Source: a virus
Taxonomy: Duplodnaviria; Caudoviricetes
Length of the DNA: 64,000 nucleotides
IMG/VR virus record: IMGVR_UViG_3300028048_000068
Coordinates: 32,001-96,000 of that record
Reading direction: 5' to 3' (one strand)
In this document: in pieces, positions 1-64,000 of the stretch
How the letters are laid out: every line of letters begins with the position of its first letter
Position numbering within the stretch: the stretch's first letter is position 1
Program-made: the position numbers and the translations under genes
Notes under the pieces: model-generated
Told to the model about the DNA's origin: nothing
Databases searched by the model: none
What the model saw: the letters and a program-made list of their open reading frames with translations, nothing else

Positions 1-8
1 TATAATCC

Positions 9-34
9 AAAAAAAAGTGGGGATATACCCCACT
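9..34 (-). terminator. Rho-independent terminator after 45..398
   Basis: AGTGGGG-TATAT-CCCCACT hairpin followed by a T-run on the minus strand. Confidence 0.75.
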
Positions 35-44
35 CAACCGATAA

Positions 45-398
45 CTACTTATCGTGGACTTCCGCACGCTTGCGTCTGATTTCCTCATCACGCTTACGCT
101 TGCGTTCCTTTTCTTCGGCTTTCTCTTTTGCCTTGCGTTCCTTTTCCGCAAGGTTGTGGACGTAGTCCTCTGCGATGGCGTAACCATCGTAAGGCTCAAG
201 TCCCTTGTTTGCACCCGTAGGCACTTTGAAGTTGATAACGATGAAGTCCTCGTTACCTTCGCAACCAACACAAGGGATTGCGATTTCATTGGACTTTACT
301 CGTAAAACTTCTTCGCCACTTTCGTAGAGAAACTGCGAAACCTTTTCGAGGAAGTTAGTTCTGATTAACTCACGTTCTACTTTTCTTGATACTGCCAT
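45..398 (-). CDS. Hypothetical early protein with charged C-terminal helix; paralog of 5163..5522
   Basis: RBS AGGTAGGTG and own TTGACA/TATAAT promoter; strong similarity to 5163..5522 (shared EEVLRVKSNEIAIP.VGCEGNEDFIV...KVPTGANKG.EPYDGY). Confidence 0.85.
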   Translation of the reverse strand: MAVSRKVERELIRTNFLEKVSQFLYESGEEVLRVKSNEIAIPCVGCEGNEDFIVINFKVPTGANKGLEPYDGYAIAEDYVHNLAEKERKAKEKAEEKERKRKRDEEIRRKRAEVHDK

Positions 399-445
399 AA
401 GACACCTACCTTTCTTTTATCTCTTTATCTTACAATAGAATTATA

Positions 446-610
446 TCACTCGTTGATATACTTGTCAAGCGATTTTTTAAAATCTCTGCGAAATTTTTTA
501 TGCTGTTCTTTTTTATCACTGCGGATAGAGTTAAGGCGTGCGTGCTCACAATAATAGTGGCGTGCAAATTTATCTTCAAAAGTTTCTTTTTTGTATGCGT
601 TGCGTCTCAT
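446..610 (-). CDS. Small basic hypothetical protein, 54 aa (MRRNAYKKETFEDKFARHYYCEH...)
   Basis: Read manually (below ORF-track cutoff); RBS AAGGAGGT, upstream promoter. Confidence 0.7.
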   Translation of the reverse strand: MRRNAYKKETFEDKFARHYYCEHARLNSIRSDKKEQHKKFRRDFKKSLDKYINE

Positions 611-735
611 TGGCTTACCTCCTTACAATATAATTATACTGATATTTTGAGATAATTCAAGTTCTTTAAAAAGTACAAGATTTAGGAAAGTTTGTCTTGA
701 CTAACTCGCGCGGCGACCCGGGCCAGAAAAGTTTG

Positions 736-753
736 TTGTTAATTTATTAACAA
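736..753. promoter_or_regulatory. Rex-type operator TTGTTAA-TTTA-TTAACAA (representative copy)
   Basis: Exact match to the clostridial Rex consensus TTGTTAA-N4-TTAACAA; other copies at 1099, 1895, 2208, 3741, 4239, 5067, 7639, 7753, 7788. Confidence 0.7.
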
Positions 754-769
754 GCGACCCGGGCACGCA

Positions 770-818
770 CGAACATATGTTCGTATGGACCGGCCGCGAA
801 TGTGCGAACATATGTTCG
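770..818. promoter_or_regulatory. Two LexA (SOS/Cheo) boxes CGAACATATGTTCG at 770-783 and 805-818 (representative copies)
   Basis: Firmicute LexA consensus CGAAC-N4-GTTCG; other copies at 1930, 2888, 3780, 5102, 5140, 5824, 5864, 6311, 6654, 7773 and ~7842. Confidence 0.75.
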
Positions 819-841
819 TTTTCGTGTAAATAAAAAAAGGA

Positions 842-1030
842 CTATTCGTCCTCTTCTTCATACCATATCTTTTTTATTGTTAAGTGGTCAAGTAAATCTG
901 TTGCATCATGTATGATATAGTCTGCTACGCACTCGTTAATCATTTCCATATCATCATTTTCAAAATCTTCCATACTTTCTGCCCAACAAGTTAAATCGAA
1001 ATCAATTGTAAGTTCAATATGTCTAACCAT
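842..1030 (-). CDS. Small acidic hypothetical protein
   Basis: RBS AAGGAGA, own promoter. Confidence 0.75.
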   Translation of the reverse strand: MVRHIELTIDFDLTCWAESMEDFENDDMEMINECVADYIIHDATDLLDHLTIKKIWYEEEDE

Positions 1031-1160
1031 TTATTTTCTCCTTTCTTTATCTAATATAATTATACTTATTTACTTTTGTTTGTCAATACCTTTTTTAAAA
1101 GTTATTTTTTTCACAAACTTTGGACCGGCCCGCGGTTGACGATAACAAAGACGTGGTAAA

Positions 1161-1802
1161 TTACCACATCTTTGTTTCGAAGTTAAATCCGTCTAACTTT
1201 TCACACTCAAGCAAAATTTTGTATTCAATTTCGCTATCTGAAAGTGCCGTATGTTCTTCGACAAATTCATTGTCAAAGAAATAACGAGCGACTATTTCTG
1301 TGGTATATCTGTTGGCGTTGTTCTGTGTCAGATAACCATTAGACTTGCAAAACTCTCTATATGTTTTATCTTTCTTCAATACGTTGCGAGAGAGTGCGAG
1401 AATATCGTGAAATTCTGTGCCATAAGGGAAGAAATATCTATACTTTGAGGAAGTGATATATCTCTGTGTAGTTGCGAGTGAACAATAATCAAAACGGCAA
1501 TTATACGCATAAACTTTTGTGATGTTGTTTTCTTTCATTATATGGCGAAGTGTCCACATTATGTTTCTGAAAGAAGTTAGAGTTCTCGAACCATTTTTTA
1601 TTTCTTTCCAATATATTGGGATTTTCTCTGCAAAATATGCCGAAGCCATAAGTTCTTTATCGCAGAAAACATCTGCATTTACGAACGAATGTTTGGAATA
1701 GATTGTTCCATTGTAGTCTGCGACTATAAAACCGCAATCATATACAAGTGCGTCATCGAGTGAATTTGTTGTTTCCGTATCTATTATGAGTATCTTTTCC
1801 AT
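1161..1802 (-). CDS. DEDDh 3'-5' exonuclease (DnaQ-like)
   Basis: ExoI IIDTET, ExoII AYNCRFD, ExoIII HTALSD. Confidence 0.85.
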   Translation of the reverse strand: MEKILIIDTETTNSLDDALVYDCGFIVADYNGTIYSKHSFVNADVFCDKELMASAYFAEKIPIYWKEIKNGSRTLTSFRNIMWTLRHIMKENNITKVYAYNCRFDYCSLATTQRYITSSKYRYFFPYGTEFHDILALSRNVLKKDKTYREFCKSNGYLTQNNANRYTTEIVARYFFDNEFVEEHTALSDSEIEYKILLECEKLDGFNFETKMW

Positions 1803-1950
1803 TTTGTTTTTTCCTTTCTCTTGATTACAATATGATTATAAAGGATTTGTTTTAGGAAGTCAACCCTTTTTTATGTTTTTATATCGAAACAATTGTGTTA
1901 ATTTTTTAACAAGGCGGCCCGGGCAAAACCGAACGAGTGTTCGGCTTAGT

Positions 1951-2136
1951 TTAATCAAACTCAACATAATTATCTTCGTCTAATTGATATTCTTCAACCC
2001 ATACTTGTGAATTATTATAACCAATACCACCATTGCGATTAATTTCATCTCTTTGAAATTCTGCCATTACTTTTGAACGAGAACCCCCAAGAATAACAAC
2101 GTTATCAAGTACGCCCATAACTATATAAAGTGTCAT
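1951..2136 (-). CDS. Small hypothetical protein (MTLYIV...VEEYQLD type)
   Basis: RBS AAGGAGA before ATG at 2136; own promoter. Confidence 0.7.
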   Translation of the reverse strand: MTLYIVMGVLDNVVILGGSRSKVMAEFQRDEINRNGGIGYNNSQVWVEEYQLDEDNYVEFD

Positions 2137-2272
2137 TTTTATTTTCTCCTTTCCTTTGATATATACATTATAAACTAACATATTTATAAAGTCAAGAACT
2201 TTTTAAAAAGTTAATTTTTTAACAATCGGCGACCCGGGCGAACTTGACGCATAAAATATATGCGTCAATTCG

Positions 2273-2458
2273 TTAGTCGATTTCCTTTATAAATTCGTCT
2301 CTTTCCCATTTGAAAAAACTATTGATTAAAAATCTACAATCACAACAATCACATACTGCAATAGATTTTTTGATTTCTTCTGTTTCGGTATATGCATCTT
2401 CATCAATAATATCCTCGATGGAATAATCTGTACTGTTACATTTAGGACATTTAACCAT
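2273..2458 (-). CDS. Small zinc-ribbon protein
   Basis: CPKC...CDCC; RBS AAGGAGA. Confidence 0.75.
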   Translation of the reverse strand: MVKCPKCNSTDYSIEDIIDEDAYTETEEIKKSIAVCDCCDCRFLINSFFKWERDEFIKEID

Positions 2459-2475
2459 TTTTTATTATCTCCTTT

Positions 2476-2619
2476 CTATAAAATATGTTCATAAGTCATA
2501 TCATATTCATTACTATTTTGGTTGAGTTCTTTTAAAAGTGTTTGGGCGTCATTTTCATTTATAAATATCCAAAATATCCCTGTATCTTCTGTATGGTAAA
2601 CTATATAAACACCATTCAT
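2476..2619 (-). CDS. Small hypothetical protein, 47 aa (MNGVYIVYHTEDTG...)
   Basis: Read manually; RBS AAGGAGA; operon-like spacing. Confidence 0.65.
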   Translation of the reverse strand: MNGVYIVYHTEDTGIFWIFINENDAQTLLKELNQNSNEYDMTYEHIL

Positions 2620-2621
2620 TT

Positions 2622-2762
2622 TTAATTCTCCTTTCTAATATAAACTTTAACAATACGATAATGTTTTGAATTTAAATTACTATATTTCATATAAGTATTA
2701 TAAAAAGAATATGAGCGATATATAATTTTATGAGTGCGTCTATGTTCGATTATAAATTCCAT
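2622..2762 (-). CDS. Small basic hypothetical protein (MEFIIEHRRTHK...)
   Basis: RBS AAGGAG before ATG at 2762; own promoter. Confidence 0.65.
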   Translation of the reverse strand: MEFIIEHRRTHKIIYRSYSFYNTYMKYSNLNSKHYRIVKVYIRKEN

Positions 2763-2914
2763 TGTATTACTCCTTTCCATTACTCCTTTCTTTTGATACC
2801 TAATTATAACAATAATTTTAAATTCTGTCAACACTTTTTTATGTACTAAAATCCGTACAATCGCGCCCGGTCGTGCCCGGGCCCGCGCGAACATACGTTC
2901 GATTTATGAGTACG

Positions 2915-2937
2915 AAAAAACGGACTTGCGTCCGTTT
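2915..2937 (-). terminator. Terminator after the tRNA-like RNA and its trailer
   Basis: AAACGGAC-GCAA-GTCCGTTTTTT on the minus strand. Confidence 0.75.
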
Positions 2938-2973
2938 CTTCTGAAAGGAGGTGAAAACAATGACTCATAAAAG

Positions 2974-3053
2974 TGGTGGAGTAGACGAAGATTCGAACTT
3001 CGTTCGCTATGCCCTTGGGAGGGATATTCATAGTGGACACCTTGCCCTACCCC
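2974..3053 (-). ncRNA. 80-nt tRNA-like RNA with alanine identity (tmRNA tRNA-like-domain architecture, no canonical anticodon arm)
   Basis: GGGGTAG/CTACTCC acceptor stem with G3:U70, discriminator A plus encoded CCA; T-arm CGAAG-TTCGAAT-CTTCG; 13-nt D-loop-like segment GGCAAGGTGTCCA. Confidence 0.7.
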
Positions 3054-3095
3054 ATAAGGTTGTGGTTTTAAGGGATAACCACAAACCCTTTTGTA

Positions 3096-3425
3096 TTAAC
3101 CGAGAAAGTAACCTTTCTGCGTTCCTTTTCCCTTAACCTTTACATCGACAACCTTTACATCCTCGACTTTCTTGGCGAGTGCAGAAGCCTTGTTTACGGA
3201 AATTCCGCAGAGTTCCGCAATCTTGCTTGCGAGCATTGGCTCATCTGTAAGCACTCTCGAAATTGCTTCGATTATTGGTGCGTTAGCAATCTGTGTCTTG
3301 CTTGGACGCTCTGCCCTCTTGGCGTTGCGCACGTCGAGTTTCTCGATTGCTTCTGTGGCGAAAGTAACCATATCCTCTGTGATAGTTCCGTTGATAACTG
3401 CGTTGTAGAATTCTCTCTGTGTCAT
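3096..3425 (-). CDS. Putative winged-helix protein; paralog of 8717..9064
   Basis: MTQREFYNAVINGTITED...ASKIAELCGISVNKASALA...VKVKGKGTQKGYF; RBS AAAGGA. Confidence 0.8.
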   Translation of the reverse strand: MTQREFYNAVINGTITEDMVTFATEAIEKLDVRNAKRAERPSKTQIANAPIIEAISRVLTDEPMLASKIAELCGISVNKASALAKKVEDVKVVDVKVKGKGTQKGYFLG

Positions 3426-3468
3426 AGTACATTTTCCTTTCTTTTTTAACTCTTTAACTTGTGTCTTT

Positions 3469-3728
3469 ATTATAACTGATTTGTTTGGGTTTGTCAAGAC
3501 TTTTTTAGAACTTTTTTAATTTTTTATTCTGTTCTTTTCTATTCCTCTTGACAATTATATTGTAGCACACTTTTTAGTTTGTGTCAATATCTTTTTTATG
3601 TTTTTTTATGTTTTTCTCGCTTATACTCGCGAGGTCAAGGGAAAGGTGTTTCTGTGTCCACGCGTTGTTTCTGTTTCTTCCTTTCCCTCTGACAATTATA
3701 GTATAGCAAAAATTTAATAATCTGTCAA
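3469..3728 (-). promoter_or_regulatory. Three tandem sigmaA promoters
   Basis: TTGACA-17-TATACT (3728-3700), TTGACA-17-TACAAT (3587-3559), TTGACA-17-TATAAT (3497-3469). Confidence 0.8.
3616..3693 (-). ncRNA. Candidate small structured RNA or leader with A-rich loop
   Basis: Starts right after a promoter; 13-14 bp stem closing a 33-nt loop with three GAAAC motifs; second hairpin; no credible ORF. Confidence 0.45.
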
Positions 3729-3798
3729 CACTTTTTTCATTAGTTATTTTTTTAACAATCGCGCCCGGGCCAACGAGTGCGAACACTCGTTCGCACCC

Positions 3799-4140
3799 TT
3801 ATGCAATTGCATTAGCAACAACCTTGAGAAGTACATTTTTATACCACTCTGCATCGTGTACAATTTTGTATACATTTGCCTTATATGGTATCTGTGCCGT
3901 TACATATTTATTATGATGCCATATTTCTTTTTCAAAAGTTCTGTCAACAGTACCAACAATTTCTGCGATACCTCTGCGCACAAGCATCATCATAAGCTGT
4001 GAATTATGGGAAGCAACATACCATTTTTCGCCAAGTTCAGAAGCCGTAAATTCTTTATCAAGGAAACCATTCTTTTCAATTGCGTTGAGTGCCATTCTAA
4101 CATATCTCATATCATATTTCAGTTCTCTAATTGTTCTCAT
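3799..4140 (-). CDS. Hypothetical protein, possibly winged-helix-like
   Basis: RBS GAGGT before ATG at 4140; own promoter. Confidence 0.75.
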   Translation of the reverse strand: MRTIRELKYDMRYVRMALNAIEKNGFLDKEFTASELGEKWYVASHNSQLMMMLVRRGIAEIVGTVDRTFEKEIWHHNKYVTAQIPYKANVYKIVHDAEWYKNVLLKVVANAIA

Positions 4141-4296
4141 TGTGTACCTCACTTTCATTTTTTTATTTACTATCTCTTGACAATGTAAGTATAGCAAATA
4201 TATATGTATGTGTCAATACTTTTTTAAAAATAATTTAAAAGTTATTTTTTTAACAATTGACCGGCCGCGCGTATAAATATACAAAAAAGAGATTGT

Positions 4297-4734
4297 TTAT
4301 GCAATCTCTTTCAGTATCTCGATAATGTTATCCACATCGAACGCTGTACCTTTCCATTCTTTTCTGTTTGGTTCTTCATCATCGAAAAGTATGCCGTTTA
4401 TATCGTCAACCATCGTTGATTTTGGTGTTCCGTACTTTCCAATTTTAATTTCATCGAAGTGTACGCTTTTCAGATGATTGTTAAGCCATTCGATTTTAGC
4501 GTTGGTTACTTTTATATCGTAACTTTCGCTTGCGTTCTTTGCTAACCAAGAAACGATACCGATTTTATGTCCGTTTCTCTGTGCCTTGTTAAGAAGTCTT
4601 GCGAGTGTTGCAAGTCTTACAAGTGGTTCTGCGTCTGTGTATGGGCTTGCATCTTCATTTCTGAGTTTTGGGAGCCAATTTTCTACTGCGTAGAGATTAG
4701 CGATTGTTCCGTCCATATCGAAGTAAATTGTCAT
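4297..4734 (-). CDS. HAD-superfamily phosphatase (5'(3')-deoxyribonucleotidase-like)
   Basis: Motif I FDMDGT, conserved K, motif IV LFDD. Confidence 0.85.
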   Translation of the reverse strand: MTIYFDMDGTIANLYAVENWLPKLRNEDASPYTDAEPLVRLATLARLLNKAQRNGHKIGIVSWLAKNASESYDIKVTNAKIEWLNNHLKSVHFDEIKIGKYGTPKSTMVDDINGILFDDEEPNRKEWKGTAFDVDNIIEILKEIA

Positions 4735-4801
4735 TTTGTTTTTCCTCTCTTTCTTTCTTTGTATCTATATTATAGACTACTTTTGAGAGTTTGTCAATAG
4801 T

Positions 4802-4978
4802 TTATTTTGTTTTTTTATGTTTTTTAGCAATATCTCCAAGCATAAATATTATATCCATTGTTTTGACAATATCATATTTCTTATGTATTTCGCCAAAACA
4901 TTTAGGGCATACAATAAAATCTACATATCCAAAAGACTCATCCCAACTAGTTTCTCTTCTACAAATAGCACACTTCAT
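4802..4978 (-). CDS. Small zinc-finger protein
   Basis: CAIC...CPKC; RBS AAGGAGA. Confidence 0.7.
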   Translation of the reverse strand: MKCAICRRETSWDESFGYVDFIVCPKCFGEIHKKYDIVKTMDIIFMLGDIAKKHKKTK

Positions 4979-5133
4979 TTTGTTTTCTCCTTTCTTATTA
5001 CAATACAATTATAAACTATGAATAATCGGAAGTCAACCCCTTTTTATGTTTTTCTTTGTATTTATGTTGTTAATTTTTTCACAAGTGCGCCCGGGCCATG
5101 TCAAACATATGTTCGTTTTAATTTTGGGAATAA

Positions 5134-5159
5134 AAAAGACGAACTTTCGTTCGTCTTTT
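5134..5159 (-). terminator. Terminator whose stem is itself a LexA-type box
   Basis: AAAAGACGAAC-TTTC-GTTCGTCTTTT; CGAAC-N4-GTTCG at 5140-5153. Confidence 0.65.
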
Positions 5160-5162
5160 CGT

Positions 5163-5522
5163 CTATTCTCCTTTTTCGGAAATTACTTTCTTTTTTTCTC
5201 TAATCTCTTTGTCTTTTCGGATTTTTTCCGCTTTCTTTTTTTCGGCTTCAATTTTTTTCTGTTCTTTTTCGGCAACTTTCATTTCATAATCTTGTGCCAT
5301 TTCATAACCGTCATATGGTTCTGTGCCTTTGTTTGCACCCGTTGGAACTTTTACGGTTACAACGATGAAATCTTCGTTGCCCTCGCACCCTACAACGGGA
5401 ATTGCAATCTCATTAGATTTTACTCTCAAAACTTCTTCATCTTTTTCCAAGAAATTATCAATAATTTTCTGAAGATAATCGTTTCTTAAAATTTCTCTTT
5501 CTACTTTTCGGGATATTGCCAT
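5163..5522 (-). CDS. Hypothetical early protein; paralog of 45..398
   Basis: High similarity to 45..398; RBS AAGGAGA. Confidence 0.85.
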   Translation of the reverse strand: MAISRKVEREILRNDYLQKIIDNFLEKDEEVLRVKSNEIAIPVVGCEGNEDFIVVTVKVPTGANKGTEPYDGYEMAQDYEMKVAEKEQKKIEAEKKKAEKIRKDKEIREKKKVISEKGE

Positions 5523-5598
5523 TGTCAAATTCTCCTTTCTTTTACTTTCTATAATTATTATAGCAAAATTTTAAAAATTTGTCAAATTATTTTTTGTT

Positions 5599-5742
5599 CT
5601 ATTTTAGGAACAAAGGGATATAAAACATAATAGGAATTGAAAGAAGAAGTAAAAATCCAAAAATTCCTCTTTCGGTTTTTTCCTCAAATACTGCACAAGT
5701 AATAGCGAATATGAACCAAAGTATAAGTATAATCCAAAGCAT
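5599..5742 (-). CDS. Small membrane protein with two TM helices
   Basis: Two hydrophobic stretches; RBS AAGGAGA; own promoter. Confidence 0.7.
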   Translation of the reverse strand: MLWIILILWFIFAITCAVFEEKTERGIFGFLLLLSIPIMFYIPLFLK

Positions 5743-5880
5743 TGTTTTTATCTCCTTTCTTTTGATATACACATTATACAATAGATATAGAGGAAAGTCA
5801 ACCACCTAAACGAACATTAAGAACGAACGTATGTTCGTCTTTGCGCGCCCGGGCGACTCGGCGCGAACGTATGTTCGCAC

Positions 5881-6042
5881 CTACATCCATCTATCCATAT
5901 TGCGTTTAGTTACCTTTTCTCTTTTCTTTCTTTTATCTGTATAAACACCTGTTCTAAAAGGTATATCCTGTATTGGCTTAGTCTGCCTTACTATGTCAAT
6001 ACCCTTTATTGTTCCTACTGTTATATTCTTCTTCTTTGACAT
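5881..6042 (-). CDS. Small very basic protein, 53 aa (MSKKKNITVG...PFRTGVYTDKRKKREKVTKRNMDRWM)
   Basis: Read manually; RBS GGAGG; starts 2 nt after the stop of 6045..6197. Confidence 0.65.
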   Translation of the reverse strand: MSKKKNITVGTIKGIDIVRQTKPIQDIPFRTGVYTDKRKKREKVTKRNMDRWM

Positions 6043-6044
6043 CT

Positions 6045-6197
6045 CTATGCCCTCCCAAGATACTCAAGTCTGCGTGGCACTGTGACAATGTACCATCTCA
6101 TCACATCGGATTTACATTTACGCATCCATCTATTGCGGTCGTTCTCCTTAATGATACCGAGAACTATCATTCTGTTTACCATTTCCATCTTTGTCAT
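6045..6197 (-). CDS. Small basic hypothetical protein, 50 aa (MTKMEMVNRMIVLG...)
   Basis: Read manually; RBS GAGAGGT; upstream promoter. Confidence 0.65.
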   Translation of the reverse strand: MTKMEMVNRMIVLGIIKENDRNRWMRKCKSDVMRWYIVTVPRRLEYLGRA

Positions 6198-6333
6198 TTG
6201 TCTTTACCTCTCTTTCTTTATCTGTCTATATTATAGTCGATGCAGAAAACAATTGCAATACCTTTTTATGTTTTTCTTTGTATTTTTATACACTCACGGC
6301 CCGGGCCGACCGAACATATGTTTAATTAGAAAG

Positions 6334-6533
6334 AATAAAAATGAGGGCTTGCGCCCTCTGCGGTACCTCTACAGCGATGTATGCCCGTTTTGCCTATTCC
6401 AACCGCTACGGGATTTGGTTCACACTTATATACCGCAACGCTGAGACCCTTGCGGTGGTGGGACTTTATCAGCAAGACTTATCCGTTCTGTGTAGAACTC
6501 CCTCTTCGGTTCGGCTTGCTTCCCTCACCTTGT
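6334..6533 (-). ncRNA. Candidate ~200-nt structured non-coding RNA
   Basis: Own promoter TTGACA-17-TATAAT (6568-6540); GC-richer than flanks; several hairpins; terminator GAGGGC-GCAA-GCCCTC; no RBS-led ORF. Confidence 0.6.
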
Positions 6534-6701
6534 ATCTATATTATAGTATGAATTTGATTATTTGTCAACACTTTATTTTGTTTTTCTTTGTATTTATTTC
6601 GTTAATAAATTATTAACGAAGTCGCGCCCGGTCAATTTTAACCCGGACCGGCGCGAACGTACGTTTGATGAAGAAATAAAAAAATAAGCCTTTCGGCTTA
6701 T

Positions 6702-6890
6702 TTACTGAAGTTCAAATTCTTCGATTTCATAAAGAGGAATTCCTTCTTCATCTTCGCAGAACCAAGGATGCTCATATTCCTGATTTTCTGCTATCCACTT
6801 TTCTGCATCTTCTCTTGAGGCATATACTGCCTGTGCTTCTCTGCAACCATATTCATCATCTACCATCATGTTTACTACGTATACCTTCAT
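6702..6890 (-). CDS. Small acidic hypothetical protein (MKVYVV...YEIEEFEL type)
   Basis: RBS AAGGAGA; terminator at 6678-6703. Confidence 0.8.
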   Translation of the reverse strand: MKVYVVNMMVDDEYGCREAQAVYASREDAEKWIAENQEYEHPWFCEDEEGIPLYEIEEFELQ

Positions 6891-7014
6891 TGTTCTATCT
6901 CCTTTCAATCTCTTAGCTTGTCTATATTATACTCTTTATAGCTTGCATTGTCAAGCTCTATCTTGTACTTCGTTTGATATAATCAGTTCGACTCGAAGGT
7001 CGAGGGTCGAGGGT

Positions 7015-7485
7015 CTAGTGCAGACCCTCGATTACCCTTATCAGCTGAGTCTCGGTGGTGAATGTGGCTCTTTCAAACTTGAGCTGATATGTGATACCGT
7101 TCACTATCATATCCGGACCTTCCCACCACTTCAGTGTGTCCTTTTCCCAAGTCTGTCCGAAGTATTCAGCCATTACATATTCAAAATCGTGGCCTTTATT
7201 GCTACCATATACAGGTGTCAGCATTTCGTGAACTTCTTCGAAGTGTTCAATGGTGCAGACCTTGAAAGCACCAGCCTTAATCATAGCCTTTTTCTCGTCG
7301 GCTGTAGGTCTAAAGCGCATTGATACAGCGCCGCCCTTGCTCTTAGCGGCTCTATCGAGCACACAGCCCAGGCCGTTGAACACGCTCTCGTATGCCCATA
7401 CGAAACCATCACGCGCGAACCCGTCAAAATGACGCTCGCATGCTTCGAAAGTCTTGTAATTGTCAACCATAGTTCTAAGTTCCAT
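7015..7485 (-). CDS. Hypothetical protein, possible PD-(D/E)xK-like fold
   Basis: RBS AAGGAGGT, own promoter; GHDFE...GPDMIVNGITYQLK. Confidence 0.7.
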   Translation of the reverse strand: MELRTMVDNYKTFEACERHFDGFARDGFVWAYESVFNGLGCVLDRAAKSKGGAVSMRFRPTADEKKAMIKAGAFKVCTIEHFEEVHEMLTPVYGSNKGHDFEYVMAEYFGQTWEKDTLKWWEGPDMIVNGITYQLKFERATFTTETQLIRVIEGLH

Positions 7486-7813
7486 TTTAGTACCTCCTTG
7501 CTATGGTTAGATTATAAGCCCAACGGCTATGTTTTGTCAATTGAAAAAATCAATAATAATAGCAGAGTATTATTAATAAAATCAATAACACAAAATCAGT
7601 AAAATCTATTGACAAACACATAAAATTGTGATTGGACTTTGTGATATTTTTAACAAGGGATCTCAAAATATTTGAGGCGACCAAAAGAATATTTGTTCTT
7701 TTTTGTTCCCTAAAAATCTTTTTGTTAACCTAAAGAATATTTGTTCGGATTGTTGTTTATTTATTAACAATCCGAATGTATGTTCGCTTGTGAAACTTTT
7801 AACAAGTGGATCC

Positions 7814-7897
7814 CATATGAACATATGAACATATGAACATATAAACATATGTTCGACCATACATACATTAACATATGTTCATATGTTCATATGTTCA
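7814..7897. repeat. Tandem 8-bp GAACATAT repeats arranged as an inverted pair
   Basis: (CATATGAA)3-CATATAAA-CATATGTTCG, then AACATATGTT-(CATATGTT)2-CA. Confidence 0.85.
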
Positions 7898-8085
7898 CTG
7901 ATGAAGAGGCACTCTCATACACGCCCTCGGGCGTTTCCTCTGACGGATCCCGATGGTATGGTTAACAATATGTTCTTCATTAAGTACAAGATTGGTAGTT
8001 GACTTATGCAACCGACGAGAGTACAATCTAACCATCAGATACAGACACAGACCGCAAGGCGGTCATCACAGAGAGGAGACAGACA

Positions 8086-8319
8086 ATGTATAACGACCTT
8101 ATCAGAGAAGCAACAGCAGAAGAAATGGCAATCTATCATAGAGTCGAAGACGTACTCGATACACTGACCGAAGACGAAGAAACACGTTTCATCGAAACCG
8201 TCGGAGACAGAGTATATGACTATACTCGTAGCAAAGCAATTTATCAGAGAGCATACAGACTCGGAAAAAAATACGGTTTCACCGTTGAAGAACTCGAAAC
8301 TTGGTACTGCATCGACTAA
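8086..8319 (+). CDS. Hypothetical protein; the only credible plus-strand gene in the early region
   Basis: Promoter TTGACT-17-TACAAT (~7999-8027), RBS GAGGAG, terminator at 8329-8358. Confidence 0.8.
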   Translation: MYNDLIREATAEEMAIYHRVEDVLDTLTEDEETRFIETVGDRVYDYTRSKAIYQRAYRLGKKYGFTVEELETWYCID

Positions 8320-8376
8320 GTCGAAACAATAAAGTCCCTTATAAGGGACTTTTTTATTGCTTTATTCTCTGACGCT

Positions 8377-8460
8377 AAAATTTGCCCTCTGACGCTCAAA
8401 ACTTAATCAATTGATAGATTATACCATTTCAATAGTTTTGACCGTCAGAGGGCAAAATTT
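8377..8460. repeat. 27-bp near-perfect inverted repeat with ~30-bp spacer
   Basis: AAAATTTGCCCTCTGACGCTCAAAACT ... AGTTTTGACCGTCAGAGGGCAAAATTT. Confidence 0.8.
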
Positions 8461-8716
8461 GACCTGTGAGGGGTATGCCCATGTGAAAGTACACCATAAT
8501 ATCCCGGCCCTGTTTTTATCAATGGCCCTCTCTTTTTTAGAAAAGTAGTACCTAAAACGGTTTTAGATTTTCCGAAAGCAGTTACTTAAACCTACCGCCC
8601 TGGTAGGAATTAAAATCCTAAAATATACCCCGGCTTGCTTATGGGTTAGAGGCCTTTAACTCTCCGGTCAGACCCTATGTCCTGGTACAAAATATCCACG
8701 AAATAAAAAAATAGAC

Positions 8717-9064
8717 CTACACGTAGTAGGCCTTTCTTTTACCTTTATTTTTAACCTTCACATCGCAGCTTTTAATTTTCCCCTCTCGTATAAGGTTCGT
8801 ACAAATAGCAGTGAGCCTTTGACGCGTCAACGTTGAGCCAATTTTCTCCGCCAACTCATCAATTTGAATTGGCTCCTCCGTTAGCGCCTCACAAATTAAT
8901 TCCTCGTAACGCTTATTTTCGACGTAATTTGCACTCTCCTTACTCACTTGATTCGCTCGCGCGCTACGTTCGTCCAGCTTCGCCAATTCAGCCTTGCAGT
9001 CTTCAATTAGCTCTTCCGTAATATTCCCAGCTATAACCGCTTCAAGTCTTTGTCTCCTAGTCAC
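8717..9064 (-). CDS. Putative winged-helix protein; paralog of 3096..3425
   Basis: Shared N-terminal MT.R....AVI.G.ITE and C-terminal VKVK.KG..K.Y. Confidence 0.8.
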   Translation of the reverse strand: MTRRQRLEAVIAGNITEELIEDCKAELAKLDERSARANQVSKESANYVENKRYEELICEALTEEPIQIDELAEKIGSTLTRQRLTAICTNLIREGKIKSCDVKVKNKGKRKAYYV

Positions 9065-9237
9065 TTAACTCTTCCTCCTTTTTCAATTGCTTCATTAAAT
9101 TTGTTGTACTTGCAAGTCTCACATTCCGTCTGTAGTTCATCCTCAATCGGCTTGATAGTAATACATTGCCAATTTTCTTTATCTGCATTACCATTGTAAA
9201 CTTCTATTATTGACTCAATCTTTACTTCTCCGTCCAT
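9061..9237 (-). CDS. Small hypothetical protein, 58 aa
   Basis: Read manually; fills the gap and overlaps the next start (GTGA). Confidence 0.5.
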   Translation of the reverse strand: MDGEVKIESIIEVYNGNADKENWQCITIKPIEDELQTECETCKYNKFNEAIEKGGRVK

Positions 9238-9451
9238 AAAACTCTTCCAACTCTACAAACTTCTCCAAATACCATATGGCTTTCTTTATATCTTCCAATC
9301 CATTTTTATTTTTGTGTCTGTAAATGTACTTAAATGCATTACAGATACAGAAATTTTTAACTGCCTCTGCGCCCTGCGTTTCAACCATTACGTCGATTGA
9401 TTCATACTTGCCTGTCGCATAGTGGGGAGGATGATTTACGTAATCTGTCAT
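9215..9451 (-). CDS. DUF3310 / T7 gp1.7-like putative nucleotide kinase
   Basis: DYVNHPPHY...GAEAVKNFCICNAFKY..R...KNGLEDIKKAIWYL signature. Confidence 0.85.
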   Translation of the reverse strand: MTDYVNHPPHYATGKYESIDVMVETQGAEAVKNFCICNAFKYIYRHKNKNGLEDIKKAIWYLEKFVELEEFYGRRSKD

Positions 9452-9611
9452 TGACTACCTCCTTTTTTTATATAGGTTTAACTTACTTACTATAATAATT
9501 ATAACTGAATTTTAAAAAATTATCAAATTTTCATGACTAACGTATAAGTCCTCGCGAAAATTTGACTTCTGCGCGCGTCCGTGTTATACTTAAACTATGG
9601 AGGGCACATAA

Positions 9612-10931
9612 ATGCAGAATAGACTTAAACTTAATTTTGATTTAGAAACTGCGGCTGAACGAGCACAATTTATTCAAACTTATCTGGTCCAGTTTCCTGA
9701 TTTGACTAGTTCTGAAGCCTCCACAATTGCGGATTATTTGTTATGGGGCAAGGATGGCAGTGGCGCGCCTATAGGTAAGGACACCGGATTGGAAACGCGC
9801 TGGACGAAAACAAACGAAGCTGAATCGCTCGATGCGGTTTTGGAGAATCCTGCCATGAGTAATGCGCAATTGTATACGTTAAATGATGCGGTTGTTTTAA
9901 AAAAGAACAGAGACGTTTTTAATAGAGAAGAAGCAAGAAAAGAAGCACCGGAATTTCTGCGGCCGACCTTTGAGGAACTGTGGAAGACGATTGACGAGAT
10001 TGAGCTAGAGATTAACTTTTATGAAGAGAGGATTGGAAAAAGAGAGAAACCGCCAAGAGATGAGTTAGTTAAGCGTTTTACTGACGAAGAAGTTGAACGT
10101 ATACGCGCGCGAAGCCAAAAACTTAATCAGTATGGATATTTGAAGTTGAGACATAGGATAAGAGAGTTGAGAACAGAACAGTTCACAATTAGAGACTCTT
10201 ACCGCTCAACTTTTAATATAACCCAATCAATCTATGCGCCAAAGCATAGAAGTTTTGTTTTTGACTGCGACGTGGAGGTACTGCCGCTAGGTGTAAAAGA
10301 AGGGGCAACTGGAGATATAGTTTTCGATATAAACTTTGACCCGCGCGCACTCGACGAAGAACAGCTACGTTTGATAAGTAGGTTGGTCTGGAAGAAAAAG
10401 AATTGTCAAAAGCCAAAGAATGAAATTTTTGACTTTAGAGATTTAGAAGCGGTTTATCAGTTGTATTTATTTAAAGAAGAATTTGATGAACGGCTTGAAC
10501 AAGTTAAACTAGACCACATTGTAGAGAACAACTTACGCAACCTACTTGATACACTTGATTTCTATGAACAAATGGCAGACTTAACTGACGTACAGCGTGA
10601 AATTTTGAAGCTAAAAGAACAAAAACAGAAAAACGCAGATATAGCGGGGTATATTAATAAGAAATATGGAAAGAGCTATACTGCGAATTATATAAGTACT
10701 ATATTTAAGCAGAAAATTATAGTGAAGATTAACGAGGCCGCGCAACTACATCAAGATACAATTGAAAATTGTTTTTTCGAAGAGAACTTTAAAAAATGTG
10801 GTTGCTGTGGTAGGATTTTACTTTTAGATGGAAGAAATTGGGTTAAGAAAACCAGAAGTAAAGACGGATTCCAGAGCAGATGTAAAAGATGCGAAAGGGA
10901 ACTCCGAAAAAAGAAAAAGGAGGATGGGTAA
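9612..10931 (+). CDS. Putative phage transcription regulator (sigma region-4-like HTH plus C-terminal Zn finger)
   Basis: LTDVQREILKLK...NADIA...YISTIF; CGCC...CKRC. Confidence 0.55.
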   Translation: MQNRLKLNFDLETAAERAQFIQTYLVQFPDLTSSEASTIADYLLWGKDGSGAPIGKDTGLETRWTKTNEAESLDAVLENPAMSNAQLYTLNDAVVLKKNRDVFNREEARKEAPEFLRPTFEELWKTIDEIELEINFYEERIGKREKPPRDELVKRFTDEEVERIRARSQKLNQYGYLKLRHRIRELRTEQFTIRDSYRSTFNITQSIYAPKHRSFVFDCDVEVLPLGVKEGATGDIVFDINFDPRALDEEQLRLISRLVWKKKNCQKPKNEIFDFRDLEAVYQLYLFKEEFDERLEQVKLDHIVENNLRNLLDTLDFYEQMADLTDVQREILKLKEQKQKNADIAGYINKKYGKSYTANYISTIFKQKIIVKINEAAQLHQDTIENCFFEENFKKCGCCGRILLLDGRNWVKKTRSKDGFQSRCKRCERELRKKKKEDG

Positions 10932-11247
10932 GTTGGCTTTTAAAAAGAATAGTCCTGAGAACTTACTTTCAGAAATTATAAAATTAGAACCAATTGAGTT
11001 TCTTGGGATTTGTAAAATAGTTGGGGTTGACGTTATGAAGCCAATAAGTACAACTGTAGAGGATATTACAGAGGCTGACGAAGAGGGCGGCCAAGCGACC
11101 GCACATATGAAACTTGAAGTAGAACCCCGCGAATTTAATGATATTTGGGAAGACTTATGTGATAAGTTAGAACAAATGAATAGAGTTAGAAGGCGTAATT
11201 TGGGTAAGCTAGTTTACGCCGCAACGAAAAAAGAAAAGGAGAAATAG
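10924..11247 (+). CDS. Hypothetical protein
   Basis: RBS AAGGAGG before ATG at 10924. Confidence 0.75.
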   Translation: MGKLAFKKNSPENLLSEIIKLEPIEFLGICKIVGVDVMKPISTTVEDITEADEEGGQATAHMKLEVEPREFNDIWEDLCDKLEQMNRVRRRNLGKLVYAATKKEKEK

Positions 11248-11249
11248 AA

Positions 11250-12239
11250 ATGGCTTTAAATCCACACTTTGACATAGATTTTAGTTCAAAGAAATGTGTA
11301 TGCTGCGGCCAGATGAAAGATTCTTTTTCTTATTTAAGAACAAAATCGTTTATGTATCCGAGTGGATATGTAGATGTATGTGTAGATTGCTTGGGAGATA
11401 GACTTCAAAAATCTAACTTTGATTGGAATGTCATGGATAAGATTTGTCAGTATTTAGATATTCCTTTTCAATTAGATAAGTTTGAAGAGCTACGTCCTAC
11501 GCACTCTGCGCCCGAGCTATTAAAATCATATAACTTGATATACTTTACAGATGAATATGAGGGGATAGATTGGCAGTCTTATCAAGAGGCTTATCGTGAG
11601 TTAGATGCGGCCGGCGCACTCGACGAAGTCGTACCGGGGCTCTCTGACGATAAGCGTAGAAAACTTCAAGAGAAATGGGGTTATAACTATGATGAAGAAG
11701 CTTTAACCTATTTGGAAAACCTCTATGATGGATTATTACTTACTCAAAACATCAACGGCGCGCTTCAAGGCGACCAAGCATTGAAGATATGTAAGATTTC
11801 TTATGAAATTGATAATCGTATTCGCGCGGGAGAGGATTTTGATAAGTTGCTTGCTTCATATGATAAGTTAGTTAAAACTGGCGAATTTACTCCGAAGAAT
11901 GTAAAGAACGCAAGTGATTTTGAATCAATGGGCGAATTAGTAAGATGGTTAGAGAAACGAGGTTTTACCAATCAATTCTATGATGGAGAGACACGAGACA
12001 TTGTTGATGAGACTATTAAGAATATACAAGGATGGAATCAACGTTTATATGTTAATGAATCTGGTATTGGTGATGAAATAACACAGCGTATTCAAGCATT
12101 AAAAACCGCAGCCGAACTTGAAACATATTATGATTTAAATAAAAATGACGATAAAGATTTAGATAATTATGAAAATGAGGGATACGAACAACTATTTAAA
12201 GATGATGATTTCGTAGCTGACCTTGATGGGGGTGAGTAA
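11250..12239 (+). CDS. Zn-finger protein upstream of terL, possibly terminase small subunit
   Basis: CVCC...CVDC; position immediately before the large terminase. Confidence 0.55.
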   Translation: MALNPHFDIDFSSKKCVCCGQMKDSFSYLRTKSFMYPSGYVDVCVDCLGDRLQKSNFDWNVMDKICQYLDIPFQLDKFEELRPTHSAPELLKSYNLIYFTDEYEGIDWQSYQEAYRELDAAGALDEVVPGLSDDKRRKLQEKWGYNYDEEALTYLENLYDGLLLTQNINGALQGDQALKICKISYEIDNRIRAGEDFDKLLASYDKLVKTGEFTPKNVKNASDFESMGELVRWLEKRGFTNQFYDGETRDIVDETIKNIQGWNQRLYVNESGIGDEITQRIQALKTAAELETYYDLNKNDDKDLDNYENEGYEQLFKDDDFVADLDGGE

Positions 12240-15059
12240 TGCAGGAAAAACGAAAAAAAGTAATTCTTTCAAGTCGTCAAGAATTAATGTCTAACGACTT
12301 TATTGAACGAGCAGAGCGCGAAGGTATAGAACTGGAAAAAGGGGCTACAATTACTAATGAATATTTAAATAGACATTATGATGAATTGTGTAAGTGGGTT
12401 AATTTGTTCACTGCTTATCCAGACTACTATCTTGATATAATAAGACCTGCCGATTCTGAATTTAGCCTCTTTTTCTATCAACGATTTACACTGCGCGCGC
12501 TCATGCGTTTCAAGGACGTATTTATAACGGCGCCCCGTGCGTTTTCAAAATCATTTATTACAATACTTGCACTTTTCTTACAATGTGTATTTATACCGGG
12601 TAGAAAAATCTTTATTTGTGCTAATACAAAAATGCAGGCGGCTCAAATAACAAAAGAAAAAGTTATTGAAATTTACACGCATTGGCCATTATTGCGAAAA
12701 GAGGTCATTGGCTGGGAATTAAGTGAGTTCCCTGGAAATTTTGGTAAAGACTATGTTACTTTAAAATTTCGTAATGGGTCTATTCTTGATGTAGTTCTGG
12801 CTGGAGACGCAGCCAGAGGACAACGTCGACATGGAGGACTGATAGACGAAATTCGTGACGGAGACGAGGAAATGATAAACTCTGTAGTTATCCCTTAAAC
12901 TTAACTAGGGGGCTTTAACCCGCGAGGGTTATTGAAAAAGGTGGTGAACGTAAGACAAAACGGTGTCGCGAAAGCGGCTAACGGGGAACGATAATAATCC
13001 AATCCCGTGCCAAGCAAGAAGTATTCTTGAAGGTGTAGAGACTAATAGTAAACTGGATTTTGTCACCAGTTGAAGCGCCACCCAACTATTTTAAAATTTA
13101 TGATTTAATTTCTTATACTTCCACTTGTTAATTTCCACTTGTTAATGTAAGATAAAATATTTACAAGAGGTAATAAAAATGTGGAAGAAAATTATTGATA
13201 ATGATATTATAACTGATTATAGTATTAGTGATTCTGGTGAGGTCAGAAAAGATACTAATAATTATATGATGAAGCCTTATATTCAACATGGATATGCCCA
13301 TGTTACTTTACAGATAAATAAAAAACCTAAACGATTTAATATACATCGTTTAGTTGCAATTGCTTTTATTCCTAATCCAGATAATAAACCTTATGTTAAT
13401 CATATAGATGGAAATAAAACCAATAATTGTGTTGATAATTTAGAGTGGGTTACACCGTCTGAAAATACTCAACATGCTGTAAAAACTGGTTTAAAATCTC
13501 CAACTAGAGAGAGAGAGGTGGTACAATTCGGATTAGATGGTAAAAAAGTTCGTGAGTATAAAAGTTTAGCCGAGGCAGCACGAATCACTGGTTCATCTGA
13601 AGCAAAAATTAGTGTTTGTTGTCAAAAACAAAGAGAGCAGCACAATGGTTTTCAATGGCGATACAAAAGTGAATGTTGTGAAAATTTACAGCCAATTAAA
13701 GAGTATCGTACAAAAAAGAAGCAAGTTGCTCAAATTGATGTTGAAACTGGTGAAATAATTGCTATTTATGAAAGTTTACAAGCCGCGGCGCGGGCAGTAA
13801 ATGGTTCACACAGCGCTATCAGTAATATAATCAATCATAAAAAGCAAACCAAAACTCATAAAGGTTTTGGATGGAAAGTAGTTGATGAGATAGTCCAATA
13901 AATGCTAGTAAATGTTTCTCGTCGTTTACCAAACAACACAGTTAATCCTAAAGAACCAAATGAACAGATAGTATGTGCTACAAGTGCAGGTGCAAAAACT
14001 TCATTTGCATATGATAGATTAATAGACACTTTTGAAAATTCAATTATAGACCCAAATAATTCATTTATGTTTGGGTGTGATTGGAGATTACCGGCAATGC
14101 ACGGACTCATTAGCGCTCAACACATTAAAAAATTGCAGATGAGTCCATCATATAATGCAGAATCATTTGCCACAGAATATTTATCTCTCTGGCAGGGGTC
14201 TAGCGAAGAAGCTTGGTTCTCTTATGAAAAATTATCTAAATATAGAAAAATAAAGAACCCAGAAACGCACGCAATTAATAGACCCGATTCTGAACAATTC
14301 TACTTAATATCAGTGGACGTAGGCCGAATTTCCGACCAAACAGCAGTATGCGTATTTAGAGTTAATATAGTAAAAGGCAAGTTCTATAGTACATTAGTCA
14401 ATCTAATTGTGCTTGGGCGCACTCCACAGACAAAACCTTTTACTGTACAGGCGGTTGACCTTAAAAAAATAATTGCTTTATATAATCCGCGCGAGGTTGT
14501 CATTGATACCAATGGTCTTGGTGTCGGCCTTGCTGATGAAATGATAAAGCCACAATATGATGAGAAAGGAAACATCCTTCCTGCATATGGATTTATCAAT
14601 GATGATGTATATAAAGCAATTCAACCAAAGGATGCGCCGAAAATTCTTTATGGAATTAAAGCAAATGGTCCTTTAAACTCTAAAATTCATGGTAACTGCT
14701 ATTCTAGACTTACTGGTGGTCTAGTGCGTTTTCTAATAACTGAACAGCAAGCAAAGAGTGCGTTACTTGCAACCAAAATAGGTCAAAAAATGACCGTAGA
14801 ACAACGTGTGATGCGTTTAATGCCACACGAGATGACAACGAAGTTATTTGAAGAAATGGCTAATTTGCGTTTAAAACGCACCGGAGCTAGTTTAGATATA
14901 GTTCTTGAACGAATTAATTCTCGATTCCCAAAGGATAAGTATTCAAGCTTCTCCTACGGACTATGGAGAATTAAAGAACTTGAAGAAGAATACTATAAAA
15001 CTAGTCATCGTCGGCGCGCAGGTAAACGTCAATTAGTATTCTTCTCAGGAGGAAGATAA
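12239..15059 (+). CDS. terL: Terminase large subunit, split by a group I intron (exons 12239-12895 and 13905-15059)
   Basis: Walker A APRAFSKS, Walker B LIDE, nuclease SVDVG...D; spliced junction VVIP|LVNVSRR. Confidence 0.9.
12896..13904 (+). mobile_element. Group I intron in terL
   Basis: Exon ends in U with P1 partner AGGGGG; P3 GGTGGTG/CGCCACC; R GTAGAGACTA; S GAGATAGTCC; terminal G. Confidence 0.9.
13179..13901 (+). CDS. Intron-encoded HNH homing endonuclease (NUMOD4-HNH-NUMOD1 type)
   Basis: HRLVAIAFIPNP...VNHIDGNKTNN..NLEW; located in the P8 loop. Confidence 0.9.
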   Translation: MWKKIIDNDIITDYSISDSGEVRKDTNNYMMKPYIQHGYAHVTLQINKKPKRFNIHRLVAIAFIPNPDNKPYVNHIDGNKTNNCVDNLEWVTPSENTQHAVKTGLKSPTREREVVQFGLDGKKVREYKSLAEAARITGSSEAKISVCCQKQREQHNGFQWRYKSECCENLQPIKEYRTKKKQVAQIDVETGEIIAIYESLQAAARAVNGSHSAISNIINHKKQTKTHKGFGWKVVDEIVQ

Positions 15060-16534
15060 TGGATGAACCAATCAAAAGAGATTTAACCTCTTTTACAAAA
15101 GCTATAGGCGATATGATAGCGAAGAATGAATCATCCTATAATTTGGCTACGCGTTACGGAAGAAGCAGATATGAAAGGACTAAAGACTATACATTAGAAG
15201 AAATAAACGATATTATTGATTCTGGTTCTCTTGAAGCTCAAATTACTCTTTCTCGTAACTATTTTAGCAAAGGCGGTTTCTATCAACGTCTGTTGATGCA
15301 CTATGCTACCTTACTCAAATATACAAGTTTACTAATTCCTCATCCAAGTTTTGGTAAAAATCTCTCCGAAAAATATATTGAGAAAAGGTATCAGGGTGCG
15401 GTTGACTTTCTTGATATGGCTAAGCTGCCTGACTTATTTACTCATATAGGCATACATGTCTTAAGAGACGGTTGTTATTATGGGGTGATTCAAGAAGTAG
15501 CAGATAAATACATATCTATATTAGACTTGCCTATCTTTTATTGTCGTTCACGCTTTAAGGATAAAGAAGGCAATGATATAGTTGAATTTAATGTTACATA
15601 TTTTGATTCTATACACGATAAAGAATATCGGAGAAAAGCTTTAGCGGTTTATCCACGTGAAGTAGTAAATTGGTACAAGCGCTATAAAGCTGGAAAAGAA
15701 ACTAATCCATGGTGTTACATTTCTACTGATGTAGGAATTTGTATGTCGTTGGTTGATGAAAGACCGATATTCCTAAATATTATTTCTGCATCATTAGAAT
15801 ATGATGAAGCCAAAGATTTAAATAGGGAAAGAGACCTTGAAGAGATTAGAAAGGTTCTGGTACAACATATTCCGCACTTAACTGATGGCGGTTTACTATT
15901 TGAGCCAGAGGAAGCAGTTGAAATGCACAAAGGCGCGGTCGACATGATGCGTAAAAATGAGAACTTAAGTGTACTCACAACATATGCTGATGTTGATGCC
16001 ATTGTATCAAAATCTGCTAATGATAATTCTCTTAATTCTGTTGATAAGGCTCTTGCGAATATTTATGCCGAAGCGGGTTCAAGTAGCCAACTCTTCGGTA
16101 CAGATTCTAATTTATCGTTAAACACTTCAATTACTAACGATATGGCTTTAATGATGGTGCTCGCGCGGAAGCTCGAAAGATTTATTACATCAATTGTTAA
16201 TTACAAATATGGTAATGCAAACATTTCCTTTACCTATAAAATTTTACCAGTATCTTTTTATAACCAAAAGGAATATGTTGAGACTAGTTTAAAATTGGCT
16301 AATTCCGGTTACAGTTTCTTACTGCCGGCTTTAGCTATGGACGTTTCGCAACGTGAACTTAGTAGTCTTAAAGATTTAGAAAACGATGTATTAAAACTGA
16401 AAGAAAAATTAATTCCGTTAAGTACTTCATATACAGAAACAGGAAATGTAGGACGTCCTACGAAAGACGCACAAGATAAAAGTGCAAAAACAGTGGCTAA
16501 TGAGGAATCGTTAGACCGAGGAGGTTCTAATTAA
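15059..16534 (+). CDS. Portal protein
   Basis: Follows terL; size; C-terminal GRP motif. Confidence 0.8.
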   Translation: MDEPIKRDLTSFTKAIGDMIAKNESSYNLATRYGRSRYERTKDYTLEEINDIIDSGSLEAQITLSRNYFSKGGFYQRLLMHYATLLKYTSLLIPHPSFGKNLSEKYIEKRYQGAVDFLDMAKLPDLFTHIGIHVLRDGCYYGVIQEVADKYISILDLPIFYCRSRFKDKEGNDIVEFNVTYFDSIHDKEYRRKALAVYPREVVNWYKRYKAGKETNPWCYISTDVGICMSLVDERPIFLNIISASLEYDEAKDLNRERDLEEIRKVLVQHIPHLTDGGLLFEPEEAVEMHKGAVDMMRKNENLSVLTTYADVDAIVSKSANDNSLNSVDKALANIYAEAGSSSQLFGTDSNLSLNTSITNDMALMMVLARKLERFITSIVNYKYGNANISFTYKILPVSFYNQKEYVETSLKLANSGYSFLLPALAMDVSQRELSSLKDLENDVLKLKEKLIPLSTSYTETGNVGRPTKDAQDKSAKTVANEESLDRGGSN

Positions 16535-17952
16535 TGGATAAAGAAAAAGATAAATTAACAACTTTTTCTCTTTCCGTTTATGGTGACATTACTAGTTATA
16601 ATGAAGTTCTGTCTAAAGCAAGATGCCGCATTTTCTATAAGGGCGCGAATCGAAATGGCACCTTTATTACAGATGAGTTTGCGGAACAGTTAATTTCAAC
16701 ACTTCCATATGTGCCTGTTAAGGGCATATATGATACTATGAAGGATGATTTTACTGACCATGGAAGAGAAAGATATGAGGGACGTATCTATGGTATTGTT
16801 CCAGAAAATCCAAACTTCGCATGGGAGAACCATCTTGATGTAGACGGAGTAGAAAGAACATATGCATGCACTGATGTGTATCTTTTTACTGGATTATATA
16901 AACAAGAAGCTTTTAATATAGTTCAGAAGTCGCAGTCGATGGAGTTATACGCTGATTCTATTGATGGTGAGTGGCAGTATATTGGTGGAAAGAGATATTT
17001 TGTGTTTACAAAAGGTCGTTTCCTTGGTTTACAGGCACTTGGTGAAGATTACGAGCCTTGTTTTGAAGGCGCCGCTTTCTACACATTCGTAGATTCAGTT
17101 AAAACTCTTATGACTGATTTACAAGGCACTGATGTATTTCAAAAGCAGAACTTGGAGGGAGAAAAACATATGAATTTTAAACTTTCTGATAATCAGAAGT
17201 ATAATATGCTTTGGACTCTTTTAAATAATAGATTCAATGAAGAGAACGAATATGTCATGGACTATGCAATTTGCGATGTTTATGACGAGTATGCAGTAGT
17301 ATTTAAGTTTGAAACTGGTGAATACAATAGAGCATATTATACAAAAGATGATGAGACAGATTCTCTTGCCATTGATAAGATGGAAGTTTGCTATATCGTA
17401 GATGTTAATGAGAATGAAAAGCACGCGCTGGACGTTCTTCATGCTATGAATAACAATACTTATGAGAAACTGGACGAGGTTGTAGATGGTCTGAATACTC
17501 AAGTAGAAGAATTTACTGCTCAAGTTGGAGAACTTAACTCCAAAATTGAAGAGAATGATACTACAATCGCTACTTTACAACAGGATAATGAAAAACTTCA
17601 GAATGAATTAGAGGAAGCTAATAGTAATTATACTGCTTCTTTAGAGACAATTGAAACTCTGACTTCTGAAAATACAGAGCTGAACAGCTTTAAGGCTGAT
17701 GTAGAACTGAAAGAAAAGGAAGCTGTTATTGCTAAATACAGCACTCTTCTTGATGAAGAAGACCTTGAAGGTTTCAAAGACAGACTCAACGAGTTCACTA
17801 AAGAAGATTTAGATAAGGAACTTGCTTTTGCTCTCGTTCAATCTAAGTCGACAATTTTCACTAACGCAGAAGATAACTTCATTCCAAAGCCAGAGGAGAA
17901 CCTCACTGGAATCGAGGCTATTTTAGCAAGACAAAAGAATAAGAAGAAATAA
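16534..17952 (+). CDS. Prohead protease/scaffold
   Basis: NRNG, SQSMEL and LG...EPCFE motifs; acidic coiled-coil C-terminus. Confidence 0.75.
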   Translation: MDKEKDKLTTFSLSVYGDITSYNEVLSKARCRIFYKGANRNGTFITDEFAEQLISTLPYVPVKGIYDTMKDDFTDHGRERYEGRIYGIVPENPNFAWENHLDVDGVERTYACTDVYLFTGLYKQEAFNIVQKSQSMELYADSIDGEWQYIGGKRYFVFTKGRFLGLQALGEDYEPCFEGAAFYTFVDSVKTLMTDLQGTDVFQKQNLEGEKHMNFKLSDNQKYNMLWTLLNNRFNEENEYVMDYAICDVYDEYAVVFKFETGEYNRAYYTKDDETDSLAIDKMEVCYIVDVNENEKHALDVLHAMNNNTYEKLDEVVDGLNTQVEEFTAQVGELNSKIEENDTTIATLQQDNEKLQNELEEANSNYTASLETIETLTSENTELNSFKADVELKEKEAVIAKYSTLLDEEDLEGFKDRLNEFTKEDLDKELAFALVQSKSTIFTNAEDNFIPKPEENLTGIEAILARQKNKKK

Positions 17953-17969
17953 TAAACGGAGGATTTATT

Positions 17970-18566
17970 ATGGCCGGTAATTTTAAAAGATTCGTAATTG
18001 ACGGTTTTGGTCAATTAGAACTTAACCAGGTATCTTTCCGTAGAGATGGAAGAGTTGAGGCTCAGTGTGCCCTTGATGCTACTGATTTCGCTTCGATTCC
18101 AGCTGAAAATGGAATGCTGCTTGCAGTAGATAGAGTTAATAGAACAGTTAAGTTCCCTACTACTGCTAATGTTGCAAAGATGCCGGTTGCTTTAAACTAT
18201 ACAACAGAGCATATGTATGATGAAAGAGCAAATGCTTTAAAGAATTTCAAGCTTGAGAGGGGTACATTCCTTCCTAGACTTGGCTTCCTGTCGGTTGGTG
18301 AGCTGTTCACAACTAACTGTATTGGTTATGATGATAGTGAATGGACTGATACTGGTTCGGGAGCAACAGCAAAGACTGCTGACGAGAATTTTGAGACAGC
18401 TTGTGGTAATATCGCTACTACTCCACTTTATGGTGGAATTAGTGACGCGGGAGCTATTAAGGTTTCGGCTACAAAACCAAGTGCTGGTCCTGTACTGCTT
18501 GTTGTTGAGAAGACAACAATGCCGGATAATCAGTTTGCTCTGAAGTTCCAGGTTCTTGAAGCATAA
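17970..18566 (+). CDS. Head structural/decoration protein
   Basis: Between scaffold and capsid; ENGM motif; highly expressed codon usage. Confidence 0.65.
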   Translation: MAGNFKRFVIDGFGQLELNQVSFRRDGRVEAQCALDATDFASIPAENGMLLAVDRVNRTVKFPTTANVAKMPVALNYTTEHMYDERANALKNFKLERGTFLPRLGFLSVGELFTTNCIGYDDSEWTDTGSGATAKTADENFETACGNIATTPLYGGISDAGAIKVSATKPSAGPVLLVVEKTTMPDNQFALKFQVLEA

Positions 18567-18582
18567 TAGGGAGGTATGAAGA

Positions 18583-19644
18583 ATGACTATTAAAGAAATG
18601 AAAGAATTAGCTGTATATGCGGCTAAGGGTCAGGCTCCAACTAACTATTCTGTAGAGAACGTTGATGATGCTCTTCGCGAAGGATTCAGAGAGTTAGCTG
18701 GTTCCGTCAATCAGTTCATGAAGAACAGATATGACATTTATGAAATTATAATTGAGGCTGCTGACGAAATCGTTCCTAACAAGGTTATCGACGCTGTAGG
18801 AATGTTCGCAGAGGTTCAACAGGTTGGACAAGGTCAGAAGGCTCTGTTCAGACAGAAGCTGGGCAGAAGCAGAGCAAGAAAGTTCCTTACTCAGGTTGGT
18901 CTGTCTGGTGTATATGAGAGTTTCAGACTCGACAATAGCACTTTCGAAGTTAGCGCTCACGCTATCGGCGGAGCCGTTTCTATCGACTTCGAGAGAATGC
19001 TTGATGGTGCTGAAAACATGGCTGAGCTCGTTGGAATTCTGACAGAGGCTCAGACTGATGCAGTATATCAAGAGGTTCAGAGAGCACTGCGCGCTGCTGT
19101 TACTCAACAGGGTGTTCCGGCTAACAACAGAGCTAACGTAACAGTTGGTAATGACTTTGATGGCCAGGAAATGATGAAGCTCATCTCGACAGTTAGAAGC
19201 TATGGTTCTGGCGCTGTTATCTTTGCACCGCCTGAATTCGTTGCTGCTATGGGTGCTGATGCTATCGTTCCGGTTGCTGCTAATGGCAACTATGGTGGAG
19301 TATATCATCCACAGGACATCGATGCTATCCACAACCAGGGATACATCAATATCTTTAGAGGAACTCCGATTGTTCAGATTCCGCAATCATTTGTTGATGA
19401 GAACAACGTAGAGACTTGGATTGACCCACAACTTGCTTACGTACTGCCGACTGGTGGTGAGAGAGTTGTTAAGGTTGTATTTGAAGGACAGACTCAGATT
19501 TGGGACTTCACAAATGCAGACCAATCCATGGAGATTCATACTTATAGAAAGCTCGGAACAGCTATCCTTGCTTATCATAACTGGGGAATTTATAAGAATG
19601 AGGGAATCGCTCAGACTTATAAGGAGATGTATCCGAACGTATAA
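18583..19644 (+). CDS. Major capsid protein
   Basis: Position, 353 aa, strong codon bias, followed by a terminator. Confidence 0.8.
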   Translation: MTIKEMKELAVYAAKGQAPTNYSVENVDDALREGFRELAGSVNQFMKNRYDIYEIIIEAADEIVPNKVIDAVGMFAEVQQVGQGQKALFRQKLGRSRARKFLTQVGLSGVYESFRLDNSTFEVSAHAIGGAVSIDFERMLDGAENMAELVGILTEAQTDAVYQEVQRALRAAVTQQGVPANNRANVTVGNDFDGQEMMKLISTVRSYGSGAVIFAPPEFVAAMGADAIVPVAANGNYGGVYHPQDIDAIHNQGYINIFRGTPIVQIPQSFVDENNVETWIDPQLAYVLPTGGERVVKVVFEGQTQIWDFTNADQSMEIHTYRKLGTAILAYHNWGIYKNEGIAQTYKEMYPNV

Positions 19645-19654
19645 TTGGTTAAAT

Positions 19655-19685
19655 AGGGGAGGGGTTCGTCCCCTCCCTAATTTAT
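19655..19685 (+). terminator. Terminator after the capsid gene
   Basis: GGGAGGGG-TTCGT-CCCCTCCC followed by a T-rich tail. Confidence 0.7.
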
Positions 19686-19817
19686 TTGTAATATGTTGAG
19701 GTTGTACGTTGAAGCGCGGCCGCCCGTCTATGCGCGGCATGAGGTGTCGTCTATGTCTGTACGAGGGCGACTGGCCGCAGTGTACGTAAGACCTAGGAGT
19801 TAAAAGGAGTATTTAAA

Positions 19818-20306
19818 ATGGATAAGAAAGTAAAAGTTGTAAGTTTAGTTTCACAAAGGGTTGTGCTGACAGTACCAGACTTAAGGCTTAGACGTGTTTG
19901 GGAAAGAAAAGGTGCTACAGCAGTAATTCCTTTTGAGCAGTTAGAAGAGGCTATGTATAGTCCTGGTGTTGAGAATATGTTTAAGAATGGTATTCTTGGC
20001 ATTGATGACATGGAAGTTAAGATTGCGCTGGGTCTTGAACCAGATGGAGCAAAGGAGCCAGTAAATATTATTACTCTGAATGATGAACAGAGAAAGCGTT
20101 ATCTTAAGGTAATGCCGGTTTCAGAATTTAGACAGAAGATTAAAGAGCTTCCAATTGAACAAATTAACGAACTGGCGGCATATGCTATTGCAAATGAGAT
20201 TATGGACTATGATAAGTCTGAAATTATTCAGCAATACGTAGATGTTGATATTATGAAGGCCATTAAGTTAAATAGGGACGACCAAGCCGTAGCAAAGGAG
20301 AAATAA
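19818..20306 (+). CDS. Hypothetical head-associated protein
   Basis: RBS AAGGAG; morphogenesis operon. Confidence 0.7.
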   Translation: MDKKVKVVSLVSQRVVLTVPDLRLRRVWERKGATAVIPFEQLEEAMYSPGVENMFKNGILGIDDMEVKIALGLEPDGAKEPVNIITLNDEQRKRYLKVMPVSEFRQKIKELPIEQINELAAYAIANEIMDYDKSEIIQQYVDVDIMKAIKLNRDDQAVAKEK

Positions 20307-20307
20307 A

Positions 20308-20736
20308 ATGGCTTCAGTCTATGACGTATATGATGCGTTTCTATCTAAAATGTTAGAAGACGAATGGTTAAATTGGACAGATGAAGAAAGAGAAATGGAT
20401 TGGCGGTCTTTATTAGATGCGGCGATTCCTTATTTTAAGTTTCCTAGGGTTAGCTTGGAGATTCAAGATGATATGTTCGTTGATGAAAATGTAGCCAATG
20501 AAGAGATTCAAATACTTGCAACTTATATGAAATGCGAATGGCTTAATAGAACCATTATGACATGGGAGAATGTTAAGCCATTATATGTTGAAAGAGATTT
20601 CTCACAAGCTAATTTAATAGATAAGTTAAAACAATTACTTGAAAGAGAGGAATATAAAGCATTGAAGTTAGAACGTATTTACTATCGTTCTCGCAAGGGC
20701 CAGCCATTTACATATAGACAATTGGCAGGAGAGTAA
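20308..20736 (+). CDS. Putative head-tail connector/adaptor
   Basis: Position and size; DFSQANL motif. Confidence 0.55.
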   Translation: MASVYDVYDAFLSKMLEDEWLNWTDEEREMDWRSLLDAAIPYFKFPRVSLEIQDDMFVDENVANEEIQILATYMKCEWLNRTIMTWENVKPLYVERDFSQANLIDKLKQLLEREEYKALKLERIYYRSRKGQPFTYRQLAGE

Positions 20737-20737
20737 A

Positions 20738-21025
20738 ATGAAATATATTCCTGGTATGGATGAAGGATATGCAAATAGTTTAAAGAATAAACTATTTGGA
20801 TTACTTTGCGAATACGAGAAAGGAAGAGAGTGGGAAAAGTTTTTAGACTCAATTATTATTGAGTTATATGGTTTTGACCCAGAGGAAAGAACCATTAATT
20901 ATTATACCCTGTTTCATAAAATTTCCTCTTTGAGATATTTACGTTATGAGTATTTTAGAAGTACAATTTTTGATTGTATGTCTTTACTTTCAAAACAAAT
21001 GGAGGGAGACGATGGGATACTATGA
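20738..21025 (+). CDS. Hypothetical protein
   Basis: RBS; operon spacing. Confidence 0.7.
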   Translation: MKYIPGMDEGYANSLKNKLFGLLCEYEKGREWEKFLDSIIIELYGFDPEERTINYYTLFHKISSLRYLRYEYFRSTIFDCMSLLSKQMEGDDGIL

Positions 21026-21734
21026 GGAAGTATATTTAAAGAGGTTAAATAGATATGGAGTAGACTTTCAATCTCGTTTACAAGGTCAGAGAGAAGAAAA
21101 TTTCCATAGGCAGTTGATGAAGTCGGTTTATTATGTGGAATTTGAATACGACGGAGAAGTGCGCGAGGGCGAACTTACACCGATGAGACAGAATGAAACA
21201 AAAACGATGCAGTATTTATTAACCGACGTACATTTAGATATGCCGAATGGAACAATTTTATTTATCCCAGATAAGGATTATGAATTAAGACCTTGGCTTA
21301 TTTATTATTTAGAAGATATGAAAGCTAGTGGATATAATAGATATATTATGTTGAAGATGACTCATTTTCTTACTTGGAAAGACAGAGATGGTAATGAGCA
21401 GACTTCTTGGGCATACTTCTATGGTCAGGAAGATAACATGCTTAAAGATGAGTTAAAATCACGTAGTAGAAGTAAGGTATTATATACTGAAAATTTAAAG
21501 TTAAGTTTCTTTATTTTACCAGTTAATGAGTTTTTAAGAAAAGACGATTATTTAGAAGTTGGTGAAGGCAGATTAAAAGAAGCTTATGTTGTTACTGGTT
21601 ATGATATGCAGTCAACTCCTGGAGTTGAATTCGTATCAGTAGACCCACAATATATTAGAGATTTAACTCCACCGCCAGAGCAGAAGGAAGGGGATAATAA
21701 CGATGACTACTTCTGGTTGAATGGAGGTAAATAG
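21012..21734 (+). CDS. Putative head-closure protein
   Basis: RBS GGAGGG before ATG at 21012; position in the neck module. Confidence 0.55.
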   Translation: MGYYEEVYLKRLNRYGVDFQSRLQGQREENFHRQLMKSVYYVEFEYDGEVREGELTPMRQNETKTMQYLLTDVHLDMPNGTILFIPDKDYELRPWLIYYLEDMKASGYNRYIMLKMTHFLTWKDRDGNEQTSWAYFYGQEDNMLKDELKSRSRSKVLYTENLKLSFFILPVNEFLRKDDYLEVGEGRLKEAYVVTGYDMQSTPGVEFVSVDPQYIRDLTPPPEQKEGDNNDDYFWLNGGK

Positions 21735-21736
21735 AT

Positions 21737-22228
21737 ATGAACGTAAGAAATTGTAAAGACATTGGAGTTAACGCTCAATATATAGTGAAAAGGCTTTTAG
21801 CCAATCAAAACTTACTAAAACTATTATATTACACTGATAAAGACCCATTGAGTCATGAGGATTTAACCGAAGAACAAATACAGAATGAGGTATTTGGGAA
21901 GTTAATTAAAATAGTTCCTCGTGTTGGTCCAAAAGAGACGGCGCACTCAATTATTGCACTTCGAATCGCGCGAGCCCGCGGTTTAGCATCAAACAATGAA
22001 TTTAAAAATGTAATGATTAGTGTTGAAGTTTTTGTGCCAATGACTCAATGGATTATTAAAGATACTAATTTAAGGCCTTTTGCTATTATGGGGGAAGTTC
22101 AGGAGTCATTAAATAATAAGAAGATTGAAGGATTAGGTAAGTTAACTGGCGGAGATTTCAGTTTAAATTTCTTAACTGAAGAAATTTCTGCCTATGAACA
22201 AACCTTCGTATTAACTTCTTATGATTGA
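21737..22228 (+). CDS. Putative tail terminator/completion protein
   Basis: Position; LLKLLYY and RP..I motifs. Confidence 0.55.
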   Translation: MNVRNCKDIGVNAQYIVKRLLANQNLLKLLYYTDKDPLSHEDLTEEQIQNEVFGKLIKIVPRVGPKETAHSIIALRIARARGLASNNEFKNVMISVEVFVPMTQWIIKDTNLRPFAIMGEVQESLNNKKIEGLGKLTGGDFSLNFLTEEISAYEQTFVLTSYD

Positions 22229-22985
22229 TGAAAAAATTTTACTTGGCTTTCCGATTGACTTCCAAGGGATTTGTCAAATATATCCCCCTAAAGTAAAAGA
22301 TGTGGTTGGTAATAAAGATTTCGGTATTTATCAATCATTGTTTACAATGACTCAAGAGGAGTTGGATAAAGCGTTTTTACAAGACGAAAATGTGCAAAGG
22401 GTTCCAACTCCTTTTCAGTATTTATTAATTAACTATTATCAAGATGATGTGGTTAAAGAGAAAATTGAAGAAGCTTTTCAATATTTTGTGCATGAACCGG
22501 TTACTATTGTTCCGGAGATTGAGATGTTGTTGATTGGGAAGTCGGAAGATGAATTAGACCCAGACGTAGACCTTGAAAATCCAAGGCTGCTTACTGCGGA
22601 GAATTATTTCGAATTTCAAAATCAGATACGTAAGGTTATGGGAGTGGAGGCCGAGAAGGCACCCGACCCAGAGGAAGAAAACCTAGACCCGCGCATTAAA
22701 CGATATAAAATGAAAATTAAGCAAAGTGAAGAGTTACTTAAGAGAAAAAAAGCTAAAGAAGCTCCAACTTTGGGAACTTTACTGACTGCAATTTGTTGTA
22801 TGGGAATTGGTTTAAATCCACTTAATATTGGAGAGATGAGCTATGCGTGCGTTCATTGGTTAATTGCAATGGAACAGCAAAAGGAAGAATACGATATTGA
22901 TATACGTGCGCTTCTTGCTGGCGCGGATAGTAAAAAAGTTAAACCAAAATATTGGATAAAAAATATAGACGAAAAAGAATTATAG
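22221..22985 (+). CDS. Hypothetical tail-module protein, possible assembly chaperone
   Basis: Position; ends in LLAGA...KPKYW. Confidence 0.55.
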   Translation: MIDEKILLGFPIDFQGICQIYPPKVKDVVGNKDFGIYQSLFTMTQEELDKAFLQDENVQRVPTPFQYLLINYYQDDVVKEKIEEAFQYFVHEPVTIVPEIEMLLIGKSEDELDPDVDLENPRLLTAENYFEFQNQIRKVMGVEAEKAPDPEEENLDPRIKRYKMKIKQSEELLKRKKAKEAPTLGTLLTAICCMGIGLNPLNIGEMSYACVHWLIAMEQQKEEYDIDIRALLAGADSKKVKPKYWIKNIDEKEL

Positions 22986-22998
22986 GAGGCTATATAAT

Positions 22999-23991
22999 AT
23001 GGCAATTATTCTTGATAAATATGCTATCAAAGAAGTCGCTGACGTTATGTTCTACGAGTTAGACTCGAAGGGCGCTCCTTCTGCTCCAGTTCTTTATCTG
23101 GACACTCTTAAGACATCAACTCTGAGCCAGAGCTCTGAAGTTGTTGACGCTAGAGGTGGTAAAGGTAACGTTAAGATTCTTTCTTGGGATACTAACAAAG
23201 AGCTTACTATCGAGATGGAGGATGCTGTATACAGCGCTAAGTCTCTCGGTATCATGTTCGGTGGAGACATGAAGGTTTATGGAAATAAGCAGGAAGTTCT
23301 GAAGACTCTTCGCTACAGCCTTGAAGACATTAAGCAGGTTTCAACTGATTATCTTACTTTTGATATCGCTGGTAATAAGCTTTACATTGCTAAAACTTTA
23401 GTATCTGCATTTAGCTATCAAAAGACTGATGGTACAGAAGTTGCTGACCCAGTTCCAATGGCTGCTGCTACAGTAGATTGGACTACTGGAAAGAGCACAG
23501 ATGGAAAGCAGGCTGTTGAGTTTATTACTTTTGACCTATTAGACTGCACATCAAGTGCTACTAGCAGAACTGCTAATAATGGCGTTATCAATGGCGGTGT
23601 TACAATTGATATCGGTGCAGAGTTCAATTCAAATACTTATTACATCACTGGCGATACATATGCTAGAAACGTTGCTTCCGGTAAGGACGAATTCCTTCAG
23701 TTCATCATTCCAAAGGGAAAGGTTTCTGCTGAGGATGTTAGCCTGACAATGGAAGCTGATGGAGACCCTGCTACATTCTCGATGACAGTTCAGTGCCTGA
23801 AGTCCGAGAGTGGCTCAATGGTTAAGCTTGTTAAGTACAATATTGGTGCTGGCGGTGCTGACGCTATTGGTAATAAGGGCGTTGCATCTGTTCTTGATGG
23901 TTTTGAAAATAATCATGACACTTATACAAATCCTAACGCTGCAGTTTCCGGAATTTCGCAGAATGACCCGGATTTCGTACCAGGAGAATAA
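22999..23991 (+). CDS. Major tail (tube) protein
   Basis: Strong codon bias, terminator at 24010-24042, ARGGKGN..I.W motif. Confidence 0.75.
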   Translation: MAIILDKYAIKEVADVMFYELDSKGAPSAPVLYLDTLKTSTLSQSSEVVDARGGKGNVKILSWDTNKELTIEMEDAVYSAKSLGIMFGGDMKVYGNKQEVLKTLRYSLEDIKQVSTDYLTFDIAGNKLYIAKTLVSAFSYQKTDGTEVADPVPMAAATVDWTTGKSTDGKQAVEFITFDLLDCTSSATSRTANNGVINGGVTIDIGAEFNSNTYYITGDTYARNVASGKDEFLQFIIPKGKVSAEDVSLTMEADGDPATFSMTVQCLKSESGSMVKLVKYNIGAGGADAIGNKGVASVLDGFENNHDTYTNPNAAVSGISQNDPDFVPGE

Positions 23992-24055
23992 TTTAATAAA
24001 GCAACTTATGGCGGAGGGGCGGTAACGTCTCTCCGCTTTTGTTTAGGAGACATAT

Positions 24056-24862
24056 ATGGATAATAAGTTCGGTATGCAAGAACTGTACTTTGTGCAGTTA
24101 AAATCCACTTATCCTATAGAGATAAAAGGTAGAGAAATTGCCGCGGGTGAAGTTATTGCGGCGTTTGATAAAATTCAAATTAGTAACTTTCAAGAAATAC
24201 ATAAAGAAGTAGCCGCACAAGGTGGCTACTATAATCGAAAGTTGGTAGTTTGGAACAGGACTGAGGGAGTAAATTTAATTTTCACGCAAGGAGTATTTTC
24301 AAAGACTCAATTAGGACTTATGACAAATACTCGATTAGTTAATATCGGTGAGAATCAAATTGTACGGATTGCACAACGCGATGAGCTTGAAACCGATAGT
24401 GAAGGGAAAATTACATTAACCCACGTACCTATAGATTCGTGGATTTTTGTTTATAATAAAGAAACGGGTGAGAAACTGACGAATTTAACTTGGGTTGATA
24501 AAACTCAAGCTATACTGCAAACCCCTCTAGTCTATAAGGATGTTATTGTAGATTATGAATATGGATATGATAATGGCGCGGATGTGAGTTTTATTGGCGA
24601 AGATATCTTTGAGGGGTATGTGACTTTAGAGGGACGTACGAGAATTAAAGATGACATAACTGGCGAAACTCATACGGCAATTATTTATATTCCGAAATTA
24701 AAAATTACGTCAGACTTTAATCTCACTTTAGGAACAAATGCGCAGCCAGTGGTAGGGAAGTTTAGTGGAACGGCTTTACCGATTGGAAATGCGAAAAATT
24801 CAAAAGCCTTAGAGATATATTACTTGGAAGATGATATAGATAGAGATTCCGAATGGCGTTAA
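24056..24862 (+). CDS. Tail-tube paralog
   Basis: EVAAQGGYYNRKLVVWN aligns with EVVDARGGKGNVKILSWD of 22999..23991. Confidence 0.6.
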   Translation: MDNKFGMQELYFVQLKSTYPIEIKGREIAAGEVIAAFDKIQISNFQEIHKEVAAQGGYYNRKLVVWNRTEGVNLIFTQGVFSKTQLGLMTNTRLVNIGENQIVRIAQRDELETDSEGKITLTHVPIDSWIFVYNKETGEKLTNLTWVDKTQAILQTPLVYKDVIVDYEYGYDNGADVSFIGEDIFEGYVTLEGRTRIKDDITGETHTAIIYIPKLKITSDFNLTLGTNAQPVVGKFSGTALPIGNAKNSKALEIYYLEDDIDRDSEWR

Positions 24863-24897
24863 TTTTTAATTAACGCTATTTTTTATTGGAGGTAAAT

Positions 24898-27800
24898 ATG
24901 AGTGACCAGGTTATAGGCGTAACCATAAAAGGTATAGGTGATTTTAGCGACGTTGTCAGTAATGTCGGCAGTGTGCAAAAAGCCTTAGCCAAACTTAAAC
25001 TACCAGATAAGTTAGGTGATAGTTTAAACAAAAATATTACTGCCTTTTATAAGGAATATGAAAAATATCAGAAGAAAATCACTGAAGGTGTTAAAACTCA
25101 AGGCGATTATAATCAAGTAGAAAAATCCTTAAATAATATGCGCAGTTTATATCAAGCAATTGGTAAGGATGCACAGAAACTTACTCAGCTTGATATGAAA
25201 GATATGCTTAATCTCGACACTGGTGAAGTTAAAAAGATTATGGATGAATTAACCAGTGTTGTTAAACAGATTGGTAGTGTTAAGATTGATACTACTCCAT
25301 TTACTAAAGCTTTTGCTGATATTCGAAGCATAACTAAAAATTCTAAAATATCTGGCGACAATGGTTTGTTAAGTCAGATTATTGGTAGTGTTAATACTGG
25401 ACAGATTGCCGCAGCTAAGAAACAATTACAAGAATTAGAAAATTATGCTAAAAAAGTTGCTCCACGCACTACAGAGACTGGCGCGAGAATGCCAGGTACT
25501 TTAAGCGCAGAAAAATATCAACAGTTAACTGCCGCGATTGGTGTTATGAATGGTGCCGTCGCACAAGCAGAAGCGGCGATGAATCCTTTAATTGAGCGAC
25601 AAAACGATTTACAAAAAGAATTAGATGAGACAAAACAAAAGGCTGCGCAAGGGATTAAAAATGAATTTGATGGATATAATCAAGCTAGTAATCAAGTTGA
25701 TAATTTGACTGAATCGCTAAAACGTATGCATCAAGAAGAGTTTAATTTTAATCGACAAGCTACAGACATTAGTCGACAAATACAGCAATATTTTGGATTA
25801 ACTCAAATTATTAGAAAGGTTGGTGATATTGCTCGTGATGCATTCGCTACAGTTAAAGAACTTGATGCTGCAATGACTCAAACTGCAGTAGTTACTAATT
25901 TTAGTGTTGGCGATATGTGGGATATGCTTCCTACTTATACTGCACAAGCTAATCAACTTGGCTCTACTATTAAAGATGTATATGAAGCTGCAACACTGTA
26001 TTATCAACAGGGTTTAAACACTAATCAAGCAATGAGTCTTGCTAATGAAACATTAAAAATGGCAAGAATTGCTGGATTAGGTGCGGCCGATGCAACTAAT
26101 ATGATGACTGCGGCACTCCGTGGATTTAATATGGAGATTAATCAGCAGTCAGCACAAAAAATTAATGATATTTATTCAGAATTAGCTGCGATTACAGCAT
26201 CAGATACTAAAGAAATCGGCTCTGCTATGGAAAGAACCGCGTCAATTGCTAATTCTGCTAATATGGAATTTGCTACTACATCCGCATTTCTTGCTCAGAT
26301 GATTGAAACAACCCGTGAGGCACCTGAGAATTTAGGTACTGCGATGAAGACTATTGTAGCTAGATTCCAAGAAATGAAGCAAGACCCTACAAAGCTGATT
26401 GATTCTGAGGGTGTTGCAATGGATGCCAATAAAGTTGATAAGGCATTAAAAACTATTGGCGTTAACTTGATGAATACAAAAGGTGAGTTCCGTGACTTGG
26501 ACGATGTATTCTTAGAGATTGCATCTAAATGGAATTCATTAAGCCAAGGACAGCAAAGATATATAGCGACCATTGCAGCGGGTTCTAGACAACAGTCACG
26601 TTTCATTGCTATGATGAGTAATTATGAGCGTACAATGGAACTGGTTGATGCTGCAAATAATAGTGCTGGTGCGAGTCAAAGACAATTTGAGAAAACATTA
26701 GATTCCATGGAAGCTAAATTAAATAAGCTGAAAAATGCTTGGGACCAATTTACCATGGGATTAATGAATAATCAAATTTTAAAATTTGGTGTTAGTGCTT
26801 TAACTGAAGGATTTACAATTATCAATAAATTTATTGATATACTTGGAAAGATTCCGCCAAAACCTTTTGAGGGAGTTACAAAATCTTTATTGACCTTAGT
26901 TTCTACTGTGGGTTTACTTAAACTCGGTGGTCGTGGAGCTAGTGCAATATCAGGAGGAATTTTTGGATGGCTTGGTGGAGAAGGATTCTCTAAAGGATTT
27001 AATGCGGGTTGGGCTCGCCCTGGAAAAAATAATCAACCTGGTGGAGAAACGAATAAACCTACTAATGGAATTATAAAACAAAGTCAGTTTAGCGCACCTA
27101 TTGTTAAAGATATTAATAGTGGTAAAATAGCTAATGCAATAGTTCAACAATTTAATAAAGCTAAACAACAAATTAATAGTATACCTTGGAATACTACTAT
27201 AGCTGTAGATAATCTTATTGACCAGTCAGCTTTAACTGCAGAAGGTAAAGAAGCGGGCCATAAATTGTGGCTTAGCATTCAGCAAGAGGTTAATAATGGT
27301 ACTTTAAAACCAGAATTAGCAACTATAGCATTTCAAAATCGTTTTCAGGGTAATATTGATTTTACTCAATTATCTGGAGAAGAAGAACGAGTAGAGCAAT
27401 TATCTTCAAGGTTTGATGGATTAGGAACCAAAATTAGTAGTGCAGGAATGAGTTTACAACAGTTTGGTTCTGTTTTACAAGGAACACCATTAGAACCTTT
27501 TGGTAATTTTTTAACGCGTATTGGCACATTAATGGTGACAGTTGGCGACACTGCAGTAAAAGTGGGCAGAAAATTAGTAACTGCTTTTATGAAGGCTAAA
27601 ACTGCTTCCGTTGCTGCAGGCGGAGGATTAAGTGGATTGAAAGCTGGAGCTTCAGCTTTTATAGGGGTTTTCACTAAAATTCCACCGCATATATTATTAA
27701 TTATTGCCGCTATAGCTGCAGCAATAGCAGTAGTTCATCATTTTGCGACAGCAAATAAAAGAGCTTTAGAAGCAGTAACAGATGCAGCTGCAGCAGCTTC

Positions 27801-30800
27801 TGAAGCGTATGACTCAGCAAAACAAGAAACTTCTGAGTTAGCTGATGCAATTGAGCAAGTTAAAACCAATGAAGATGCGTTTGACGGATTGGTAGTAGGC
27901 ACAGCTGCATTTAATGAACAGCTTGTTAATGCTAATGAGCAAATAATGGAACTTATTAAAAAGTATCCAATGCTTAATGACTATTTAACTACAGATAAGA
28001 ATGGTCTTATGCACATTAGTGGTGAAGGTCTTAATGCGGTTAAAGAATATCAAAAGCAACGTCAAGCTAATGCAAGTGCATTAAATTTAATTCAAACTGC
28101 TGATTTAAATAGTGAAGAATCTCGTCAAAAGGCTCAACAAATGCGTAAGATTAAAGGTACTGATACTACAGAATCTTATAATCAACGCTTAAAAGAAGCT
28201 GATTTAGTCGAACAACAAGCTAAAGCACAACAAGAAATGGCGAAACTAAATGCTGTAAATACAGCTTTAGTTGATAAAGAAATACATAATCGTGAAAAAG
28301 TTTCTGCTATTATGGCAGAACAATATGATGCTCGTAAAAATGCAGTCAATCTTGAGGGTGAATCAATTCATGACTTAAAACAAGAATATGCTGATTTTTA
28401 TGGCTATAAATATGATAAATCTACAAAAAAACTTACTGATGTTGAAGGTAATGAAATTGATGTAGATAAAGATACCATTAAAGATGCAGTTAAAGAAATT
28501 AGGGTTATTACTAATTTCGAGGCAGATGGTAAATCACTTGATAGTATGCTTAATAGCATTGATAGCAAATTTAGCAATGCTTTAGGTGATACTTTTGCAG
28601 AATCTGGAAATTTATTTAGTGATATTATGTCTAATAATATTGATATAGATAGTGATTTATTAGAAAATCTTATCACTAATCCAGATAAATTACAAAGTGC
28701 TGTTGATGCTTTAAGTGAAAAAGAAATAGCTGCAGTACTTGGAGTTAGTGCCGATGCTGTAGCAGAAGCTCCTGATAAATATAAGAATGAATTAACTGAT
28801 AAATTAGCTGAAAAAGCAACCAATATCGCTGAAACTCAAGCTCAGTCTTACGCAGATTTGGCATCGATGCTCGCGCAAACTACTTCTGCTGATGTAAGTC
28901 AATTAATAGATGAAAATGGACAAGCTACCACAAAAGCACAAAAAGCTAATCAACAAGCAATTAAAGAACAATTAGATAAATTAACTACAGAGCAAAAAAA
29001 TACTTTATCATCTATAGGTAATGCTTTATCTGAAGGTGCTGGTGTTGAAACTATGCGTACCTTCATAAAACAAGCAACAGATATTTATACCAAAGGTACA
29101 CAAGAATCTATTACTGCTTTAGATAGCATTATCAAAGATGTTAATTGGAGTAGTCCTACTGCTAGATTAAAAGCATATAATGATATGATTAAGTCAGCAG
29201 ATAAGGATGTTCAAAATTTAGGAAATAGTTTACGTAATTCTAGTGAGTCTTCAAACTTATTAGGAGAAGCTTTTGAAGAATTCTACGATAGTTCAGATTT
29301 TCAAGAAATGGCAGAAAATATGGACAAATTTGCGGATTCTTCAGGTAAGCTTAATGCTTCTTCTATTCAAGAAATGGCTAAAGAGTGCGGTTCGCTCAAT
29401 AATTTACTTGATACTGGCGCCATTTCAGCAGGTGGAGTCGCTGCGGCCCTTAATGCAATGGGCGCAGATGGTAATATTACCATTCTTGATTTAAATGAAA
29501 ATTTACTTAAGTTCTTATCAACTGCAAATCAATTAGAAGATACGTTAGCGGAAGCTCATTCGTTAATTGAAAACTTTGATTGGGGTGTAGATACTGGAGA
29601 GTCAGAAGATTTCGCTAAAGAATCTACTAAAAAATGGAAAGAACTTTATGACAATGGTGAATTTGGTAATCAACAATTAGAAAATTATGCTAAGTTTGTT
29701 CTAGGTCAAGAACGTTGGAATAATGAATTAGAAAAATCTGGCGGTAATATTGAAAAAGCATTAAATAATATGTCTGGAGACATATTAAAATATTCTGATG
29801 GTTTTGAGCAGGCCTGGGTTGATATGGCTAATTCTAGCGCCATTCAAGATGTTCATTATGGTGAAGGTGGAGATATCATTTGGGATACCAAGGGTAAAAC
29901 CACTCAAGAATTAGTAGATTGGCTTGCTGAAACTAGGGGAATTACGCAAGAATGGGCAAAGTTGATGGTTGAAGACTTTGCAAATTATTCTTATGATTTT
30001 AAAACCGAATTAGCCGCTAATGATTTTAATGCTGCTTTAAAAAATGGCGATTACATTACTAGTCGTAAAGGTGCAGATGGCAATATTAATATAACCCAAG
30101 GTGAAATTCAAACACTTGCCGCAGCGCAGAATAAAACAGAGCAAGAAATTACAGCGGCGATAGCCAAATCTGCTGGCATTGCTGAAGATGAATTAAATAT
30201 TATTAAAAATATTGATGAAAAAGGTAATGTTTTAATGGGTACTGGTGACATAGCTTCACTTAATACTCAGTATAGTCAAGCAGAATTAGGCAAAAATACT
30301 ACTGCTTCTTGGATTTCTCAATATGTTGCACAAACTCGTCAAGGCCAAAGTATTGAAGGGTCAACAGATTTAAAGGCTGCCATTAGTGGAGCAATTGCTG
30401 ATGGGTTCCAAGCAGAACAAGCCAATGAAATGGCTCGTACTGAAGCTCTAAAAGCAATTGAAAATGGTGCACAGGTATTTTATGATGGAGTAGAGCTACA
30501 AAAAGAAGATTTAGCTGATTCACAAGCATTTGCTGATAAGATAACTGAAATAACAGAAAACTCACGTTGGAATGCTGTTGGAGAAGCTATTGCTCAAGGA
30601 TATATTTCCTATATTAAAGGTACTGAAAATCCTAATCAGCCTAATGATTCTAATCAAAGCGGCACTAGTGATTGGGAGCCTGCAAGTTATGGTAATAAAG
30701 GTTCTAATTTTACTATTGGAACACCTACAGAAGACCCGAAAGAAGAAGCTCGAAAAGCTGCAAAGGAAAAGTTTGATTCGTGGATACAAGGATTAAAAGA

Positions 30801-33800
30801 GGGAACAAATACACCTACCGAAGACCCTAAAGTTGCTGCAGGTGAAAAATCAAGACAACAATGGTCTGATTTGTGGACTTCAGTTAAACAAGCATTTACT
30901 GAAGGTACCCCTACTGAAGACCCTAAAGTAGAAGCAGCAGAAAAAGCTCGTACAACTTGGAAAAATATTTGGGATGGAGTTAAACAAGCTTTTAATACTC
31001 CAACTTCTACCCCTGAACCTAAACAACCGCAACCACAAAACAATACTGGACAATCAACAGTACAAAATCAAGAAGCTACAGTAACTATACATACTGAAGA
31101 CTCTGAATTAGATGCTACCAAAACTAAAATTGATACTGTAATAGAAGCTGCTTCTAAACCACAAACAGTTACAATTACTGCAAATACAGGAAAATCAACA
31201 GATACAGCATTAACAAGTATAAATAAAATCAAAGACGCTACAAAAGGCAATAATACTATAAATGTTAGCGCCAAGGTTAAAGGTAAAGATGATGTTAATA
31301 ATCTAGGGTCAATAATTACTAATGTAAAACCTAAAACCATCAGTGTTACAGCCAATGTTAGTGGTGCAAGTAAAGTTACTTCTTTAAAAAACGAAATTAG
31401 TAATTTAAAAGACAAAGACGTTTATATTACTACTCATAAGAAAACTGTAAATGATAAACCTAGTGGGGCCAAAGGTATTAACAATCATATTGCTCCACGT
31501 CGAAGTCTATCACTTGGCTCTTTAGCCTCTGGTACTCGTTATGGCAGATTAGGTCCTAAAGGACGTGGTGGTTTAACCCTTACTGGTGAAGAAGGGTTTG
31601 AGATAGCTTGGTTACCAAGTGAAAGTCGTTCAATGATACTCGGCGCTGACGGACCACAGATGATTAGTTTACCATCTGACGCTGTAGTTTATACACATGA
31701 GCAATCTGAAGATATTTTACGGAAACGACAAGAAATTGAAGCGGGTTCTCATGCAGGTAGACATAAAAAAGGTGGCGGTTCAAGTTCGGGTTCAGGCTCT
31801 AAATCTTCCAAAAAAGGAGGAAAGAGTAAAAAGGGTAAATCTAAAAAGAAAAAAGATAAAAAAGATAAAACTCCTACAATTAATAATTGGTCAATTGAAG
31901 AAGCTGTTCAATACAATATTGACCAGTCCCTTGCATCAATAACTGAAGAAATTTCTCTCCGTACCAAAGACATCGAAAAGAATCTCGAAAAAATTGGTAC
32001 GACCTATAATGACATAGTTGGCACAACTCAAGCCCAAATCGCTGCATTAGACCAAGTTAAACAAAAAAACAAAGAACTTCTTGAGTCAAACCAGCGTCAA
32101 CTTGCAGACTATAGAGCACAACAGCAATATGTAAGTTGGACCGATGGTAATGGAGAATCTCAACGTACATTAATTAATATTGGTCAATTCTTAGCTAGTG
32201 ATGGAAAAATCGACTATAATGCAATTCAAAGTTTTGCTGGTGGTAATCGAGCTTTACAAGAGGCCCTCTTTAAAGAGGTAAGCTCTGGTAAGGATATGGC
32301 TGATGGAATGCGCAATGCGCTTAAAGCAATTGCTGATGCTGATCAACAGATTGCAGACCTTGGTAAGAAAATTTCTGAAGCATTCTATCAATGGGAGAAT
32401 GAACTTACTGAAGTATATAGTTTAACAAAACGTATTAATAATGAAGTTTCATTTACAAATAGATTTACTTCTCAAGTAGAACTTGAACTTGCTAAACTTG
32501 GCGCAGGCTTTACTGACACCGCGAAAGCTATTGCAAATACACGAAATGTATTAATACGTAATAATGCTACTATTCAAGCACAAATTAAAAATCAGCAACA
32601 AATGGTTGCTGCTCGTCAGCGAGAACTCGAGGCAGCATTAAGTTATGAGGACGAAGTCAATAAATATAAAAAATTTGAAGCCAAAACCGATTGGGATTCT
32701 GAAGCAACCAAAACTGCGACACTTGAGTGGGCTAAAAATTTAGAAACAGGCGCAAGGCTTGGCTATAAATATGTTGCAGACAGTATTTTTAAAGATATTG
32801 ATGGGTCTATTCAATATCAAATTGATTGGGAAAAATTTAATGCAGATAATGAAGCTAATCCATATTCAAAAGCTGATTATGAAGCAATTAAGAAATATCT
32901 TGATGACCTTGATAGCGCGGCGACAGAGTTTAATAATTCAATTAAAGACCAAACAGACTTCATCAAGCAAACCTATGATGCTCTTAAGGAGTATCAAGAT
33001 TATGTTGCTGATATGGAAGATACTCTTATTAAGGGTGTTGAAGAAGAAATTGAAGAAGCTAAGGATAATGCAAAACAAATCAGTGATTCAATCACTAGCG
33101 CATTAAAAGACTTACTTGATGAGGTTAAGCGTAAACTTGATGAGCGTAGAAAACAAGAAGATAATGCGAAGACCGAAAGAGATATATCGCAAAAACAGCA
33201 ACGTCTTGCTATGCTGCGCGCGGATACCGCGGGCGGACATCAAGTTGAAATTGCACAACTTGAAAAAGAAATTGCTGATTCACAACAATCATATCAAAGA
33301 ACTTTAGAAGATCAATTACTTGATAGATTACAACAACAAGCTGATGAGGCTTCTGAACAAAGAGAGCGCCAAATCGCATTGATGGAAGCTGGTAATCAAA
33401 TTGATGCATCGACCAATAAAGAATTGGTTGACATGTGGCTGAAAGACCCTGAAAAGTATAAGGAAGAAATTAAAGCGGCATGGTTAGAAGCTCAAGGATA
33501 TGATGAGAAAGGTGAAGCTGGACAATATGTACTTGAAAGTCAATTTGAATCTGATTTCGCTCAATTAGTTACTGCCGTTGAGGAGTCAAATTTCAAAGAT
33601 AGTTTTAATGCATTAACAGCTGATACGAATTCACTCGCGGCATTACTTAATGAATTAACCAATGGACAACTTGGCAGAGAAGACGAACTTGCTCATAACA
33701 CTAATGCATTATTAGATGTTACAGATAGAAATACAACTTCTATTTTAACCGAAATGCAGAAGCAAAATTCTGCAGCAATGTTAAAAGCTAAAGGAGCAGA

Positions 33801-34908
33801 TGCGACCATTCTTAAAACTTTGGGCTATACAGCTCAACAAATGCTTGAAGGCAATTATACACCTGAAGAATTACGACAAGCTGGCTATACTGCAAAAGAA
33901 CTTGCAGAAGGTGGACTAACTGATGTAAGTGCTTTAAAGAATGCTGGATATGGCGCAAAAGATATAAAAGATGCCAATGTTGGTAATGCATCTGATTTCA
34001 AAGAAGCTGGATTTACTGCTGAAGAATTAAAGGATTTATTTAGTCTTGATGAATTAGTTGATGCTTTATTTGATGCTAAAGCCCTTAAAAATGCTGGGTA
34101 TGATGCCAATACTCTTAAGGGAGCGGGATTCGGCATTCAACAGCTGAAAGATGCAGGATTTACATTACCACAATTAAAGAGTGCTTTTTCTGCCACAGAA
34201 TTTGGTGCTGGTGGTATTAGCTATGACGATGCAAAAGCCGCAGGATATGGACTAAATGATTTAAAGCCAGTACTCGAATATGCATCTCGAGCACAACAAG
34301 AACAAGCTGCTATCGACGCGGCCGCGGCCGCTGCGGCAGCCGCAGCACGTGTAGGCAATGGAAATCCTTATGGCGCTGCAAGTCAAACCTCTGGCAAAAT
34401 TAATAAAGGTGATAAAGGAAATCAAGTTCGTTCAATTCAATGGGCTCTTAAACAAATGGGATATTACCATAACTCTATTGATGGAGATTTTGGTAATAAT
34501 ACGAAAAATGCAGTTAAGGCATTTCAAAGAGCTACTGGTATTAGTCAAGATGGAGTGGTTGGAAATCAAACACGTAAAAAATTTGCGGTTTATGGTTATA
34601 AAACCGGTGGTCTTGCTGATTATACCGGTCCAGCTTGGCTCGATGGTACCCCATCAAAACCAGAGCTTGTACTTAATCCAACAGACACAAAGAATTTCCT
34701 TGCACTTCGCGACGTATTAAGTAGTGCAATGAAGTCAACTAGCGCGGTTACAAATTCATATGGCGGCGACGTAATGTATGATATTAATATTCATGTAGAT
34801 AAGATTGAAAAAGATTACGACGTAGATAGAGTAGTAGATAAAGTTAAAAAAGAAATTACAAAAGGCGCCAGTTATAGAAATGTAACGCAAGTTAGAAACT
34901 TTAAATAA
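24898..34908 (+). CDS. Tail tape measure protein with C-terminal peptidoglycan-binding domain
   Basis: TP901-type core (ELDAAMT...AALRGF...AAGSRQQSRF); C-terminal GDKGNQVRSIQWAL..DGDFGNNT..AV.AFQ...G...DGVVG. Confidence 0.9.
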   Translation: MSDQVIGVTIKGIGDFSDVVSNVGSVQKALAKLKLPDKLGDSLNKNITAFYKEYEKYQKKITEGVKTQGDYNQVEKSLNNMRSLYQAIGKDAQKLTQLDMKDMLNLDTGEVKKIMDELTSVVKQIGSVKIDTTPFTKAFADIRSITKNSKISGDNGLLSQIIGSVNTGQIAAAKKQLQELENYAKKVAPRTTETGARMPGTLSAEKYQQLTAAIGVMNGAVAQAEAAMNPLIERQNDLQKELDETKQKAAQGIKNEFDGYNQASNQVDNLTESLKRMHQEEFNFNRQATDISRQIQQYFGLTQIIRKVGDIARDAFATVKELDAAMTQTAVVTNFSVGDMWDMLPTYTAQANQLGSTIKDVYEAATLYYQQGLNTNQAMSLANETLKMARIAGLGAADATNMMTAALRGFNMEINQQSAQKINDIYSELAAITASDTKEIGSAMERTASIANSANMEFATTSAFLAQMIETTREAPENLGTAMKTIVARFQEMKQDPTKLIDSEGVAMDANKVDKALKTIGVNLMNTKGEFRDLDDVFLEIASKWNSLSQGQQRYIATIAAGSRQQSRFIAMMSNYERTMELVDAANNSAGASQRQFEKTLDSMEAKLNKLKNAWDQFTMGLMNNQILKFGVSALTEGFTIINKFIDILGKIPPKPFEGVTKSLLTLVSTVGLLKLGGRGASAISGGIFGWLGGEGFSKGFNAGWARPGKNNQPGGETNKPTNGIIKQSQFSAPIVKDINSGKIANAIVQQFNKAKQQINSIPWNTTIAVDNLIDQSALTAEGKEAGHKLWLSIQQEVNNGTLKPELATIAFQNRFQGNIDFTQLSGEEERVEQLSSRFDGLGTKISSAGMSLQQFGSVLQGTPLEPFGNFLTRIGTLMVTVGDTAVKVGRKLVTAFMKAKTASVAAGGGLSGLKAGASAFIGVFTKIPPHILLIIAAIAAAIAVVHHFATANKRALEAVTDAAAAASEAYDSAKQETSELADAIEQVKTNEDAFDGLVVGTAAFNEQLVNANEQIMELIKKYPMLNDYLTTDKNGLMHISGEGLNAVKEYQKQRQANASALNLIQTADLNSEESRQKAQQMRKIKGTDTTESYNQRLKEADLVEQQAKAQQEMAKLNAVNTALVDKEIHNREKVSAIMAEQYDARKNAVNLEGESIHDLKQEYADFYGYKYDKSTKKLTDVEGNEIDVDKDTIKDAVKEIRVITNFEADGKSLDSMLNSIDSKFSNALGDTFAESGNLFSDIMSNNIDIDSDLLENLITNPDKLQSAVDALSEKEIAAVLGVSADAVAEAPDKYKNELTDKLAEKATNIAETQAQSYADLASMLAQTTSADVSQLIDENGQATTKAQKANQQAIKEQLDKLTTEQKNTLSSIGNALSEGAGVETMRTFIKQATDIYTKGTQESITALDSIIKDVNWSSPTARLKAYNDMIKSADKDVQNLGNSLRNSSESSNLLGEAFEEFYDSSDFQEMAENMDKFADSSGKLNASSIQEMAKECGSLNNLLDTGAISAGGVAAALNAMGADGNITILDLNENLLKFLSTANQLEDTLAEAHSLIENFDWGVDTGESEDFAKESTKKWKELYDNGEFGNQQLENYAKFVLGQERWNNELEKSGGNIEKALNNMSGDILKYSDGFEQAWVDMANSSAIQDVHYGEGGDIIWDTKGKTTQELVDWLAETRGITQEWAKLMVEDFANYSYDFKTELAANDFNAALKNGDYITSRKGADGNINITQGEIQTLAAAQNKTEQEITAAIAKSAGIAEDELNIIKNIDEKGNVLMGTGDIASLNTQYSQAELGKNTTASWISQYVAQTRQGQSIEGSTDLKAAISGAIADGFQAEQANEMARTEALKAIENGAQVFYDGVELQKEDLADSQAFADKITEITENSRWNAVGEAIAQGYISYIKGTENPNQPNDSNQSGTSDWEPASYGNKGSNFTIGTPTEDPKEEARKAAKEKFDSWIQGLKEGTNTPTEDPKVAAGEKSRQQWSDLWTSVKQAFTEGTPTEDPKVEAAEKARTTWKNIWDGVKQAFNTPTSTPEPKQPQPQNNTGQSTVQNQEATVTIHTEDSELDATKTKIDTVIEAASKPQTVTITANTGKSTDTALTSINKIKDATKGNNTINVSAKVKGKDDVNNLGSIITNVKPKTISVTANVSGASKVTSLKNEISNLKDKDVYITTHKKTVNDKPSGAKGINNHIAPRRSLSLGSLASGTRYGRLGPKGRGGLTLTGEEGFEIAWLPSESRSMILGADGPQMISLPSDAVVYTHEQSEDILRKRQEIEAGSHAGRHKKGGGSSSGSGSKSSKKGGKSKKGKSKKKKDKKDKTPTINNWSIEEAVQYNIDQSLASITEEISLRTKDIEKNLEKIGTTYNDIVGTTQAQIAALDQVKQKNKELLESNQRQLADYRAQQQYVSWTDGNGESQRTLINIGQFLASDGKIDYNAIQSFAGGNRALQEALFKEVSSGKDMADGMRNALKAIADADQQIADLGKKISEAFYQWENELTEVYSLTKRINNEVSFTNRFTSQVELELAKLGAGFTDTAKAIANTRNVLIRNNATIQAQIKNQQQMVAARQRELEAALSYEDEVNKYKKFEAKTDWDSEATKTATLEWAKNLETGARLGYKYVADSIFKDIDGSIQYQIDWEKFNADNEANPYSKADYEAIKKYLDDLDSAATEFNNSIKDQTDFIKQTYDALKEYQDYVADMEDTLIKGVEEEIEEAKDNAKQISDSITSALKDLLDEVKRKLDERRKQEDNAKTERDISQKQQRLAMLRADTAGGHQVEIAQLEKEIADSQQSYQRTLEDQLLDRLQQQADEASEQRERQIALMEAGNQIDASTNKELVDMWLKDPEKYKEEIKAAWLEAQGYDEKGEAGQYVLESQFESDFAQLVTAVEESNFKDSFNALTADTNSLAALLNELTNGQLGREDELAHNTNALLDVTDRNTTSILTEMQKQNSAAMLKAKGADATILKTLGYTAQQMLEGNYTPEELRQAGYTAKELAEGGLTDVSALKNAGYGAKDIKDANVGNASDFKEAGFTAEELKDLFSLDELVDALFDAKALKNAGYDANTLKGAGFGIQQLKDAGFTLPQLKSAFSATEFGAGGISYDDAKAAGYGLNDLKPVLEYASRAQQEQAAIDAAAAAAAAAARVGNGNPYGAASQTSGKINKGDKGNQVRSIQWALKQMGYYHNSIDGDFGNNTKNAVKAFQRATGISQDGVVGNQTRKKFAVYGYKTGGLADYTGPAWLDGTPSKPELVLNPTDTKNFLALRDVLSSAMKSTSAVTNSYGGDVMYDINIHVDKIEKDYDVDRVVDKVKKEITKGASYRNVTQVRNFK

Positions 34909-34910
34909 GC

Positions 34911-34947
34911 AATAAAAAAAGAGGACTATTAAGTCCTCTTTTTATTT
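34911..34947. terminator. Bidirectional terminator between convergent blocks
   Basis: AAAAAAAGAGGAC-TATTAA-GTCCTCTTTTT. Confidence 0.85.
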
Positions 34948-34950
34948 GTC

Positions 34951-35337
34951 TTATTCCATAAAAGGCATAAGTACTTCTAGCTCATCTGGTGTACATTCTA
35001 CATCTTCTCCAAGGTCTGCAAGGGATAGGCCATAATTCTCAATCTGTACTTCCAGATTCTGGAGGTCTTCAAGTGCCTGATTACACTCATCAACCATGCC
35101 ATCTTTAATCATAATCTGATTCCCGTCCTCACTAAAAACAAGTTGGTCATTATCATCTTTCTTTGCGTACTTGTTAACGATTTCCTGGAATTTTTCTACA
35201 TAATATTCGCCTTCTACCTCAACTGCTTTCTTAATTTTATTTAACTTATAAGCTCCCTTAAGTGGAAGAGATGTTTCCGCAAAGAAATCTCCATTATTTC
35301 TAAAAGCAATTATTTGGTCCATTGTTACATTAACCAT
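34951..35337 (-). CDS. Hypothetical acidic phage protein (DUF1617-like)
   Basis: LPLKGAYKLNKI...Y...D..G; RBS GGAGGT. Confidence 0.65.
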   Translation of the reverse strand: MVNVTMDQIIAFRNNGDFFAETSLPLKGAYKLNKIKKAVEVEGEYYVEKFQEIVNKYAKKDDNDQLVFSEDGNQIMIKDGMVDECNQALEDLQNLEVQIENYGLSLADLGEDVECTPDELEVLMPFME

Positions 35338-35350
35338 TAACTAACCTCCA

Positions 35351-36124
35351 TTATTCCCAATCGAATATTTCGACTTTTTTCTTATGTGTTTCACTTATAT
35401 ATTTACCGATACCAATAGCATCAGCCACGTCATCAGAAACAGATACATCAAACCATTCTTTTACTCTCATTTGCATAGAGCGTTTTCTGTCTGCTCGTGC
35501 GCGTCCCTTGACTCCACAATGAGAGCGCCACGTAGCAGGTGGTACGATTACATAATCGGCTTTCTGTTCTGCACATGTAGCCATTAATATACCTTGTAAT
35601 CGTGCGAGTGTTTGATAAGTTGTTACTCCAACGGTTTTATTGTTTAATTGTTGTAATTGAATACCTTCAATACCTATAATATCAGGTTTCCAATTAGCGA
35701 TTAACTGTATAAGCCAGTTTTTAATTTCAATATCACGCTCAATTTCATCATCCGCGATCGCCTCAAAAGTACCAGCATAGATAAGTTCTCCATCATCAAA
35801 TATAGAATAACCAGTAATATGAGTAGCCTGGTCTAATCCAATTGAACGCTGTTTATCTTTTTTCTTTGGGATAATCTTATCATCGAAATAAGTAAATTGA
35901 TTTTTAATGCAAATAGGACATTCCCACTTGTCCCTAACCTTTTTATACGGCAGAAACACATGATGTCCTTCTTCACATATAAATTCAAGAGTTGAATCTA
36001 AATTCTTATATTCTTCTGATATAAGTTCCCAATTATGTTCTATCGCCGCCTTTCTTACATCATCAAGATATATTTTAGCCAATCGTACCTGTAGAACCGA
36101 ATCCGCCTCCGCGGTCTTCGCCAA
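35351..36124 (-). CDS. RuvC-like Holliday junction resolvase with N-terminal Zn ribbon (true start may be ~36082)
   Basis: IGLDQAT..TG, IGIE, PATWR, DDVADAIGI. Confidence 0.8.
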   Translation of the reverse strand: MAKTAEADSVLQVRLAKIYLDDVRKAAIEHNWELISEEYKNLDSTLEFICEEGHHVFLPYKKVRDKWECPICIKNQFTYFDDKIIPKKKDKQRSIGLDQATHITGYSIFDDGELIYAGTFEAIADDEIERDIEIKNWLIQLIANWKPDIIGIEGIQLQQLNNKTVGVTTYQTLARLQGILMATCAEQKADYVIVPPATWRSHCGVKGRARADRKRSMQMRVKEWFDVSVSDDVADAIGIGKYISETHKKKVEIFDWE

Positions 36125-37022
36125 TTTCTCCTACAGATTCCACTTGCACGAATTCTGCCTTTGGAACTTGAACTAATCGCATTTGTGCGAATCTCTGACC
36201 CGGCGCGATTGTATAAGATTCTCCATGTAATATGGATTTAATGTGTATGTTACCGGTGGAATCAAATTCGTAGTCGATATCTTTGAAAGGTGGCTCAATG
36301 TTTTCCACGATGACTCCAATTTCATCACGGTATCCGCTGTCAATGAGTCCAGGAGTGTTTGCAATTCGAAGTTTAGTTTTTGCCGACTGACCACTCCTAG
36401 GTTGGATAAGTAAAGCATATCCCTCTGGGATTGCCGCCTTAATACCTGTTGGTATAATAACCGTTTCGCCTGGCGCGATTGTATATTCATCTGGAGAATA
36501 TATATCCATCCCAGCATCTGTATCGTGAGCGTAAGTTGGAATATCGGTTCCTTCGGTAAGTTCGCAGGGTATACGCACCACTCGATTCATTGTATTGATA
36601 GTTTCTTCCAGTTGATTACTAACCATTGTATAGATTTCTTTAAGAAAATCCTTCTTTGGTTCACTTAAGAAATCAATTGAGTTAATTGCTTCGAGCGCAG
36701 TTTCAAAATCAGCCCTTGCGGCTTCTTTTGTGTAGCCCTGCGCGATAGCAAGTGTTCTAAACTCTGTAATACTTTCGGGCTCACGAAGCGTTTCTGCAAA
36801 TAGTTGTAAGAACTGCGGTCTTAACTCATTAAAAGAATCATCATCAAGACTCATAAGTGATTCAAACATATCAAGACCACCGATAAGGTCGATTGCATCT
36901 TGATTGTCTTCATAGAACTGTTGGAGCTCTTCATCAGATATTTCAGAATCAAATGTGTCTTCTTCGATAATTTCTAAACCTTTCTTTTCTTCATCATTCA
37001 TAATCGTCCCAAACTCCTCCAA
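36075..37022 (-). CDS. dut: Trimeric dUTPase with long acidic N-terminal extension
   Basis: Motifs AGMD, PRSG, GLIDSGYRDE, FAQM, RGGGFGSTG. Confidence 0.9.
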   Translation of the reverse strand: MEEFGTIMNDEEKKGLEIIEEDTFDSEISDEELQQFYEDNQDAIDLIGGLDMFESLMSLDDDSFNELRPQFLQLFAETLREPESITEFRTLAIAQGYTKEAARADFETALEAINSIDFLSEPKKDFLKEIYTMVSNQLEETINTMNRVVRIPCELTEGTDIPTYAHDTDAGMDIYSPDEYTIAPGETVIIPTGIKAAIPEGYALLIQPRSGQSAKTKLRIANTPGLIDSGYRDEIGVIVENIEPPFKDIDYEFDSTGNIHIKSILHGESYTIAPGQRFAQMRLVQVPKAEFVQVESVGEIGEDRGGGFGSTGTIG

Positions 37023-37218
37023 GTACTTTAGTTATTTTACATACCCAAACCTCTCCAATAATTTCACCTTTGGCCTTCTTTGTTTTATAGGTATATCCAT
37101 TGGCGCCGAGTATATATCCTTCGCTATGAGAATCTTTACGTGCCTTCTCAATCAGTGCAATAGCTTCTTCTTCGGTGTCAACAACAAATTCATCTGTCTG
37201 CTTAATTAATCTCATCAT
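36994..37218 (-). CDS. Hypothetical protein
   Basis: Operon spacing, RBS. Confidence 0.7.
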   Translation of the reverse strand: MMRLIKQTDEFVVDTEEEAIALIEKARKDSHSEGYILGANGYTYKTKKAKGEIIGEVWVCKITKVLGGVWDDYE

Positions 37219-39097
37219 TATTCTCCTATTGTTATAAGTTCTCCGCTATAAGGAAGTGTTTTAATCCAGTCGCAAAAATCTGTCCACTCACGCAGTTTAT
37301 GATTCTTACGCTGGAAATATATATTACGTAGATTCGCATAGGACATTGTCACAGTACGAGTCTGCAAATATGCACTTGGAAGTATTTGTATAAGTGCGCG
37401 CCAGTAAGCCTTATCGCCAGTTTCAAGAAACTTTAAACGTAAATTTTCACACATTGTAACTATGTCTTCTACATAATCTTCAAATCTATATTCCCATCCA
37501 TCAGAATGTGGAGCAGTACCTGAAGCTACAATAAGGTCAAGCCCATCGAATTCAAACATTTCTTTTGTAATTGGAATTGATGAAAGTTTATGCATTGTAG
37601 ATGTGGAGTTTGCGACCGTGCCTACTTTATAAGTATCAAACTCTTTCCCATTTGTGGACTATCTTTTACTATATTTCTATAGGATACCATTTCGGCATTT
37701 AAGATGCTTCGTTTCCTAAAACATCGCTACGTATCAATAGTAGCCCTACTCCCCTGCCCAGAAGGTGGAGGGGATAGTCTCTACAGGTTCATAATTATAA
37801 CAAATCTTTTAAAGAGTATTTCATATTAAATGGAATGATAACTAATCGAATATTATGTTTTTTACAATATTCTTGTTTAAGTTCATCATGTTTAGTCATG
37901 ATTTCAAAATTATTACCCCAGTCTCCATCTGGTTGAATATAATGCTGTTTACCATTATATTCTATTAAATGGGATAATTTATGATTACTATTAAAAATAG
38001 CAAAATCAAAACGTAGATGGCCGCCGTTTAAGCCAAATAAATCTGGAAAGGTGTATTGTGTGGCAAATTCAATATTATTTTCTTGTAACATCTTAGCAAT
38101 ATTTTGTTCATTTAAAGAGTGAACACATCCGCAACTTTTAACATAACCTGCACGAATAGACGAGCCACGAGTAATAAAATAATTACCACAATGTTTACAC
38201 ATACATCTCCATAGCGCTGTTCCTTGTTCGTCTGACCCTGCGCGAGAAATAATTTTTAAGTTTTCATCCTCATAATTAGACATATCAATGGTATTATTAG
38301 AAGCTTTTTCTTTTTGTAAGCATCCACAAGATTTTGTATGTCCATTATTTAAATTGCGAGTATCTACATCCAATTCATTTCCACAACGACATTTACAGTG
38401 CCACTTGCCGCCTTTTATATAAAACATTGGTGTTAAATACCCAAATTGTTTACCAGTAATATCTACTCTTGGTTTTGATTTTCTAGTTTGTTTTTCCATT
38501 CTATTTTCCTCCTTCTACTTATAAGTAGAAAAAGGTTTCTTACTCTTTAAGATTTTGAAACTTTTATGTTTCCCACGGGATTCTATGGGTAGTTCCCCGT
38601 TAGCCGCTCATGCGACCCCTACCGATAAGTAGGAAAAGTATTTCATTGGCAGAAAGAATTACCTACCAATACAATGGCGCCGTTATATCGACCGACACAA
38701 AGATTTGTCTCATAAATTTAGCGTGTTCATTTCCTGCTAAAACTAACCTCTGTGCCAAATTAAGGTCGCCCGGTCCAATAAAAGCAACTTCATAAACATG
38801 GTTATGCTCATCTACTCGTAAAATACCTTCAGTGCTTAGCCATTGTTCATACTTTTCTAATACATTATAATACTCATTATAGTCTTCCATATCATGACTA
38901 TATTCTTCGAGTCCGCGCTCTCTACGTTTAATATTCTCGTTTTCAATCCATGCATCACAAACATCAGTTAATGAGTCATCATCAAAAATACTGACTAAAC
39001 CAAAACAGCTATCAGACTTATCCCATGAGTTCATGGGGTTGCGCATACCTCTGATACTACCTTCAAAATTATAAACATGTGTATTTTCAAATTTCAT
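37218..39097 (-). CDS. thyX: ThyX-like (FAD-dependent thymidylate synthase-like) protein split by a group I intron (exons 39097-38665 and 37648-37218)
   Basis: Spliced HAKFMRQI..ITAPLYW|WKEFDTYKVGTVANSTSTMH; LP..YLQTR; QR.NHKL.EW. Confidence 0.75.
37649..38664 (-). mobile_element. Group I intron in the thyX-like gene
   Basis: Exon U at 38665; ACGGGGAAC/AATCCCGTG; R GTAGAGACTA; S AAGATAGTCC; terminal G at 37649 restores W-W-K-E-F. Confidence 0.9.
37795..38499 (-). CDS. Intron-encoded homing endonuclease (Zn-binding repeats plus Vsr/PD-(D/E)xK-like C-terminus)
   Basis: Two W.C.C.CG...SCGC repeats; LRFDF...IEYNGKQHY...D..K..YC. Confidence 0.8.
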   Translation of the reverse strand: MEKQTRKSKPRVDITGKQFGYLTPMFYIKGGKWHCKCRCGNELDVDTRNLNNGHTKSCGCLQKEKASNNTIDMSNYEDENLKIISRAGSDEQGTALWRCMCKHCGNYFITRGSSIRAGYVKSCGCVHSLNEQNIAKMLQENNIEFATQYTFPDLFGLNGGHLRFDFAIFNSNHKLSHLIEYNGKQHYIQPDGDWGNNFEIMTKHDELKQEYCKKHNIRLVIIPFNMKYSLKDLL

Positions 39098-39175
39098 ATA
39101 AAGACTCCTTTCTTCATTTTCTATATATATATTATATCAGAAAAAAATTTTTTTGTCAAAATTTAAAACGCCGGA

Positions 39176-39385
39176 TTACTCCGACGTTTTGTTGCTACCA
39201 TCTTTTAGTCCTTCAGTATAACCTAAAGTATATTGTCTACGCATTTCTTCTTTTATATTTTCAAAAGCTTTAGGAAAACAACTACCAACTAAAAATTCAA
39301 AAGATATTTCTTTCATATTTAATTCTTTAACTTTTTTATGAAGTTTATGAAATTTCTCATAACTTACATGTAAATCATCAATCAT
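39176..39385 (-). CDS. Hypothetical protein
   Basis: Overlaps the nrdG stop. Confidence 0.65.
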   Translation of the reverse strand: MIDDLHVSYEKFHKLHKKVKELNMKEISFEFLVGSCFPKAFENIKEEMRRQYTLGYTEGLKDGSNKTSE

Positions 39386-39881
39386 TTTTTATCTCCCAAT
39401 GATTATTTTTTCTTATCCATATACGTTGATTGCGGCTTCCCCTTAGTTGTAAAGATAAGTCTTTTTCTTTTTCGATAAAAGGCCCATCAACTAATATGTC
39501 AATTGTATTTAATATATTTAATAGGTTTTCACTAGGCTGAACCATTAGTTCTTCATAAGTATAGCCTGTCCATAGAATAATTTCAATAGTTGGATATGCA
39601 TGACGTACTGCGTCAATAACTTCCCAAGTCATATCTATGTTTTGTGCCGCCAATGGCTCGCCACCTAATACTGAAAAATTACGATTAATGTTATTGGCTG
39701 CGATTGCTTTAATAATATTCCATTTTACTTCGGGAGTGTAAGGTACACCCCCATGAAAATCCCAAGTTTCTTCATTAAAACAGCCTGGACAGTGGTGCGG
39801 GCAGCCTTGTACAAAAAAACTGACACACACCCCATGTCCGTTGACAACATCATTCGGTATTATTGCACTATATCTACTCAT
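39378..39881 (-). CDS. nrdG: Anaerobic ribonucleotide reductase activating protein
   Basis: NG.G, CPHHCPGCFN, GGEP, RGS.NQR. Confidence 0.95.
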   Translation of the reverse strand: MSRYSAIIPNDVVNGHGVCVSFFVQGCPHHCPGCFNEETWDFHGGVPYTPEVKWNIIKAIAANNINRNFSVLGGEPLAAQNIDMTWEVIDAVRHAYPTIEIILWTGYTYEELMVQPSENLLNILNTIDILVDGPFIEKEKDLSLQLRGSRNQRIWIRKNNHWEIKND

Positions 39882-40554
39882 TTACATACTCCCATCTAAA
39901 GCCGCCACAATGTTTTAATTTACCTTTACAACATTTTGTAATGGCACTACTATCTATTTTTAAAGTTGTCGCTGCTTCTTTAATACTATCAAAGGTATTG
40001 ATAATATTATTATTATCATCTTTTTGATATACTTTTAATTTTCCACCTTGACGACTTTTATATGGTTTTATAATTTTAGTATCGTCTACTATTTTAAATT
40101 GATAGTTTTTAGTGGATAATCTATATCCTTGTAAAATACCATAAATAGCACTACGAGATACTCCAATAGCTTTTGCGGCCTCAGTAATATTAGGATAAGT
40201 AGTAATATAATTACCTTCTAAATCATATAATTCTATTGGTTTTCCTAAATGAATATGACTTTCGTCTCCACCTAATGTAGAATTATATCCATTATAATAA
40301 CTATCATAATAAGCAATCCAATATTGCTCTCTTTGATTTAATAATTCTTCATTACATTCTTCAATAATTTCGAAAGTAAAATTTTCTATTCCATACTTTC
40401 TCATTGCTTTATAAATCACCATATTATAATCCTTACAATTAGGATTATTATAATTAGATTTATGACCGCGCCATCTATTCGGAATATCTTTAGATAATCC
40501 TATATATACATGATGGTTTATTAAATTTTCAATTTTATAAATTCCACTAATCAT
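39874..40554 (-). CDS. Free-standing GIY-YIG homing endonuclease with NUMOD1 repeats
   Basis: SGIYKIEN...VYIG; GYN.T.GG. Confidence 0.9.
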   Translation of the reverse strand: MISGIYKIENLINHHVYIGLSKDIPNRWRGHKSNYNNPNCKDYNMVIYKAMRKYGIENFTFEIIEECNEELLNQREQYWIAYYDSYYNGYNSTLGGDESHIHLGKPIELYDLEGNYITTYPNITEAAKAIGVSRSAIYGILQGYRLSTKNYQFKIVDDTKIIKPYKSRQGGKLKVYQKDDNNNIINTFDSIKEAATTLKIDSSAITKCCKGKLKHCGGFRWEYVNE

Positions 40555-43500
40555 AACATTAATTTTTTACTATGTTTAAATCTATCTTCTGTTTCAGCTA
40601 TTTTACCCTTATTAAAAGCTGTTTTATAATCACCAGTTAAATATCCGGTTACCCTACGTAATCTTTGAATGTTCTTAGACCCACACTCTGGACATTCGTT
40701 ATCAATTTCACCTTGCCAACCACAATCAAGACAAGTATCTGCAGGTACGTTCAAAGCAAAATATGGTATATCTTTATCCATTGCATAGTTAACAATTTGT
40801 TCTAAAGCTTCAAGATTTTTTAATACAGCACCTTCAAGCTCAACATAAGTAATACAACCGGCGCTTGAATATCCTGTGAGTTCAGATTCAATATCTATCT
40901 TATCAAATGGCGAAATTTCTTTCCATACAGGTACATGCATTGAGTTGGTGAAGTAATCTCTATCACTGATATTTGGAAGCTTTCCAAAGTCTTCTTGGAA
41001 CTTCTTCATAGCTGTATAACAAAGATTTTCGGCTGGAGTATAGTATACTCCAAAGTTTAATTTATAAGTTTGCTTAAATTCAGCGCACCTATCTTTGAAA
41101 AGTTGTTCAATGCGTTTAGCTAATTGCATACCTTTTTCTGTAGTATGGTCGCAACCAATAAGAATTTGCAGACATTCAGCTAATCCAAGCTGACCAATTA
41201 CAATTGTACCATGCTTCAGCGCGGAACGAATACCCTCTTCTGGTATATATCCCTTCATTGTGCCATTTTCATACATAAACTTTGCGGAGGATGGGCTTTG
41301 AGAACATATATACTCAAACCTCTCAAGTAACATATCCTTTGCTTCGTGAATTTTCTCATCAAGTAAAACCATAAAGTCTTCAACATTTCCTGCCTCCATA
41401 GCCAAAGTTGGCAAAATTATTGTGACAGGGCAAATATTGCCTCTACCATCCTTGAGTTGTCCGAATCCGTTTATGTCGTATCCGTTAGCAGTTCTACACG
41501 TGTTAACCTAATGTTACCATTAGCACTGACTATATGTTCCACCTTTCGGTGGCCTCGCGCTTGGAGTTAGTGCCTATCTCTAACTCTACTCCCTTACACT
41601 CATCAGGGATAGTCGATACACCTTATTCTTCATAATATTCAAATATCCAAGTATTTTTAAACGGAGATTTAATTTGACCGTTTAATCTAGTAGTAATTGA
41701 AGTTTTGCCATTCTTGATTCCACATGCTTGCGCACAAGCTATAACAGTATCAAAAATGTCAATTTCACCAGTTTTAATATTGGTTCGTTTTACTTTTCGT
41801 GCCATTGGATTTTTAGCACCAAGTTTTGTTTGACGAATTTTATCTTTAATAATATTCATTTCTTCTTTAGTTTTAGATTGATAAGTATTACCGCCACATT
41901 TAGAAATAGCATCAGTTTCATTATATCCTTTATTAACCGAGTCATAAAAACGAATCCAATACTGTTCTTTTTTATTTAACTCATCTTGTGTTTCGGCATT
42001 ATCAATAACTTGAAGTTTAAAACTTTGTGGGCCATATTTTCTAATGGCTCTAGCGAAATGAGTATCTAATATGTTATTTAAAGCATCATTAATATGCCTG
42101 TTAAACCTATATTCTACAGGACGAGTTGTTTGTCCTATATAAACTTTATTGTTTTGAATATTTGTTATTATATATATTTCTCCAATAATCATTAATAAGT
42201 CTCCTTTTTAATGAATATTATGAAGAATCTTGGCACGGTCTCATCCACTAGGGACCTAACCGTTAGCCACTATTGTGACACCCGCGGGCGCGGTTCACGA
42301 GGTTTTAGATGGGCTATAGTTTACGCTTACCCATCGTTGAGAAATATGTGCTAGGGTCGTTGCGGTCATATCCCGCGTTGCCCGACCAATCTACATTGGC
42401 ATAGTTTGGATATAAGCGTTTTGCTGTTGATTCAAGAGCAAGTTTATATAAGTCATAATTTGGGGTACCTGGTTTATCATTGACACCTTTCATATATTGG
42501 AAGATTCCACAAGGGAAAATTGCCGTTTTGTGAAGTTTGCCAACTCCTTTGATTGAGCCTTCGAGAAGAGCTTTAATAATCATGCGGCCCTCTGGAAGTG
42601 TGCATGTGCCGTAATTAATTGATGTGAATGGTAGCTGATTGCCGCTGCGCGATTGAAGGGTATTAAGGTTATGATACATTCCTTCAACTGCTTGAGCGAT
42701 TTCTTTTTCTGTCATATCCATGGCATATTTATATGCTTTAGACTTTATTTTAAAAATATCATCATCAATGGATAACTCTACCATTGTATAATTATTCCAA
42801 TAAGAAAAATCTTCTTCAATATAGGTAAGTCCATCTTTAAAATGCTTATAAAAACTTTTTCTTACATATGGAACCATTGTCCAATCAAGATGTGATGCAC
42901 TTACTCCACCAAATTGTTGAAGCGACTGAAGCTGGAACAGAACGGCTACTAACTGAAATGCTGTATTAACTGAATTGGCTGGTCTTACATCTGTTTGTCT
43001 TGTGTTAAATCCATTGGCAAGTAAATCATCAAATGGAACTGTTAAACAGTTATGCATCCCCAGAATATAAGCATCAAGGTCATGAATATAAATCTCATTA
43101 TTTAAATGATTATTACGAGCCATTTTTGAAACAAGATTATCAAGTGCATACTGTTTAAAAATAACCGAATCTGCCTCACCTCTGCGGCCGCCGAATGAGT
43201 ATTCGTCAACATTAGCATTTTGATTCTGTACGTCGGTTGCGGCTAGCTTAACAGCGACGCGGTCCATCATTTGCGTATTCCACTCACGTTCACGATTTCT
43301 GTCTTGTCTATAACGGATATATGCCCTTGCCACATCTTTACGTTTTGTAGACATAAGTCCGTTTTCAACCAAGTCTTGAATTTCTTCTACTGTTAAAATT
43401 TTATTGTTTTCTTTTTCAATAAAAGTAGCTATATTATTGGCTTTATCTATTGCATAGGTAGAGATTTCTCCATCAATTTGTTCAAAAGCTTTTAATATAG

Positions 43501-43564
43501 CATTAACGATTTTGTTTTTATTAAATTCAACTATTCTTCCGTCTCTTTTTTTAATATATTGCAT
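40551..43564 (-). CDS. nrdD: Class III anaerobic ribonucleotide reductase split by a group I intron (exons 43564-42329 and 41498-40551)
   Basis: ATP cone, IYIHDL, spliced STMG|CRT, TPAE, YFTNS, CxxC..CxxC, RVTGY glycyl-radical motif. Confidence 0.95.
41499..42328 (-). mobile_element. Group I intron in nrdD
   Basis: Exon ends GGU with P1 partner GCCCAT; R GTATCGACTA; S CATATAGTC; P9 CTAATG-GTAA-CATTAG; terminal G. Confidence 0.9.
41623..42192 (-). CDS. Intron-encoded GIY-YIG endonuclease
   Basis: GEIYIITN...VYIGQT; GYN. Confidence 0.9.
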   Translation of the reverse strand: MIIGEIYIITNIQNNKVYIGQTTRPVEYRFNRHINDALNNILDTHFARAIRKYGPQSFKLQVIDNAETQDELNKKEQYWIRFYDSVNKGYNETDAISKCGGNTYQSKTKEEMNIIKDKIRQTKLGAKNPMARKVKRTNIKTGEIDIFDTVIACAQACGIKNGKTSITTRLNGQIKSPFKNTWIFEYYEE

Positions 43565-43592
43565 TTATCCCTCCTAAGTAATTAAAAATATA

Positions 43593-43787
43593 TTAAGGAT
43601 TGATTTTTTCGCCACAATAAATACAAACATCATTTTCATATTTGTGTGGACAAATAGACCTAAGATATTCATTATCTTCCATATACTTTTGTACTTCCGG
43701 TTGAAGAATGAATATAGATGGGTCTATTAATGACTGGATTTTTTGATTGTTGAAATTAATTTTATCTCTAATTTCGTCACCTGTCAT
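43593..43787 (-). CDS. Small protein with C-terminal Zn motif
   Basis: CPH...CIYCG. Confidence 0.7.
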   Translation of the reverse strand: MTGDEIRDKINFNNQKIQSLIDPSIFILQPEVQKYMEDNEYLRSICPHKYENDVCIYCGEKINP

Positions 43788-44895
43788 TTCTTACTTCACC
43801 TCCACGATATTCATAAAAGTCTTTGAATAAATCATAATTATTTTCTCTTACAAAATTAAAAATCTTTTGTATAGACTCTTTCTCTAATATTGGCTCTTTT
43901 ATGTGATATTGTTTAATGGCGGCATAACAGTAGCTATATAGTGTTTCAAAAGGTTCAACCGTATTGAAGAACGCAGACCTTCTTTTAACTACTAAATGCT
44001 GTGTATATCTAGCAATTAATTTCATTACGTTTTTCCAGTCATCATCAATGAGAGAGTTCTCATTATATATAAGTGGAAAAACGATATGATAACTTCGTAA
44101 ATTTATGATGTTGCGAAAAATACGTTGAATACCACCATTGATTAATTCTTCATTAGTGTAGCAGTTGGTTAAGTCAACAGATAGTTGTTGATAAGCCGCT
44201 GAAGTTTGCATTACTTCGGTCATTTCTGGGATATATGACTCATCTATTAAACCCTGGTGAGTTAGAGAGAAATAGGTTCCCATTGGCTGAAGTTCTAACC
44301 AAGATATTAAATCTGTTTTATTGTTTACGATGACCGGATACTTCATACCTACTCGGCGGCCAAGCGAATTGGATATCCAATCAGTTAGATTATCTTTAAT
44401 TAGTACTAATGCGCCATCAACATTGTTTAAATTATAGTCATGAAATATAATTCCAAAGTTGTCGCTGTCATGCCGAAATTGTTTTTCAAAGTCTTTCCAA
44501 ACAGTACTTCCATCAAGAGAAAGTCTTACATGTTCAGCGCGGCGCATTGTACTTAAAGCATTTTTATTGTAACCGTGTGCCAATTTTGGATTTAAACTAC
44601 CGTATAATGATATATCGGGTTTCATGCGCTCTATATCTAATGGAAGTGGCTTATATTTATCTCCGTCGAAGGCGCGGCCGCCATATTCGACGTTCGAATA
44701 TGTAGGTAACTGCGTATATGGATTATAGAAGTCTTGACGTACAATAAAATGGTTGTATCGGTTAGGGGAATAGCTGGGCGCTAACCCAACTATTTCCCGT
44801 TTGCGTTTGTAATAAGAGGATAATTTCATTAGTTCCAAATTATAAAAAGGAATTGGATAGTATGGAAGGTCTGCATCATATAATCCATAACTCAT
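43777..44895 (-). CDS. Hypothetical protein resembling phage NLxLMKLS radical-SAM-associated proteins, lacking CxxxCxxC
   Basis: NLELMKLSSYYK...GG.AF...LP..IE...PD.SLY. Confidence 0.55.
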   Translation of the reverse strand: MSYGLYDADLPYYPIPFYNLELMKLSSYYKRKREIVGLAPSYSPNRYNHFIVRQDFYNPYTQLPTYSNVEYGGRAFDGDKYKPLPLDIERMKPDISLYGSLNPKLAHGYNKNALSTMRRAEHVRLSLDGSTVWKDFEKQFRHDSDNFGIIFHDYNLNNVDGALVLIKDNLTDWISNSLGRRVGMKYPVIVNNKTDLISWLELQPMGTYFSLTHQGLIDESYIPEMTEVMQTSAAYQQLSVDLTNCYTNEELINGGIQRIFRNIINLRSYHIVFPLIYNENSLIDDDWKNVMKLIARYTQHLVVKRRSAFFNTVEPFETLYSYCYAAIKQYHIKEPILEKESIQKIFNFVRENNYDLFKDFYEYRGGEVRNDR

Positions 44896-45716
44896 TGTTT
44901 ATCCTCCACCGTCCAATAAAAATCTTTATAAGGTTTAGAATCATTCAAGCGGCGCTTAATTCCACATAAAATAGTATTATATTGTACTTCTGGGTGAAAC
45001 TGGTGAAAATATTCAGCGGCTTCTTTAATACTGTTAAATGTGTTTATAAGATTATGGTTTAAATCATATTGCTTAGTGATTCTATTTGAGGTTAAACGCT
45101 TACGAAAATCACTAGTATGTATATTATTACTTTGCATATATCCTTGAATTGTTGCCTCGGTTGTCCCTAAAATGAAACCTACCTCTTTGACTTTATACCC
45201 CTCTTTTAAAAGAGGAATTATTTGGGCTTTATCATAATCATTATACCCTTTTCTAATTGGATAACTTTGCCCTTGAATGCGCCAAGCTAAGCCATAATTT
45301 ATACGCCCAATTTGCTCCGCAGACAAATTAAACTGTTCTCCAATTTGTTTATAAGTTTTATTGGTGGTTTGTAATTGATTAATAATATTTTTATAACGCT
45401 GTGGAATAGATAAGTTGGTATAGTGAGTCTCTGGTTTGTTAATATTATAGCCATAAGGAAGATAAGCATTATATAAATCTATATAATAATCTTCTTTATA
45501 AGGTAATTCATCAATTTCACATTCTTCTAATATAGAAAATTCAAACTTATCTATTCCATATTTACGAATTGCTCGATATAGAGGATAGTTTTTTGTTTTA
45601 CTATCGCATCTATGTTGGTTCCATCTATTTAAAATATGCTTGCTTTGCCCCACATAATTTTTTCCGTTTACAGTGTTGTGTATTAAATAAATACCAGTAA
45701 TAATAGTAGTATACAT
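44892..45716 (-). CDS. Free-standing GIY-YIG endonuclease with HTH/NUMOD domains
   Basis: TGIYLIHN..NGKNYVGQS. Confidence 0.9.
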   Translation of the reverse strand: MYTTIITGIYLIHNTVNGKNYVGQSKHILNRWNQHRCDSKTKNYPLYRAIRKYGIDKFEFSILEECEIDELPYKEDYYIDLYNAYLPYGYNINKPETHYTNLSIPQRYKNIINQLQTTNKTYKQIGEQFNLSAEQIGRINYGLAWRIQGQSYPIRKGYNDYDKAQIIPLLKEGYKVKEVGFILGTTEATIQGYMQSNNIHTSDFRKRLTSNRITKQYDLNHNLINTFNSIKEAAEYFHQFHPEVQYNTILCGIKRRLNDSKPYKDFYWTVEDKQ

Positions 45717-48700
45717 TATTCCGCCTCCGCGCGCTCAGAAGTAGTTTCTATTGTTCCGTCCTCTCGTATATAAGTGATTTTTTCTACTAATGAGTATGGA
45801 GTTTTGGAGTATTTTTTAGCTAAAAAATTCGTTTCGTCTTTTTTAATTCCAGTTACAATTATTTTATTTCCTCGGCTAAAATAACTTTTTTCAACTACTT
45901 TTTTAGTACCATCCGCGCGCCGTATAGATATTTGCTTGTCATAATGTGTGAATGCATCACCGAATATCTTTACGGTTACTACGCTATCATTTGTTAATAA
46001 GGTAACCGTTTTTTTGTTTTTATCTCTATCTAACACCGTTCCCGCAATGCGACAAATTTTAAACATCGGAATTCTTCTTCCATCTTTTGAAGGAAAAGTA
46101 TAGTCAACTATTGGTTCATTAGGTAATTTATTGAAACTACTTATTCCATATAAACTATTTTTAAGCTTTTTTAATTCATGGTCGTGGATATAACATGAAA
46201 TCGAATCCATTTCCCACTGACTTATGTTACCTAAACAATATTTGTCCCATAAGTCTTGTCTTAATCTATTGTTTACTTTATTTAATAATTCTTCATTGTT
46301 TTTTTGAATAAATGGACGAATTATATCCATTTGCTTTTTATATATTTTATCCCAATCAGTTTGTTTAATTTGAAATATATATTGAGGTTCAGAACTAACC
46401 ATTAATAAATCCATATCAAAATTATATGAGTAAAAGCCTAATGCTATATCATCTAATCCATATGAATTACCAAATTTAAATTTTTTCAAATACTTATTAA
46501 AATTGTAAACTCTACATTGTAAATCGTATTCTTCTGGAATCAAGCCAAAGTCAATTAACATCTTCATATTTTGAAGTGTAATACGCTTTTTCTTATCTGC
46601 AATCAAATCTATATACACATTCATTGCTTTTATACGGTCGCCGCCATATAATCCATCGAATGCGCCCGACTTAATCAAATTAATCATCTGCGGTTTATTA
46701 ATTTTAATTTTACTTAAAAAATCTTCAATATTCTTATATGGACGATTCTCCATTATTTGCTTTACAATTTCATCGCCTACTTTTGTAATACCACTTAATC
46801 CATATACGATACGATTATTATCTATATCTGGCGAAAATGTATATTTTGATTGATTTATATCAGTTGCAACAATTGATACGCCCTCATGACTCATTTTTCC
46901 AATAGCTGTAGCAATCTTACCATAGTTTGCACTTTTTGCTGGTTTCTTTTTGGACTTAGATTCAGATATATCGGATTCATCTTCATCATCGTCATCACTG
47001 TCTTCAAATACTCCCATTGATAAGTCATAAGTGGTTTCCCCAACATCTTCTCTATCTGTTCCTTCGTCATCATCTTCACTTTCTTTTTCTGCGCCACCGC
47101 TATCAGAGATAAGACACGCGCAATCCCACAAAATCGTTGGATATTTATATGCAAGATTTAATTCCTGTAATCCAATTAACGAATATGCTAATGTATGTGA
47201 TAGGTTAAATCCATATCCTTTTGACATCGCGATTAATACGTTCCATACATAAGTACATAACTTTTCATCTAAACCTTTTTCTTTTATTGTTTTAAAATAC
47301 TCATCGGTTAACTTATCATATTCTGCTGGATTCTTTTTCGCAATTGATTTTCTTAACTTATCCGCCCAAGTCAGATTAAATCCACCTAGCTCTGGGAGCT
47401 GAACCAATTGCATGAACTGTTCTTGTGCAATACACAAACCATATGACGTACTCAATACTGGTTCAAGAATTTCTTTAGCTTCGGCGCCGAGTCCATATTT
47501 CTTTAACTCATAATCCCAATCGCTTGGGTGTGCTTTAAAACGCGCAAGCTTATTAACTGGCATTTCTCCACCCTTTTCTGTCGCCATAAGACGAATTGCA
47601 GAGTTGAGAATTGCCAAGTCATCTACTGATGTTGGTTTCATCGCTGCAATTCCGCTTATTCCAGACTGTTTCTCCATTTGGAATAAACTCATTACCTTAT
47701 GATTCCAACACATCTCCCACATTTCTTTACTATCTCTTTCGAGATTGTAAATACCAATTATTTTTTCATATGTTTCTTTTAATGTGGCTTCTCTTTCCTC
47801 ATAACCATATTCACAAATTAAATCAATACAGTTATGAATTTTATCAAGTGCTTCTACTGAAAGAATATCGTATTTAATAAGTCCTGTATCTTCTGCATCA
47901 TGAAGGTCGAACTGTGTAATAATTTCGCCTTTTGGCGCACGCATAAGTGCGGTTGACTCTGTAAACGGTTCATCAACAAAAATTACACCACCTGCGTGGA
48001 TACCGCAACCATTTATAAGTCCTTCGATACCCTGCGCGACTCTCCATACCTCTGGATAATTCTCTTCCATTTCAGTTCTAAACTGAACCGATGCGCTCAT
48101 TCCGTTGTCTGGGTCACCATAGAATGTTTGTTTGAGAGTTCGAAGCTGTCCTCTATCTGCTTGGATAAATGAAGATAGATATGCAGCTATATCATTGTCA
48201 ATTCCAAGACCACGACAAGCTGTTTGAATTGCCGACTTTGACTTCTCTGTCTTCAAAGTTAATACGTTCGCAACCCTATCTTCTCCATAAATATTACGGA
48301 ATGACTTCAATACTTCTGCGCGCCGGCCGCCCTCGATGTCAATATCTACGTCAAGAACCGATACACGCTCTGGATTTAAGAATCTCCAACGCTTTGTCTG
48401 ACTCTTTTCTCTTAATGGATTTATCTGTGTAATACCTAACAGATATAATAATATAAATCCTACTCCTGAGCCTCGGCCGCAACCGACGAGAGTTCCTGCA
48501 TCCCAACACGCATCAATTATGTTTTGAAGATTTAAAAAATATGCACTCCATCTACTTCCATTTACTTCTGATGAAATCCATGTATCTTCAAGACACGCAT
48601 TAATTTCATCTAATGTACGTTTATTTTGAAATTCATGATATTTACTTATTTTATATATAATTGCTTCTGCTAAACGACGGTCTTCAGAATACTCTGAATT

Positions 48701-49723
48701 CCAAAAATTCTTTAAAAAAGGAACCCTTTCTCCCCAATATGTTATGGCCCAATTCCAATCAAACATATTATACGTTTTCCAATTTAATCTTGGAATTTTT
48801 AATGGCTTCATTAACGAATAATCTTCACACTTATCTCTAATTTCTTCAATTGTCTGATAAGCTGATTGAAGAACTTCTTCACCCATTTCCTTTTCCATAT
48901 ATTCGCGCACTTCTTCATCACTCATAAGATAGGTTGTTGCATAGAAATCGTCGACCTCTCTATCTCCTTGTTGTGAGTTTAAAAATGCTTTATGAATTGG
49001 TCTATCTGCCTTTTTCAAATAATGGGCATCATTCGTTATTATATACTTAATTCCTAACTCTGCGCCCAGCTCAACAAGTTTATGATTCACATAAATCTGG
49101 TCTTTATTAAACGATGGCTGCATTTCAAAATAGAAATCGTCTACTCCAAAAATACTCTGCATCTGTTGAATCCATCTTTTGATTAAATCCATCGAAGGCG
49201 CGCCAGTATCTCTATTACGGATAAGCTGAGTCGGAAGGCATCCTCCCAAACATGCCGTACATCCAATTACATGACCTGGATTAGCTCCAATTATATCAAT
49301 TAAATCTTGATAATAAGTCGGAACTCTTCTCATTCCACGAGTTACATAACTCTTCATCCATGCACGCGAAGAGACCTCGCGGATTTGTTTATGTCCCTCA
49401 AGGTCTTTTGCAAGTAATATGAAATGAAAATATCTGTCTGTTTCTTTTTTATAATTTTGATTATTTAATCCGTTTCTTACAAGATAAATTTCGTTTCCTC
49501 TAATAAGTTTGAAATTCGGATTATTTTTCTTGATTTTATTATAATATTTTTCTGCACGAATGTGCGATGCGATTGTGTCGTGTTCGGTAATTGCTACTCC
49601 ACTATGACCCAATTCGATTGCGTAATCTATAAGACCCTCGACCGTGTTTATGCTATCGCGCAAACGAAAGTTCGAAAAATCTGTGTGATTATGCAGACTT
49701 AAAGGGTATCTTAGTCTATCCAT
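45716..49723 (-). CDS. dnaE: DNA polymerase III alpha subunit (family C)
   Basis: PHP domain HNHTDFS, GRGSG, DVDID, HAGG, KYDIL, GFN.SH. Confidence 0.95.
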   Translation of the reverse strand: MDRLRYPLSLHNHTDFSNFRLRDSINTVEGLIDYAIELGHSGVAITEHDTIASHIRAEKYYNKIKKNNPNFKLIRGNEIYLVRNGLNNQNYKKETDRYFHFILLAKDLEGHKQIREVSSRAWMKSYVTRGMRRVPTYYQDLIDIIGANPGHVIGCTACLGGCLPTQLIRNRDTGAPSMDLIKRWIQQMQSIFGVDDFYFEMQPSFNKDQIYVNHKLVELGAELGIKYIITNDAHYLKKADRPIHKAFLNSQQGDREVDDFYATTYLMSDEEVREYMEKEMGEEVLQSAYQTIEEIRDKCEDYSLMKPLKIPRLNWKTYNMFDWNWAITYWGERVPFLKNFWNSEYSEDRRLAEAIIYKISKYHEFQNKRTLDEINACLEDTWISSEVNGSRWSAYFLNLQNIIDACWDAGTLVGCGRGSGVGFILLYLLGITQINPLREKSQTKRWRFLNPERVSVLDVDIDIEGGRRAEVLKSFRNIYGEDRVANVLTLKTEKSKSAIQTACRGLGIDNDIAAYLSSFIQADRGQLRTLKQTFYGDPDNGMSASVQFRTEMEENYPEVWRVAQGIEGLINGCGIHAGGVIFVDEPFTESTALMRAPKGEIITQFDLHDAEDTGLIKYDILSVEALDKIHNCIDLICEYGYEEREATLKETYEKIIGIYNLERDSKEMWEMCWNHKVMSLFQMEKQSGISGIAAMKPTSVDDLAILNSAIRLMATEKGGEMPVNKLARFKAHPSDWDYELKKYGLGAEAKEILEPVLSTSYGLCIAQEQFMQLVQLPELGGFNLTWADKLRKSIAKKNPAEYDKLTDEYFKTIKEKGLDEKLCTYVWNVLIAMSKGYGFNLSHTLAYSLIGLQELNLAYKYPTILWDCACLISDSGGAEKESEDDDEGTDREDVGETTYDLSMGVFEDSDDDDEDESDISESKSKKKPAKSANYGKIATAIGKMSHEGVSIVATDINQSKYTFSPDIDNNRIVYGLSGITKVGDEIVKQIMENRPYKNIEDFLSKIKINKPQMINLIKSGAFDGLYGGDRIKAMNVYIDLIADKKKRITLQNMKMLIDFGLIPEEYDLQCRVYNFNKYLKKFKFGNSYGLDDIALGFYSYNFDMDLLMVSSEPQYIFQIKQTDWDKIYKKQMDIIRPFIQKNNEELLNKVNNRLRQDLWDKYCLGNISQWEMDSISCYIHDHELKKLKNSLYGISSFNKLPNEPIVDYTFPSKDGRRIPMFKICRIAGTVLDRDKNKKTVTLLTNDSVVTVKIFGDAFTHYDKQISIRRADGTKKVVEKSYFSRGNKIIVTGIKKDETNFLAKKYSKTPYSLVEKITYIREDGTIETTSERAEAE

Positions 49724-49775
49724 TCACATTTACTCCTTTTCTTTTATTTTATATTATAATTATATCAGATTTTTA

Positions 49776-49961
49776 TTAATTTGTCAAATTAAAATAGTCT
49801 TTATATAGAAAATATATTTCTAAATCTTCTTTTGAAGGATAAATCCAGCCATCGTGTATTCCAATACACAAATATCGTAAATTAGTTTTATATTGAGCTG
49901 GCATTGGATAAAATCCACCAAATTCAATTGTGGGGTATTTCTTTTTAAATAAGTTAAACAT
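49776..49961 (-). CDS. Hypothetical protein
   Basis: Operon spacing. Confidence 0.55.
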   Translation of the reverse strand: MFNLFKKKYPTIEFGGFYPMPAQYKTNLRYLCIGIHDGWIYPSKEDLEIYFLYKDYFNLTN

Positions 49962-49963
49962 AA

Positions 49964-50191
49964 CTAAAATACCTTTGTCATATAATATAATTCTAAATCT
50001 TTTTTAAAATTTTCATATTCAAGTTGTAATTGTTCTATTTTATTCTTCCATTCTTTAGCTTCATCAATTCTACCTTGTCGATAGCCTTCTTCATAAACTT
50101 GACGCAGATGATAACCTTCTTCAAAAGCTTTATGTAAACCATCTGTAATATTATTTTTATCACAAGTTATTATTGCCATAGCTAACCTCAT
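49964..50191 (-). CDS. Hypothetical protein
   Basis: Operon spacing; YEEGY..G motif. Confidence 0.6.
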   Translation of the reverse strand: MRLAMAIITCDKNNITDGLHKAFEEGYHLRQVYEEGYRQGRIDEAKEWKNKIEQLQLEYENFKKDLELYYMTKVF

Positions 50192-50406
50192 TAATCAGTA
50201 ATTAATTTTTCTCTTAAAGAAAAATTCATAGTATGATATTTTTTATATGTCATATAAATATAGAAATATCCAAATAATGCTCCTACCAATGTTGAATATC
50301 CTGCATATAATGGTTGTCCTTGACAGCAAGCTATTACATAGAATTTACAATCGGTTGGTTTGGTCATATTTAACTGTTTCATAATTAATACCCTGCTTGT
50401 TGCCAT
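50191..50406 (-). CDS. Hypothetical protein
   Basis: Operon spacing. Confidence 0.55.
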   Translation of the reverse strand: MATSRVLIMKQLNMTKPTDCKFYVIACCQGQPLYAGYSTLVGALFGYFYIYMTYKKYHTMNFSLREKLITD

Positions 50407-50585
50407 TTACATTTTGGACATTTATAAGTATATTGTGGTGGATAACTTGTTAAAACCAAACTCATATTTTTATATATAAAATCTCCACAGTTTGGACATT
50501 CTATGTCTGTTTTTATCCATGTTTGATTGTCATTAAAAAGAAAATGCTCTCTTTGTCTTTCTGCTTGATAATCATACCAGTTCAT
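50385..50585 (-). CDS. Small zinc-ribbon protein
   Basis: CPNCG...LTSYPPQY.YKCPKC. Confidence 0.75.
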   Translation of the reverse strand: MNWYDYQAERQREHFLFNDNQTWIKTDIECPNCGDFIYKNMSLVLTSYPPQYTYKCPKCKWQQAGY

Positions 50586-50587
50586 AA

Positions 50588-52354
50588 TTAAAACCCCAAT
50601 GTTCCATCTTCAATTTGATAATTACTTATAAAAATTTGTGGAGTATAATTCCCCATCCACTCATTTAAATTTGCTCTACCAACGACTTCTAATTTTACAT
50701 CGCCATCATACTTTTCCAATTCTTCAATAAATTCTTTCGCATGAAACTTCATATAAGCAATCCCAAACTTGGTAATTTTAACTGTATCTTGGTTCTTGCC
50801 CATAATCTGTATATCACGCTTTGTTATATTAATGTCTTTAATATGAATTAAAGGCTCATTATTTTGCTGACCCCAAATATCTTCATGGCTTGCGATATCT
50901 ACAATTAAATCTTCAATATCTGTATCTGCAGCGATTCTTTCGAAGTTCACTTCATACCATGACTCACCAAAATCTACATTTTCAAGTTCTTTATTTGCAT
51001 ATTCATGGAAAGCCGCTAAATTCTTATCTAAAATACCTATGCCGCACGCATTATCATGGCCCGCAGTAAAGGTGAAATAACCACTATTATCCATGAAGTT
51101 CTTAAAAGATGTAAGTTCCGATTCATTTAAACCCCTGCTTGACCCTTTAATTTCGCCCTCATCATTAAGACGTGCCACTATGGTTGGCTTCTTATACTTC
51201 GCGCTCAACTTCATAGCAACAAGTCCATTTAACTCCGGTGGAAATTGGTCATCTTCTTCCAACCTAACAAATAATACTTTATTCGAAAGTAAATCGTGTT
51301 TTGCAATTTTAATTTCAAGTTCTTCAACTGCCTTATCGAGTATGCGATTCTGCTTCGCACGCGCATTTGTACACTCGCGCGCAGATTCAATTGCGACTTC
51401 TTCGTAGGTTCCCTTTGCACCACGCTTATGAGATTCTACCATTGCATGACCGTCGATAAAGGCTTGAAAACAGCGTTGTTTTTCGTCTTCTGCGCCAGCT
51501 CTAATCATCGCATTGATAAGTGGAGTTATATAGAAGGCTACGCTAATTGGATTGACTTTGCCGCCCATTGAGAAGGATTGTTTTTCGCATAATGCTTTAA
51601 AGAAATAATTTTTGATATTAGCAAGTCCTGTGTGTACGATATATCTATTCTCAAGCGATAACATCGACATCATATCACTTATCAAACCAAGTGCAGCCAG
51701 GTCGATAAATTCATCTGCATAAGAAGTGCCTTCACACCTATCTACATATCTACAAAACTGCCATGTTACACCCGCGCCGCATAAATCTTTATTTTTATAG
51801 TCATCAGACAACTGATTATTAACGATAACAGCATGCGATGAGAATTTAGTATCTGGCTCTACTATATGGTGGTCTAGAATAAGAAATTGCGGTATTATTT
51901 CATCCTTCTCTCTTGAAGATACTATTTTTTCCATATATTCATAATCATTACTTCCTGCATCTGGAAGCACTACGTAAGAAGGATAAGTATTAGCTACTTC
52001 TTCATATGTATCTGAAAGACCATGACCTTTTGCATTATGAAGAATTGGTACTATATTTACTTCTTGATTGAATTTACGTAGATATTGTATGAATATGGCG
52101 GCCGAGGTAAATCCATCTACATCACTATCTACGACGACTGTAATTGTTTCGTCTTTTGAAGCAACTGTCATATTTTTAAACATTGCCCATGCGCGGTCTA
52201 TATTAGTGAGCCATTTTGGATTTTGCAGATAGTCATCGTTTGGTACTTCAAGGAAGTATTTAATTTCGTCTTCGCTTAACCCGCGCTCTTTAAGTAACTC
52301 AATTGTATAGTTGTTTCTTATGTCTTTATTTACAAGTTTAGTCTTCATTCGCAT
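50588..52354 (-). CDS. recJ: RecJ-like ssDNA exonuclease (DHH family)
   Basis: DSDVDGFTS, DHH, GAGV, GHDNACG. Confidence 0.9.
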   Translation of the reverse strand: MRMKTKLVNKDIRNNYTIELLKERGLSEDEIKYFLEVPNDDYLQNPKWLTNIDRAWAMFKNMTVASKDETITVVVDSDVDGFTSAAIFIQYLRKFNQEVNIVPILHNAKGHGLSDTYEEVANTYPSYVVLPDAGSNDYEYMEKIVSSREKDEIIPQFLILDHHIVEPDTKFSSHAVIVNNQLSDDYKNKDLCGAGVTWQFCRYVDRCEGTSYADEFIDLAALGLISDMMSMLSLENRYIVHTGLANIKNYFFKALCEKQSFSMGGKVNPISVAFYITPLINAMIRAGAEDEKQRCFQAFIDGHAMVESHKRGAKGTYEEVAIESARECTNARAKQNRILDKAVEELEIKIAKHDLLSNKVLFVRLEEDDQFPPELNGLVAMKLSAKYKKPTIVARLNDEGEIKGSSRGLNESELTSFKNFMDNSGYFTFTAGHDNACGIGILDKNLAAFHEYANKELENVDFGESWYEVNFERIAADTDIEDLIVDIASHEDIWGQQNNEPLIHIKDINITKRDIQIMGKNQDTVKITKFGIAYMKFHAKEFIEELEKYDGDVKLEVVGRANLNEWMGNYTPQIFISNYQIEDGTLGF

Positions 52355-52550
52355 CTCCTACGTATTGTTTACATTTATTCATCAATAATCCAGACCACAC
52401 TAGTCCTTGTATGAAACCTTGTTTAAATTCTGGATTAGTATATGACATACTAGCTAAAATTTCTTCATATTTTTTTGACCCAATAAAGTCTAAAATGTAA
52501 GAAGCATATTCTGTTGTTTTAATATAATTGCACATCTTCATTAAAACCAA
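52338..52550 (-). CDS. Hypothetical protein
   Basis: Operon spacing. Confidence 0.55.
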   Translation of the reverse strand: MVLMKMCNYIKTTEYASYILDFIGSKKYEEILASMSYTNPEFKQGFIQGLVWSGLLMNKCKQYVGDANED

Positions 52551-52747
52551 ATCTCCTTATTCATATCGTGTTCTTCCTCATCTGCATTATTAATTATATC
52601 TATTAGTACAGATAAATGTTTAAGAATAGTTCCTGCTGAACATGCACTTGAAGAATCATCAATAGATTTTATCATATGTCCTAAATTATATTGGATAAGA
52701 CTAACTATATTTATTAATTGTTCTCTTTCTTTATTTGTTATCTTCAT
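52541..52747 (-). CDS. Hypothetical protein
   Basis: RBS GAGGT. Confidence 0.6.
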   Translation of the reverse strand: MKITNKEREQLINIVSLIQYNLGHMIKSIDDSSSACSAGTILKHLSVLIDIINNADEEEHDMNKEIWF

Positions 52748-52762
52748 TTTATTACCTCATAT

Positions 52763-53068
52763 TTAAATTATTCCTATTTTACGTGCATGTCTTACGTCAA
52801 ATTTTAAATGATTTTTTGTTTGTATAATGTAATCGGCATTGTCTATTAAATAAGCCACTATTTTAAAATTATTATTTAATAATACATCGCATCCAATACG
52901 CGTATGGAAATAATTTAACAAATCATTAATAGAACCACAGCAACTTAATAAATAACTTTCTTTATAACATTCTTCTATTGTTTTTGTGCTAAGAATGGAT
53001 GATTTTCCATCTCTTGTAAACCATGGACCATTTCCTTGTTCATCTTCAAATCTATATACTTCTATCAT
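52763..53068 (-). CDS. Hypothetical protein
   Basis: VYRFEDEQGNGP; overlaps the primase stop. Confidence 0.65.
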   Translation of the reverse strand: MIEVYRFEDEQGNGPWFTRDGKSSILSTKTIEECYKESYLLSCCGSINDLLNYFHTRIGCDVLLNNNFKIVAYLIDNADYIIQTKNHLKFDVRHARKIGII

Positions 53069-54117
53069 TTTACTCTTACTCTCCTTCTATAAAGCTTCCA
53101 AAAGATTTCACTTCCTTTATCCGTCGGTGAATCTTTCATATCTAACAAGTTTTCTCTATCGTATATAAATGAAAAGTCACAATAGTTCTGATATTTCTTT
53201 CCTATTTGCCACAGCTTATTAAAATAGTCTTCACTACCAAGCAACTCCTCTTTATCAAAACAAATTACGACTTCGCGCGGGTGTGCGGTTTGCATCAACA
53301 GTTTTAAAGCGTGTTTATTAAACTGACTTCCGCATACTGCGGTCGAGCAGTTCGCAAAATCCCACCCCTCCATTTGGAGTACAGATTTTTCTGCCTCTAC
53401 CAAGAAACACGTACCCGTTCGCTTTATGTTGTCTTTAGTCCAGTTCAATCCATACAGATTCAACGACAATGGATGACTATACCATTTACCTTCAATTTGT
53501 ACAGGCATATACTTACCCACATTCTCAATTTCCCATTCGTTGAGTGCGCGCCCTCGTATTCCAACAAGTTCACCTTTTGGATTATAATGTGGTATTATAA
53601 TCTTATTTTGTGGTACTGAATAACGTATATTAAATTTTTCCATACTCGTTTTAGTAATACCATCGTTTAACCACTCCGGAGGATAAAACTTTGTAAATAC
53701 ATCAATTATTCCATTCGGATATGTCGGAAGCTCTATACGCTCGGGCGCAGCGTACGTATCTCGTATACGCTGATACCTCTTCGGCGCAAAGCCGTCTGGC
53801 CTACGATAATTACTACAATCAAGAATTACCTTATATATATCTTGATACCAATCGTAATCATATCCTCTACACTCATAATAATGTTTAAGAAATTTAAAGA
53901 TTGACATATTACCACACTCTGTATAGCATACAAAGAGGTGATTATTTTCATAATAATATAATTTCATAGATGCTTCATCGGCATCTTCATTATGACAAAT
54001 AGTTGGAAAGATTACATATCCTGGTTTTTCAATATAATTATCTGCACCAAGTGTTTCCATTAATTGAATTACTTTTTGTGTATCTAATTGCTCAACTATA
54101 CCTTTATAATCAATCAA
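53065..54117 (-). CDS. DNA primase (Zn-binding plus TOPRIM)
   Basis: TICH..CYTECG; IIIP..G.LVGIRGR; LVEAEKS; FDKE. Confidence 0.85.
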   Translation of the reverse strand: MIDYKGIVEQLDTQKVIQLMETLGADNYIEKPGYVIFPTICHNEDADEASMKLYYYENNHLFVCYTECGNMSIFKFLKHYYECRGYDYDWYQDIYKVILDCSNYRRPDGFAPKRYQRIRDTYAAPERIELPTYPNGIIDVFTKFYPPEWLNDGITKTSMEKFNIRYSVPQNKIIIPHYNPKGELVGIRGRALNEWEIENVGKYMPVQIEGKWYSHPLSLNLYGLNWTKDNIKRTGTCFLVEAEKSVLQMEGWDFANCSTAVCGSQFNKHALKLLMQTAHPREVVICFDKEELLGSEDYFNKLWQIGKKYQNYCDFSFIYDRENLLDMKDSPTDKGSEIFWKLYRRRVRVK

Positions 54118-55681
54118 TTACTTCACCTTGATTTAACCTTTCTACTATTACCTTAAAATGTTCATCTTCAGAATCTTCCCAACTTTTAATATTATAATCA
54201 GTTCTTGTATAGAAGTCTTCAACTGGGTCCATTCGTGAATCTGTAATAAATAAATCTCTTTTCTTTAAAGTTCCCAAATTCATATCAGACCAAATTCTTA
54301 CCTGCGTCCATTCACCACTTCTGACTTTAAAAATATCAGTTACTAAGTTCGGTTTATTCTCTGGATGATTTTCATACAGCGGCGCGAGAACCTCTAATTC
54401 TTCCTTTGTTGGTCTTGCCATAATCGCACCATTATCAGCTTTATTAATTGTACTGCGGCCGCCCGCTAATGAACCTTCATTTCTTATATCTTTATTGTCA
54501 TCACCTTTTGCATTAAGCTGGGTTGACGTAAACATAGCCACATCCAACTCAACAGCTAAATCTTTTAGCGCCGTTGCAAACATCAACAATACCTCATCGT
54601 TTCTTAACGCAAAACCTTTAAATTCATTTAACAATGATGGTCCAATAAATATATAGTCATAAAATACATAACCTATATCATATACAATACAATTTTCTCT
54701 CACAATTGTTTTAACTGACTCAATTGTTGGATTCGGCATTTTAACAAGAATTAAATTATTATATTTTTCCATCAGTGCAATTGCTTGTGTTATTACTCCA
54801 CGCTCTCTATCAGAAAAATCTGCATATTTAAATCTTGTTGCATTTATATCTGTTAAGTAAGCCAAAATCATTGTTCTGACTTCTTTAAATCTTTGCTCTG
54901 TTACAATAAATAAAACCTTTTCACAATTTCCAACCTGTTCCCATTCACAAGTCGTACTATTATATCTAATCGGATAAGCCAAATAACACGCATCAGCTAC
55001 CGCATTTCTTGTCTTACCTACACCAGATGCGGCCGACCTAATTGTTAAAGTTCCTTTCTTTGCTCCATCAATAACTTGGTTAAAAATTTCTCCCTGTATC
55101 GGCATACCAATTTCATACGCCGCGCCAAGTTCATCGACTAATGTGTTCATTCCTTGAGCTGCAGATTCAACTTCTATTTCATCAGTTGTTTCATATTTGG
55201 CTTCAACACCTAATAATTTTTTTCTAACTGCATCAGTTATCAGTTTCGGACTTAACATATTAAAAGCCTGGTTAATTTCTTCGGCTTTTGGATTTAATAA
55301 ATCTTCGCAATAAAATTCGCTTGTATCAAAACCCTGCTTTTTTAAGTCCTTAAGTAAATTAAACATCTTAAAACGATTATAATAGAAGTCAAAATTATCA
55401 ACTTCTGATAACTCTATTATATCTTGCAGATATTCAATTCCATTTTTGTCTTTAAATAATTTTGCCGATACTTGGTCTGGTTCTATAAAATTTTCTATAT
55501 CTATAGGTTGTATTTTTGTTGCTCCGTTTCTATACAACCCATTAATTGCCATAAAAATTGACCGCTCGAATCTTGAAGGAAAATCAGTTAGAATGAATGA
55601 ATATTTATCTATTTCACTCAATAACTGCGGTTTCTTCATCAAACAGCCGAGTATCTGTTGAGTATCTCGTTTATCTATCAT
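54110..55681 (-). CDS. dnaB: DnaB-like replicative helicase
   Basis: SAASGVGKTR, FYDYI, STQLN, KADNG, KVRSG. Confidence 0.85.
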   Translation of the reverse strand: MIDKRDTQQILGCLMKKPQLLSEIDKYSFILTDFPSRFERSIFMAINGLYRNGATKIQPIDIENFIEPDQVSAKLFKDKNGIEYLQDIIELSEVDNFDFYYNRFKMFNLLKDLKKQGFDTSEFYCEDLLNPKAEEINQAFNMLSPKLITDAVRKKLLGVEAKYETTDEIEVESAAQGMNTLVDELGAAYEIGMPIQGEIFNQVIDGAKKGTLTIRSAASGVGKTRNAVADACYLAYPIRYNSTTCEWEQVGNCEKVLFIVTEQRFKEVRTMILAYLTDINATRFKYADFSDRERGVITQAIALMEKYNNLILVKMPNPTIESVKTIVRENCIVYDIGYVFYDYIFIGPSLLNEFKGFALRNDEVLLMFATALKDLAVELDVAMFTSTQLNAKGDDNKDIRNEGSLAGGRSTINKADNGAIMARPTKEELEVLAPLYENHPENKPNLVTDIFKVRSGEWTQVRIWSDMNLGTLKKRDLFITDSRMDPVEDFYTRTDYNIKSWEDSEDEHFKVIVERLNQGEVID

Positions 55682-55896
55682 TTTCTAACTTTACCCTCTT
55701 TATAAAATTCTATATTAAACCACAGCCACATAAATTGACATGAATATGTAATACCACCATTTTTGAGTTGACTAATTTCAATGGTCGGAAGAAGATAAAT
55801 AGATTTATAATAGGTTTTCCAACTAATACCACGTCTTCTATTACGAAAAATCATATTATTCCTCGTCCTCCAAATCATCCAACACACTAAAATCAA
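55678..55896 (-). CDS. Hypothetical protein (true start probably ~55855)
   Basis: Fills the gap between genes. Confidence 0.5.
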   Translation of the reverse strand: MILVCWMIWRTRNNMIFRNRRRGISWKTYYKSIYLLPTIEISQLKNGGITYSCQFMWLWFNIEFYKEGKVRK

Positions 55897-56371
55897 CCTG
55901 ATGTTTCGTTTTAGGTTTTTTAGTTACACTAACTTTAGTTCTTTCTGCAGCTGCGCGCATCTGACGTTCAATCTCTGCGATTGTTCCAGCAGACTGACGT
56001 TCTCGCGCGGCCCAGTACGCACAAGCATCACTGTATATAAAAGGAACTATACCAATTCCGCCATGTCCTTTTTCCCAATCACCGTGCTTTATCTCATAAA
56101 AATATTTCAATGCAAATAAGATGCCCTTATTGGTCATCTTCTCTTTTAAAAACTTTTTACGCTGTGCTTCACACACCCAATAATCATACGCAGCTTTGAG
56201 GTCGCGCGCGATAAAGTCATAAATTAAATCTACATAATCTTCATCATTGTCGGGTTGTGCTTTCTTCCAATTCTTATAACACTGCCTATGGTAATAGTAA
56301 TTACGCGACGGCATAATCCAATCATCTTTTTCTTTGTCTATTTCAATATTACAAATCCTACATTTTGCCAT
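55856..56371 (-). CDS. Zn-binding replication-associated hypothetical protein
   Basis: CRIC...YYHRQC; GIGIVP.IY. Confidence 0.7.
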   Translation of the reverse strand: MAKCRICNIEIDKEKDDWIMPSRNYYYHRQCYKNWKKAQPDNDEDYVDLIYDFIARDLKAAYDYWVCEAQRKKFLKEKMTNKGILFALKYFYEIKHGDWEKGHGGIGIVPFIYSDACAYWAARERQSAGTIAEIERQMRAAAERTKVSVTKKPKTKHQVDFSVLDDLEDEE

Positions 56372-56462
56372 ATCAAAACTCCTTTCTTCTTTATTATATT
56401 ATAACACAAAAATGAAAATAAGTCAAATTTAAAAAGAGTAGGCTTAACCTACTCTTTCTAAT

Positions 56463-57431
56463 TTATTTAACCATATCTCTCATTTCAAGTAATACTAAGA
56501 AGAAAGGCTCTTTTTGGTCTTCGGTTATCTCTGATAACTTAAGTTTTCTACCAAAAATCATTTCAACTTTCTTTAAAACACGCTCTGCATTAGCCGGATC
56601 GGCGTTAACTAATTTTGCCCAAATCTGTTGGGCCTCATCACGTATCTCAGTGAAGCTAAGTTCTTCTTCTACTTTCTTTTCGAGCTTGTCTACTACTGTC
56701 GCGCCATCAAGGTCTCTCTGTTTATCAATAGCCTCATTAATTGCTTCAACAAGTTCATCATAACCAAGCTTAATCTTTGGCGCAAGATACGGGAATCGAC
56801 TGCCCGCCATAACGGTTGGAGTCTGTCTAGTATACAGCCACCTATGGCTATTACCATCTTCATCCCATTCAGTAGCAATATAACCAATAATATCTACTAT
56901 TTGATTTACTACTTCATAGCAACGCTTTGGCATCGACGGAGCAAGAATTTCAATCTCACTATCATCAGCAGTCTTTTCTTTTCTTGTCTCAATATGAGAG
57001 ATAAGAACTAGACCATAGCCAAGCATTGTTATTTTTCTTAAACAAGTTTCAAACTCTTTTTTAGCCAGAGTCCAACCCTGACCCCAAGGAATATCACGAA
57101 TTGACTGAACTCCATTCTGGCTGCATACAAACTGTTCACACATTTCATACGCAATAGTAGTTGTATCAATTGTAATCGTATCATACATAGCCTGAGCTTC
57201 TGGTTTCTCTAATTGCCTTAAAACCTGACGAAATTCTGACCACTTATTAATATCAACGGCCTTAATTCCATCAATGGCATTATAGCCTTTCTCAAAAGCA
57301 ATTAAAAGATTTTTAGGAAACCGGGAAGCCATAGTAGTCTTCCCGGTTTTAGGCTTACCATATAAAAGTAAATACTTACCTTTTAAATCTCTAGAAATAA
57401 CCGTAGGCTCAATGGATAAAATATCAATCAT
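56463..57431 (-). CDS. AAA ATPase (AAA_24/Sak4-like recombination protein)
   Basis: YGKPKTGKTT, FEKG, IDT, ISH. Confidence 0.85.
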   Translation of the reverse strand: MIDILSIEPTVISRDLKGKYLLLYGKPKTGKTTMASRFPKNLLIAFEKGYNAIDGIKAVDINKWSEFRQVLRQLEKPEAQAMYDTITIDTTTIAYEMCEQFVCSQNGVQSIRDIPWGQGWTLAKKEFETCLRKITMLGYGLVLISHIETRKEKTADDSEIEILAPSMPKRCYEVVNQIVDIIGYIATEWDEDGNSHRWLYTRQTPTVMAGSRFPYLAPKIKLGYDELVEAINEAIDKQRDLDGATVVDKLEKKVEEELSFTEIRDEAQQIWAKLVNADPANAERVLKKVEMIFGRKLKLSEITEDQKEPFFLVLLEMRDMVK

Positions 57432-57446
57432 TGAAGCCCACCTCCA

Positions 57447-58364
57447 TTAAAATCCAAGGTCAGCGAATCCATTCTTTGGAGACTGCTGCGGTGCCTGTCT
57501 TGTAGCAGCTCTGGACATATCTCTGTCCTTCTGCTTCTCAAGTCTAATCTTTCTTTCTGCAAGAGCGTTCTGAATCTCTGCATTATCGAAAGCATAATCA
57601 CCCTCAAGTGGCTCCTGCGAACCGCCAGTGATGATAAGGTCACTTCTATTAATGGTTCTTGTCTTCTCAATTGGCTCACCAAAGTCAACTTCCTCGATAA
57701 TTGTCTCAGTTGTTGCAGAGAAATCAAGTCTACCGTTTGCCTTAACAGTATTACCAACTTCCCAATAAGTAGATACTGCGCTGATTACGCCCTCACTCTG
57801 TGCGAACATAGGAACGACATCGACCTTTCCACCATACTGTGGAATAATTGCGTCAATTCTATATCTACCTGTAGCCTCTCCATTTCTATCAATCTCTTCA
57901 CTCTTGTTAGCAACTACAAACTCTGCTGTATAAGTTGCCTCTGGCTTGCACTCAGCCTTGGAAATACGATTGACAAACGAAGCATTAATTCTTGGGAAGG
58001 AAATAAGTCTACCGTCTGCACTATAATACTCGTTCATACGAATACTTGCATTAGTAATACGAACTCTATCTGCGCCATCTTCACCATTGTCAGATGCTGC
58101 GATACTTACATACTCGTCAGCAATTTTCTTAATTGACTCATATGCTGGGTTCGGTGTACCCTTATTTGTCAGCTTCGAAGCAAACATGTGAACCGGAATA
58201 GCCAGTTCCTTTTCTTCTCCACTAATCTTCTGAGTAACCTTAACTGTAATCGAACCGCCAATAGATTCTACTGTCTGTCCATTCTTATTAAATGAACCTG
58301 GCTTAATATCAATTTCAGCGAGAATTCCTTCTATCTTTGCCCTGTTTTCTGCTTGTCTTAACAT
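57447..58364 (-). CDS. Putative single-stranded DNA-binding protein
   Basis: Adjacent to the AAA ATPase; high-expression codons; C-terminal DLGF tail. Confidence 0.65.
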   Translation of the reverse strand: MLRQAENRAKIEGILAEIDIKPGSFNKNGQTVESIGGSITVKVTQKISGEEKELAIPVHMFASKLTNKGTPNPAYESIKKIADEYVSIAASDNGEDGADRVRITNASIRMNEYYSADGRLISFPRINASFVNRISKAECKPEATYTAEFVVANKSEEIDRNGEATGRYRIDAIIPQYGGKVDVVPMFAQSEGVISAVSTYWEVGNTVKANGRLDFSATTETIIEEVDFGEPIEKTRTINRSDLIITGGSQEPLEGDYAFDNAEIQNALAERKIRLEKQKDRDMSRAATRQAPQQSPKNGFADLGF

Positions 58365-58987
58365 TTATAATCTCCTAATTTCATATAAGTATAATCTTTA
58401 TTTAAGTTCTGTTTATTATTACATATCCTCGAAATTGAGGCAACCGAACAATTTTCATGTTCTGCTGCCTCGGTCATAGAAGAAAATTCTTGTAAAATAT
58501 GATTAGTTTTTATATCAATTTTTACAACTGCTTTCTTGCTATTACCATATTTACCTTTTTGTCTTTGTTGTGGCGTAAGGTCAAAATTTTTTAAGGCTCT
58601 TGTAATAGTATGTTTTTCACATCCTAATTTTTGAGCTATCTCTTTTTGATTCATACCGGACAAAAATAATGAATAAATAATGTCATAATCATATTTTAAA
58701 TTACCCTCTCCACCTTGGGTTTCATTATATCCATTATAATATGAATTATAATATTTAATCCAATATATTTCTCTTTCAGACACTTCCTCAAGTGAACAGG
58801 TTTCAATTTCAGTAATTTTAAAATGATTAATACCATATTTACGCATTGCTCGATGAATGGCATAATTACTATGTTGTGTAAAAGCTTCTGATATATGTTT
58901 ATTATATCTATCGCTAATAGTGGATACTGTTTTACCAACATATACATTATTATTTATATCATTAGAAATAAGATAAATGTATGCCAT
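58358..58987 (-). CDS. Free-standing GIY-YIG endonuclease
   Basis: AYIYLISN..NNNVYVGKT; GYNETQGGEG. Confidence 0.9.
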   Translation of the reverse strand: MAYIYLISNDINNNVYVGKTVSTISDRYNKHISEAFTQHSNYAIHRAMRKYGINHFKITEIETCSLEEVSEREIYWIKYYNSYYNGYNETQGGEGNLKYDYDIIYSLFLSGMNQKEIAQKLGCEKHTITRALKNFDLTPQQRQKGKYGNSKKAVVKIDIKTNHILQEFSSMTEAAEHENCSVASISRICNNKQNLNKDYTYMKLGDYKC

Positions 58988-59040
58988 ATGCCACCTCTTA
59001 AGAAATAATAATGGAGGGTTTATTCAACCCTCCTATTTAA

Positions 59041-59292
59041 TTACTCCTCGTCTTCGCTTGGAACAAATACCTTGCCCTCATCTGTCAGTGCTACATAAGT
59101 AATCGGCTTATCAGCGCCCTCAACCTCAACCTTCTCTCTCATAGCGAGGCCCTTCTTTGTGAGGTCTGTTACGTTAGCTCCTACCGAACGCTCTGTTCTA
59201 TCAAGAGCATTTGCCAGCTCAGGAATCGAAACCTTTCCACCATTGTTCTTTACATACTCGAATACTTCATTTGACTTTTCTGTAAGCTTCAT
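59041..59292 (-). CDS. Small winged-helix DNA-binding protein
   Basis: LTEKSNEVFEYV...SIPELANAL...SV...VTDLTKKGL...LTDEG; own promoter and terminator. Confidence 0.8.
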   Translation of the reverse strand: MKLTEKSNEVFEYVKNNGGKVSIPELANALDRTERSVGANVTDLTKKGLAMREKVEVEGADKPITYVALTDEGKVFVPSEDEE

Positions 59293-59413
59293 AATTTTAA
59301 AATCTCCTTGTTTAAATAAATTAATAAATGTGTTTTTCTCTGAAAGTTTCTCTCAACTTTCTATAAATATTATACTAAATTTTTGAATTAAACTCAAATT
59401 TTGATTTCTCTAC

Positions 59414-61765
59414 TTACATAACAAGCAGTCCAATAATTTTTGCGTTTGAAAGTTTCATTGATTTTGTTCCCTGTGCACCCTTTGAAAGAAGATTTATCTC
59501 ATTTAAATTAATTTTAATTTGTGCATTGGAAGCCACTACAATGGTTTCTCTTTCATTGTTTATAGGAGCAAAAGCTATTAGTTTATCATCATTATCTTTG
59601 AGCGAGTGGATTTTACTTCCTTTTGTTGCTCTTCCGGTTATTGTAAAATCTTTTGCGGTTGTTCGTTTAATATATCCTTTTTCACTTACGCTTAAAAATT
59701 CTTTTGTGTCAGAAGGAATTACCTTTGCTGATACAAGAACATCGCCATCATTAAGAGTTATACCCTTAACTCCCCTTGCTACTCGTCCTATTGGACGAAT
59801 ATCCTTTGTTTCACACAATACGAACTGACCGCGCGCAGTCATCATACCAACTTGTTCATTATCTACAAAAAGAATTGACACTATTTCATCGTTATTATCT
59901 AAGTTTAGAGCCTTAACACCGCCTTTGCGTTTTATGTTATACTCTGAAAGCCTACTTTTCTTTAAAATACCTTTTTTTGTAAAAAAGATTATGTGTTCTT
60001 TTTGTTTCTTTTTGTTGAGGAAAACAAGTTCTTCAATGCGCTCTCCTGCACTTAATTCTACGATGCTTTCAATTGGAATAACTTCTTCAAATTGAAGTTC
60101 AGAAGGCATTAAATGGAAGCAGTTTCCAAGATTCGAGAAAAGAAGAACGGTGTCAATGTTAGTGCCTGAAGCAGTAGCAATTACATATTCTCCCTTACTC
60201 ATTTTGAATTTATTTCCCACACCTCCGCGCCGTTGTGAGTAGAGCGTAGAAGTGGTGGTAACATAGATATTGTTTTGGTTCGACAGATTGATAAGTAGCT
60301 CTTGTGTTTCTGTCGGTTCTTCATCATCTTTTGAGATGTTGAGAATTTGTGTATGGCGCGCATCGCCAAATTTGTTTGCTACATCGCGCCACCCTTTAAT
60401 GAGTTGAGCATTGAACTCACTTTCATTGTTAATTATATTATAGATGAATTCTCGTTCTTTTTCAAGTTTTGACTTTTCAGATTTTAACTTTTCGACTTCA
60501 AGGTGTGCAAGTCGAGAAAGTTTCATATCGAGGATTGCTTTGGTTTGAACTTCATCAAGTGCGTATTCGCTCATCAGACGCTGGCGCGCCACCGATGTAG
60601 ATTCGGATGTTTTGATGAGGCGGACTACATTGTCGATGTCCTCGATTACTTTAAGAAGACCTTCGATTATGTGGAGACGGTCTTCGATTTTTTTGAGGTC
60701 AAATTCATAACCTCTTCTATATACCTCTTTTTCGTGGTCGATGTGCGCTTGAAGCATTTCTTTCCATGTGAATACTTTTGGAAAGCGTCCGTTGTCAAGC
60801 ATTGTAAAGTTTATTGAATAGTGAGATTGAAGTGAAGTATTTTTGAATAGATATTTTAATACCTTGTTTGGATTTGCCTTTTTAGCGAGATAGATTTTAA
60901 TTAATGGGGTTTTGCCAGTGAGGTCATTAAATCTATCAACTCCTGGATTTTCTTCTCCATTGATGATGTCTTCAAGCTCACCACAAATTGTATTTGTATA
61001 GACTCCATATGGTATCTCCGTTACTACAAAACAGTTTTCTTTTTTATCGTAATCTACTACGCTGCGCAACTTACAAGCAAAACCAGTACCTTTCTTCATT
61101 GAGGCTTTTACTTCGTCTTCGTTTAATAACACCGCACCCGTTGCAAAATCTGGTGCGATGTATATATCATTGAAATCGCAGTTTGGATTAAGAAGAAGAT
61201 GTTCGAGTGCCTTATTCATTTCGCAGAGGTTAAACTGCGGAATCGACGAGGCCATACCAATACCAATTCCCGTACTACCGTTGCAAATACCATAAAAGCC
61301 TTTACTTGGTGTAATGGCAGGATAGTGTTTACTTTCATCTATACCTTCGCGCCATTCTTGAATTGTTTCTTTTTCAATACCTTGGAAGATATATTCGCCC
61401 AAAGGGGAAAGTCTGCTTTTGGTATAACGGGCAGCAGCGTAGTTGCCACTTGAAATTAATGTACCTGCGTTGCCTTTAACATTGACTAACGGATACCGCA
61501 TTGCGAATGGCTGGGCCGCCCTCATGATAATGCCGAGACATGAAGCGTCACCATGGATGTAGTAGGATTTCATGGCATCTCCAATAGGGCCGGTTGTAGG
61601 CTGCGGAGGCTTGTTTGATAGATATTTATTTTCATACATACAATATAAGATTTGACGTGCAGATGGTTTGAGGCCATCGCGTACATCGACGAGGGCGCGG
61701 TTCTGTAAAACCGCACCACTATATTGTATCATTGATTCTTCTATGATTGGTTTTAAATTACTCAT
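59414..61765 (-). CDS. gyrA: DNA gyrase subunit A
   Basis: RDGLKP, HGD, AARYT catalytic Tyr, GyrA-box-like QRRGGVG, beta-pinwheel repeats. Confidence 0.9.
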   Translation of the reverse strand: MSNLKPIIEESMIQYSGAVLQNRALVDVRDGLKPSARQILYCMYENKYLSNKPPQPTTGPIGDAMKSYYIHGDASCLGIIMRAAQPFAMRYPLVNVKGNAGTLISSGNYAAARYTKSRLSPLGEYIFQGIEKETIQEWREGIDESKHYPAITPSKGFYGICNGSTGIGIGMASSIPQFNLCEMNKALEHLLLNPNCDFNDIYIAPDFATGAVLLNEDEVKASMKKGTGFACKLRSVVDYDKKENCFVVTEIPYGVYTNTICGELEDIINGEENPGVDRFNDLTGKTPLIKIYLAKKANPNKVLKYLFKNTSLQSHYSINFTMLDNGRFPKVFTWKEMLQAHIDHEKEVYRRGYEFDLKKIEDRLHIIEGLLKVIEDIDNVVRLIKTSESTSVARQRLMSEYALDEVQTKAILDMKLSRLAHLEVEKLKSEKSKLEKEREFIYNIINNESEFNAQLIKGWRDVANKFGDARHTQILNISKDDEEPTETQELLINLSNQNNIYVTTTSTLYSQRRGGVGNKFKMSKGEYVIATASGTNIDTVLLFSNLGNCFHLMPSELQFEEVIPIESIVELSAGERIEELVFLNKKKQKEHIIFFTKKGILKKSRLSEYNIKRKGGVKALNLDNNDEIVSILFVDNEQVGMMTARGQFVLCETKDIRPIGRVARGVKGITLNDGDVLVSAKVIPSDTKEFLSVSEKGYIKRTTAKDFTITGRATKGSKIHSLKDNDDKLIAFAPINNERETIVVASNAQIKINLNEINLLSKGAQGTKSMKLSNAKIIGLLVM

Positions 61766-61886
61766 TTAGCTCTACTCCGAATTTTTCTTTTATTATTTCT
61801 ATATAATGATATTTCAATCCCATATGTTCTTCTTCTAATCCATTAAGTAAAAATAGAACAATTTCTAACCATTTTTTATCAGTCAT
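61758..61886 (-). CDS. Small hypothetical protein, 42 aa
   Basis: Read manually; overlaps both gyrB stop and gyrA start. Confidence 0.5.
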   Translation of the reverse strand: MTDKKWLEIVLFLLNGLEEEHMGLKYHYIEIIKEKFGVELNE

Positions 61887-63757
61887 TATTCTCTCACCTT
61901 ACTAAAATCAACCTTTTCCATTATAAAATTCTTTCTAGGTTCTACTTCCTCGCCCATTAAATCGTAAAGTAAATCAATCGCTTCATCGTCCCATTCCATT
62001 ACGTCTAATCTCTGATATTCCGGCGAAAACATAGAATTTCTTGCTTGTTCTGCTTCGAGCGCACCTAATCCCTTGTTTCTTTGAAGGTGTCCTTTAATTT
62101 TGTTTTTCTTTTTGGCTTTTTCTAATTCTTCATCGGTAAAGTAATAAGTTTCTTTACCTTTGTATTCTTCTATATATAGAGGTGAGCGAAGCCAGCATAG
62201 ACGTCCTTCTCGTATAAACTCTGGCGCAAGATATTGTAATGCCGCCATTATAAGCAGGCCGATATGGTAGCCGTCACTATCTGCATCGGTACATATAGCG
62301 AGTTTACCGTAACGAAGTTTAGAACTATTATACTTACCTGGCACTATATTCATAGCGCTTAGAAGAAGTTTGATTTCTTCGTTGTTGTAAATTTTTTCTT
62401 CTGGATTGGAAAGACAGTTGATAATCTTTCCTCTCAATGCCATAATACCATATCTTGTGTAGTCTCTACCTTGTGCGAGTCCACCAAGAGCGGAATCACC
62501 TTCAGCAAGGAGAAGAATTGAGTTTGGTCCGAGAAACTCTGCATCTTTGAGTTTGTCGGAGGCAAAAACCTTTTTCTTCTGATTCTTTTCAATTTCCTTT
62601 GATGCTTCAAGAACTTGCTTGCGCGCCTTCTCTGCGGCTCGTTCAGCTTTAAGTTCTTTTGTGAGCAATTCTATTATTTGGTCAAATTCATTTGGAAAGC
62701 GTCGACTAAAGTCTTCAAGCATTTGAGTAGTACATCTTTGTGCTAGACCACGAAGTTCTGGATTTGTAATTTTATTCTTGGTCTGACCATCATATATTGG
62801 ATTTTTTAAATTAACTGAACAAATATAAACCAAACCTGCGCGCACTACATCGCCAGACCCCAAATCTTTAACTTTCTTTTTGAAGAAGTTGGTTAATGCC
62901 GTTTTAATACCCGTAATTGGAGTGCCGCCATTTTCATTTTCACCACCATTTGAAAAAAGATAAAACTTTTCTCTACCAGTAGTCCAGTTAAGTATAATTT
63001 CAATATCAATATCATCTTCGGTAGTCTGAATATGAATTGGATGTTTATGAATTCGCTTTGGTACCTTTGTATCTGCAAAATCCATAAGACCGTTTTTACT
63101 TATATAAGACTTTTTCTCTTTAGTTTCTGCATTAGTAACAATAAATTCAACACCCTTATTGAAATATGAATACTCTTCTATTATACTACAAATTTCTTCA
63201 AAATCAAAATGTATTGGTTCAGCATTAAAAACGTCCTGGCTTGGTTTGTATATGATGTACGTACCCTGCGCGCGGTCGTTCAAAGGTTTTTTCTGACATG
63301 TATCCCATTTAGGGATTCCTTTTTCAAACTCCATATACCACTCGGCGCCATCGCGATAACTTGATATTTTAAACCAGTCAGAAGAACAACACGTTGCGGC
63401 ACTGCCTGTTCCATTGAGTCCACGCGACTTGCCGCCGTATGCGTTATCATCAAATTTTGCGCCCGAGTGGTTCTCAGTTAGAAGATTTATCATTACTTCG
63501 TTGGAGAAATCATTTGGGCCATGCGGCATACCACGACCATAATCGCGACAACTTGCCCAATCTGGACCAATTTCTATTTCTATTTTTGTTGCAGTAGGAC
63601 AAACTAGCGCCTCATCAGTGGCATTATTTACTAACTCTAAAAGCCCCGCAATTACTCCTGTATGGTCTGCGGAGCCGAGATAAATACCGATACGTTTTCG
63701 GCAAGCCTCAACGAAGTTTAATTGTTGAATACTTTTTGCTCCATATAATTCACTCAT
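61886..63757 (-). CDS. gyrB: DNA gyrase/type IIA topoisomerase subunit B
   Basis: ELVNNATDE, DYGRGMP, GLNGTG, EGDSA, TDADSDG, KGLG. Confidence 0.92.
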   Translation of the reverse strand: MSELYGAKSIQQLNFVEACRKRIGIYLGSADHTGVIAGLLELVNNATDEALVCPTATKIEIEIGPDWASCRDYGRGMPHGPNDFSNEVMINLLTENHSGAKFDDNAYGGKSRGLNGTGSAATCCSSDWFKISSYRDGAEWYMEFEKGIPKWDTCQKKPLNDRAQGTYIIYKPSQDVFNAEPIHFDFEEICSIIEEYSYFNKGVEFIVTNAETKEKKSYISKNGLMDFADTKVPKRIHKHPIHIQTTEDDIDIEIILNWTTGREKFYLFSNGGENENGGTPITGIKTALTNFFKKKVKDLGSGDVVRAGLVYICSVNLKNPIYDGQTKNKITNPELRGLAQRCTTQMLEDFSRRFPNEFDQIIELLTKELKAERAAEKARKQVLEASKEIEKNQKKKVFASDKLKDAEFLGPNSILLLAEGDSALGGLAQGRDYTRYGIMALRGKIINCLSNPEEKIYNNEEIKLLLSAMNIVPGKYNSSKLRYGKLAICTDADSDGYHIGLLIMAALQYLAPEFIREGRLCWLRSPLYIEEYKGKETYYFTDEELEKAKKKNKIKGHLQRNKGLGALEAEQARNSMFSPEYQRLDVMEWDDEAIDLLYDLMGEEVEPRKNFIMEKVDFSKVRE

Positions 63758-64000
63758 AATATGTATAAATTAATTTCTCCTTTTCATCTAATCTAATGTG
63801 CTGATAGGTTTTGCTATGATTTAATCCATATCGAATTGCACTTGCTACTTGTTTTACTACCTTACTTCGTGTTAAATCATTGCTAATAAACCATTTTGCA
63901 CACTCACATAGGTTTTCAAATTGCAAGTTATAATCTAGTAATATAATATATTTTTGTTGTGGATTTAAATTTATAGGCTTACCTATATCTTCTACATATT

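Follow-up and report, generated by a model that had tools for sequence, protein, structure and literature searches.

We hold it somewhat probable that the region described here is an early ("host takeover") array of a phage of rumen Clostridia, driven by the host RNA polymerase and carrying docking sites for host LexA and Rex at the joints where its cassettes shuffle. The window, meaning the whole stretch of 64,000 nucleotides that was analysed, comprises bases 32001–96000 of a complete 136.6-kb (136,627-bp) IMG/VR phage genome, in which we found no integrase and no resolvase; the phage is large and apparently virulent. It encodes its own sigma factor, a PolC-like polymerase, topoisomerase II, DnaB and an anaerobic NrdD, and no LexA or Rex DNA-binding domain is encoded in the genome. 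Bovine gut runs contain its DNA, and a Lachnospiraceae MAG bin includes a contig with a related array.

Promoters, module and cargo of the array

An earlier note on this DNA had placed the array at 700–6670; its position stood, while its extent proved larger, running from ~7950 to a point some 200 bases to 2 kb beyond the window's left edge (Table 1). About 20 near-consensus sigma-A promoters on the minus strand each drive small cassettes, and the consensus promoters of that strand cluster at genome 31.4–41.5 kb, with nine perfect (12/12) and eight 11/12 copies of TTGACA-16/17/18-TATAAT on the minus strand of 1–9700. With all spacers aligned on the −35 hexamer, the module (LexA-type box, GC core, Rex-type box, A-tract and promoter, read on the minus strand) is present in 11 of them, bearing out the note's description of about 11 spacers sharing one grammar, as every element was found in its minus-strand place, far above chance. 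Some copies do lack a part, as had been seen (the LexA box is missing at 4266, 2238 and 1130), the Rex slot holds another palindrome at 5837, 2860 and, with N7 spacing, 6621, and seven more promoters are bare (7540, 6954, 5585, 4797, 3587, 3497 and 468).

The motifs are concentrated in the array. CGAAC-N4-GTTCG with up to one mismatch occurs 13 times in the window versus 0.65 expected, with 12 copies within 770–7786, and 14 of the 15 LexA-type boxes of the whole genome lie in the array (genome 31818–39786). CCCGGG occurs nine times in the window versus 1.9 expected, always within 717–6305, and all 11 genomic copies are in the array (genome 31943–38305). Rex-type TTGTTAA-N4-TTAACAA boxes with 0–2 mismatches stand at 736 (perfect), 1895, 2208, 3741, 5067, 7639, 7753 and 7788, with a three-mismatch copy at 4239. 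Relative to the remainder of the genome, the array holds 14 LexA boxes versus 0.08 expected and 11 Rex boxes versus 0.08 expected, and among the 17 Firmicute operator consensi tested enrichment was limited to these two, the 15 others (CodY, cre, NrdR, ARG, Fur, PerR, CtsR, Spo0A, DnaA and others) showing none.

The cargo is as unrelated as first described: we found an exonuclease, a 5'-deoxyribonucleotidase, Zn-ribbon peptides, a hydrophobic peptide (47 aa), winged-helix proteins and untranslated transcripts. The winged-helix protein g3096 is a candidate for a phage protein that reads the palindromes; it has a paralogue at 8717–9064 (g8717) and further ones in relatives. For the tRNA-like RNA neither ARAGORN nor Rfam gave a match, the ~200-nt untranslated unit has a 90% identical copy in one relative (L011), and the promoter following g446 (440–468) is embedded in the last codons of that gene.

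Table 1. Features of the early array and its modules, in window coordinates.
Feature	Coordinates	Strand	Elements and support
Early cassette array, predicted to be host-sigma-A-driven	1..7950	-	clustered promoters; LexA box, CCCGGG and Rex-type box confined there
Head control region	7639..7914		Rex-type boxes 7639, 7753, 7788; LexA-type box 7773; ~90-bp palindrome of GAACATAT units 7806-7914
Module 1	6599..6667	-	terminator 6682-6703 ahead; LexA-type box (1 mismatch) 6654-6667; CCGG cores 6628-6651; N7 palindrome TTCGTTAATAATTTATTAACGAA 6599-6621; promoter 6540-6568 after
Untranslated transcript unit, ~200 nt	6340..6540	-	from promoter 6540-6568 to terminator 6343-6358
Module 2	6300..6322	-	terminator 6343-6358 ahead; degenerate LexA half-box; CCCGGG 6300-6305; promoter 6230-6258 after
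Module 3	5824..5877	-	LexA box 5864-5877; CCCGGG 5848-5853; second LexA box 5824-5837 in Rex slot; promoter 5773-5801 after
Conserved early protein, fold not assigned	5163..5522	-	paralogue at 45-398
Module 5	5067..5159	-	terminator 5134-5159, its stem a LexA-type palindrome; LexA box 5102-5115; CCCGGG 5090-5095; Rex-type box 5067-5084; promoter 5008-5036 after
NT5C/HAD-type 5'-deoxyribonucleotidase, 145 aa	4297..4734	-	phrog_2643, E 9e-9; Pfam NT5C under cut-off
Module 7	4239..4266	-	terminator 4285-4312 ahead; no LexA box; GGCCGG core 4259-4266; weak Rex-type box 4239-4256; promoter 4188-4216 after
Module 8	3741..3793	-	LexA box 3780-3793; CCCGGG 3764-3769; Rex-type box 3741-3758; promoter 3700-3728 after
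Winged-helix protein g3096	3096..3425	-	profile matches MarR/wHTH structures; AlphaFold2 pLDDT 90, winged-helix fold
tRNA-like RNA, 80 nt	2974..3053	-	fold with 7-bp acceptor stem, T arm and encoded ACCA end
Module 9	2842..2940	-	terminator 2915-2940; LexA box 2888-2901, 13 nt past T-run; GC cores 2867-2881; different palindrome TGTAC-N8-GTACA 2842-2860 in Rex slot; promoter 2803-2831 after
Module 10	2208..2269	-	hairpin 2245-2269 replaces LexA box; CCCGGG 2233-2238; Rex-type box 2208-2225; promoter 2167-2195 after
Module 11	1895..1943	-	LexA box 1930-1943; CCCGGG 1918-1923; Rex-type box 1895-1912; promoter 1835-1863, then exonuclease gene; junction mosaic among relatives
DnaQ-like exonuclease, 213 aa	1161..1802	-	phrog_20187, E 7e-32
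Module 12	1100..1130	-	GGCCGG core 1123-1130; degenerate Rex-type box; promoter 1059-1086 after
Module 13 (double)	717..852	-	terminator 838-852; LexA box 805-818; GGCCGG 788-795; LexA box 770-783; CCCGGG 758-763; perfect Rex-type box 736-753; CCCGGG 717-722; promoter 633-660 after
g446, highly mobile 54-aa cassette	446..610	-	

Operator quality and cassette exchange among relatives

Using the exonuclease gene we found 73 related loci, and the comparison set was made up of 66 related phage loci. These hold 177 exact LexA boxes, with N4 in every one and any other spacing in at most three copies, and the box centre reads R (155/160), N, R, Y (156/160), matching the Firmicute LexA (Cheo) consensi CGAACRNRYGTTYC and TACGAACATATGTTCGTA (PMC2248561). 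For the Rex-type box, TTGTTAANNNNTTAACAA has been published as the consensus of Clostridial Rex, with DAP-seq and EMSA as validation (PMC8457756); the arms of the box are also found spaced by N7 (36 copies) and N11 (19 copies), and in distant relatives GTTAAC-N5-7-TTAAC abuts the −35 hexamer, which suggests that the TTAAC-type element may have a phage-intrinsic reader. An intrinsic terminator precedes 75 of 171 unique LexA boxes, the gap peaking at 16 nt from the stem and at 10 or 13 nt from the T-run, and at least 25 unrelated terminator hairpins share this spacing; such phase-locking of the LexA box ~16 nt (~16–19 nt) behind terminator stems is new here. Further along the module, the LexA box and CCCGGG (core consensus cGCCCGGGCg) are 5–6 or 9–10 bp apart, CCCGGG and the Rex box 4–8 bp, and the distance from the Rex box to the −35 hexamer clusters at 12–13, 20, 30–31 and 42–43 bp. 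Both boxes fall outside the promoter cores (LexA 50–110 bp and Rex 12–43 bp upstream of the −35 hexamer), and their fixed order and spacing may in part reflect common descent of module copies, not function. Four relatives (L002, L006, L008 and L067) bear CIRCE (HrcA) elements that are perfect at 18/18 and have spacers of four kinds, sequence matches which indicate that the clade carries host operators. The proposed platform for host LexA and Rex has support at the sequence level only, from identity to the consensi, the strictness of the spacing, an enrichment specific to these two boxes and clade-wide conservation.

The 66 loci also support a shufflable array whose module serves as both homology and portable regulatory unit. 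In the aligned relatives cassettes are gained, lost, swapped and mosaic, with breakpoints at the module and promoters: no relative, or almost none, has those of g6702, g4802, g3799, g2622, g2476, g2273 and g1951, L003 shows a swap of g842 and g446, and g446 retains 89–98% identity in phages whose exonuclease is just 44% identical. At the junction ahead of the exonuclease gene two upstream and two downstream types occur in all four combinations. Homology blocks stop at the LexA-box edge, the GC core or the −35/−10 hexamers, as would be expected at any conserved regulatory motif, and the closest relatives broadly keep the core gene order. This comparison of sequences shows that it is at the module and promoters that related phages have acquired, lost, exchanged and rearranged their cassettes, and the GC core may simply be the recombination joint. 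Cassette array and repressor platform, which the earlier note had posed as alternatives, both gain support, at different levels, and are not mutually exclusive.

Comparison with known systems

The claim of an undescribed system was too strong, since both shuffling promoter/stem-loop cassettes and host-regulator boxes on lytic Firmicute phages are known. By analogy, exchange at the module works as it does in T4-type phages, whose hyperplastic regions contain mobile regulatory cassettes called PeSLs (promoter-early stem-loop; Arbiol et al. 2010, PMC2839356; Comeau et al. 2014, PMC4122927). In both, a repeated composite junction combines an early promoter of host-sigma consensus with an AT-rich tract upstream of it and a stem-loop terminator; small ORFans follow the junction within an early region that is plastic, and in both the junctions bound insertions, deletions and replacements between related phages. 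The phage group here is, however, unrelated and on Gram-positive anaerobes, and whereas what defines a PeSL stem-loop is its structure and not its sequence, the junction here has three additional palindromes that are defined by sequence; these lie at fixed spacing from terminator to promoter, and two of them are identical to operators of host repressors. The lytic Bacillus phages phi29 and Nf carry Spo0A boxes (Castilla-Llorente et al. 2009, PMC2731898) and likewise pair a lytic-classed phage with host global regulator sites near early promoters, through which the host's physiological state gates early transcription. There, binding and repression were proven by footprinting and in vitro transcription, whereas here the sites, for LexA and Rex instead of Spo0A, are known from sequence alone; phi29 has few, promoter-overlapping boxes, compared with ~25 here, mostly outside promoter cores and in a repeated module.

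Integron arrays similarly line up unrelated small cassettes with imperfect palindromic sites between them, but their cassettes are promoterless where each has its own promoter here, and the present genome lacks an integrase and shows an exchange pattern that fits short-homology, not site-specific, recombination. Among temperate phages, coliphage 186 (tum), CTXphi and GIL01 have LexA operators through which host LexA is a direct regulatory input, as we predict here; these number one or two at the lysogeny switch, in contrast to 14 boxes across the early array of a genome without integrase or resolvase.

Readers of the palindromes and predicted early transcription

An unlikely alternative is that the palindromes are operators for phage-encoded proteins, such that DNA-binding proteins made early (e.g., g3096/g8717 of the multi-copy winged-helix family) would occupy all three kinds of palindrome, LexA-like, GC-core and Rex-like, and shut off or insulate the early cassettes once the phage sigma factor takes over, the likeness to LexA and Rex consensi being convergence or mimicry. 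Three to five winged-helix paralogues per phage with MarR/PadR-like profiles and folds lie in the array, none of the 17 Firmicute operator consensi tested fits the GC core, and the AT-rich Rex-slot palindrome varies by lineage as co-evolving phage operators would (TGTAC-N8-GTACA in module 9, N7 types, GCACTTTAAAGTGC in L016, and GTTAAC-N5-7-TTAAC in L064–L072). Presence of the winged-helix family does not, however, track the boxes, as L040, L047, L059 and L031 have boxes and lack the family in the 20-kb locus and L029, L035 and L037 show the reverse; moreover, the exact host LexA consensus, including R-N-R-Y, is kept where the exonuclease is just 42–52% identical, and the perfect CIRCE elements count as real host operators within the clade.

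We consider it improbable that the boxes are chiefly decoys, each genome bringing in 14 high-affinity sites for LexA and ~10 for Rex, with replication multiplying their number, and so titrating the host repressors and turning on the host SOS (RecA, repair) and Rex (fermentation, NAD+ regeneration) regulons to the phage's benefit, and cis effects on phage transcription secondary. The sites are numerous, of consensus quality and mostly outside promoter cores, and SOS-controlled induction is of no obvious use to a virulent phage, but a pure sponge needs no fixed order, 16-nt terminator phase lock or clustered −35 distances, and the sites are restricted to one early array instead of genome-wide. 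Least credible, and by our estimate very improbable, are nucleic-acid structures read by no sequence-specific protein (terminator/attenuator hairpins, cruciforms, or what would be the stem-loop in a terminator/promoter cassette of PeSL type). In PeSLs the stem-loops are terminators rich in GC (PMC2839356), and LexA-type palindromes at 5134–5159, 5822–5839, 804–819 and 1929–1944 score as terminator-like; yet the arms are sequence-invariant and not covarying, the N4 spacing is strict with a preferred "loop" sequence, and most boxes come after a separate, complete intrinsic terminator. Complementarity between the box flanks is in only slight excess and the covariation typical of hairpins is absent, which makes a site read by protein the better fit.

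In the favoured reading, an array with host LexA and Rex docking, the region consists of ~20 autonomous mini-cassettes; in each, a sigma-A promoter of consensus type and a ribosome-binding site are followed by an RNA or one to three small genes, often with an intrinsic terminator at the end. Between transcription units the module presents three adjacent palindromes in fixed order, LexA (Cheo), GC core and Clostridial Rex-type, after which come an A-rich upstream element and then the −35 hexamer. Judged by their sequences, the boxes for LexA and Rex would be real docking sites for host repressors; their positions are not classical for repressors, however, and the roadblock and upstream-element mechanisms are putative. 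LexA bound directly after a terminator would hold up, in the U-tract, any polymerase that reads through, and in this way would insulate the cassettes, and Rex in the upstream-element zone would damp the following promoter. DNA damage (through LexA cleavage) or a high NADH/NAD+ ratio (through Rex release) would then loosen this insulation and raise early expression.

Architecture of the early promoter array

Evaluating near-consensus sigma-A promoters (at most 1 mismatch) across the whole genome, we found two convergent early blocks, with the modules (LexA box, GC core, Rex box, A-tract and promoter) confined to the minus-strand block (see table). On the minus strand of window positions 1-9700, TTGACA-16/17/18-TATAAT promoters comprised 9 perfect copies and 8 matching at 11/12 positions, and every cassette possessed its own promoter. 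Alignment of the spacers on the -35 hexamer revealed 11 that carry the module, some with a part absent or replaced, and 7 bare promoters, with an A-rich block upstream of the -35 hexamer common to several spacers and intrinsic-terminator-like hairpins predicted from sequence before 6-7 of the 11 modules. The repeated-module array that the earlier note had described was thus borne out and extended, with 11 module spacers and motif counts far above those expected. As a specificity control, we counted 17 Firmicute operator consensi in the array versus the rest of the genome and found only LexA (14 vs 0.08 expected) and Rex (11 vs 0.08 expected) to be enriched, with no array enrichment for CodY, cre, NrdR, ARG box, Fur, PerR, CtsR, Spo0A, DnaA or the others.

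Coordinates of array features and neighboring elements (window positions unless marked genome; genes are named by their window start)
Feature	Coordinates	Strand	Remark
Early promoter block 1	genome 4.9-26.4 kb	plus	
Early promoter block 2	genome 31.4-41.5 kb	minus	contains all modules
CGAAC-N4-GTTCG (at most 1 mismatch), window			13 vs 0.65 expected
CGAAC-N4-GTTCG (at most 1 mismatch), whole genome			15, 14 of them in the array
CCCGGG, window	all at 717-6305		9 vs 1.9 expected
CCCGGG, whole genome	all inside 6.4 kb of the array		11
Rex-type TTGTTAA-N4-TTAACAA (0-2 mismatches)	736, 1895, 2208, 3741, 5067, 7639, 7753, 7788		736 perfect
Terminator/LexA box pair	2915-2940/2888-2901		
Terminator/LexA box pair	838-852/805-818		
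Terminator/one-mismatch LexA box pair	6682-6703/6654-6667		
Breakpoint cluster, LexA box 5' edge	5877; 1942-1949; 3793-3796		4, 4 and 2 loci
Breakpoint cluster, GC core	1924-1927; 5856; 3772		5 loci at 1924-1927
Breakpoint cluster, inside -35/-10 region			
Breakpoint cluster, ribosome-binding site			
Sigma-factor-like gene	9612-10931	plus	phrog_5767
Exonuclease gene	1161-1802		query for related loci
Winged-helix family genes	3096-3425; 8717-9064		
Duplicated g5163/g45 family	5163-5522; 45-398		
tRNA-like RNA	2974-3053	minus	80 nt, downstream of g3096
Near-perfect palindrome	7806-7914		~90 bp
Non-coding stretch	8330-8720		~390 bp
Bidirectional terminator	8331-8352		
Conserved N7 variant TTGTTAATAATTTATTAACAA	genome 31873-31893		left of the window

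The phage itself is a single IMG/VR record of 136,627 bp, rated complete by CheckV, that encodes a portal protein, PolC-like DNA polymerase, RecJ-like exonuclease, topoisomerase II subunits, DnaB-type helicase and anaerobic ribonucleotide reductase. Because Phage_integrase (tyrosine integrase) and Resolvase domains are absent from the 136.6-kb genome, and because it possesses replication and sigma genes of its own, we interpret the genome as that of a large virulent phage infecting an anaerobe. At the start of the structural block lies the sigma-factor-like gene, divergent from the early array; this would fit a hand-over from host sigma-A to the phage's own sigma factor. A run search revealed the region's DNA in bovine gut metagenome runs from several studies, as well as 89% and 62% of its sampled words in two bovine metatranscriptome runs. 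Scanning a bacterial genome collection for the composite module returned a sole match, a related phage-like contig binned with a Lachnospiraceae MAG, and since phage contigs are often mis-binned we take this as a weak hint of a Lachnospiraceae host. Against 50,697 phage records, blastn of the array returned nothing but matches shorter than 100 bp.

Several further elements lie in or beside the array. In the tRNA-like RNA the acceptor stem spans 7 bp and includes a G-U pair, the loop of the T arm reads UUCGAAU and the ACCA end is encoded; the RNA lacks a normal anticodon arm and is conserved only in its upstream flank (in related loci L010 and L008). It is uncalled by ARAGORN and Rfam, which at gathering thresholds found no known RNA families in the window. 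The palindrome, made of direct GAACATAT repeats (LexA half-sites at an 8-bp period), sits in the divergent control region at the array head, is 93% conserved in L003, and could be a multi-site operator or origin-like element; permissive Rfam matches fell on this palindrome only and were plant and animal miRNA models, which we dismissed as spurious. The non-coding stretch, lying between the bidirectional terminator and g8717, holds a long-range inverted repeat (GTCAAATTTTGCCCTCTGACG / CGTCAGAGGGCAAATTTT) around a promoter-like site. What looks like a second type of control region lies downstream of the g45 cassette, at the array's far end: here TTGTTAATAATTTATTAACAA (also at L001:11712, L003:12240 and L015:11675) precedes tandem AGTTAGAG-N2-CTCTAACT palindromes together with paired LexA boxes.

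LexA-type and Rex-type boxes and their spacing

The Gram-positive LexA (Cheo) consensus is CGAACRNRYGTTYC and the Firmicute palindrome is TACGAACATATGTTCGTA (PMC2248561). Scored against CGAACRNRYGTTYC with its 4-bp center, the window boxes comprised 9 exact and 4 one-mismatch copies, and across the clade we found 177 exact LexA-type boxes, all with N4 spacing, versus at most 3 copies at each other spacing from 0 to 12. The center itself is constrained among the 160 unique clade copies, being A or G at the first position (155/160), mostly T at the second, mostly A at the third, and T or C at the fourth (156/160), and this R/N/R/Y pattern agrees with both published consensi. A palindrome of this kind might instead act purely as a hairpin, and by eye 7 of 8 flanks in the window were complementary; across the 160 unique copies this covariation was largely gone, leaving a slight excess of complementary flanking bases (54 vs 38 expected). 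With arms that do not vary, a constant spacing and a favored 'loop' sequence, the box fits a protein-read operator better than a structure-only hairpin. The box centers lie mostly 50-110 bp upstream of the -35, and the classical operator placement, overlapping or just downstream of the promoter, was not seen for LexA-type boxes.

For Rex, the clostridial consensus TTGTTAANNNNTTAACAA is supported by DAP-seq and EMSA in Clostridium thermocellum (PMC8457756). The Rex-type box equals this consensus, with 1 perfect copy (736-753), 3 with 1 mismatch and 4 with 2 mismatches in the window, and its arm spacing across the clade is dominated by N4 (157 copies) and also includes N7 (36) and N11 (19); one fixed half-site spacing would be expected for a dimer. 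We consider the case for a Rex operator weaker than that for a LexA operator. GTTAAC-N5-7-TTAAC abuts the -35 hexamer in distant relatives (L064-L072), where nearly every early promoter is preceded by GCCCGGCCCGCGA and then this element; the grammar of GC core, TTAAC element and promoter therefore predates the Rex-like form in the window.

Within the module, 5-6 or 9-10 bp separate the LexA box from CCCGGG and 4-8 bp separate CCCGGG from the Rex-type box, and distances from the Rex-type box to the -35 cluster at 12-13, 20, 30-31 and 42-43 bp, a roughly helical series that common ancestry of module copies may inflate. On the other side of the module, we observed a terminator-LexA-box phase lock that is new here. 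T-runs of at least 5 T end exactly 10-14 nt before the LexA box in 33% of cases versus 2% at random positions, with distance peaks at 13 and 10 nt, and a hairpin plus T-run terminator precedes 75 of the 171 unique LexA boxes, which start at a mode of 16 nt after the terminator stem (15-20 nt in 57/75). Because at least 25 different hairpin sequences (by eye, among the matches listed) occur at boxes with a terminator, this spacing does not come from one inherited terminator. DNA-bound proteins can act as transcriptional roadblocks, and we infer that a protein at the LexA box would halt a polymerase reading through the terminator while its active site is within the U-tract; we know of no description of such repressor-assisted termination for LexA.

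Cassette exchange among related loci

Using the exonuclease gene as query, we recovered 73 related viral loci, of which 66 were used after duplicate removal, and all 66 possess a dense one-directional promoter array. Module composition varies among them, from 32 Rex-type boxes and 0 CCCGGG (L006), to 13 CCCGGG and 1 Rex-type box (L013), to 17 CCCGGG, 10 LexA boxes, 0 Rex-type boxes and other palindromes (L016); of all the elements, the GC core is shared most widely (consensus cGCCCGGGCg, 301 unique copies). We evaluated gene content and order by tblastn of the window's 21 array proteins against these relatives, revealing a loosely conserved gene backbone in the closest relatives, with seven small cassettes (g6702, g4802, g3799, g2622, g2476, g2273 and g1951) missing from all or nearly all relatives. 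Which relative is closest differs by cassette: g5599 is 96% identical in L003 and 61% in L001, g842 is 97% identical in L007 and L008 and 77% in L003, and g4297 is 97% identical in L001 and L003 and 46% in L008, L009 and L015. The order of g842 and g446 is swapped in L003, and most cassette events are indels or replacements, not re-orderings. The 54-aa cassette g446 is 89-98% identical in L038 and L041, loci in which the exonuclease is only 44% identical, and its homology block begins just past the -10 of the g446 promoter and ends at the -10 of the promoter that follows. This downstream promoter (TTGACA-17-TATAAT, 440-468) lies inside the last codons and stop codon of g446 (446-610), so the gene and this promoter move as a unit.

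Among blastn blocks that contain a gene, the upstream ends are concentrated at four sites, namely the LexA box 5' edge, the GC core, the -35/-10 region and the ribosome-binding site (see table), although homology blocks tend to end at any conserved regulatory motif and the clustering is read with this caveat. We also aligned, for 12 phages, the junction that precedes the orthologous exonuclease gene. On the upstream side of the GC core this junction is of two types (LexA box or unrelated hairpin), and on the downstream side of the Rex-type box the promoter-proximal sequence is likewise of two types (1 and 2); all four combinations occur (LexA with 1 in the window, L001 and L011; LexA with 2 in L003; hairpin with 1 in L004; hairpin with 2 in L007), a pattern that requires exchange inside the ~40-bp conserved GC-core/Rex-box segment. 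Together, the tblastn, blastn and junction alignments sustain the earlier note's reading of a shufflable cassette array, with gains, losses and swaps between relatives bounded by the module and promoters.

Two known systems invite comparison. Promoter-early stem-loops (PeSLs), mobile regulatory cassettes of T4-type phages, resemble the array in repeating a strong early promoter for host sigma that has an AT-rich tract upstream (here 17 minus-strand promoters at 11-12/12) and in having indels, replacements and order changes between relatives bounded by the junction motif. Unlike in PeSLs, the stem-loop here does not overlap the promoter but stands apart from it. The phage is not a T4-type myovirus: its polymerase is PolC-like, it encodes a sigma factor, and its promoters and ribosome-binding sites are of Firmicute type. 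Judged by sequence, the array is an analogue of the PeSL and not a member of the T4-type family. An integron would likewise bring unrelated cassettes together, but integron cassettes are promoterless and use an IntI tyrosine recombinase encoded beside the array, and we rejected this reading because no Phage_integrase or Resolvase domain occurs in 136.6 kb and every cassette carries a promoter.

Candidate readers and a proposed repressor-gated model

No LexA or Rex DNA-binding domain is encoded in the phage genome, and we evaluated two array families as candidate phage-encoded readers. The winged-helix family (3-5 copies in relatives) matches MarR/wHTH structures by profile (best 1ku9, E 8e-6), and its AlphaFold2 model (pLDDT 90) is predicted to be a winged helix most like PadR/MarR-type regulators; comparing its presence with box counts over 20 kb per relative gave no clean association and no clear subfamily split, and it was set aside as box reader. 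The g5163/g45 family shows a suggestive association with GC-core-rich spacers, one confounded by phylogeny and with counter-examples in L017 and L019, and its AlphaFold2 model gave no match to a DNA-binding fold, so we set it aside as GC-core reader.

We also weighed host repressors as readers, and here the relatives are informative. The host heat-shock repressor HrcA has CIRCE as its operator, and perfect CIRCE elements (TTAGCACTC-N9-GAGTGCTAA, 18/18 specified bases) occur at L002:1403, L006:4873, L008:3052 and L067:352, with four different spacers and all in the head control region of the relatives' arrays. None was found in the window, and none is expected by chance in 1.25 Mb. The clade thus carries real host operators, which raises the prior that the LexA- and Rex-type boxes are true host sites. 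The CIRCE elements of L008 and L067 adjoin TGAATA...TATTCA ARG-box-like repeats. In L016 spacers (e.g., 10719, 13151, 12317), GCACTTTAAAGTGC-type palindromes occupy the Rex slot, and TTCGTCA ... TGACGA brackets the L016 promoters, in agreement with the Spo0A 0A-box TGNCGAA; GCACTTTAAAGTGC as a CIRCE was rejected, with no match even at 4 or fewer mismatches.

Docking of host LexA and Rex on the boxes is plausible, and three results here make it more so: box statistics of operator grade, the phase lock to terminators and the CIRCE elements of relatives. Our fuller model, which we offer tentatively and judge rather unlikely to be right as a whole, is that the junction modules are repressor-gated insulators for LexA and Rex (and HrcA in relatives) that double as cassette-exchange joints. 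Host LexA, ~16 nt behind each terminator hairpin, would form a roadblock that makes termination efficient, and host Rex, bound at the promoter side, would weaken the promoter that comes next. Insulation would be lost on DNA damage, with LexA released by RecA-stimulated cleavage, or when the NADH/NAD+ pool is reduced, with Rex released by NADH; the whole early array would then be read through and boosted. In this way a virulent phage would have built two host stress repressors into the physical layout of its take-over region, and relatives would have added a third, HrcA, through CIRCE elements; the same modules would serve as joints for cassette exchange.

The phase lock predicts repressor-assisted termination. 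If the boxes bind LexA and Rex, a virulent phage would be monitoring, or draining, the DNA-damage and redox state of its host at ~25 sites, and a portable junction that also drives gene shuffling would tie regulation to genome plasticity in one element. The clade is abundant in cattle rumen samples, and its many natural module variants are material for dissecting synthetic insulator and promoter parts for Clostridia. If the host proteins do not bind, modular shuffling of the PeSL type, known from T4-like phages of Gram-negative hosts, would still be extended to an unrelated group of phages that infect Gram-positive anaerobes.

Follow-up and report, generated by a model that had tools for sequence, protein, structure and literature searches.

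Do the Rex-like inverted repeats in the early region of this Caudoviricetes phage act as operators and, if so, which protein reads them? Rex, the NADH/NAD+ sensor and main redox sensor of Gram-positive anaerobes, binds DNA as a dimer at a low NADH/NAD+ ratio. Its operators read TTGTGAA-N4-TTCACAA in Firmicutes and TTGTTAA-N4-TTAACAA in Clostridia. A first-pass annotation of the window (the whole 64,000-nucleotide stretch analysed here, positions 32,001 to 96,000 of virus record IMGVR_UViG_3300028048_000068) had listed ten Rex-type operators, which we examined together with related loci collected through the phage sigma-factor-like gene (9612..10931, plus strand).

Inventory and enrichment of the 18-mers

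The sequences that had been described were present at all ten coordinates. Mismatches were scored against TTGTKAANNNNTTMACAA (pattern TTGTKAA-N4-TTMACAA); 18-mers and the other palindromic or repeated elements are given without strand. Three sites are perfect (736..753, TTGTTAATTTATTAACAA; 5067..5084, TTGTTAATTTTTTCACAA; and 7788..7805), three have one mismatch (1895..1912, 7639..7656 and 7753..7770), and two have two mismatches (2208..2225 and 3741..3758). Thus, eight of the ten listed operators have at most two mismatches, compared to 0.28 expected, while the sites at 1099..1116 and 4239..4256, with three mismatches each, are half-sites that retain one good half (TTGTGAA at 1099). The claimed resemblance to Rex operators proved to be an exact identity with the published consensus, including the A/T-only spacer (PMC9600882, PMC3441419). 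The Rex operator described as typical in Clostridiaceae is TTGTTAANNNNTTAACAA (PMC9600882), and the general consensus is TTGTGAANNNNTTCACAA (PMC6391272, PMC3441419). The phage sites share with the Rex operators (ROP) of Firmicutes an identical 18-bp dyad, the A/T spacer and the N4 spacing.

The first-pass annotation had proposed comparison with an AT-matched background, and the sites passed this check. The exact pattern occurs three times in the window, compared to 0.02 expected. The 3.3 kb of intergenic DNA within window positions 1-8085 contain 3, 6, 8 and 13 sites at up to 0, 1, 2 and 3 mismatches, respectively, while dinucleotide-preserving shuffles of the same AT-rich DNA (n = 300) gave expectations of 0, 0.007, 0.28 and 2.1, and none of the 300 reached the observed values. 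When the 136,627-bp genome was scanned, all sites with at most one mismatch were confined to genome positions 31,921-39,805. Further sites lie directly left of the window (genome 31,873-31,938); these were not in the earlier list.

The dyad is also conspicuous across the clade. In an unbiased count of all dyads in 26 related loci, TGTTAA-N4-TTAACA ranked second, occurring 53 times in 15 loci. Among 145 distinct sites, the spacer letters are A or T in 92-97%. Quantitation of spacing revealed 309 occurrences of GTTAA-N4-TTAAC and at most 31 for any other spacing, a strictness that points to a dimeric binding protein. We conclude that the 18-mers are a genuine, conserved operator.

Composite promoter modules and helical phasing

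Although the sites had been presented as isolated operators, each is one element of a composite promoter module. Read along the minus strand, the module consists of a variable outer palindrome (often CGAACATATGTTCG), a G/C core (GCCCGGGC), the Rex-like 18-mer, an A-rich UP element, a near-consensus sigma-A promoter and one small early gene. We counted approximately 20 modules. Across the clade, the distance from the G/C core to the promoter-distal edge of the 18-mer has its mode at 3-7 bp, and in 62% of sites a CCGG or CCSGG is found 3-7 bp from one edge. One core, CGCGCCCGGGCC at 3760..3771, lies 2 bp from this edge; others are at 713-724, 754-764, 1122-1130, 1916-1924, 2875-2883, 5088-5097, 5846-5855, 6298-6307 and 6645-6653, and the perfect site at 736 has GACCCGGGC cores on either flank. 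The outer palindrome CGAAC-N4-GTTCG, a LexA/Cheo-box look-alike, is exemplified at 3780..3793 and recurs with starts at 770, 805, 1930, 2888, 5824 and 5864; in some modules it is swapped for a different palindrome or a terminator hairpin. The 18-mer slot itself can be filled by variants that the earlier list did not include. A TGTAC-N8-GTACA palindrome at 2841..2860, found again in relatives, has a G/C core on one side and a -35 at 2831 on the other, and an N7-spaced variant (TTCGTTAATAATTTATTAACGAA, 6599..6621) precedes the -35 at 6568 by 29 bp.

That this is a phage early region was borne out; it is driven by host sigma-A promoters. On the minus strand, 440..7540 contains sixteen promoters of the sigma-A type, which match the consensus TTGACA-17-TATAAT in at least 11 of its 12 letters and have A-rich UP regions. 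Most drive a single small ORF or putative non-coding RNA, with terminators between several. The genes downstream of the sites are small phage early ORFs, in which we found no redox, fermentation or respiration domains. The divergent control region holds the 18-mers at 7753 and 7788 and an inverted tandem array of GAACATAT units (7813..7894), similar to one that Enterococcus phage VRE9_2 carries in its own control region. Rex-like sites also occur in tandem arrays of 3-6.

We measured the distance from each site edge to the -35 hexamer. It is 12 bp for the sites at 1099, 2208 and 3741 (-35 at 1086, 2195 and 3728), 22 bp for 4239 (4216), 30 bp for 5067 (5036), 31 bp for 1895 (1863), 75 bp for 736 (promoter at 660) and 98 bp for 7639 (7540), the last distance being seen again in relatives. 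The range of 12-32 bp given earlier therefore holds for six sites, but not for 736 and 7639 or for 7753 and 7788, which are more than 200 bp from either promoter. Across the clade, distances fall at 20, 31, 42, 53, 64, 75, 86 and 98 bp, following a helical period of approximately 11 bp (Fourier power 13.5 at 11-11.5 bp; null 95th percentile 5.6; 13.5 reached in 0 of 2000 random sets). Perfect 12/12 promoters make up 40% of the site-bearing promoters. Of 127 sites, 108 (85%) are upstream of -45, and the remaining 19 cover the promoter or follow the start, an arrangement unlike that of repressing Rex operators. Rex operators are also not known to keep helical phase with their promoters.

This geometry resembles that of phi29 p4, which has sites at promoters A2c, A2b and A3, with an outcome that depends on promoter strength; at A2c, a strong promoter, the upstream-bound protein touches the alpha subunit and keeps the polymerase from leaving. 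Here too, an upstream inverted repeat occupies a fixed helical face at a near-consensus sigma-A promoter. However, p4 is phage-encoded and uses one switch site pair of other sequence, while this lineage carries dozens of sites with a host-operator sequence.

Steps of about one helical turn upstream of the -35 also resemble class I activation, and the Rex box core is contained in the Crp/Fnr consensus: the 18-mer includes the family core TGTGA-N6-TCACA or TGTTA-N6-TAACA. Nonetheless, we consider it unlikely that another host factor, such as a Crp/Fnr family member, uses these sites as a class I upstream activator or modulator. Rex is the better fit for the conserved AA/TT (positions 6-7 and 12-13) and for the outer TT/AA, near-consensus promoters with UP elements make an activator unnecessary, and the site centres (approximately -56, -64.5 and -75.5 from inferred start sites) are 3-5 bp off the classical class I positions.

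It is more improbable still that no specific protein is involved, with the module serving as phased A-tract curvature, an extended UP element or a cassette-shuffling recombination module like the T4 PeSLs, and its likeness to Rex boxes due to chance. Some features fit: the site centre is an A/T tract in phase with the A-tracts of the UP region, the module is repeated at every cassette boundary, and relatives have mosaic early regions in which orthologous stretches are few and cover only a few module regions. As in T4-type PeSL cassettes, small early ORFs in a mosaic region are bracketed by a repeated promoter-plus-palindrome module. This likeness describes the setting and not the function of the 18-mer. 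T4 PeSLs have neither an element identical to a host transcription-factor site nor helical phasing of an upstream dyad, both of which are present here. Moreover, a role without a specific protein leaves unexplained why the TTGT...ACAA arms do not vary, why the site is a dyad with strict N4 spacing, why some arrays are far from promoters and why Enterococcus phages conserve the 18-mer without its flanks.

Conservation in relatives and Rex in candidate hosts

The 18-mer is kept in a wide clade, including cultured Enterococcus phages, in which core proteins are only 25-45% identical. In complete relatives whose sigma-like proteins are 28-44% identical, the motif is unchanged, with 4-19 sites compared to 0-1 for the control, and it is also present in Enterococcus phages with a portal protein 26% identical. 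Alignment of related loci to the site at 1895..1912 revealed that both 18-mer and G/C core are conserved. Constancy over such divergence fits a deeply conserved host factor, while the sites read by a phage's own regulators usually diverge from one phage to the next. The variation that does occur is in the direction predicted for host Rex. In rumen and gut phages, approximately 79% of half-sites are of the TTGTTAA type, while Enterococcus phages EF1 and VRE9_2 have only TTGTGAA/TTCACAA half-sites, a split that matches the Clostridia and Bacilli flavours of the Rex box. In the Enterococcus phages, the 18-mer is conserved alone and the CCGG core is absent.

The Enterococcus hosts of the cultured relatives have Rex. 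For the other phages, the only host hint is a relative whose contigs were binned in a metagenome-assembled genome (MAG G001) of the family Acutalibacteraceae; this link comes via binning alone, and the bin is twice as large as other genomes of its genus. Of 61 Acutalibacteraceae genomes sampled, 47 have Rex, but neither Rex nor LexA was detected in any of 15 genomes of the MAG's genus. Two Acutalibacteraceae genomes have a perfect site in the rex-adhE interval, immediately past the -10 box. These host operators, 5-13 bp after the -10 box, overlap the transcription start and have no CCGG core; one (genome G040), TTGTTAATTATTTAACAA, is found verbatim in phage loci. At position 5, chromosomal sites in the sampled Acutalibacteraceae mix T and G just as the phage sites do. 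Host operators overlap or follow the transcription start and control genes of redox metabolism and fermentation. The phage sites differ: they precede the UP element of early genes of unassigned function, are helically phased, often adjoin a CCGG core and can form arrays of up to six.

Candidate binders and consequences for the host

A possible binder, which we rank a close second to host Rex, is a phage-encoded dimeric regulator that would bind the 18-mers and shut early promoters off once made, in the manner of p4 at A2c or through a global operator network like that of RK2 KorB. It could be an unrecognised protein or a winged-helix early protein predicted to be MarR/ArsR-like (109 aa, 3096..3425, minus strand; AlphaFold2 pLDDT 95). 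This abundant, very conserved protein has three copies here, one of which (115 aa, 8717..9064, minus strand) is beside the control region, and also occurs in EF1 and VRE9_2. The promoter-associated, phased placement corresponds to p4-type geometry and not to Rex repression; coupling to lineage-specific partners (the CCGG core and GAAC-N4-GTTC boxes), the tandem arrays and a host hint leading to a genus without Rex also favour a phage regulator. However, the winged-helix family was not found in three complete relatives that retain the sites, no phage protein resembling the Rex DNA-binding domain was found, and exact agreement with the consensus of a host global regulator would be a coincidence.

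Other phage and plasmid systems are instructive. Like KorB operators and mycobacteriophage L5 stoperators, the sites are scattered in many copies over a mobile genome at varied promoter distances. However, the complete phage genome encodes no ParB/KorB-like protein (no PF02195 match), and L5 stoperators are asymmetric and located within transcription units. The sites described here are palindromes, most of them upstream of promoters. Host regulators that phages are known to exploit include LexA, CRP and IHF. The Bacillus thuringiensis tectivirus GIL01 uses host LexA with gp7 at a few promoter-overlapping boxes that control lysogeny. If Rex is the binder, our phage would likewise lack a classical repressor and rely, in its control region, on boxes for a global repressor of the host; LexA-box look-alikes are present in this lineage as well. 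It differs from GIL01 in that the boxes are many and lie upstream of many early promoters of a large, apparently lytic phage, and the factor would be Rex.

We propose, tentatively, that the 18-mers are operators of a dimeric, sequence-specific DNA-binding protein for which host Rex is the leading candidate, followed closely by a phage-encoded protein. Host Rex is favoured because the host sigma-A promoters have to function from the outset of infection, with nothing but host proteins in the cell, and because we found no Rex-, LexA-, ParB- or Crp-type protein encoded in the phage. Set against host Rex are the position of most sites upstream of -45, the CCGG/CCSGG coupling, which is dispensable for Rex, the ability of TGTAC-N8-GTACA or N7-spaced palindromes to fill the same slot, and the Rex-negative genus of the host hint.

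A model consistent with host Rex as binder is that, upon injection, host RNA polymerase would read the first phage genes from the near-consensus promoters. These promoters would be modulated by a Rex dimer placed over the UP element or immediately past it, on a fixed helix face 12, 20-22, 31 or 42 bp (plus further turns) upstream of the -35. The effect would most probably be damping, either by occupying the DNA on which the alpha subunit docks or by holding polymerase at an already very strong promoter. In this model, binding would be NADH-sensitive: with a rise in NADH, Rex would come off the sites and the early genes would reach full expression. Since perfect sites are rare in chromosomes (0-3 per sampled Acutalibacteraceae genome) compared to phage loci (3 to approximately 20), replicating phage DNA may also soak up Rex, de-repressing host fermentation genes such as adhE. 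A bolder proposal, which we regard as doubtful, is that in a clade of large Firmicute phages, from those of rumen Clostridia to Enterococcus EF1 and VRE9, arrays of perfect Rex boxes serve as both DNA sponge and sensor, gating early transcription by NADH/NAD+ and stripping Rex from the chromosome to turn fermentation genes on. If true, this would be metabolic takeover through operator titration, with no phage protein needed.

As the first-pass annotation had supposed, our literature search found no paper on phage use of Rex. Since Enterococcus phages EF1 and VRE9_2 offer a cultured and genetically tractable system, the identity of the binder is directly testable. Whichever protein binds, the 18-mer stands as a clean and conserved upstream operator in helical phase. 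If a phage protein binds, its Rex-like specificity could also let it act on the host Rex regulon. If Rex binds, a widespread group of phages from gut and rumen would set the timing or level of its first genes by the host NADH/NAD+ ratio, and host fermentation could be rewired simply through carried operator DNA. Thus, through Rex-identical sites just upstream of their strongest early promoters, this rumen-type phage and its relatives may read or disturb the NADH/NAD+ state of their hosts.

The leftward early region and its Rex-like sites

The window spans bases 32,001-96,000 of a virus record that is complete (136,627 bp, 36.5% G+C), and encodes portal, terminase, a sigma-factor-like protein, NrdD, DnaB, RecJ, and topoisomerase II. 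A host of Firmicute type is indicated by strong GGAGG ribosome sites together with the sigma-A promoters, and an anaerobic one by NrdD. The leftward early region (window about -1,100 to 7,540), which had no megablast match among GenBank phages, carries 16 promoters on the minus strand, each agreeing with the TTGACA-17-TATAAT consensus in at least 11 of its 12 letters and having an A-rich UP region. Most serve one small ORF or putative non-coding RNA each, and several pairs are separated by terminators. Early proteins include two diverged paralogs of ~118 aa (45-398 and 5163-5522) and three diverged winged-helix paralogs (3096-3425, 8717-9064, and genome 30,950-31,290), a pattern that fits cassette duplication and shuffling.

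Downstream of a perfect promoter at 6568, ~200 nt without an ORF (6330-6540, minus strand) exceed their surroundings in G+C and end in a terminator (6343-6358); this stretch, which has no Rfam match, is probably a phage non-coding RNA. At 2950-3100 (minus strand, non-coding, 3′ of the gene at 3096-3425), a T-arm-like GAAGTTCGAATCTTC and an acceptor-like CCA end are followed by a terminator; neither ARAGORN nor Rfam makes a call at this position. Outside the window, at genome 30,100-30,650 (window -1,900 to -1,350), the interval separating the rightward genes from the early array is dense in ACGTATACGTATA-type repeats and is possibly an origin or genome end.

The first-pass annotation listed ten Rex-type sites at 736-7805. 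All are present, and eight match TTGTKAA-N4-TTMACAA (the 18-mer) with at most two mismatches, but those at 1099 and 4239 have three mismatches each and retain one good half-site. As that annotation's reading entailed, sites are enriched over an AT-matched background: at two or fewer mismatches, eight were observed versus 0.28 expected, and eight was reached in none of 300 shuffles of the AT-rich intergenic sequence that preserved its dinucleotide composition. Genome-wide, all good sites fall within a single 8-kb stretch.

On the promoter strand, the 18-mer stands third in a module consisting, in order, of a variable palindrome, a G/C core (e.g. GCCCGGGC), the 18-mer, A-rich UP DNA, and the -35 box. 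The palindrome is often CGAACATATGTTCG and elsewhere a terminator hairpin or other dyad. Since the spacing between elements varies and the flanks of most modules cannot be aligned with one another, the elements are kept separately rather than copied as a single block. Other dyads occupy the 18-mer slot at 2841-2860 (TGTAC-N8-GTACA) and 6599-6621 (N7-spaced).

Three 18-mers lie in the divergent control region (7541-8085), along with two GAATATTTGTTC boxes and an inverted tandem array of GAACATAT (7813-7894), in which three tandem units face three inverted copies. An RNA explanation of this array was rejected, as its Rfam matches were only spurious and miRNA-type. The control region of VRE9_2, a cultured and distantly related Enterococcus phage, has a similar element (GAACATATATTCATATG). 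This likeness suggests that the "LexA boxes" of the lineage may stem from a phage-specific repeat rather than host SOS boxes.

Position relative to promoters

After clustering of related spacers, distances from the site edge to the -35 box peaked at 20, 31, 42, 53, 64, 75, 86, and 98 bp. The periodicity at 11-11.5 bp had a Fourier power of 13.5, compared with a null 95th percentile of 5.6, and 0 of 2,000 random sets reached this value. Most sites (108 of 127) lay upstream of -45, and site-bearing promoters were near consensus (40% perfect, 12/12) with A-rich UP regions. In 62% of sites, CCGG or CCSGG occurred within 14 bp of the site edge (mode 3-7 bp; background ~4% per side). The element is very probably a protein operator that acts on its neighboring promoter from a single face of the helix; that no specific protein binds the 18-mers is very improbable. 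In a comparison of promoter strength between site-bearing and site-free promoters, the site-free set was full of chance promoter matches, and we therefore draw no activator-versus-repressor inference.

Sites in uncultured and cultured relatives

Using the sigma-like protein, we collected 26 related viral contigs (60-100% identity). In an unbiased count of perfect dyads across them, the pairing of GAACAT with ATGTTC ranked first and TGTTAA-N4-TTAACA second. A logo of 145 distinct site contexts revealed that conservation stops at the 18-bp borders, with a G-rich patch 1-8 bp away on the promoter-distal side and the distal half better conserved. Half-sites were separated by N4 309 times, versus at most 31 for every other spacing. 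Phylogenetic footprinting was mostly unsuccessful because early regions are mosaic; one alignment worked.

A pattern scan of IMG/VR recovered further lineages with sites; their sigma-like protein shares only 28-44% identity. Complete genomes bearing terminal repeats account for five of these, each with 4-19 sites in one cluster (0-1 for a control pattern); the stretches fetched from them contained no GAAC-N4-GTTC box. In two complete relatives of 125-130 kb (L097 and L063), the Rex-like site is instead partnered by GCTTTAAAGCGTTAAAG adjoining GTGCCGGCA. Another relative, L060 (IMGVR_UViG_3300033463_001124), has 31 sites within 12.5 kb, including arrays of three and six (9823-9906 and 10648-10835) that repeat every 33-34 bp (18-mer, 6 bp, CCGG, 6 bp), both immediately downstream of a strong opposite-strand promoter. 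In L014, the first leftward early gene has upstream of it six sites with a 56-bp period (8291-8683), whose 38-bp spacers are unique, G+C-richer, and contain small hairpins. The 56-bp and 34-bp arrays have repeats of only 18 bp and spacers of 15-38 bp, and on that ground we rejected the idea that they are CRISPR-like.

Eight cultured phages (Bacillus FADO, Bacillus Thrax1, Brevibacillus Sundance, Lactococcus 949, Staphylococcus SPbeta-like, Mammaliicoccus phi127, Alicyclobacillus KKP_3916, and phAss-1) had no excess of sites over control. The Enterococcus phages VRE9_2 and EF1 contain seven and five sites, respectively (control 0), clustered in a leftward early array that is syntenic and in a divergent control region that carries GAACATAT-type repeats. 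EF1/VRE9_2 18-mers include those at PP680568.1 positions 123544, 132041, and 132382. Their good sites are all TTGTGAA-N4-TTCACAA, the Bacilli-type Rex box, and CCGG cores are absent beside them. At 123183 in VRE9_2, a site follows a TGnTATAAT promoter by 11 bp, the classical placement for a repressor.

Candidate binding proteins

The proposed match to the operator of Rex, the host NADH/NAD+-sensing repressor of Firmicutes, is upheld by the literature, as the 18-mer is identical to the published Clostridiaceae Rex consensus (PMC9600882) and the general Rex consensus (PMC6391272, PMC3441419). The first-pass annotation knew of no phage use of Rex, and our literature search likewise yielded no paper tying Rex boxes to phage promoters.

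Among 61 sampled Acutalibacteraceae genomes, 47 have Rex. Perfect sites are rare across the sample, at 0-3 per genome (18 in total, versus 5 for control; two of the 18 are on short contigs of the metagenome-assembled genome G001 that resemble phage DNA). Two genomes have a perfect site in the rex-adhE interval, 5-13 bp downstream of the -10 box, which is the textbook Rex arrangement. In a genome-contig search, the sole bacterial assembly with contigs of a relative was the Acutalibacteraceae G001 (JAZQHA01), linked by binning; its contigs C16, C85, C91, and C190 come from a phage with proteins 83-92% identical to those of this phage. Neither Rex nor LexA was found in G001 or in any of the 15 congeneric genomes (0.9-1.4 Mb). 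At 2.3 Mb, G001 is probably an inflated bin, so that its link to a host is weak; should that link be correct, a host factor would no longer account for the sites in this lineage. The phage NrdD was no closer to G001's genus than to the remaining family members, and short DNA matches in that genus were due to chance rather than CRISPR spacers; neither comparison added evidence on the host.

The phage encodes no Rex, LexA, ParB, or Crp-like protein, and none of its ORFs matched a custom HMM built on the winged-helix domain of Rex. A weak Crp-HTH match at 58358-58987 (minus strand) is instead a GIY-YIG/NUMOD1 homing endonuclease within the replication gene block. The 156-aa first early protein gave nothing informative in an Atlas look-up. 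If the binder is phage encoded, which is only slightly less likely than host Rex, a candidate is the 109-aa early protein at 3096-3425, which belongs to a large family of 946 clusters, has two paralogs in the phage, and is predicted to adopt a MarR/ArsR-type winged-helix fold (pLDDT 95). EF1 and VRE9_2 each have three copies, but the family is missing from three complete relatives that retain sites. As the fold is also generic, without specific Rex likeness, we rejected this protein as an obligatory binder; it is a possible binder, not a required one.

Host Rex is our tentative choice as the binder of the 18-mers, favored by the exact consensus, deep constancy, covariation with host class, the lack of a phage Rex, and the logic that early promoters of host sigma-A type must work when only host proteins are present. 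Against it stand a geometry unlike that of repressor sites, the association with CCGG, the other dyads that can fill the slot, and the hint of a Rex-less host genus. That some other host factor reads the 18-mers is improbable. The Enterococcus phages keep the 18-mer in a Bacilli flavor without CCGG cores, which argues that the 18-mer is the ancestral, portable element and that its flavor tracks host class, with these two phages as the Bacilli cases.

What the first reader, a model, noticed from the sequence alone, without database searches (positions are those of the whole stretch)
2974..3053. Mini-tmRNA: an 80-nt RNA with only the tRNA-like domain and alanine identity
Seen (minus strand): GGGGTAG GGCAAGGTGTCCA CTATG AATAT CCCT CCCA AGGG CATAG CGA ACGAAG TTCGAAT CTTCGT CTACTCC ACCA. 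It has a G3:U70 pair, discriminator A, encoded CCA and a canonical T-loop. A 13-nt segment replaces the D-arm, with GG and TCnA placed as in the E. coli tmRNA D-loop (ATTCTGGATTCGA). A bulged short hairpin stands where the anticodon arm or tmRNA mRNA domain would be. The acceptor plus T stack is 13 bp rather than 12. Established: G3:U70 specifies AlaRS, and a stemless D-loop marks the SmpB-binding domain of tmRNA. Inference: a tag-less tmRNA mimic that rescues ribosomes without proteolysis tagging, sequesters SmpB/EF-Tu/AlaRS, or decoys tRNA-targeting defence nucleases.
Basis: partly seen in the sequence, partly recalled or inferred. Interest (0 to 1): 0.85.

Follow-up and report, generated by a model that had tools for sequence, protein, structure and literature searches.

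The report
Remodelled non-decoding tRNA-like phage RNA
A large cattle-rumen phage carries a real tRNA-shaped RNA that cannot read codons; it is one of many interchangeable tRNA or tRNA-like inserts in a conserved cassette behind an early gene, and nothing ties it to tmRNA.

Summary
The 80-nt sequence is exactly as described (window 3053..2974, minus strand). It has a perfect 7-8 bp acceptor stem with G3:U70, discriminator A73, an encoded CCA and a canonical T arm. It has no usable anticodon loop.

The window lies in a complete 136.6-kb phage with 25 ordinary tRNA genes elsewhere. The RNA follows a 109-aa early gene.

About 40 related rumen-phage loci carry the same cassette. The slot behind the pseudoknot holds true tRNA-Lys or tRNA-Asn, or a dozen different remodelled tRNA-likes, or nothing. 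The remodelled copies share only the acceptor stem, T arm and CCA. G3:U70 occurs in this copy alone.

No tmRNA or tRNA model matches, and the D-loop likeness to tmRNA is at chance level. I read it as a tRNA-derived, RNase P-type processing and scaffold module. A decoy role cannot be excluded. Function is untested.

This scan has noted similar tRNA-like-plus-anti-RBS-trailer arrangements in other phage genomes.

The parts
3469..3497 (-). Promoter of the cassette (TTGACA, 17 nt, TATAAT; 12 of 12)
   Evidence: the sequence is shown
3096..3425 (-). 109-aa early gene. It starts at the ATG after GAAAGGAAAA and stops at TAA 3098..3096. It has a weak helix-turn-helix match. The ORF list gives a longer 133-aa reading from an upstream TTG.
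   Evidence: 31 homologous loci
3060..3090 (-). H-type pseudoknot. S1 is (AA)GGG/CCC(UU). S2 is UUGUGGUU/AACCACAA and lies in and after the S1 loop. It begins 5 nt after the stop codon.
   Evidence: Seen. S2 covaries U:A<->C:G between the window and L007/L011. S1 covaries in the short form. The spacing to the stop codon is constant. It is the only copy in the genome.
3054..3059 (-). 5' leader CCUUAU. It ends in the same UAU as the leaders of many of the phage's tRNA genes.
2974..3053 (-). The 80-nt tRNA-like RNA. It has an acceptor stem with G3:U70, a mini D hairpin or loop, a 9-bp bulged hairpin in place of the anticodon arm, a T arm, A73 and CCA.
2941..2973 (-). 3' trailer. CAU lies at 2962..2960 and UCACCUCCUUUC at 2954..2943. 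Together they are the complement of a strong ribosome-binding site plus AUG.
2915..2937 (-). Intrinsic terminator: stem AAACGGAC/GUCCGUUU, loop GCAA, then a U run.
   Evidence: Read directly. The simple scanner did not list it, probably because part of the U run lies within the stem.

Best explanation
The element is a tRNA-derived, non-decoding RNA gene. It keeps only the parts that tRNA-maturation enzymes read: the acceptor stem, the T arm and elbow, RCCA and a UAU leader.

It is transcribed from the sigma-A-type promoter at 3497 as the tail of an early mRNA. The order is gene, pseudoknot, tRNA-like, anti-RBS trailer, terminator.

Inferred mechanism:
1. RNase P cuts before G3053.
2. The upstream mRNA then ends in a compact pseudoknot with a tail of 6 nt or less. 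Such an end resists 3' exonucleases.
3. This frees a stable tRNA-shaped RNA. It may stay fused to the trailer or be trimmed back to CCA.
4. The trailer's anti-Shine-Dalgarno/anti-AUG tract is thereby released as a small RNA.

In this reading the tRNA half is a processing and stability scaffold. The remodelled core is a lineage-specific payload.

This copy has the complete alanine identity set, so AlaRS would probably charge it once the CCA end is exposed. That is not a family trait.

Shown: the anatomy, the conserved cassette, the interchangeable cargo, and the lack of any tmRNA signal. Inferred: the RNase P cut, the stabilising role of the pseudoknot, and alanylation.
For: - Anatomy and non-random occurrence.
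- All 25 phage tRNA genes encode CCA, and many have UAU-type leaders like this element.
- The same cassette occurs in 31 + 30 related loci.
- Behind the pseudoknot sit true tRNA-Lys(UUU), Lys(CUU) and Asn(GUU), or about a dozen aberrant tRNA-likes.
- What the aberrant copies share is 6-7 of 7 acceptor pairs, 4-5 of 5 T-stem pairs, a T loop (canonical in most) and an encoded CCA. Cores range from 43 to 79 nt and the 'anticodons' called for them are inconsistent: Pro versus Ser for near-identical copies.
- The pseudoknot starts 5-7 nt after the stop codon of genes with different C-termini.
- Pseudoknot stem 1 covaries: UGG/CCA, GCG/CGC, GGG/CCC, with U:A, C:G and U.G at the closing pair.
- U.G pairs and the G3:U70 pair fit only the minus-strand RNA.
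- The acceptor GGGGUA/UACUCC with its G.U equals positions 2-7 of the slot tRNA-Asn of L097. The whole-sequence alignment gives z = 4.0.
Against: - No read-level RNA data. The only RNA run holding the locus is kept as contigs, which cannot show ends or strand.
- Some relatives (L015, L018, L104) have the gene with no tRNA-like, so processing is not essential.
- Within subfamilies the whole tRNA-like, core included, is 94-98% identical where flanks are 67-82% identical. Near-identical phages (L087, L108) carry unrelated cargo. This looks more like selection on the cargo itself than on a mere cutting signal.
- The 13-bp stack is atypical for an RNase P/EF-Tu substrate.
Confidence: 0.45

Rival explanations
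1. The tRNA-shaped RNA is itself the effector. It would be an uncleavable tRNA mimic made early in infection that soaks up a host tRNA-binding factor. The most attractive candidate is a tRNA-targeting defence nuclease. AlaRS or another maturation enzyme is also possible.
For: - The slot otherwise holds tRNA-Lys and tRNA-Asn. Phage tRNAs are documented countermeasures to tRNA-cleaving defences (PMC10264068, PMC11464382, PMC11555353), and tRNA-Lys(UUU) is a recurrent target (PMC13056530).
- A strong early promoter drives it.
- Cargo swaps between near-identical phages, and whole-RNA conservation inside subfamilies exceeds that of the flanks. This is an arms-race-like pattern.
- Cores are expanded rather than eroded.
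Against: - There is no anticodon loop to mimic a nuclease target.
- No core motif is shared between subfamilies.
- I know of no precedent for non-decoding decoy tRNAs in phages.
- No defence partner is identifiable, because the host is unknown (searches found no bacterial match).
Confidence: 0.28
2. It is a relic: a former slot tRNA (Asn-like) that lost decoding and is drifting, with no function of its own.
For: - Slot homologues include intact tRNAs.
- The acceptor resembles that of the slot tRNA-Asn.
- Deletion variants exist: a short pseudoknot-CCCA form, or no insert at all. One relative in run X4 replaces 2927..3101 with 94 other letters.
- G3:U70 is unique to this copy.
Against: - Every helix in this copy is perfectly paired, including a new 9-bp hairpin.
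- About ten independent remodelled lineages all keep an intact top half and CCA.
- Subfamily conservation exceeds that of the flanks.
- The RNA is identical in near-identical strains found in several runs and studies.
- Phage genomes usually shed useless DNA quickly (general knowledge).
Confidence: 0.12
3. One reading: a mini-tmRNA. An alanylated tRNA-like domain enters stalled ribosomes with SmpB and releases them without adding a tag.
For: - Complete alanine acceptor identity, CCA and T loop.
- A 13-nt region between the acceptor stem and the next helix, as in ssrA.
- Tag-less tmRNAs exist in jakobid mitochondria (from my own knowledge; represented by Rfam's mt-tmRNA family).
Against: - No hit to any tmRNA, mt-tmRNA or tRNA model at E <= 10, and no ARAGORN tmRNA call.
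- The D-loop match is 5 of 13, which is chance level.
- The stack is 13 bp.
- A 9-bp hairpin stands where SmpB would replace the anticodon arm.
- The phage has no SmpB.
- None of the slot homologues shares G3:U70 or a stemless D-loop.
Confidence: 0.04
4. The functional product is on the plus strand: a 58-61-aa protein (2951/2960..3136) with a strong RBS, and the RNA fold is incidental.
For: GAAAGGAGGUG, then 6 nt, then ATG on the plus strand. An ATG at RBS spacing recurs in about 11 of 16 related loci.
Against: - In relatives the frame stops after 0-4 codons (M*, MS*, MNI*, MKTI*, MTNL*, MQIV*) or has no ATG, so no protein is conserved.
- The only plus-strand promoter-like site nearby scores 9 of 12.
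- The tRNA features, the G.U pairs and the U.G pairs in the pseudoknot only make sense on the minus strand.
Confidence: 0.03

Closest known systems
tRNA-like processing signals: MALAT1/mascRNA and MEN-beta, mitochondrial tRNA punctuation, plant mitochondrial t-elements
   Same: A non-decoding tRNA-shaped element embedded behind an mRNA. It retains the acceptor and T-arm features read by RNase P. A stable structure lies just upstream and would form the new mRNA 3' end.
   Different: This is a bacteriophage element with an encoded CCA. It is preceded by an H-type pseudoknot at a fixed distance from the stop codon and followed by an anti-RBS trailer. The cargo is interchangeable with true tRNAs. 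Cleavage is untested.
Phage T4 species 1 and species 2 RNAs (rnaC, rnaD) and other unexplained phage tRNA-like RNAs (from my own knowledge)
   Same: Stable tRNA-like, non-decoding RNAs encoded by large phages that also carry tRNA genes. Their function is unknown.
   Different: The T4 RNAs sit inside the tRNA cluster. This one lies about 18 kb from the cluster, on the other strand, in the 3' UTR of an early gene. No sequence relation was tested.
tmRNA tRNA-like domain, including tag-less mitochondrial tmRNA
   Same: G3:U70, A73, CCA, a T arm and no anticodon.
   Different: No model match. The stack is 13 bp, not 12. There is a hairpin where SmpB would sit. The defining features are absent in the slot homologues. 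The phage has no SmpB.
Plant-virus 3' tRNA-like structures with an upstream pseudoknot domain (TYMV, TMV)
   Same: The order is stop codon, pseudoknot(s), aminoacylatable tRNA-like structure ending in CCA. The short form in relatives (pseudoknot ending in CCCA) has the same topology as the TYMV acceptor pseudoknot.
   Different: Here the tRNA-like is not at the 3' end of the primary transcript; a trailer and terminator follow. The acceptor stem is an ordinary helix. It is a DNA phage.
Phage-encoded tRNAs that counter tRNA-cleaving defences (PMC10264068, PMC11464382, PMC11555353)
   Same: In relatives the same early slot holds tRNA-Lys and tRNA-Asn, and the cargo turns over rapidly.
   Different: Those are decoding tRNAs that replace cleaved host tRNAs. 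This RNA cannot decode.
Alanine minihelix substrates of AlaRS (Francklyn and Schimmel; from my own knowledge)
   Same: An acceptor/T-arm helix with G3:U70 and A73 is enough for alanylation.
   Different: This is a natural phage RNA, charging is untested, and the alanine identity is not conserved in the family.

Membership tests
tmRNA (tRNA-like domain) | Alanine acceptor identity: G3:U70, discriminator A, 3' CCA | tested here: met
   Read directly. The first four pairs are the same as in the phage tRNA-Ala.
tmRNA (tRNA-like domain) | Recognised by tmRNA covariance models or by ARAGORN's tmRNA search | tested here: not met
   No tmRNA, alpha/beta/cyano tmRNA or mt-tmRNA hit at gathering score or at E <= 10. 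ARAGORN reports 0 tmRNA genes.
tmRNA (tRNA-like domain) | Conserved stemless D-loop (GGAUUCGA-type) that binds SmpB | tested here: inconclusive
   5 of 13 positions match E. coli ssrA, chance P about 0.2. A 4-bp mini-hairpin is predicted instead (pair probability 0.75). SmpB binding cannot be tested here.
tmRNA (tRNA-like domain) | 12-bp acceptor plus T stack | tested here: not met
   13 bp, as 7+6 or 8+5.
tmRNA (tRNA-like domain) | Defining features conserved in homologues | tested here: not met
   Slot homologues have G3:C70 or U3:A70. Many have normal D arms and some are plain tRNAs.
Canonical decoding tRNA | Cloverleaf with a stable anticodon stem and a 7-nt loop | tested here: not met
   Only ARAGORN's mitochondrial mode draws one, as Gly-CCC with loop CUCCCAA. 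That fold is 10-12 kcal/mol worse than the extended hairpin, and its pairs have probability 0.003 or less.
Canonical decoding tRNA | Match to the Rfam tRNA model or a default ARAGORN call | tested here: not met
   Searches gave nothing. Slot relatives score 45.9 bits (L011) and 26.9 bits (L007).
tRNA-like processing element (RNase P substrate) | Acceptor helix stacked on a T arm with a T loop, a 3' RCCA, and a single-stranded 5' leader | tested here: met
   The leader and CCA follow the pattern of the phage's 25 tRNA genes.
tRNA-like processing element (RNase P substrate) | Actual cleavage at the 5' end in vivo or in vitro | not testable with these tools
   The runs found are contigs only and give no RNA ends.
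Plant-virus-type 3' tRNA-like structure | The tRNA-like CCA is the 3' terminus of the RNA | tested here: not met
   A 33-nt trailer and a terminator follow the CCA.

The most novel reading that the evidence does not exclude
Rumen phages keep an early-expressed 'tRNA slot' whose cargo is swapped between true tRNA-Lys/Asn and a diverse set of uncleavable, non-decoding tRNA mimics. The mimics, this alanine-identity copy included, would be RNA decoys that neutralise host tRNA-targeting immune nucleases or other tRNA-binding factors. That would be a new class of RNA anti-defence element.
Probability: 0.25. Interest if true: 0.8.

Novelty: new variant of a known kind. Interest (0 to 1): 0.5.

Why it matters
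Non-decoding tRNA-like RNAs in large phages, such as T4 species 1 and 2, have stayed unexplained for decades. This locus offers a tractable comparative system. It is a conserved cassette (stop codon, pseudoknot, tRNA or tRNA-like, anti-RBS trailer, terminator) whose middle part is exchanged between otherwise near-identical phages.

If the tRNA half is a processing scaffold, this is a bacterial-virus counterpart of mascRNA-type punctuation, and a natural version of the engineered 'tRNA scaffold'. If the cargo is an effector, it would extend the tRNA arms race between phages and host defences to RNA decoys.

The pseudoknot's fixed position 5-7 nt after stop codons, and the trailer that mirrors a ribosome-binding site, are both undescribed as far as I could find.

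Tried and rejected
- Public RNA evidence: one metatranscriptome run holds the locus, but only as assembled contigs. A single 4.4-kb contig spans the whole stretch, so no ends, strand or expression can be read.
- Covariation within this RNA's own lineage: exact and structured patterns found no second copy in viral contigs. Near-identical strains show no substitutions in 2974..3053.
- attP or host-tRNA fragment: the 3' half has no exact match in the genomes of 185,579 bacterial and archaeal species, and neither does the pseudoknot.
- Known ribozymes or riboswitches for the pseudoknot: no Rfam hit at E <= 1 on four related loci.
- HDV-like (theta) ribozyme behind the tRNA: considered from memory. 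The trailer is too short and lacks the nested helices.
- Stop-codon readthrough or frameshifting driven by the pseudoknot: the spacing fits, but the spacer length varies by 1-2 nt. The downstream frame therefore differs between loci, and there is no shared slippery site.
- A specific target of the anti-RBS trailer in the phage: only generic early-gene start regions match, at 18-19 of 26 positions.
- The trailer pairing with the start region of its own upstream gene: no matched covariation across loci.
- tRNA-Sec (8/5 stack): it lacks the 6-bp D stem, the long variable arm and the UCA anticodon.
- Identity of the upstream gene: only a weak helix-turn-helix hit in Pfam and nothing in PHROGs.
- Earlier notes of this scan: they gave parallel cases but no data on this RNA.

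Full report
WHAT IS THERE

The window is bases 32001-96000 of a complete 136,627-bp IMG/VR phage record. Near-identical DNA occurs in mainly bovine-gut sequencing runs from 11 studies. It shows:
- an acceptor stem GGGGUAG/CUACUCC with G3:U70, then A73 and CCA;
- a T loop UUCGAAU closed by five pairs, plus one extra base (U69) that can extend either the T stem or the acceptor stem, giving 13 stacked pairs;
- a central hairpin of 5 + 4 Watson-Crick pairs with an AAUAU bulge and a CCCA loop.

ViennaRNA recovers this fold. The central-hairpin pairs have probability 0.85-0.99. A 4-bp mini-hairpin is predicted in the 'D' segment.

Default ARAGORN and Rfam find nothing here, at gathering scores or at E <= 10. 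That covers the tRNA, tmRNA and mt-tmRNA models. ARAGORN's mitochondrial mode draws the same 80 nt as a Gly(CCC) cloverleaf with loop CUCCCAA. That fold is 10-12 kcal/mol worse than the extended hairpin and has essentially zero ensemble weight. The RNA therefore cannot be expected to decode.

The element is not a chance match. The combined motif occurs 17 times in the genome (the tRNA genes plus this element) and never in 20 shuffles.

CONTEXT IN THE PHAGE

The phage has 25 ordinary tRNA genes on the plus strand at 9.4-16.8 kb. All of them encode CCA, and many have a UAU-type 5' leader. The candidate lies about 18 kb away on the other strand and has the same CCA and leader pattern.

It belongs to one early cassette, in this order:
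- a perfect TTGACA-17-TATAAT promoter at 3497..3469;
- a 109-aa gene with a weak helix-turn-helix match (3425..3096);
- 5 nt of spacer;
- an H-type pseudoknot (3090..3060);
- the leader CCUUAU;
- the RNA;
- a 33-nt trailer;
- a terminator (2937..2915).

The trailer contains UCACCUCCUUUC, and a CAU lies eight bases upstream of that tract. Its complement is a textbook ribosome-binding site plus ATG. The nine-base core CCUCCUUUC occurs only twice in the genome. The second copy lies 25 nt after the last, odd, tRNA of the tRNA array.

RELATIVES

The upstream protein retrieved 31 viral loci. A pseudoknot pattern retrieved 30 metagenome loci. All appear to be rumen-type samples. None of the patterns has a match in the genomes of 185,579 bacterial and archaeal species, so this is not a host tRNA fragment or an attachment site.

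The slot behind the stop codon holds one of three things:
1. A 35-nt short pseudoknot ending in CCCA.
2. The window-type pseudoknot followed, within 0-7 nt, by canonical tRNA-Lys(UUU), Lys(CUU), Asn(GUU) or Asn+Lys.
3. The window-type pseudoknot followed by remodelled tRNA-likes of about a dozen kinds.

A few relatives have no insert at all (L015, L018, L104).

The remodelled copies share good acceptor and T stems, a T loop that is canonical in most of them, and an encoded CCA. Their cores differ completely (43-79 nt). ARAGORN's anticodon calls for near-identical copies disagree (Pro versus Ser). G.U pairs wander: 2:71 in L113, 4:69 in L089, and 3:70 only in the window copy. Alanine identity is therefore a property of this copy, not of the family.

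This copy's acceptor, GGGGUA/UACUCC with its G.U, equals positions 2-7 of the slot tRNA-Asn of L097. The whole-sequence alignment gives z = 4.0. That suggests descent from a slot tRNA.

THE PSEUDOKNOT

Stem 1 covaries in loci that were found by protein homology, so the sample is unbiased with respect to the RNA. The variants are UGG/CCA, GCG/CGC and GGG/CCC. The closing pair is U:A, C:G or U.G.

Stem 2 changes U:A to C:G between the window and L007/L011. The U.G pairs fit only the minus-strand RNA.

The pseudoknot starts 5-7 nt after the stop codon behind genes with at least four different C-termini. A terminating ribosome would therefore just reach it.

SELECTION PATTERN

Within subfamilies the whole tRNA-like is 94-98% identical, while the flanks are 67-82% identical (L088/L115, L091/L102). 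The T stem of L115 carries a compensated G:C to A:U change.

Conversely, L087 and L108 have nearly identical flanks but unrelated cargo. One relative in a bovine run replaces 2927..3101 with 94 other letters. The cargo is a swappable module.

INTERPRETATION

The tmRNA reading fails every testable family-level criterion:
- no model match;
- a D-loop likeness of 5 of 13 positions against the confirmed E. coli ssrA sequence, which is chance level;
- a 13-bp stack;
- no SmpB in the phage;
- slot homologues that lack the defining features.

What all cargoes keep is what RNase P and the other tRNA-end enzymes read. My best explanation (about 45%) is a tRNA-derived processing and scaffold module. RNase P cuts before G3053. 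The mRNA is left capped by the pseudoknot. The tRNA-shaped RNA and the anti-RBS trailer are released.

The main rival (about 28%) is that the tRNA mimic is itself an effector, for example a decoy for a tRNA-targeting defence. Support comes from the cargo swapping, the conservation of cores within subfamilies, and the fact that the slot otherwise holds tRNA-Lys and tRNA-Asn. Phage tRNAs are known countermeasures to tRNA-cleaving defences (PMC10264068, PMC11464382, PMC11555353, PMC13056530).

A functionless relic (about 12%), a mini-tmRNA (about 4%) and a plus-strand protein (about 3%) are less likely. The plus-strand frame stops after 0-4 codons in relatives.

This copy would probably be alanylated if its CCA end is exposed. 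It has the same G1-G4 pairs and A73 as the phage's tRNA-Ala, and an acceptor helix with G3:U70 is known to be enough for AlaRS (from my own knowledge). Charging is untested.

LIMITS

There are no read-level RNA data. This particular variant has no diverged homologue, so its own helices cannot be tested by covariation. The host is unknown. All functional steps are inferred.

Earlier first-reader and follow-up notes of this scan describe similar tRNA-like RNAs with anti-Shine-Dalgarno trailers in other phage genomes. I treated them as leads only.

Noticed in passing
window 2941-2973 (minus strand); related loci L002-L019 and L087-L116: The trailer between the CCA and the terminator is the complement of a strong RBS plus start codon (CAU, 8 nt, then CCUCCUUUC). 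It is conserved behind both true tRNAs and tRNA-likes. On the other strand it gives a strong RBS, an ATG, 0-4 codons and a stop in most loci (M*, MS*, MNI*, MKTI*...). Within the phage it matches only generic early-gene start regions.
   Followed up: partly
genome 16726-16900, plus strand (outside the window, which starts at 32001): The last tRNA of the array, called Thr(UGU), has a non-canonical T arm. Its CCA is followed 25 nt later by the only other CCUCCUUUC in the genome. The complement of that copy again reads RBS, ATG, 3 codons, stop.
   Followed up: partly
L002-L019, about 5-7 nt after the stop of the upstream-gene homologue (e.g. L004:3352-3394): Short form of the cassette: a 35-nt H-type pseudoknot (stem 1 covarying, stem 2 GUGGG/CCCAC) ending in C-CCA-CUU. 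It has the same topology as the acceptor pseudoknot of plant-virus tRNA-like structures. Its stem 2 equals the commonest T stem of the tRNA-like cargoes. It may be a minimal tRNA-end mimic or a deletion product.
   Followed up: partly
L033, L040, L042, L047, L048 (contigs of sample 3300045988): A second pseudoknot class ends in the same AGUCCCACCCCACUUAUA tract but has stem 2 GGGACU/AGUCCC. It sits between unrelated genes, directly before a CCCC...GGGG hairpin, an RBS and an ATG. No tRNA is attached.
   Followed up: no
window 3016-3027 (minus strand, inside the RNA): The apical part of the central hairpin reads CCCUCCCA. It therefore contains CCUCC, the anti-Shine-Dalgarno core, half in the stem and half in the loop. 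Other cargoes do not share this motif, so it may be coincidence.
   Followed up: partly
window 2840-2900 and the same position in L002-L010: After the terminator come a CGAAC-N4-GUUCG palindrome and a GC-rich GCCCGG...CCGGGC hairpin, upstream of the next perfect promoter (2831..2803). This module is conserved across relatives and repeated before other early promoters.
   Followed up: no
L090/L092/L094/L099 and L098/L101: Behind the pseudoknot these loci carry a CCA-less aberrant tRNA-like (core of 54-56 nt) followed 3-8 nt later by a canonical tRNA-Lys(UUU). So a remodelled copy and a true tRNA can sit in tandem.
   Followed up: no
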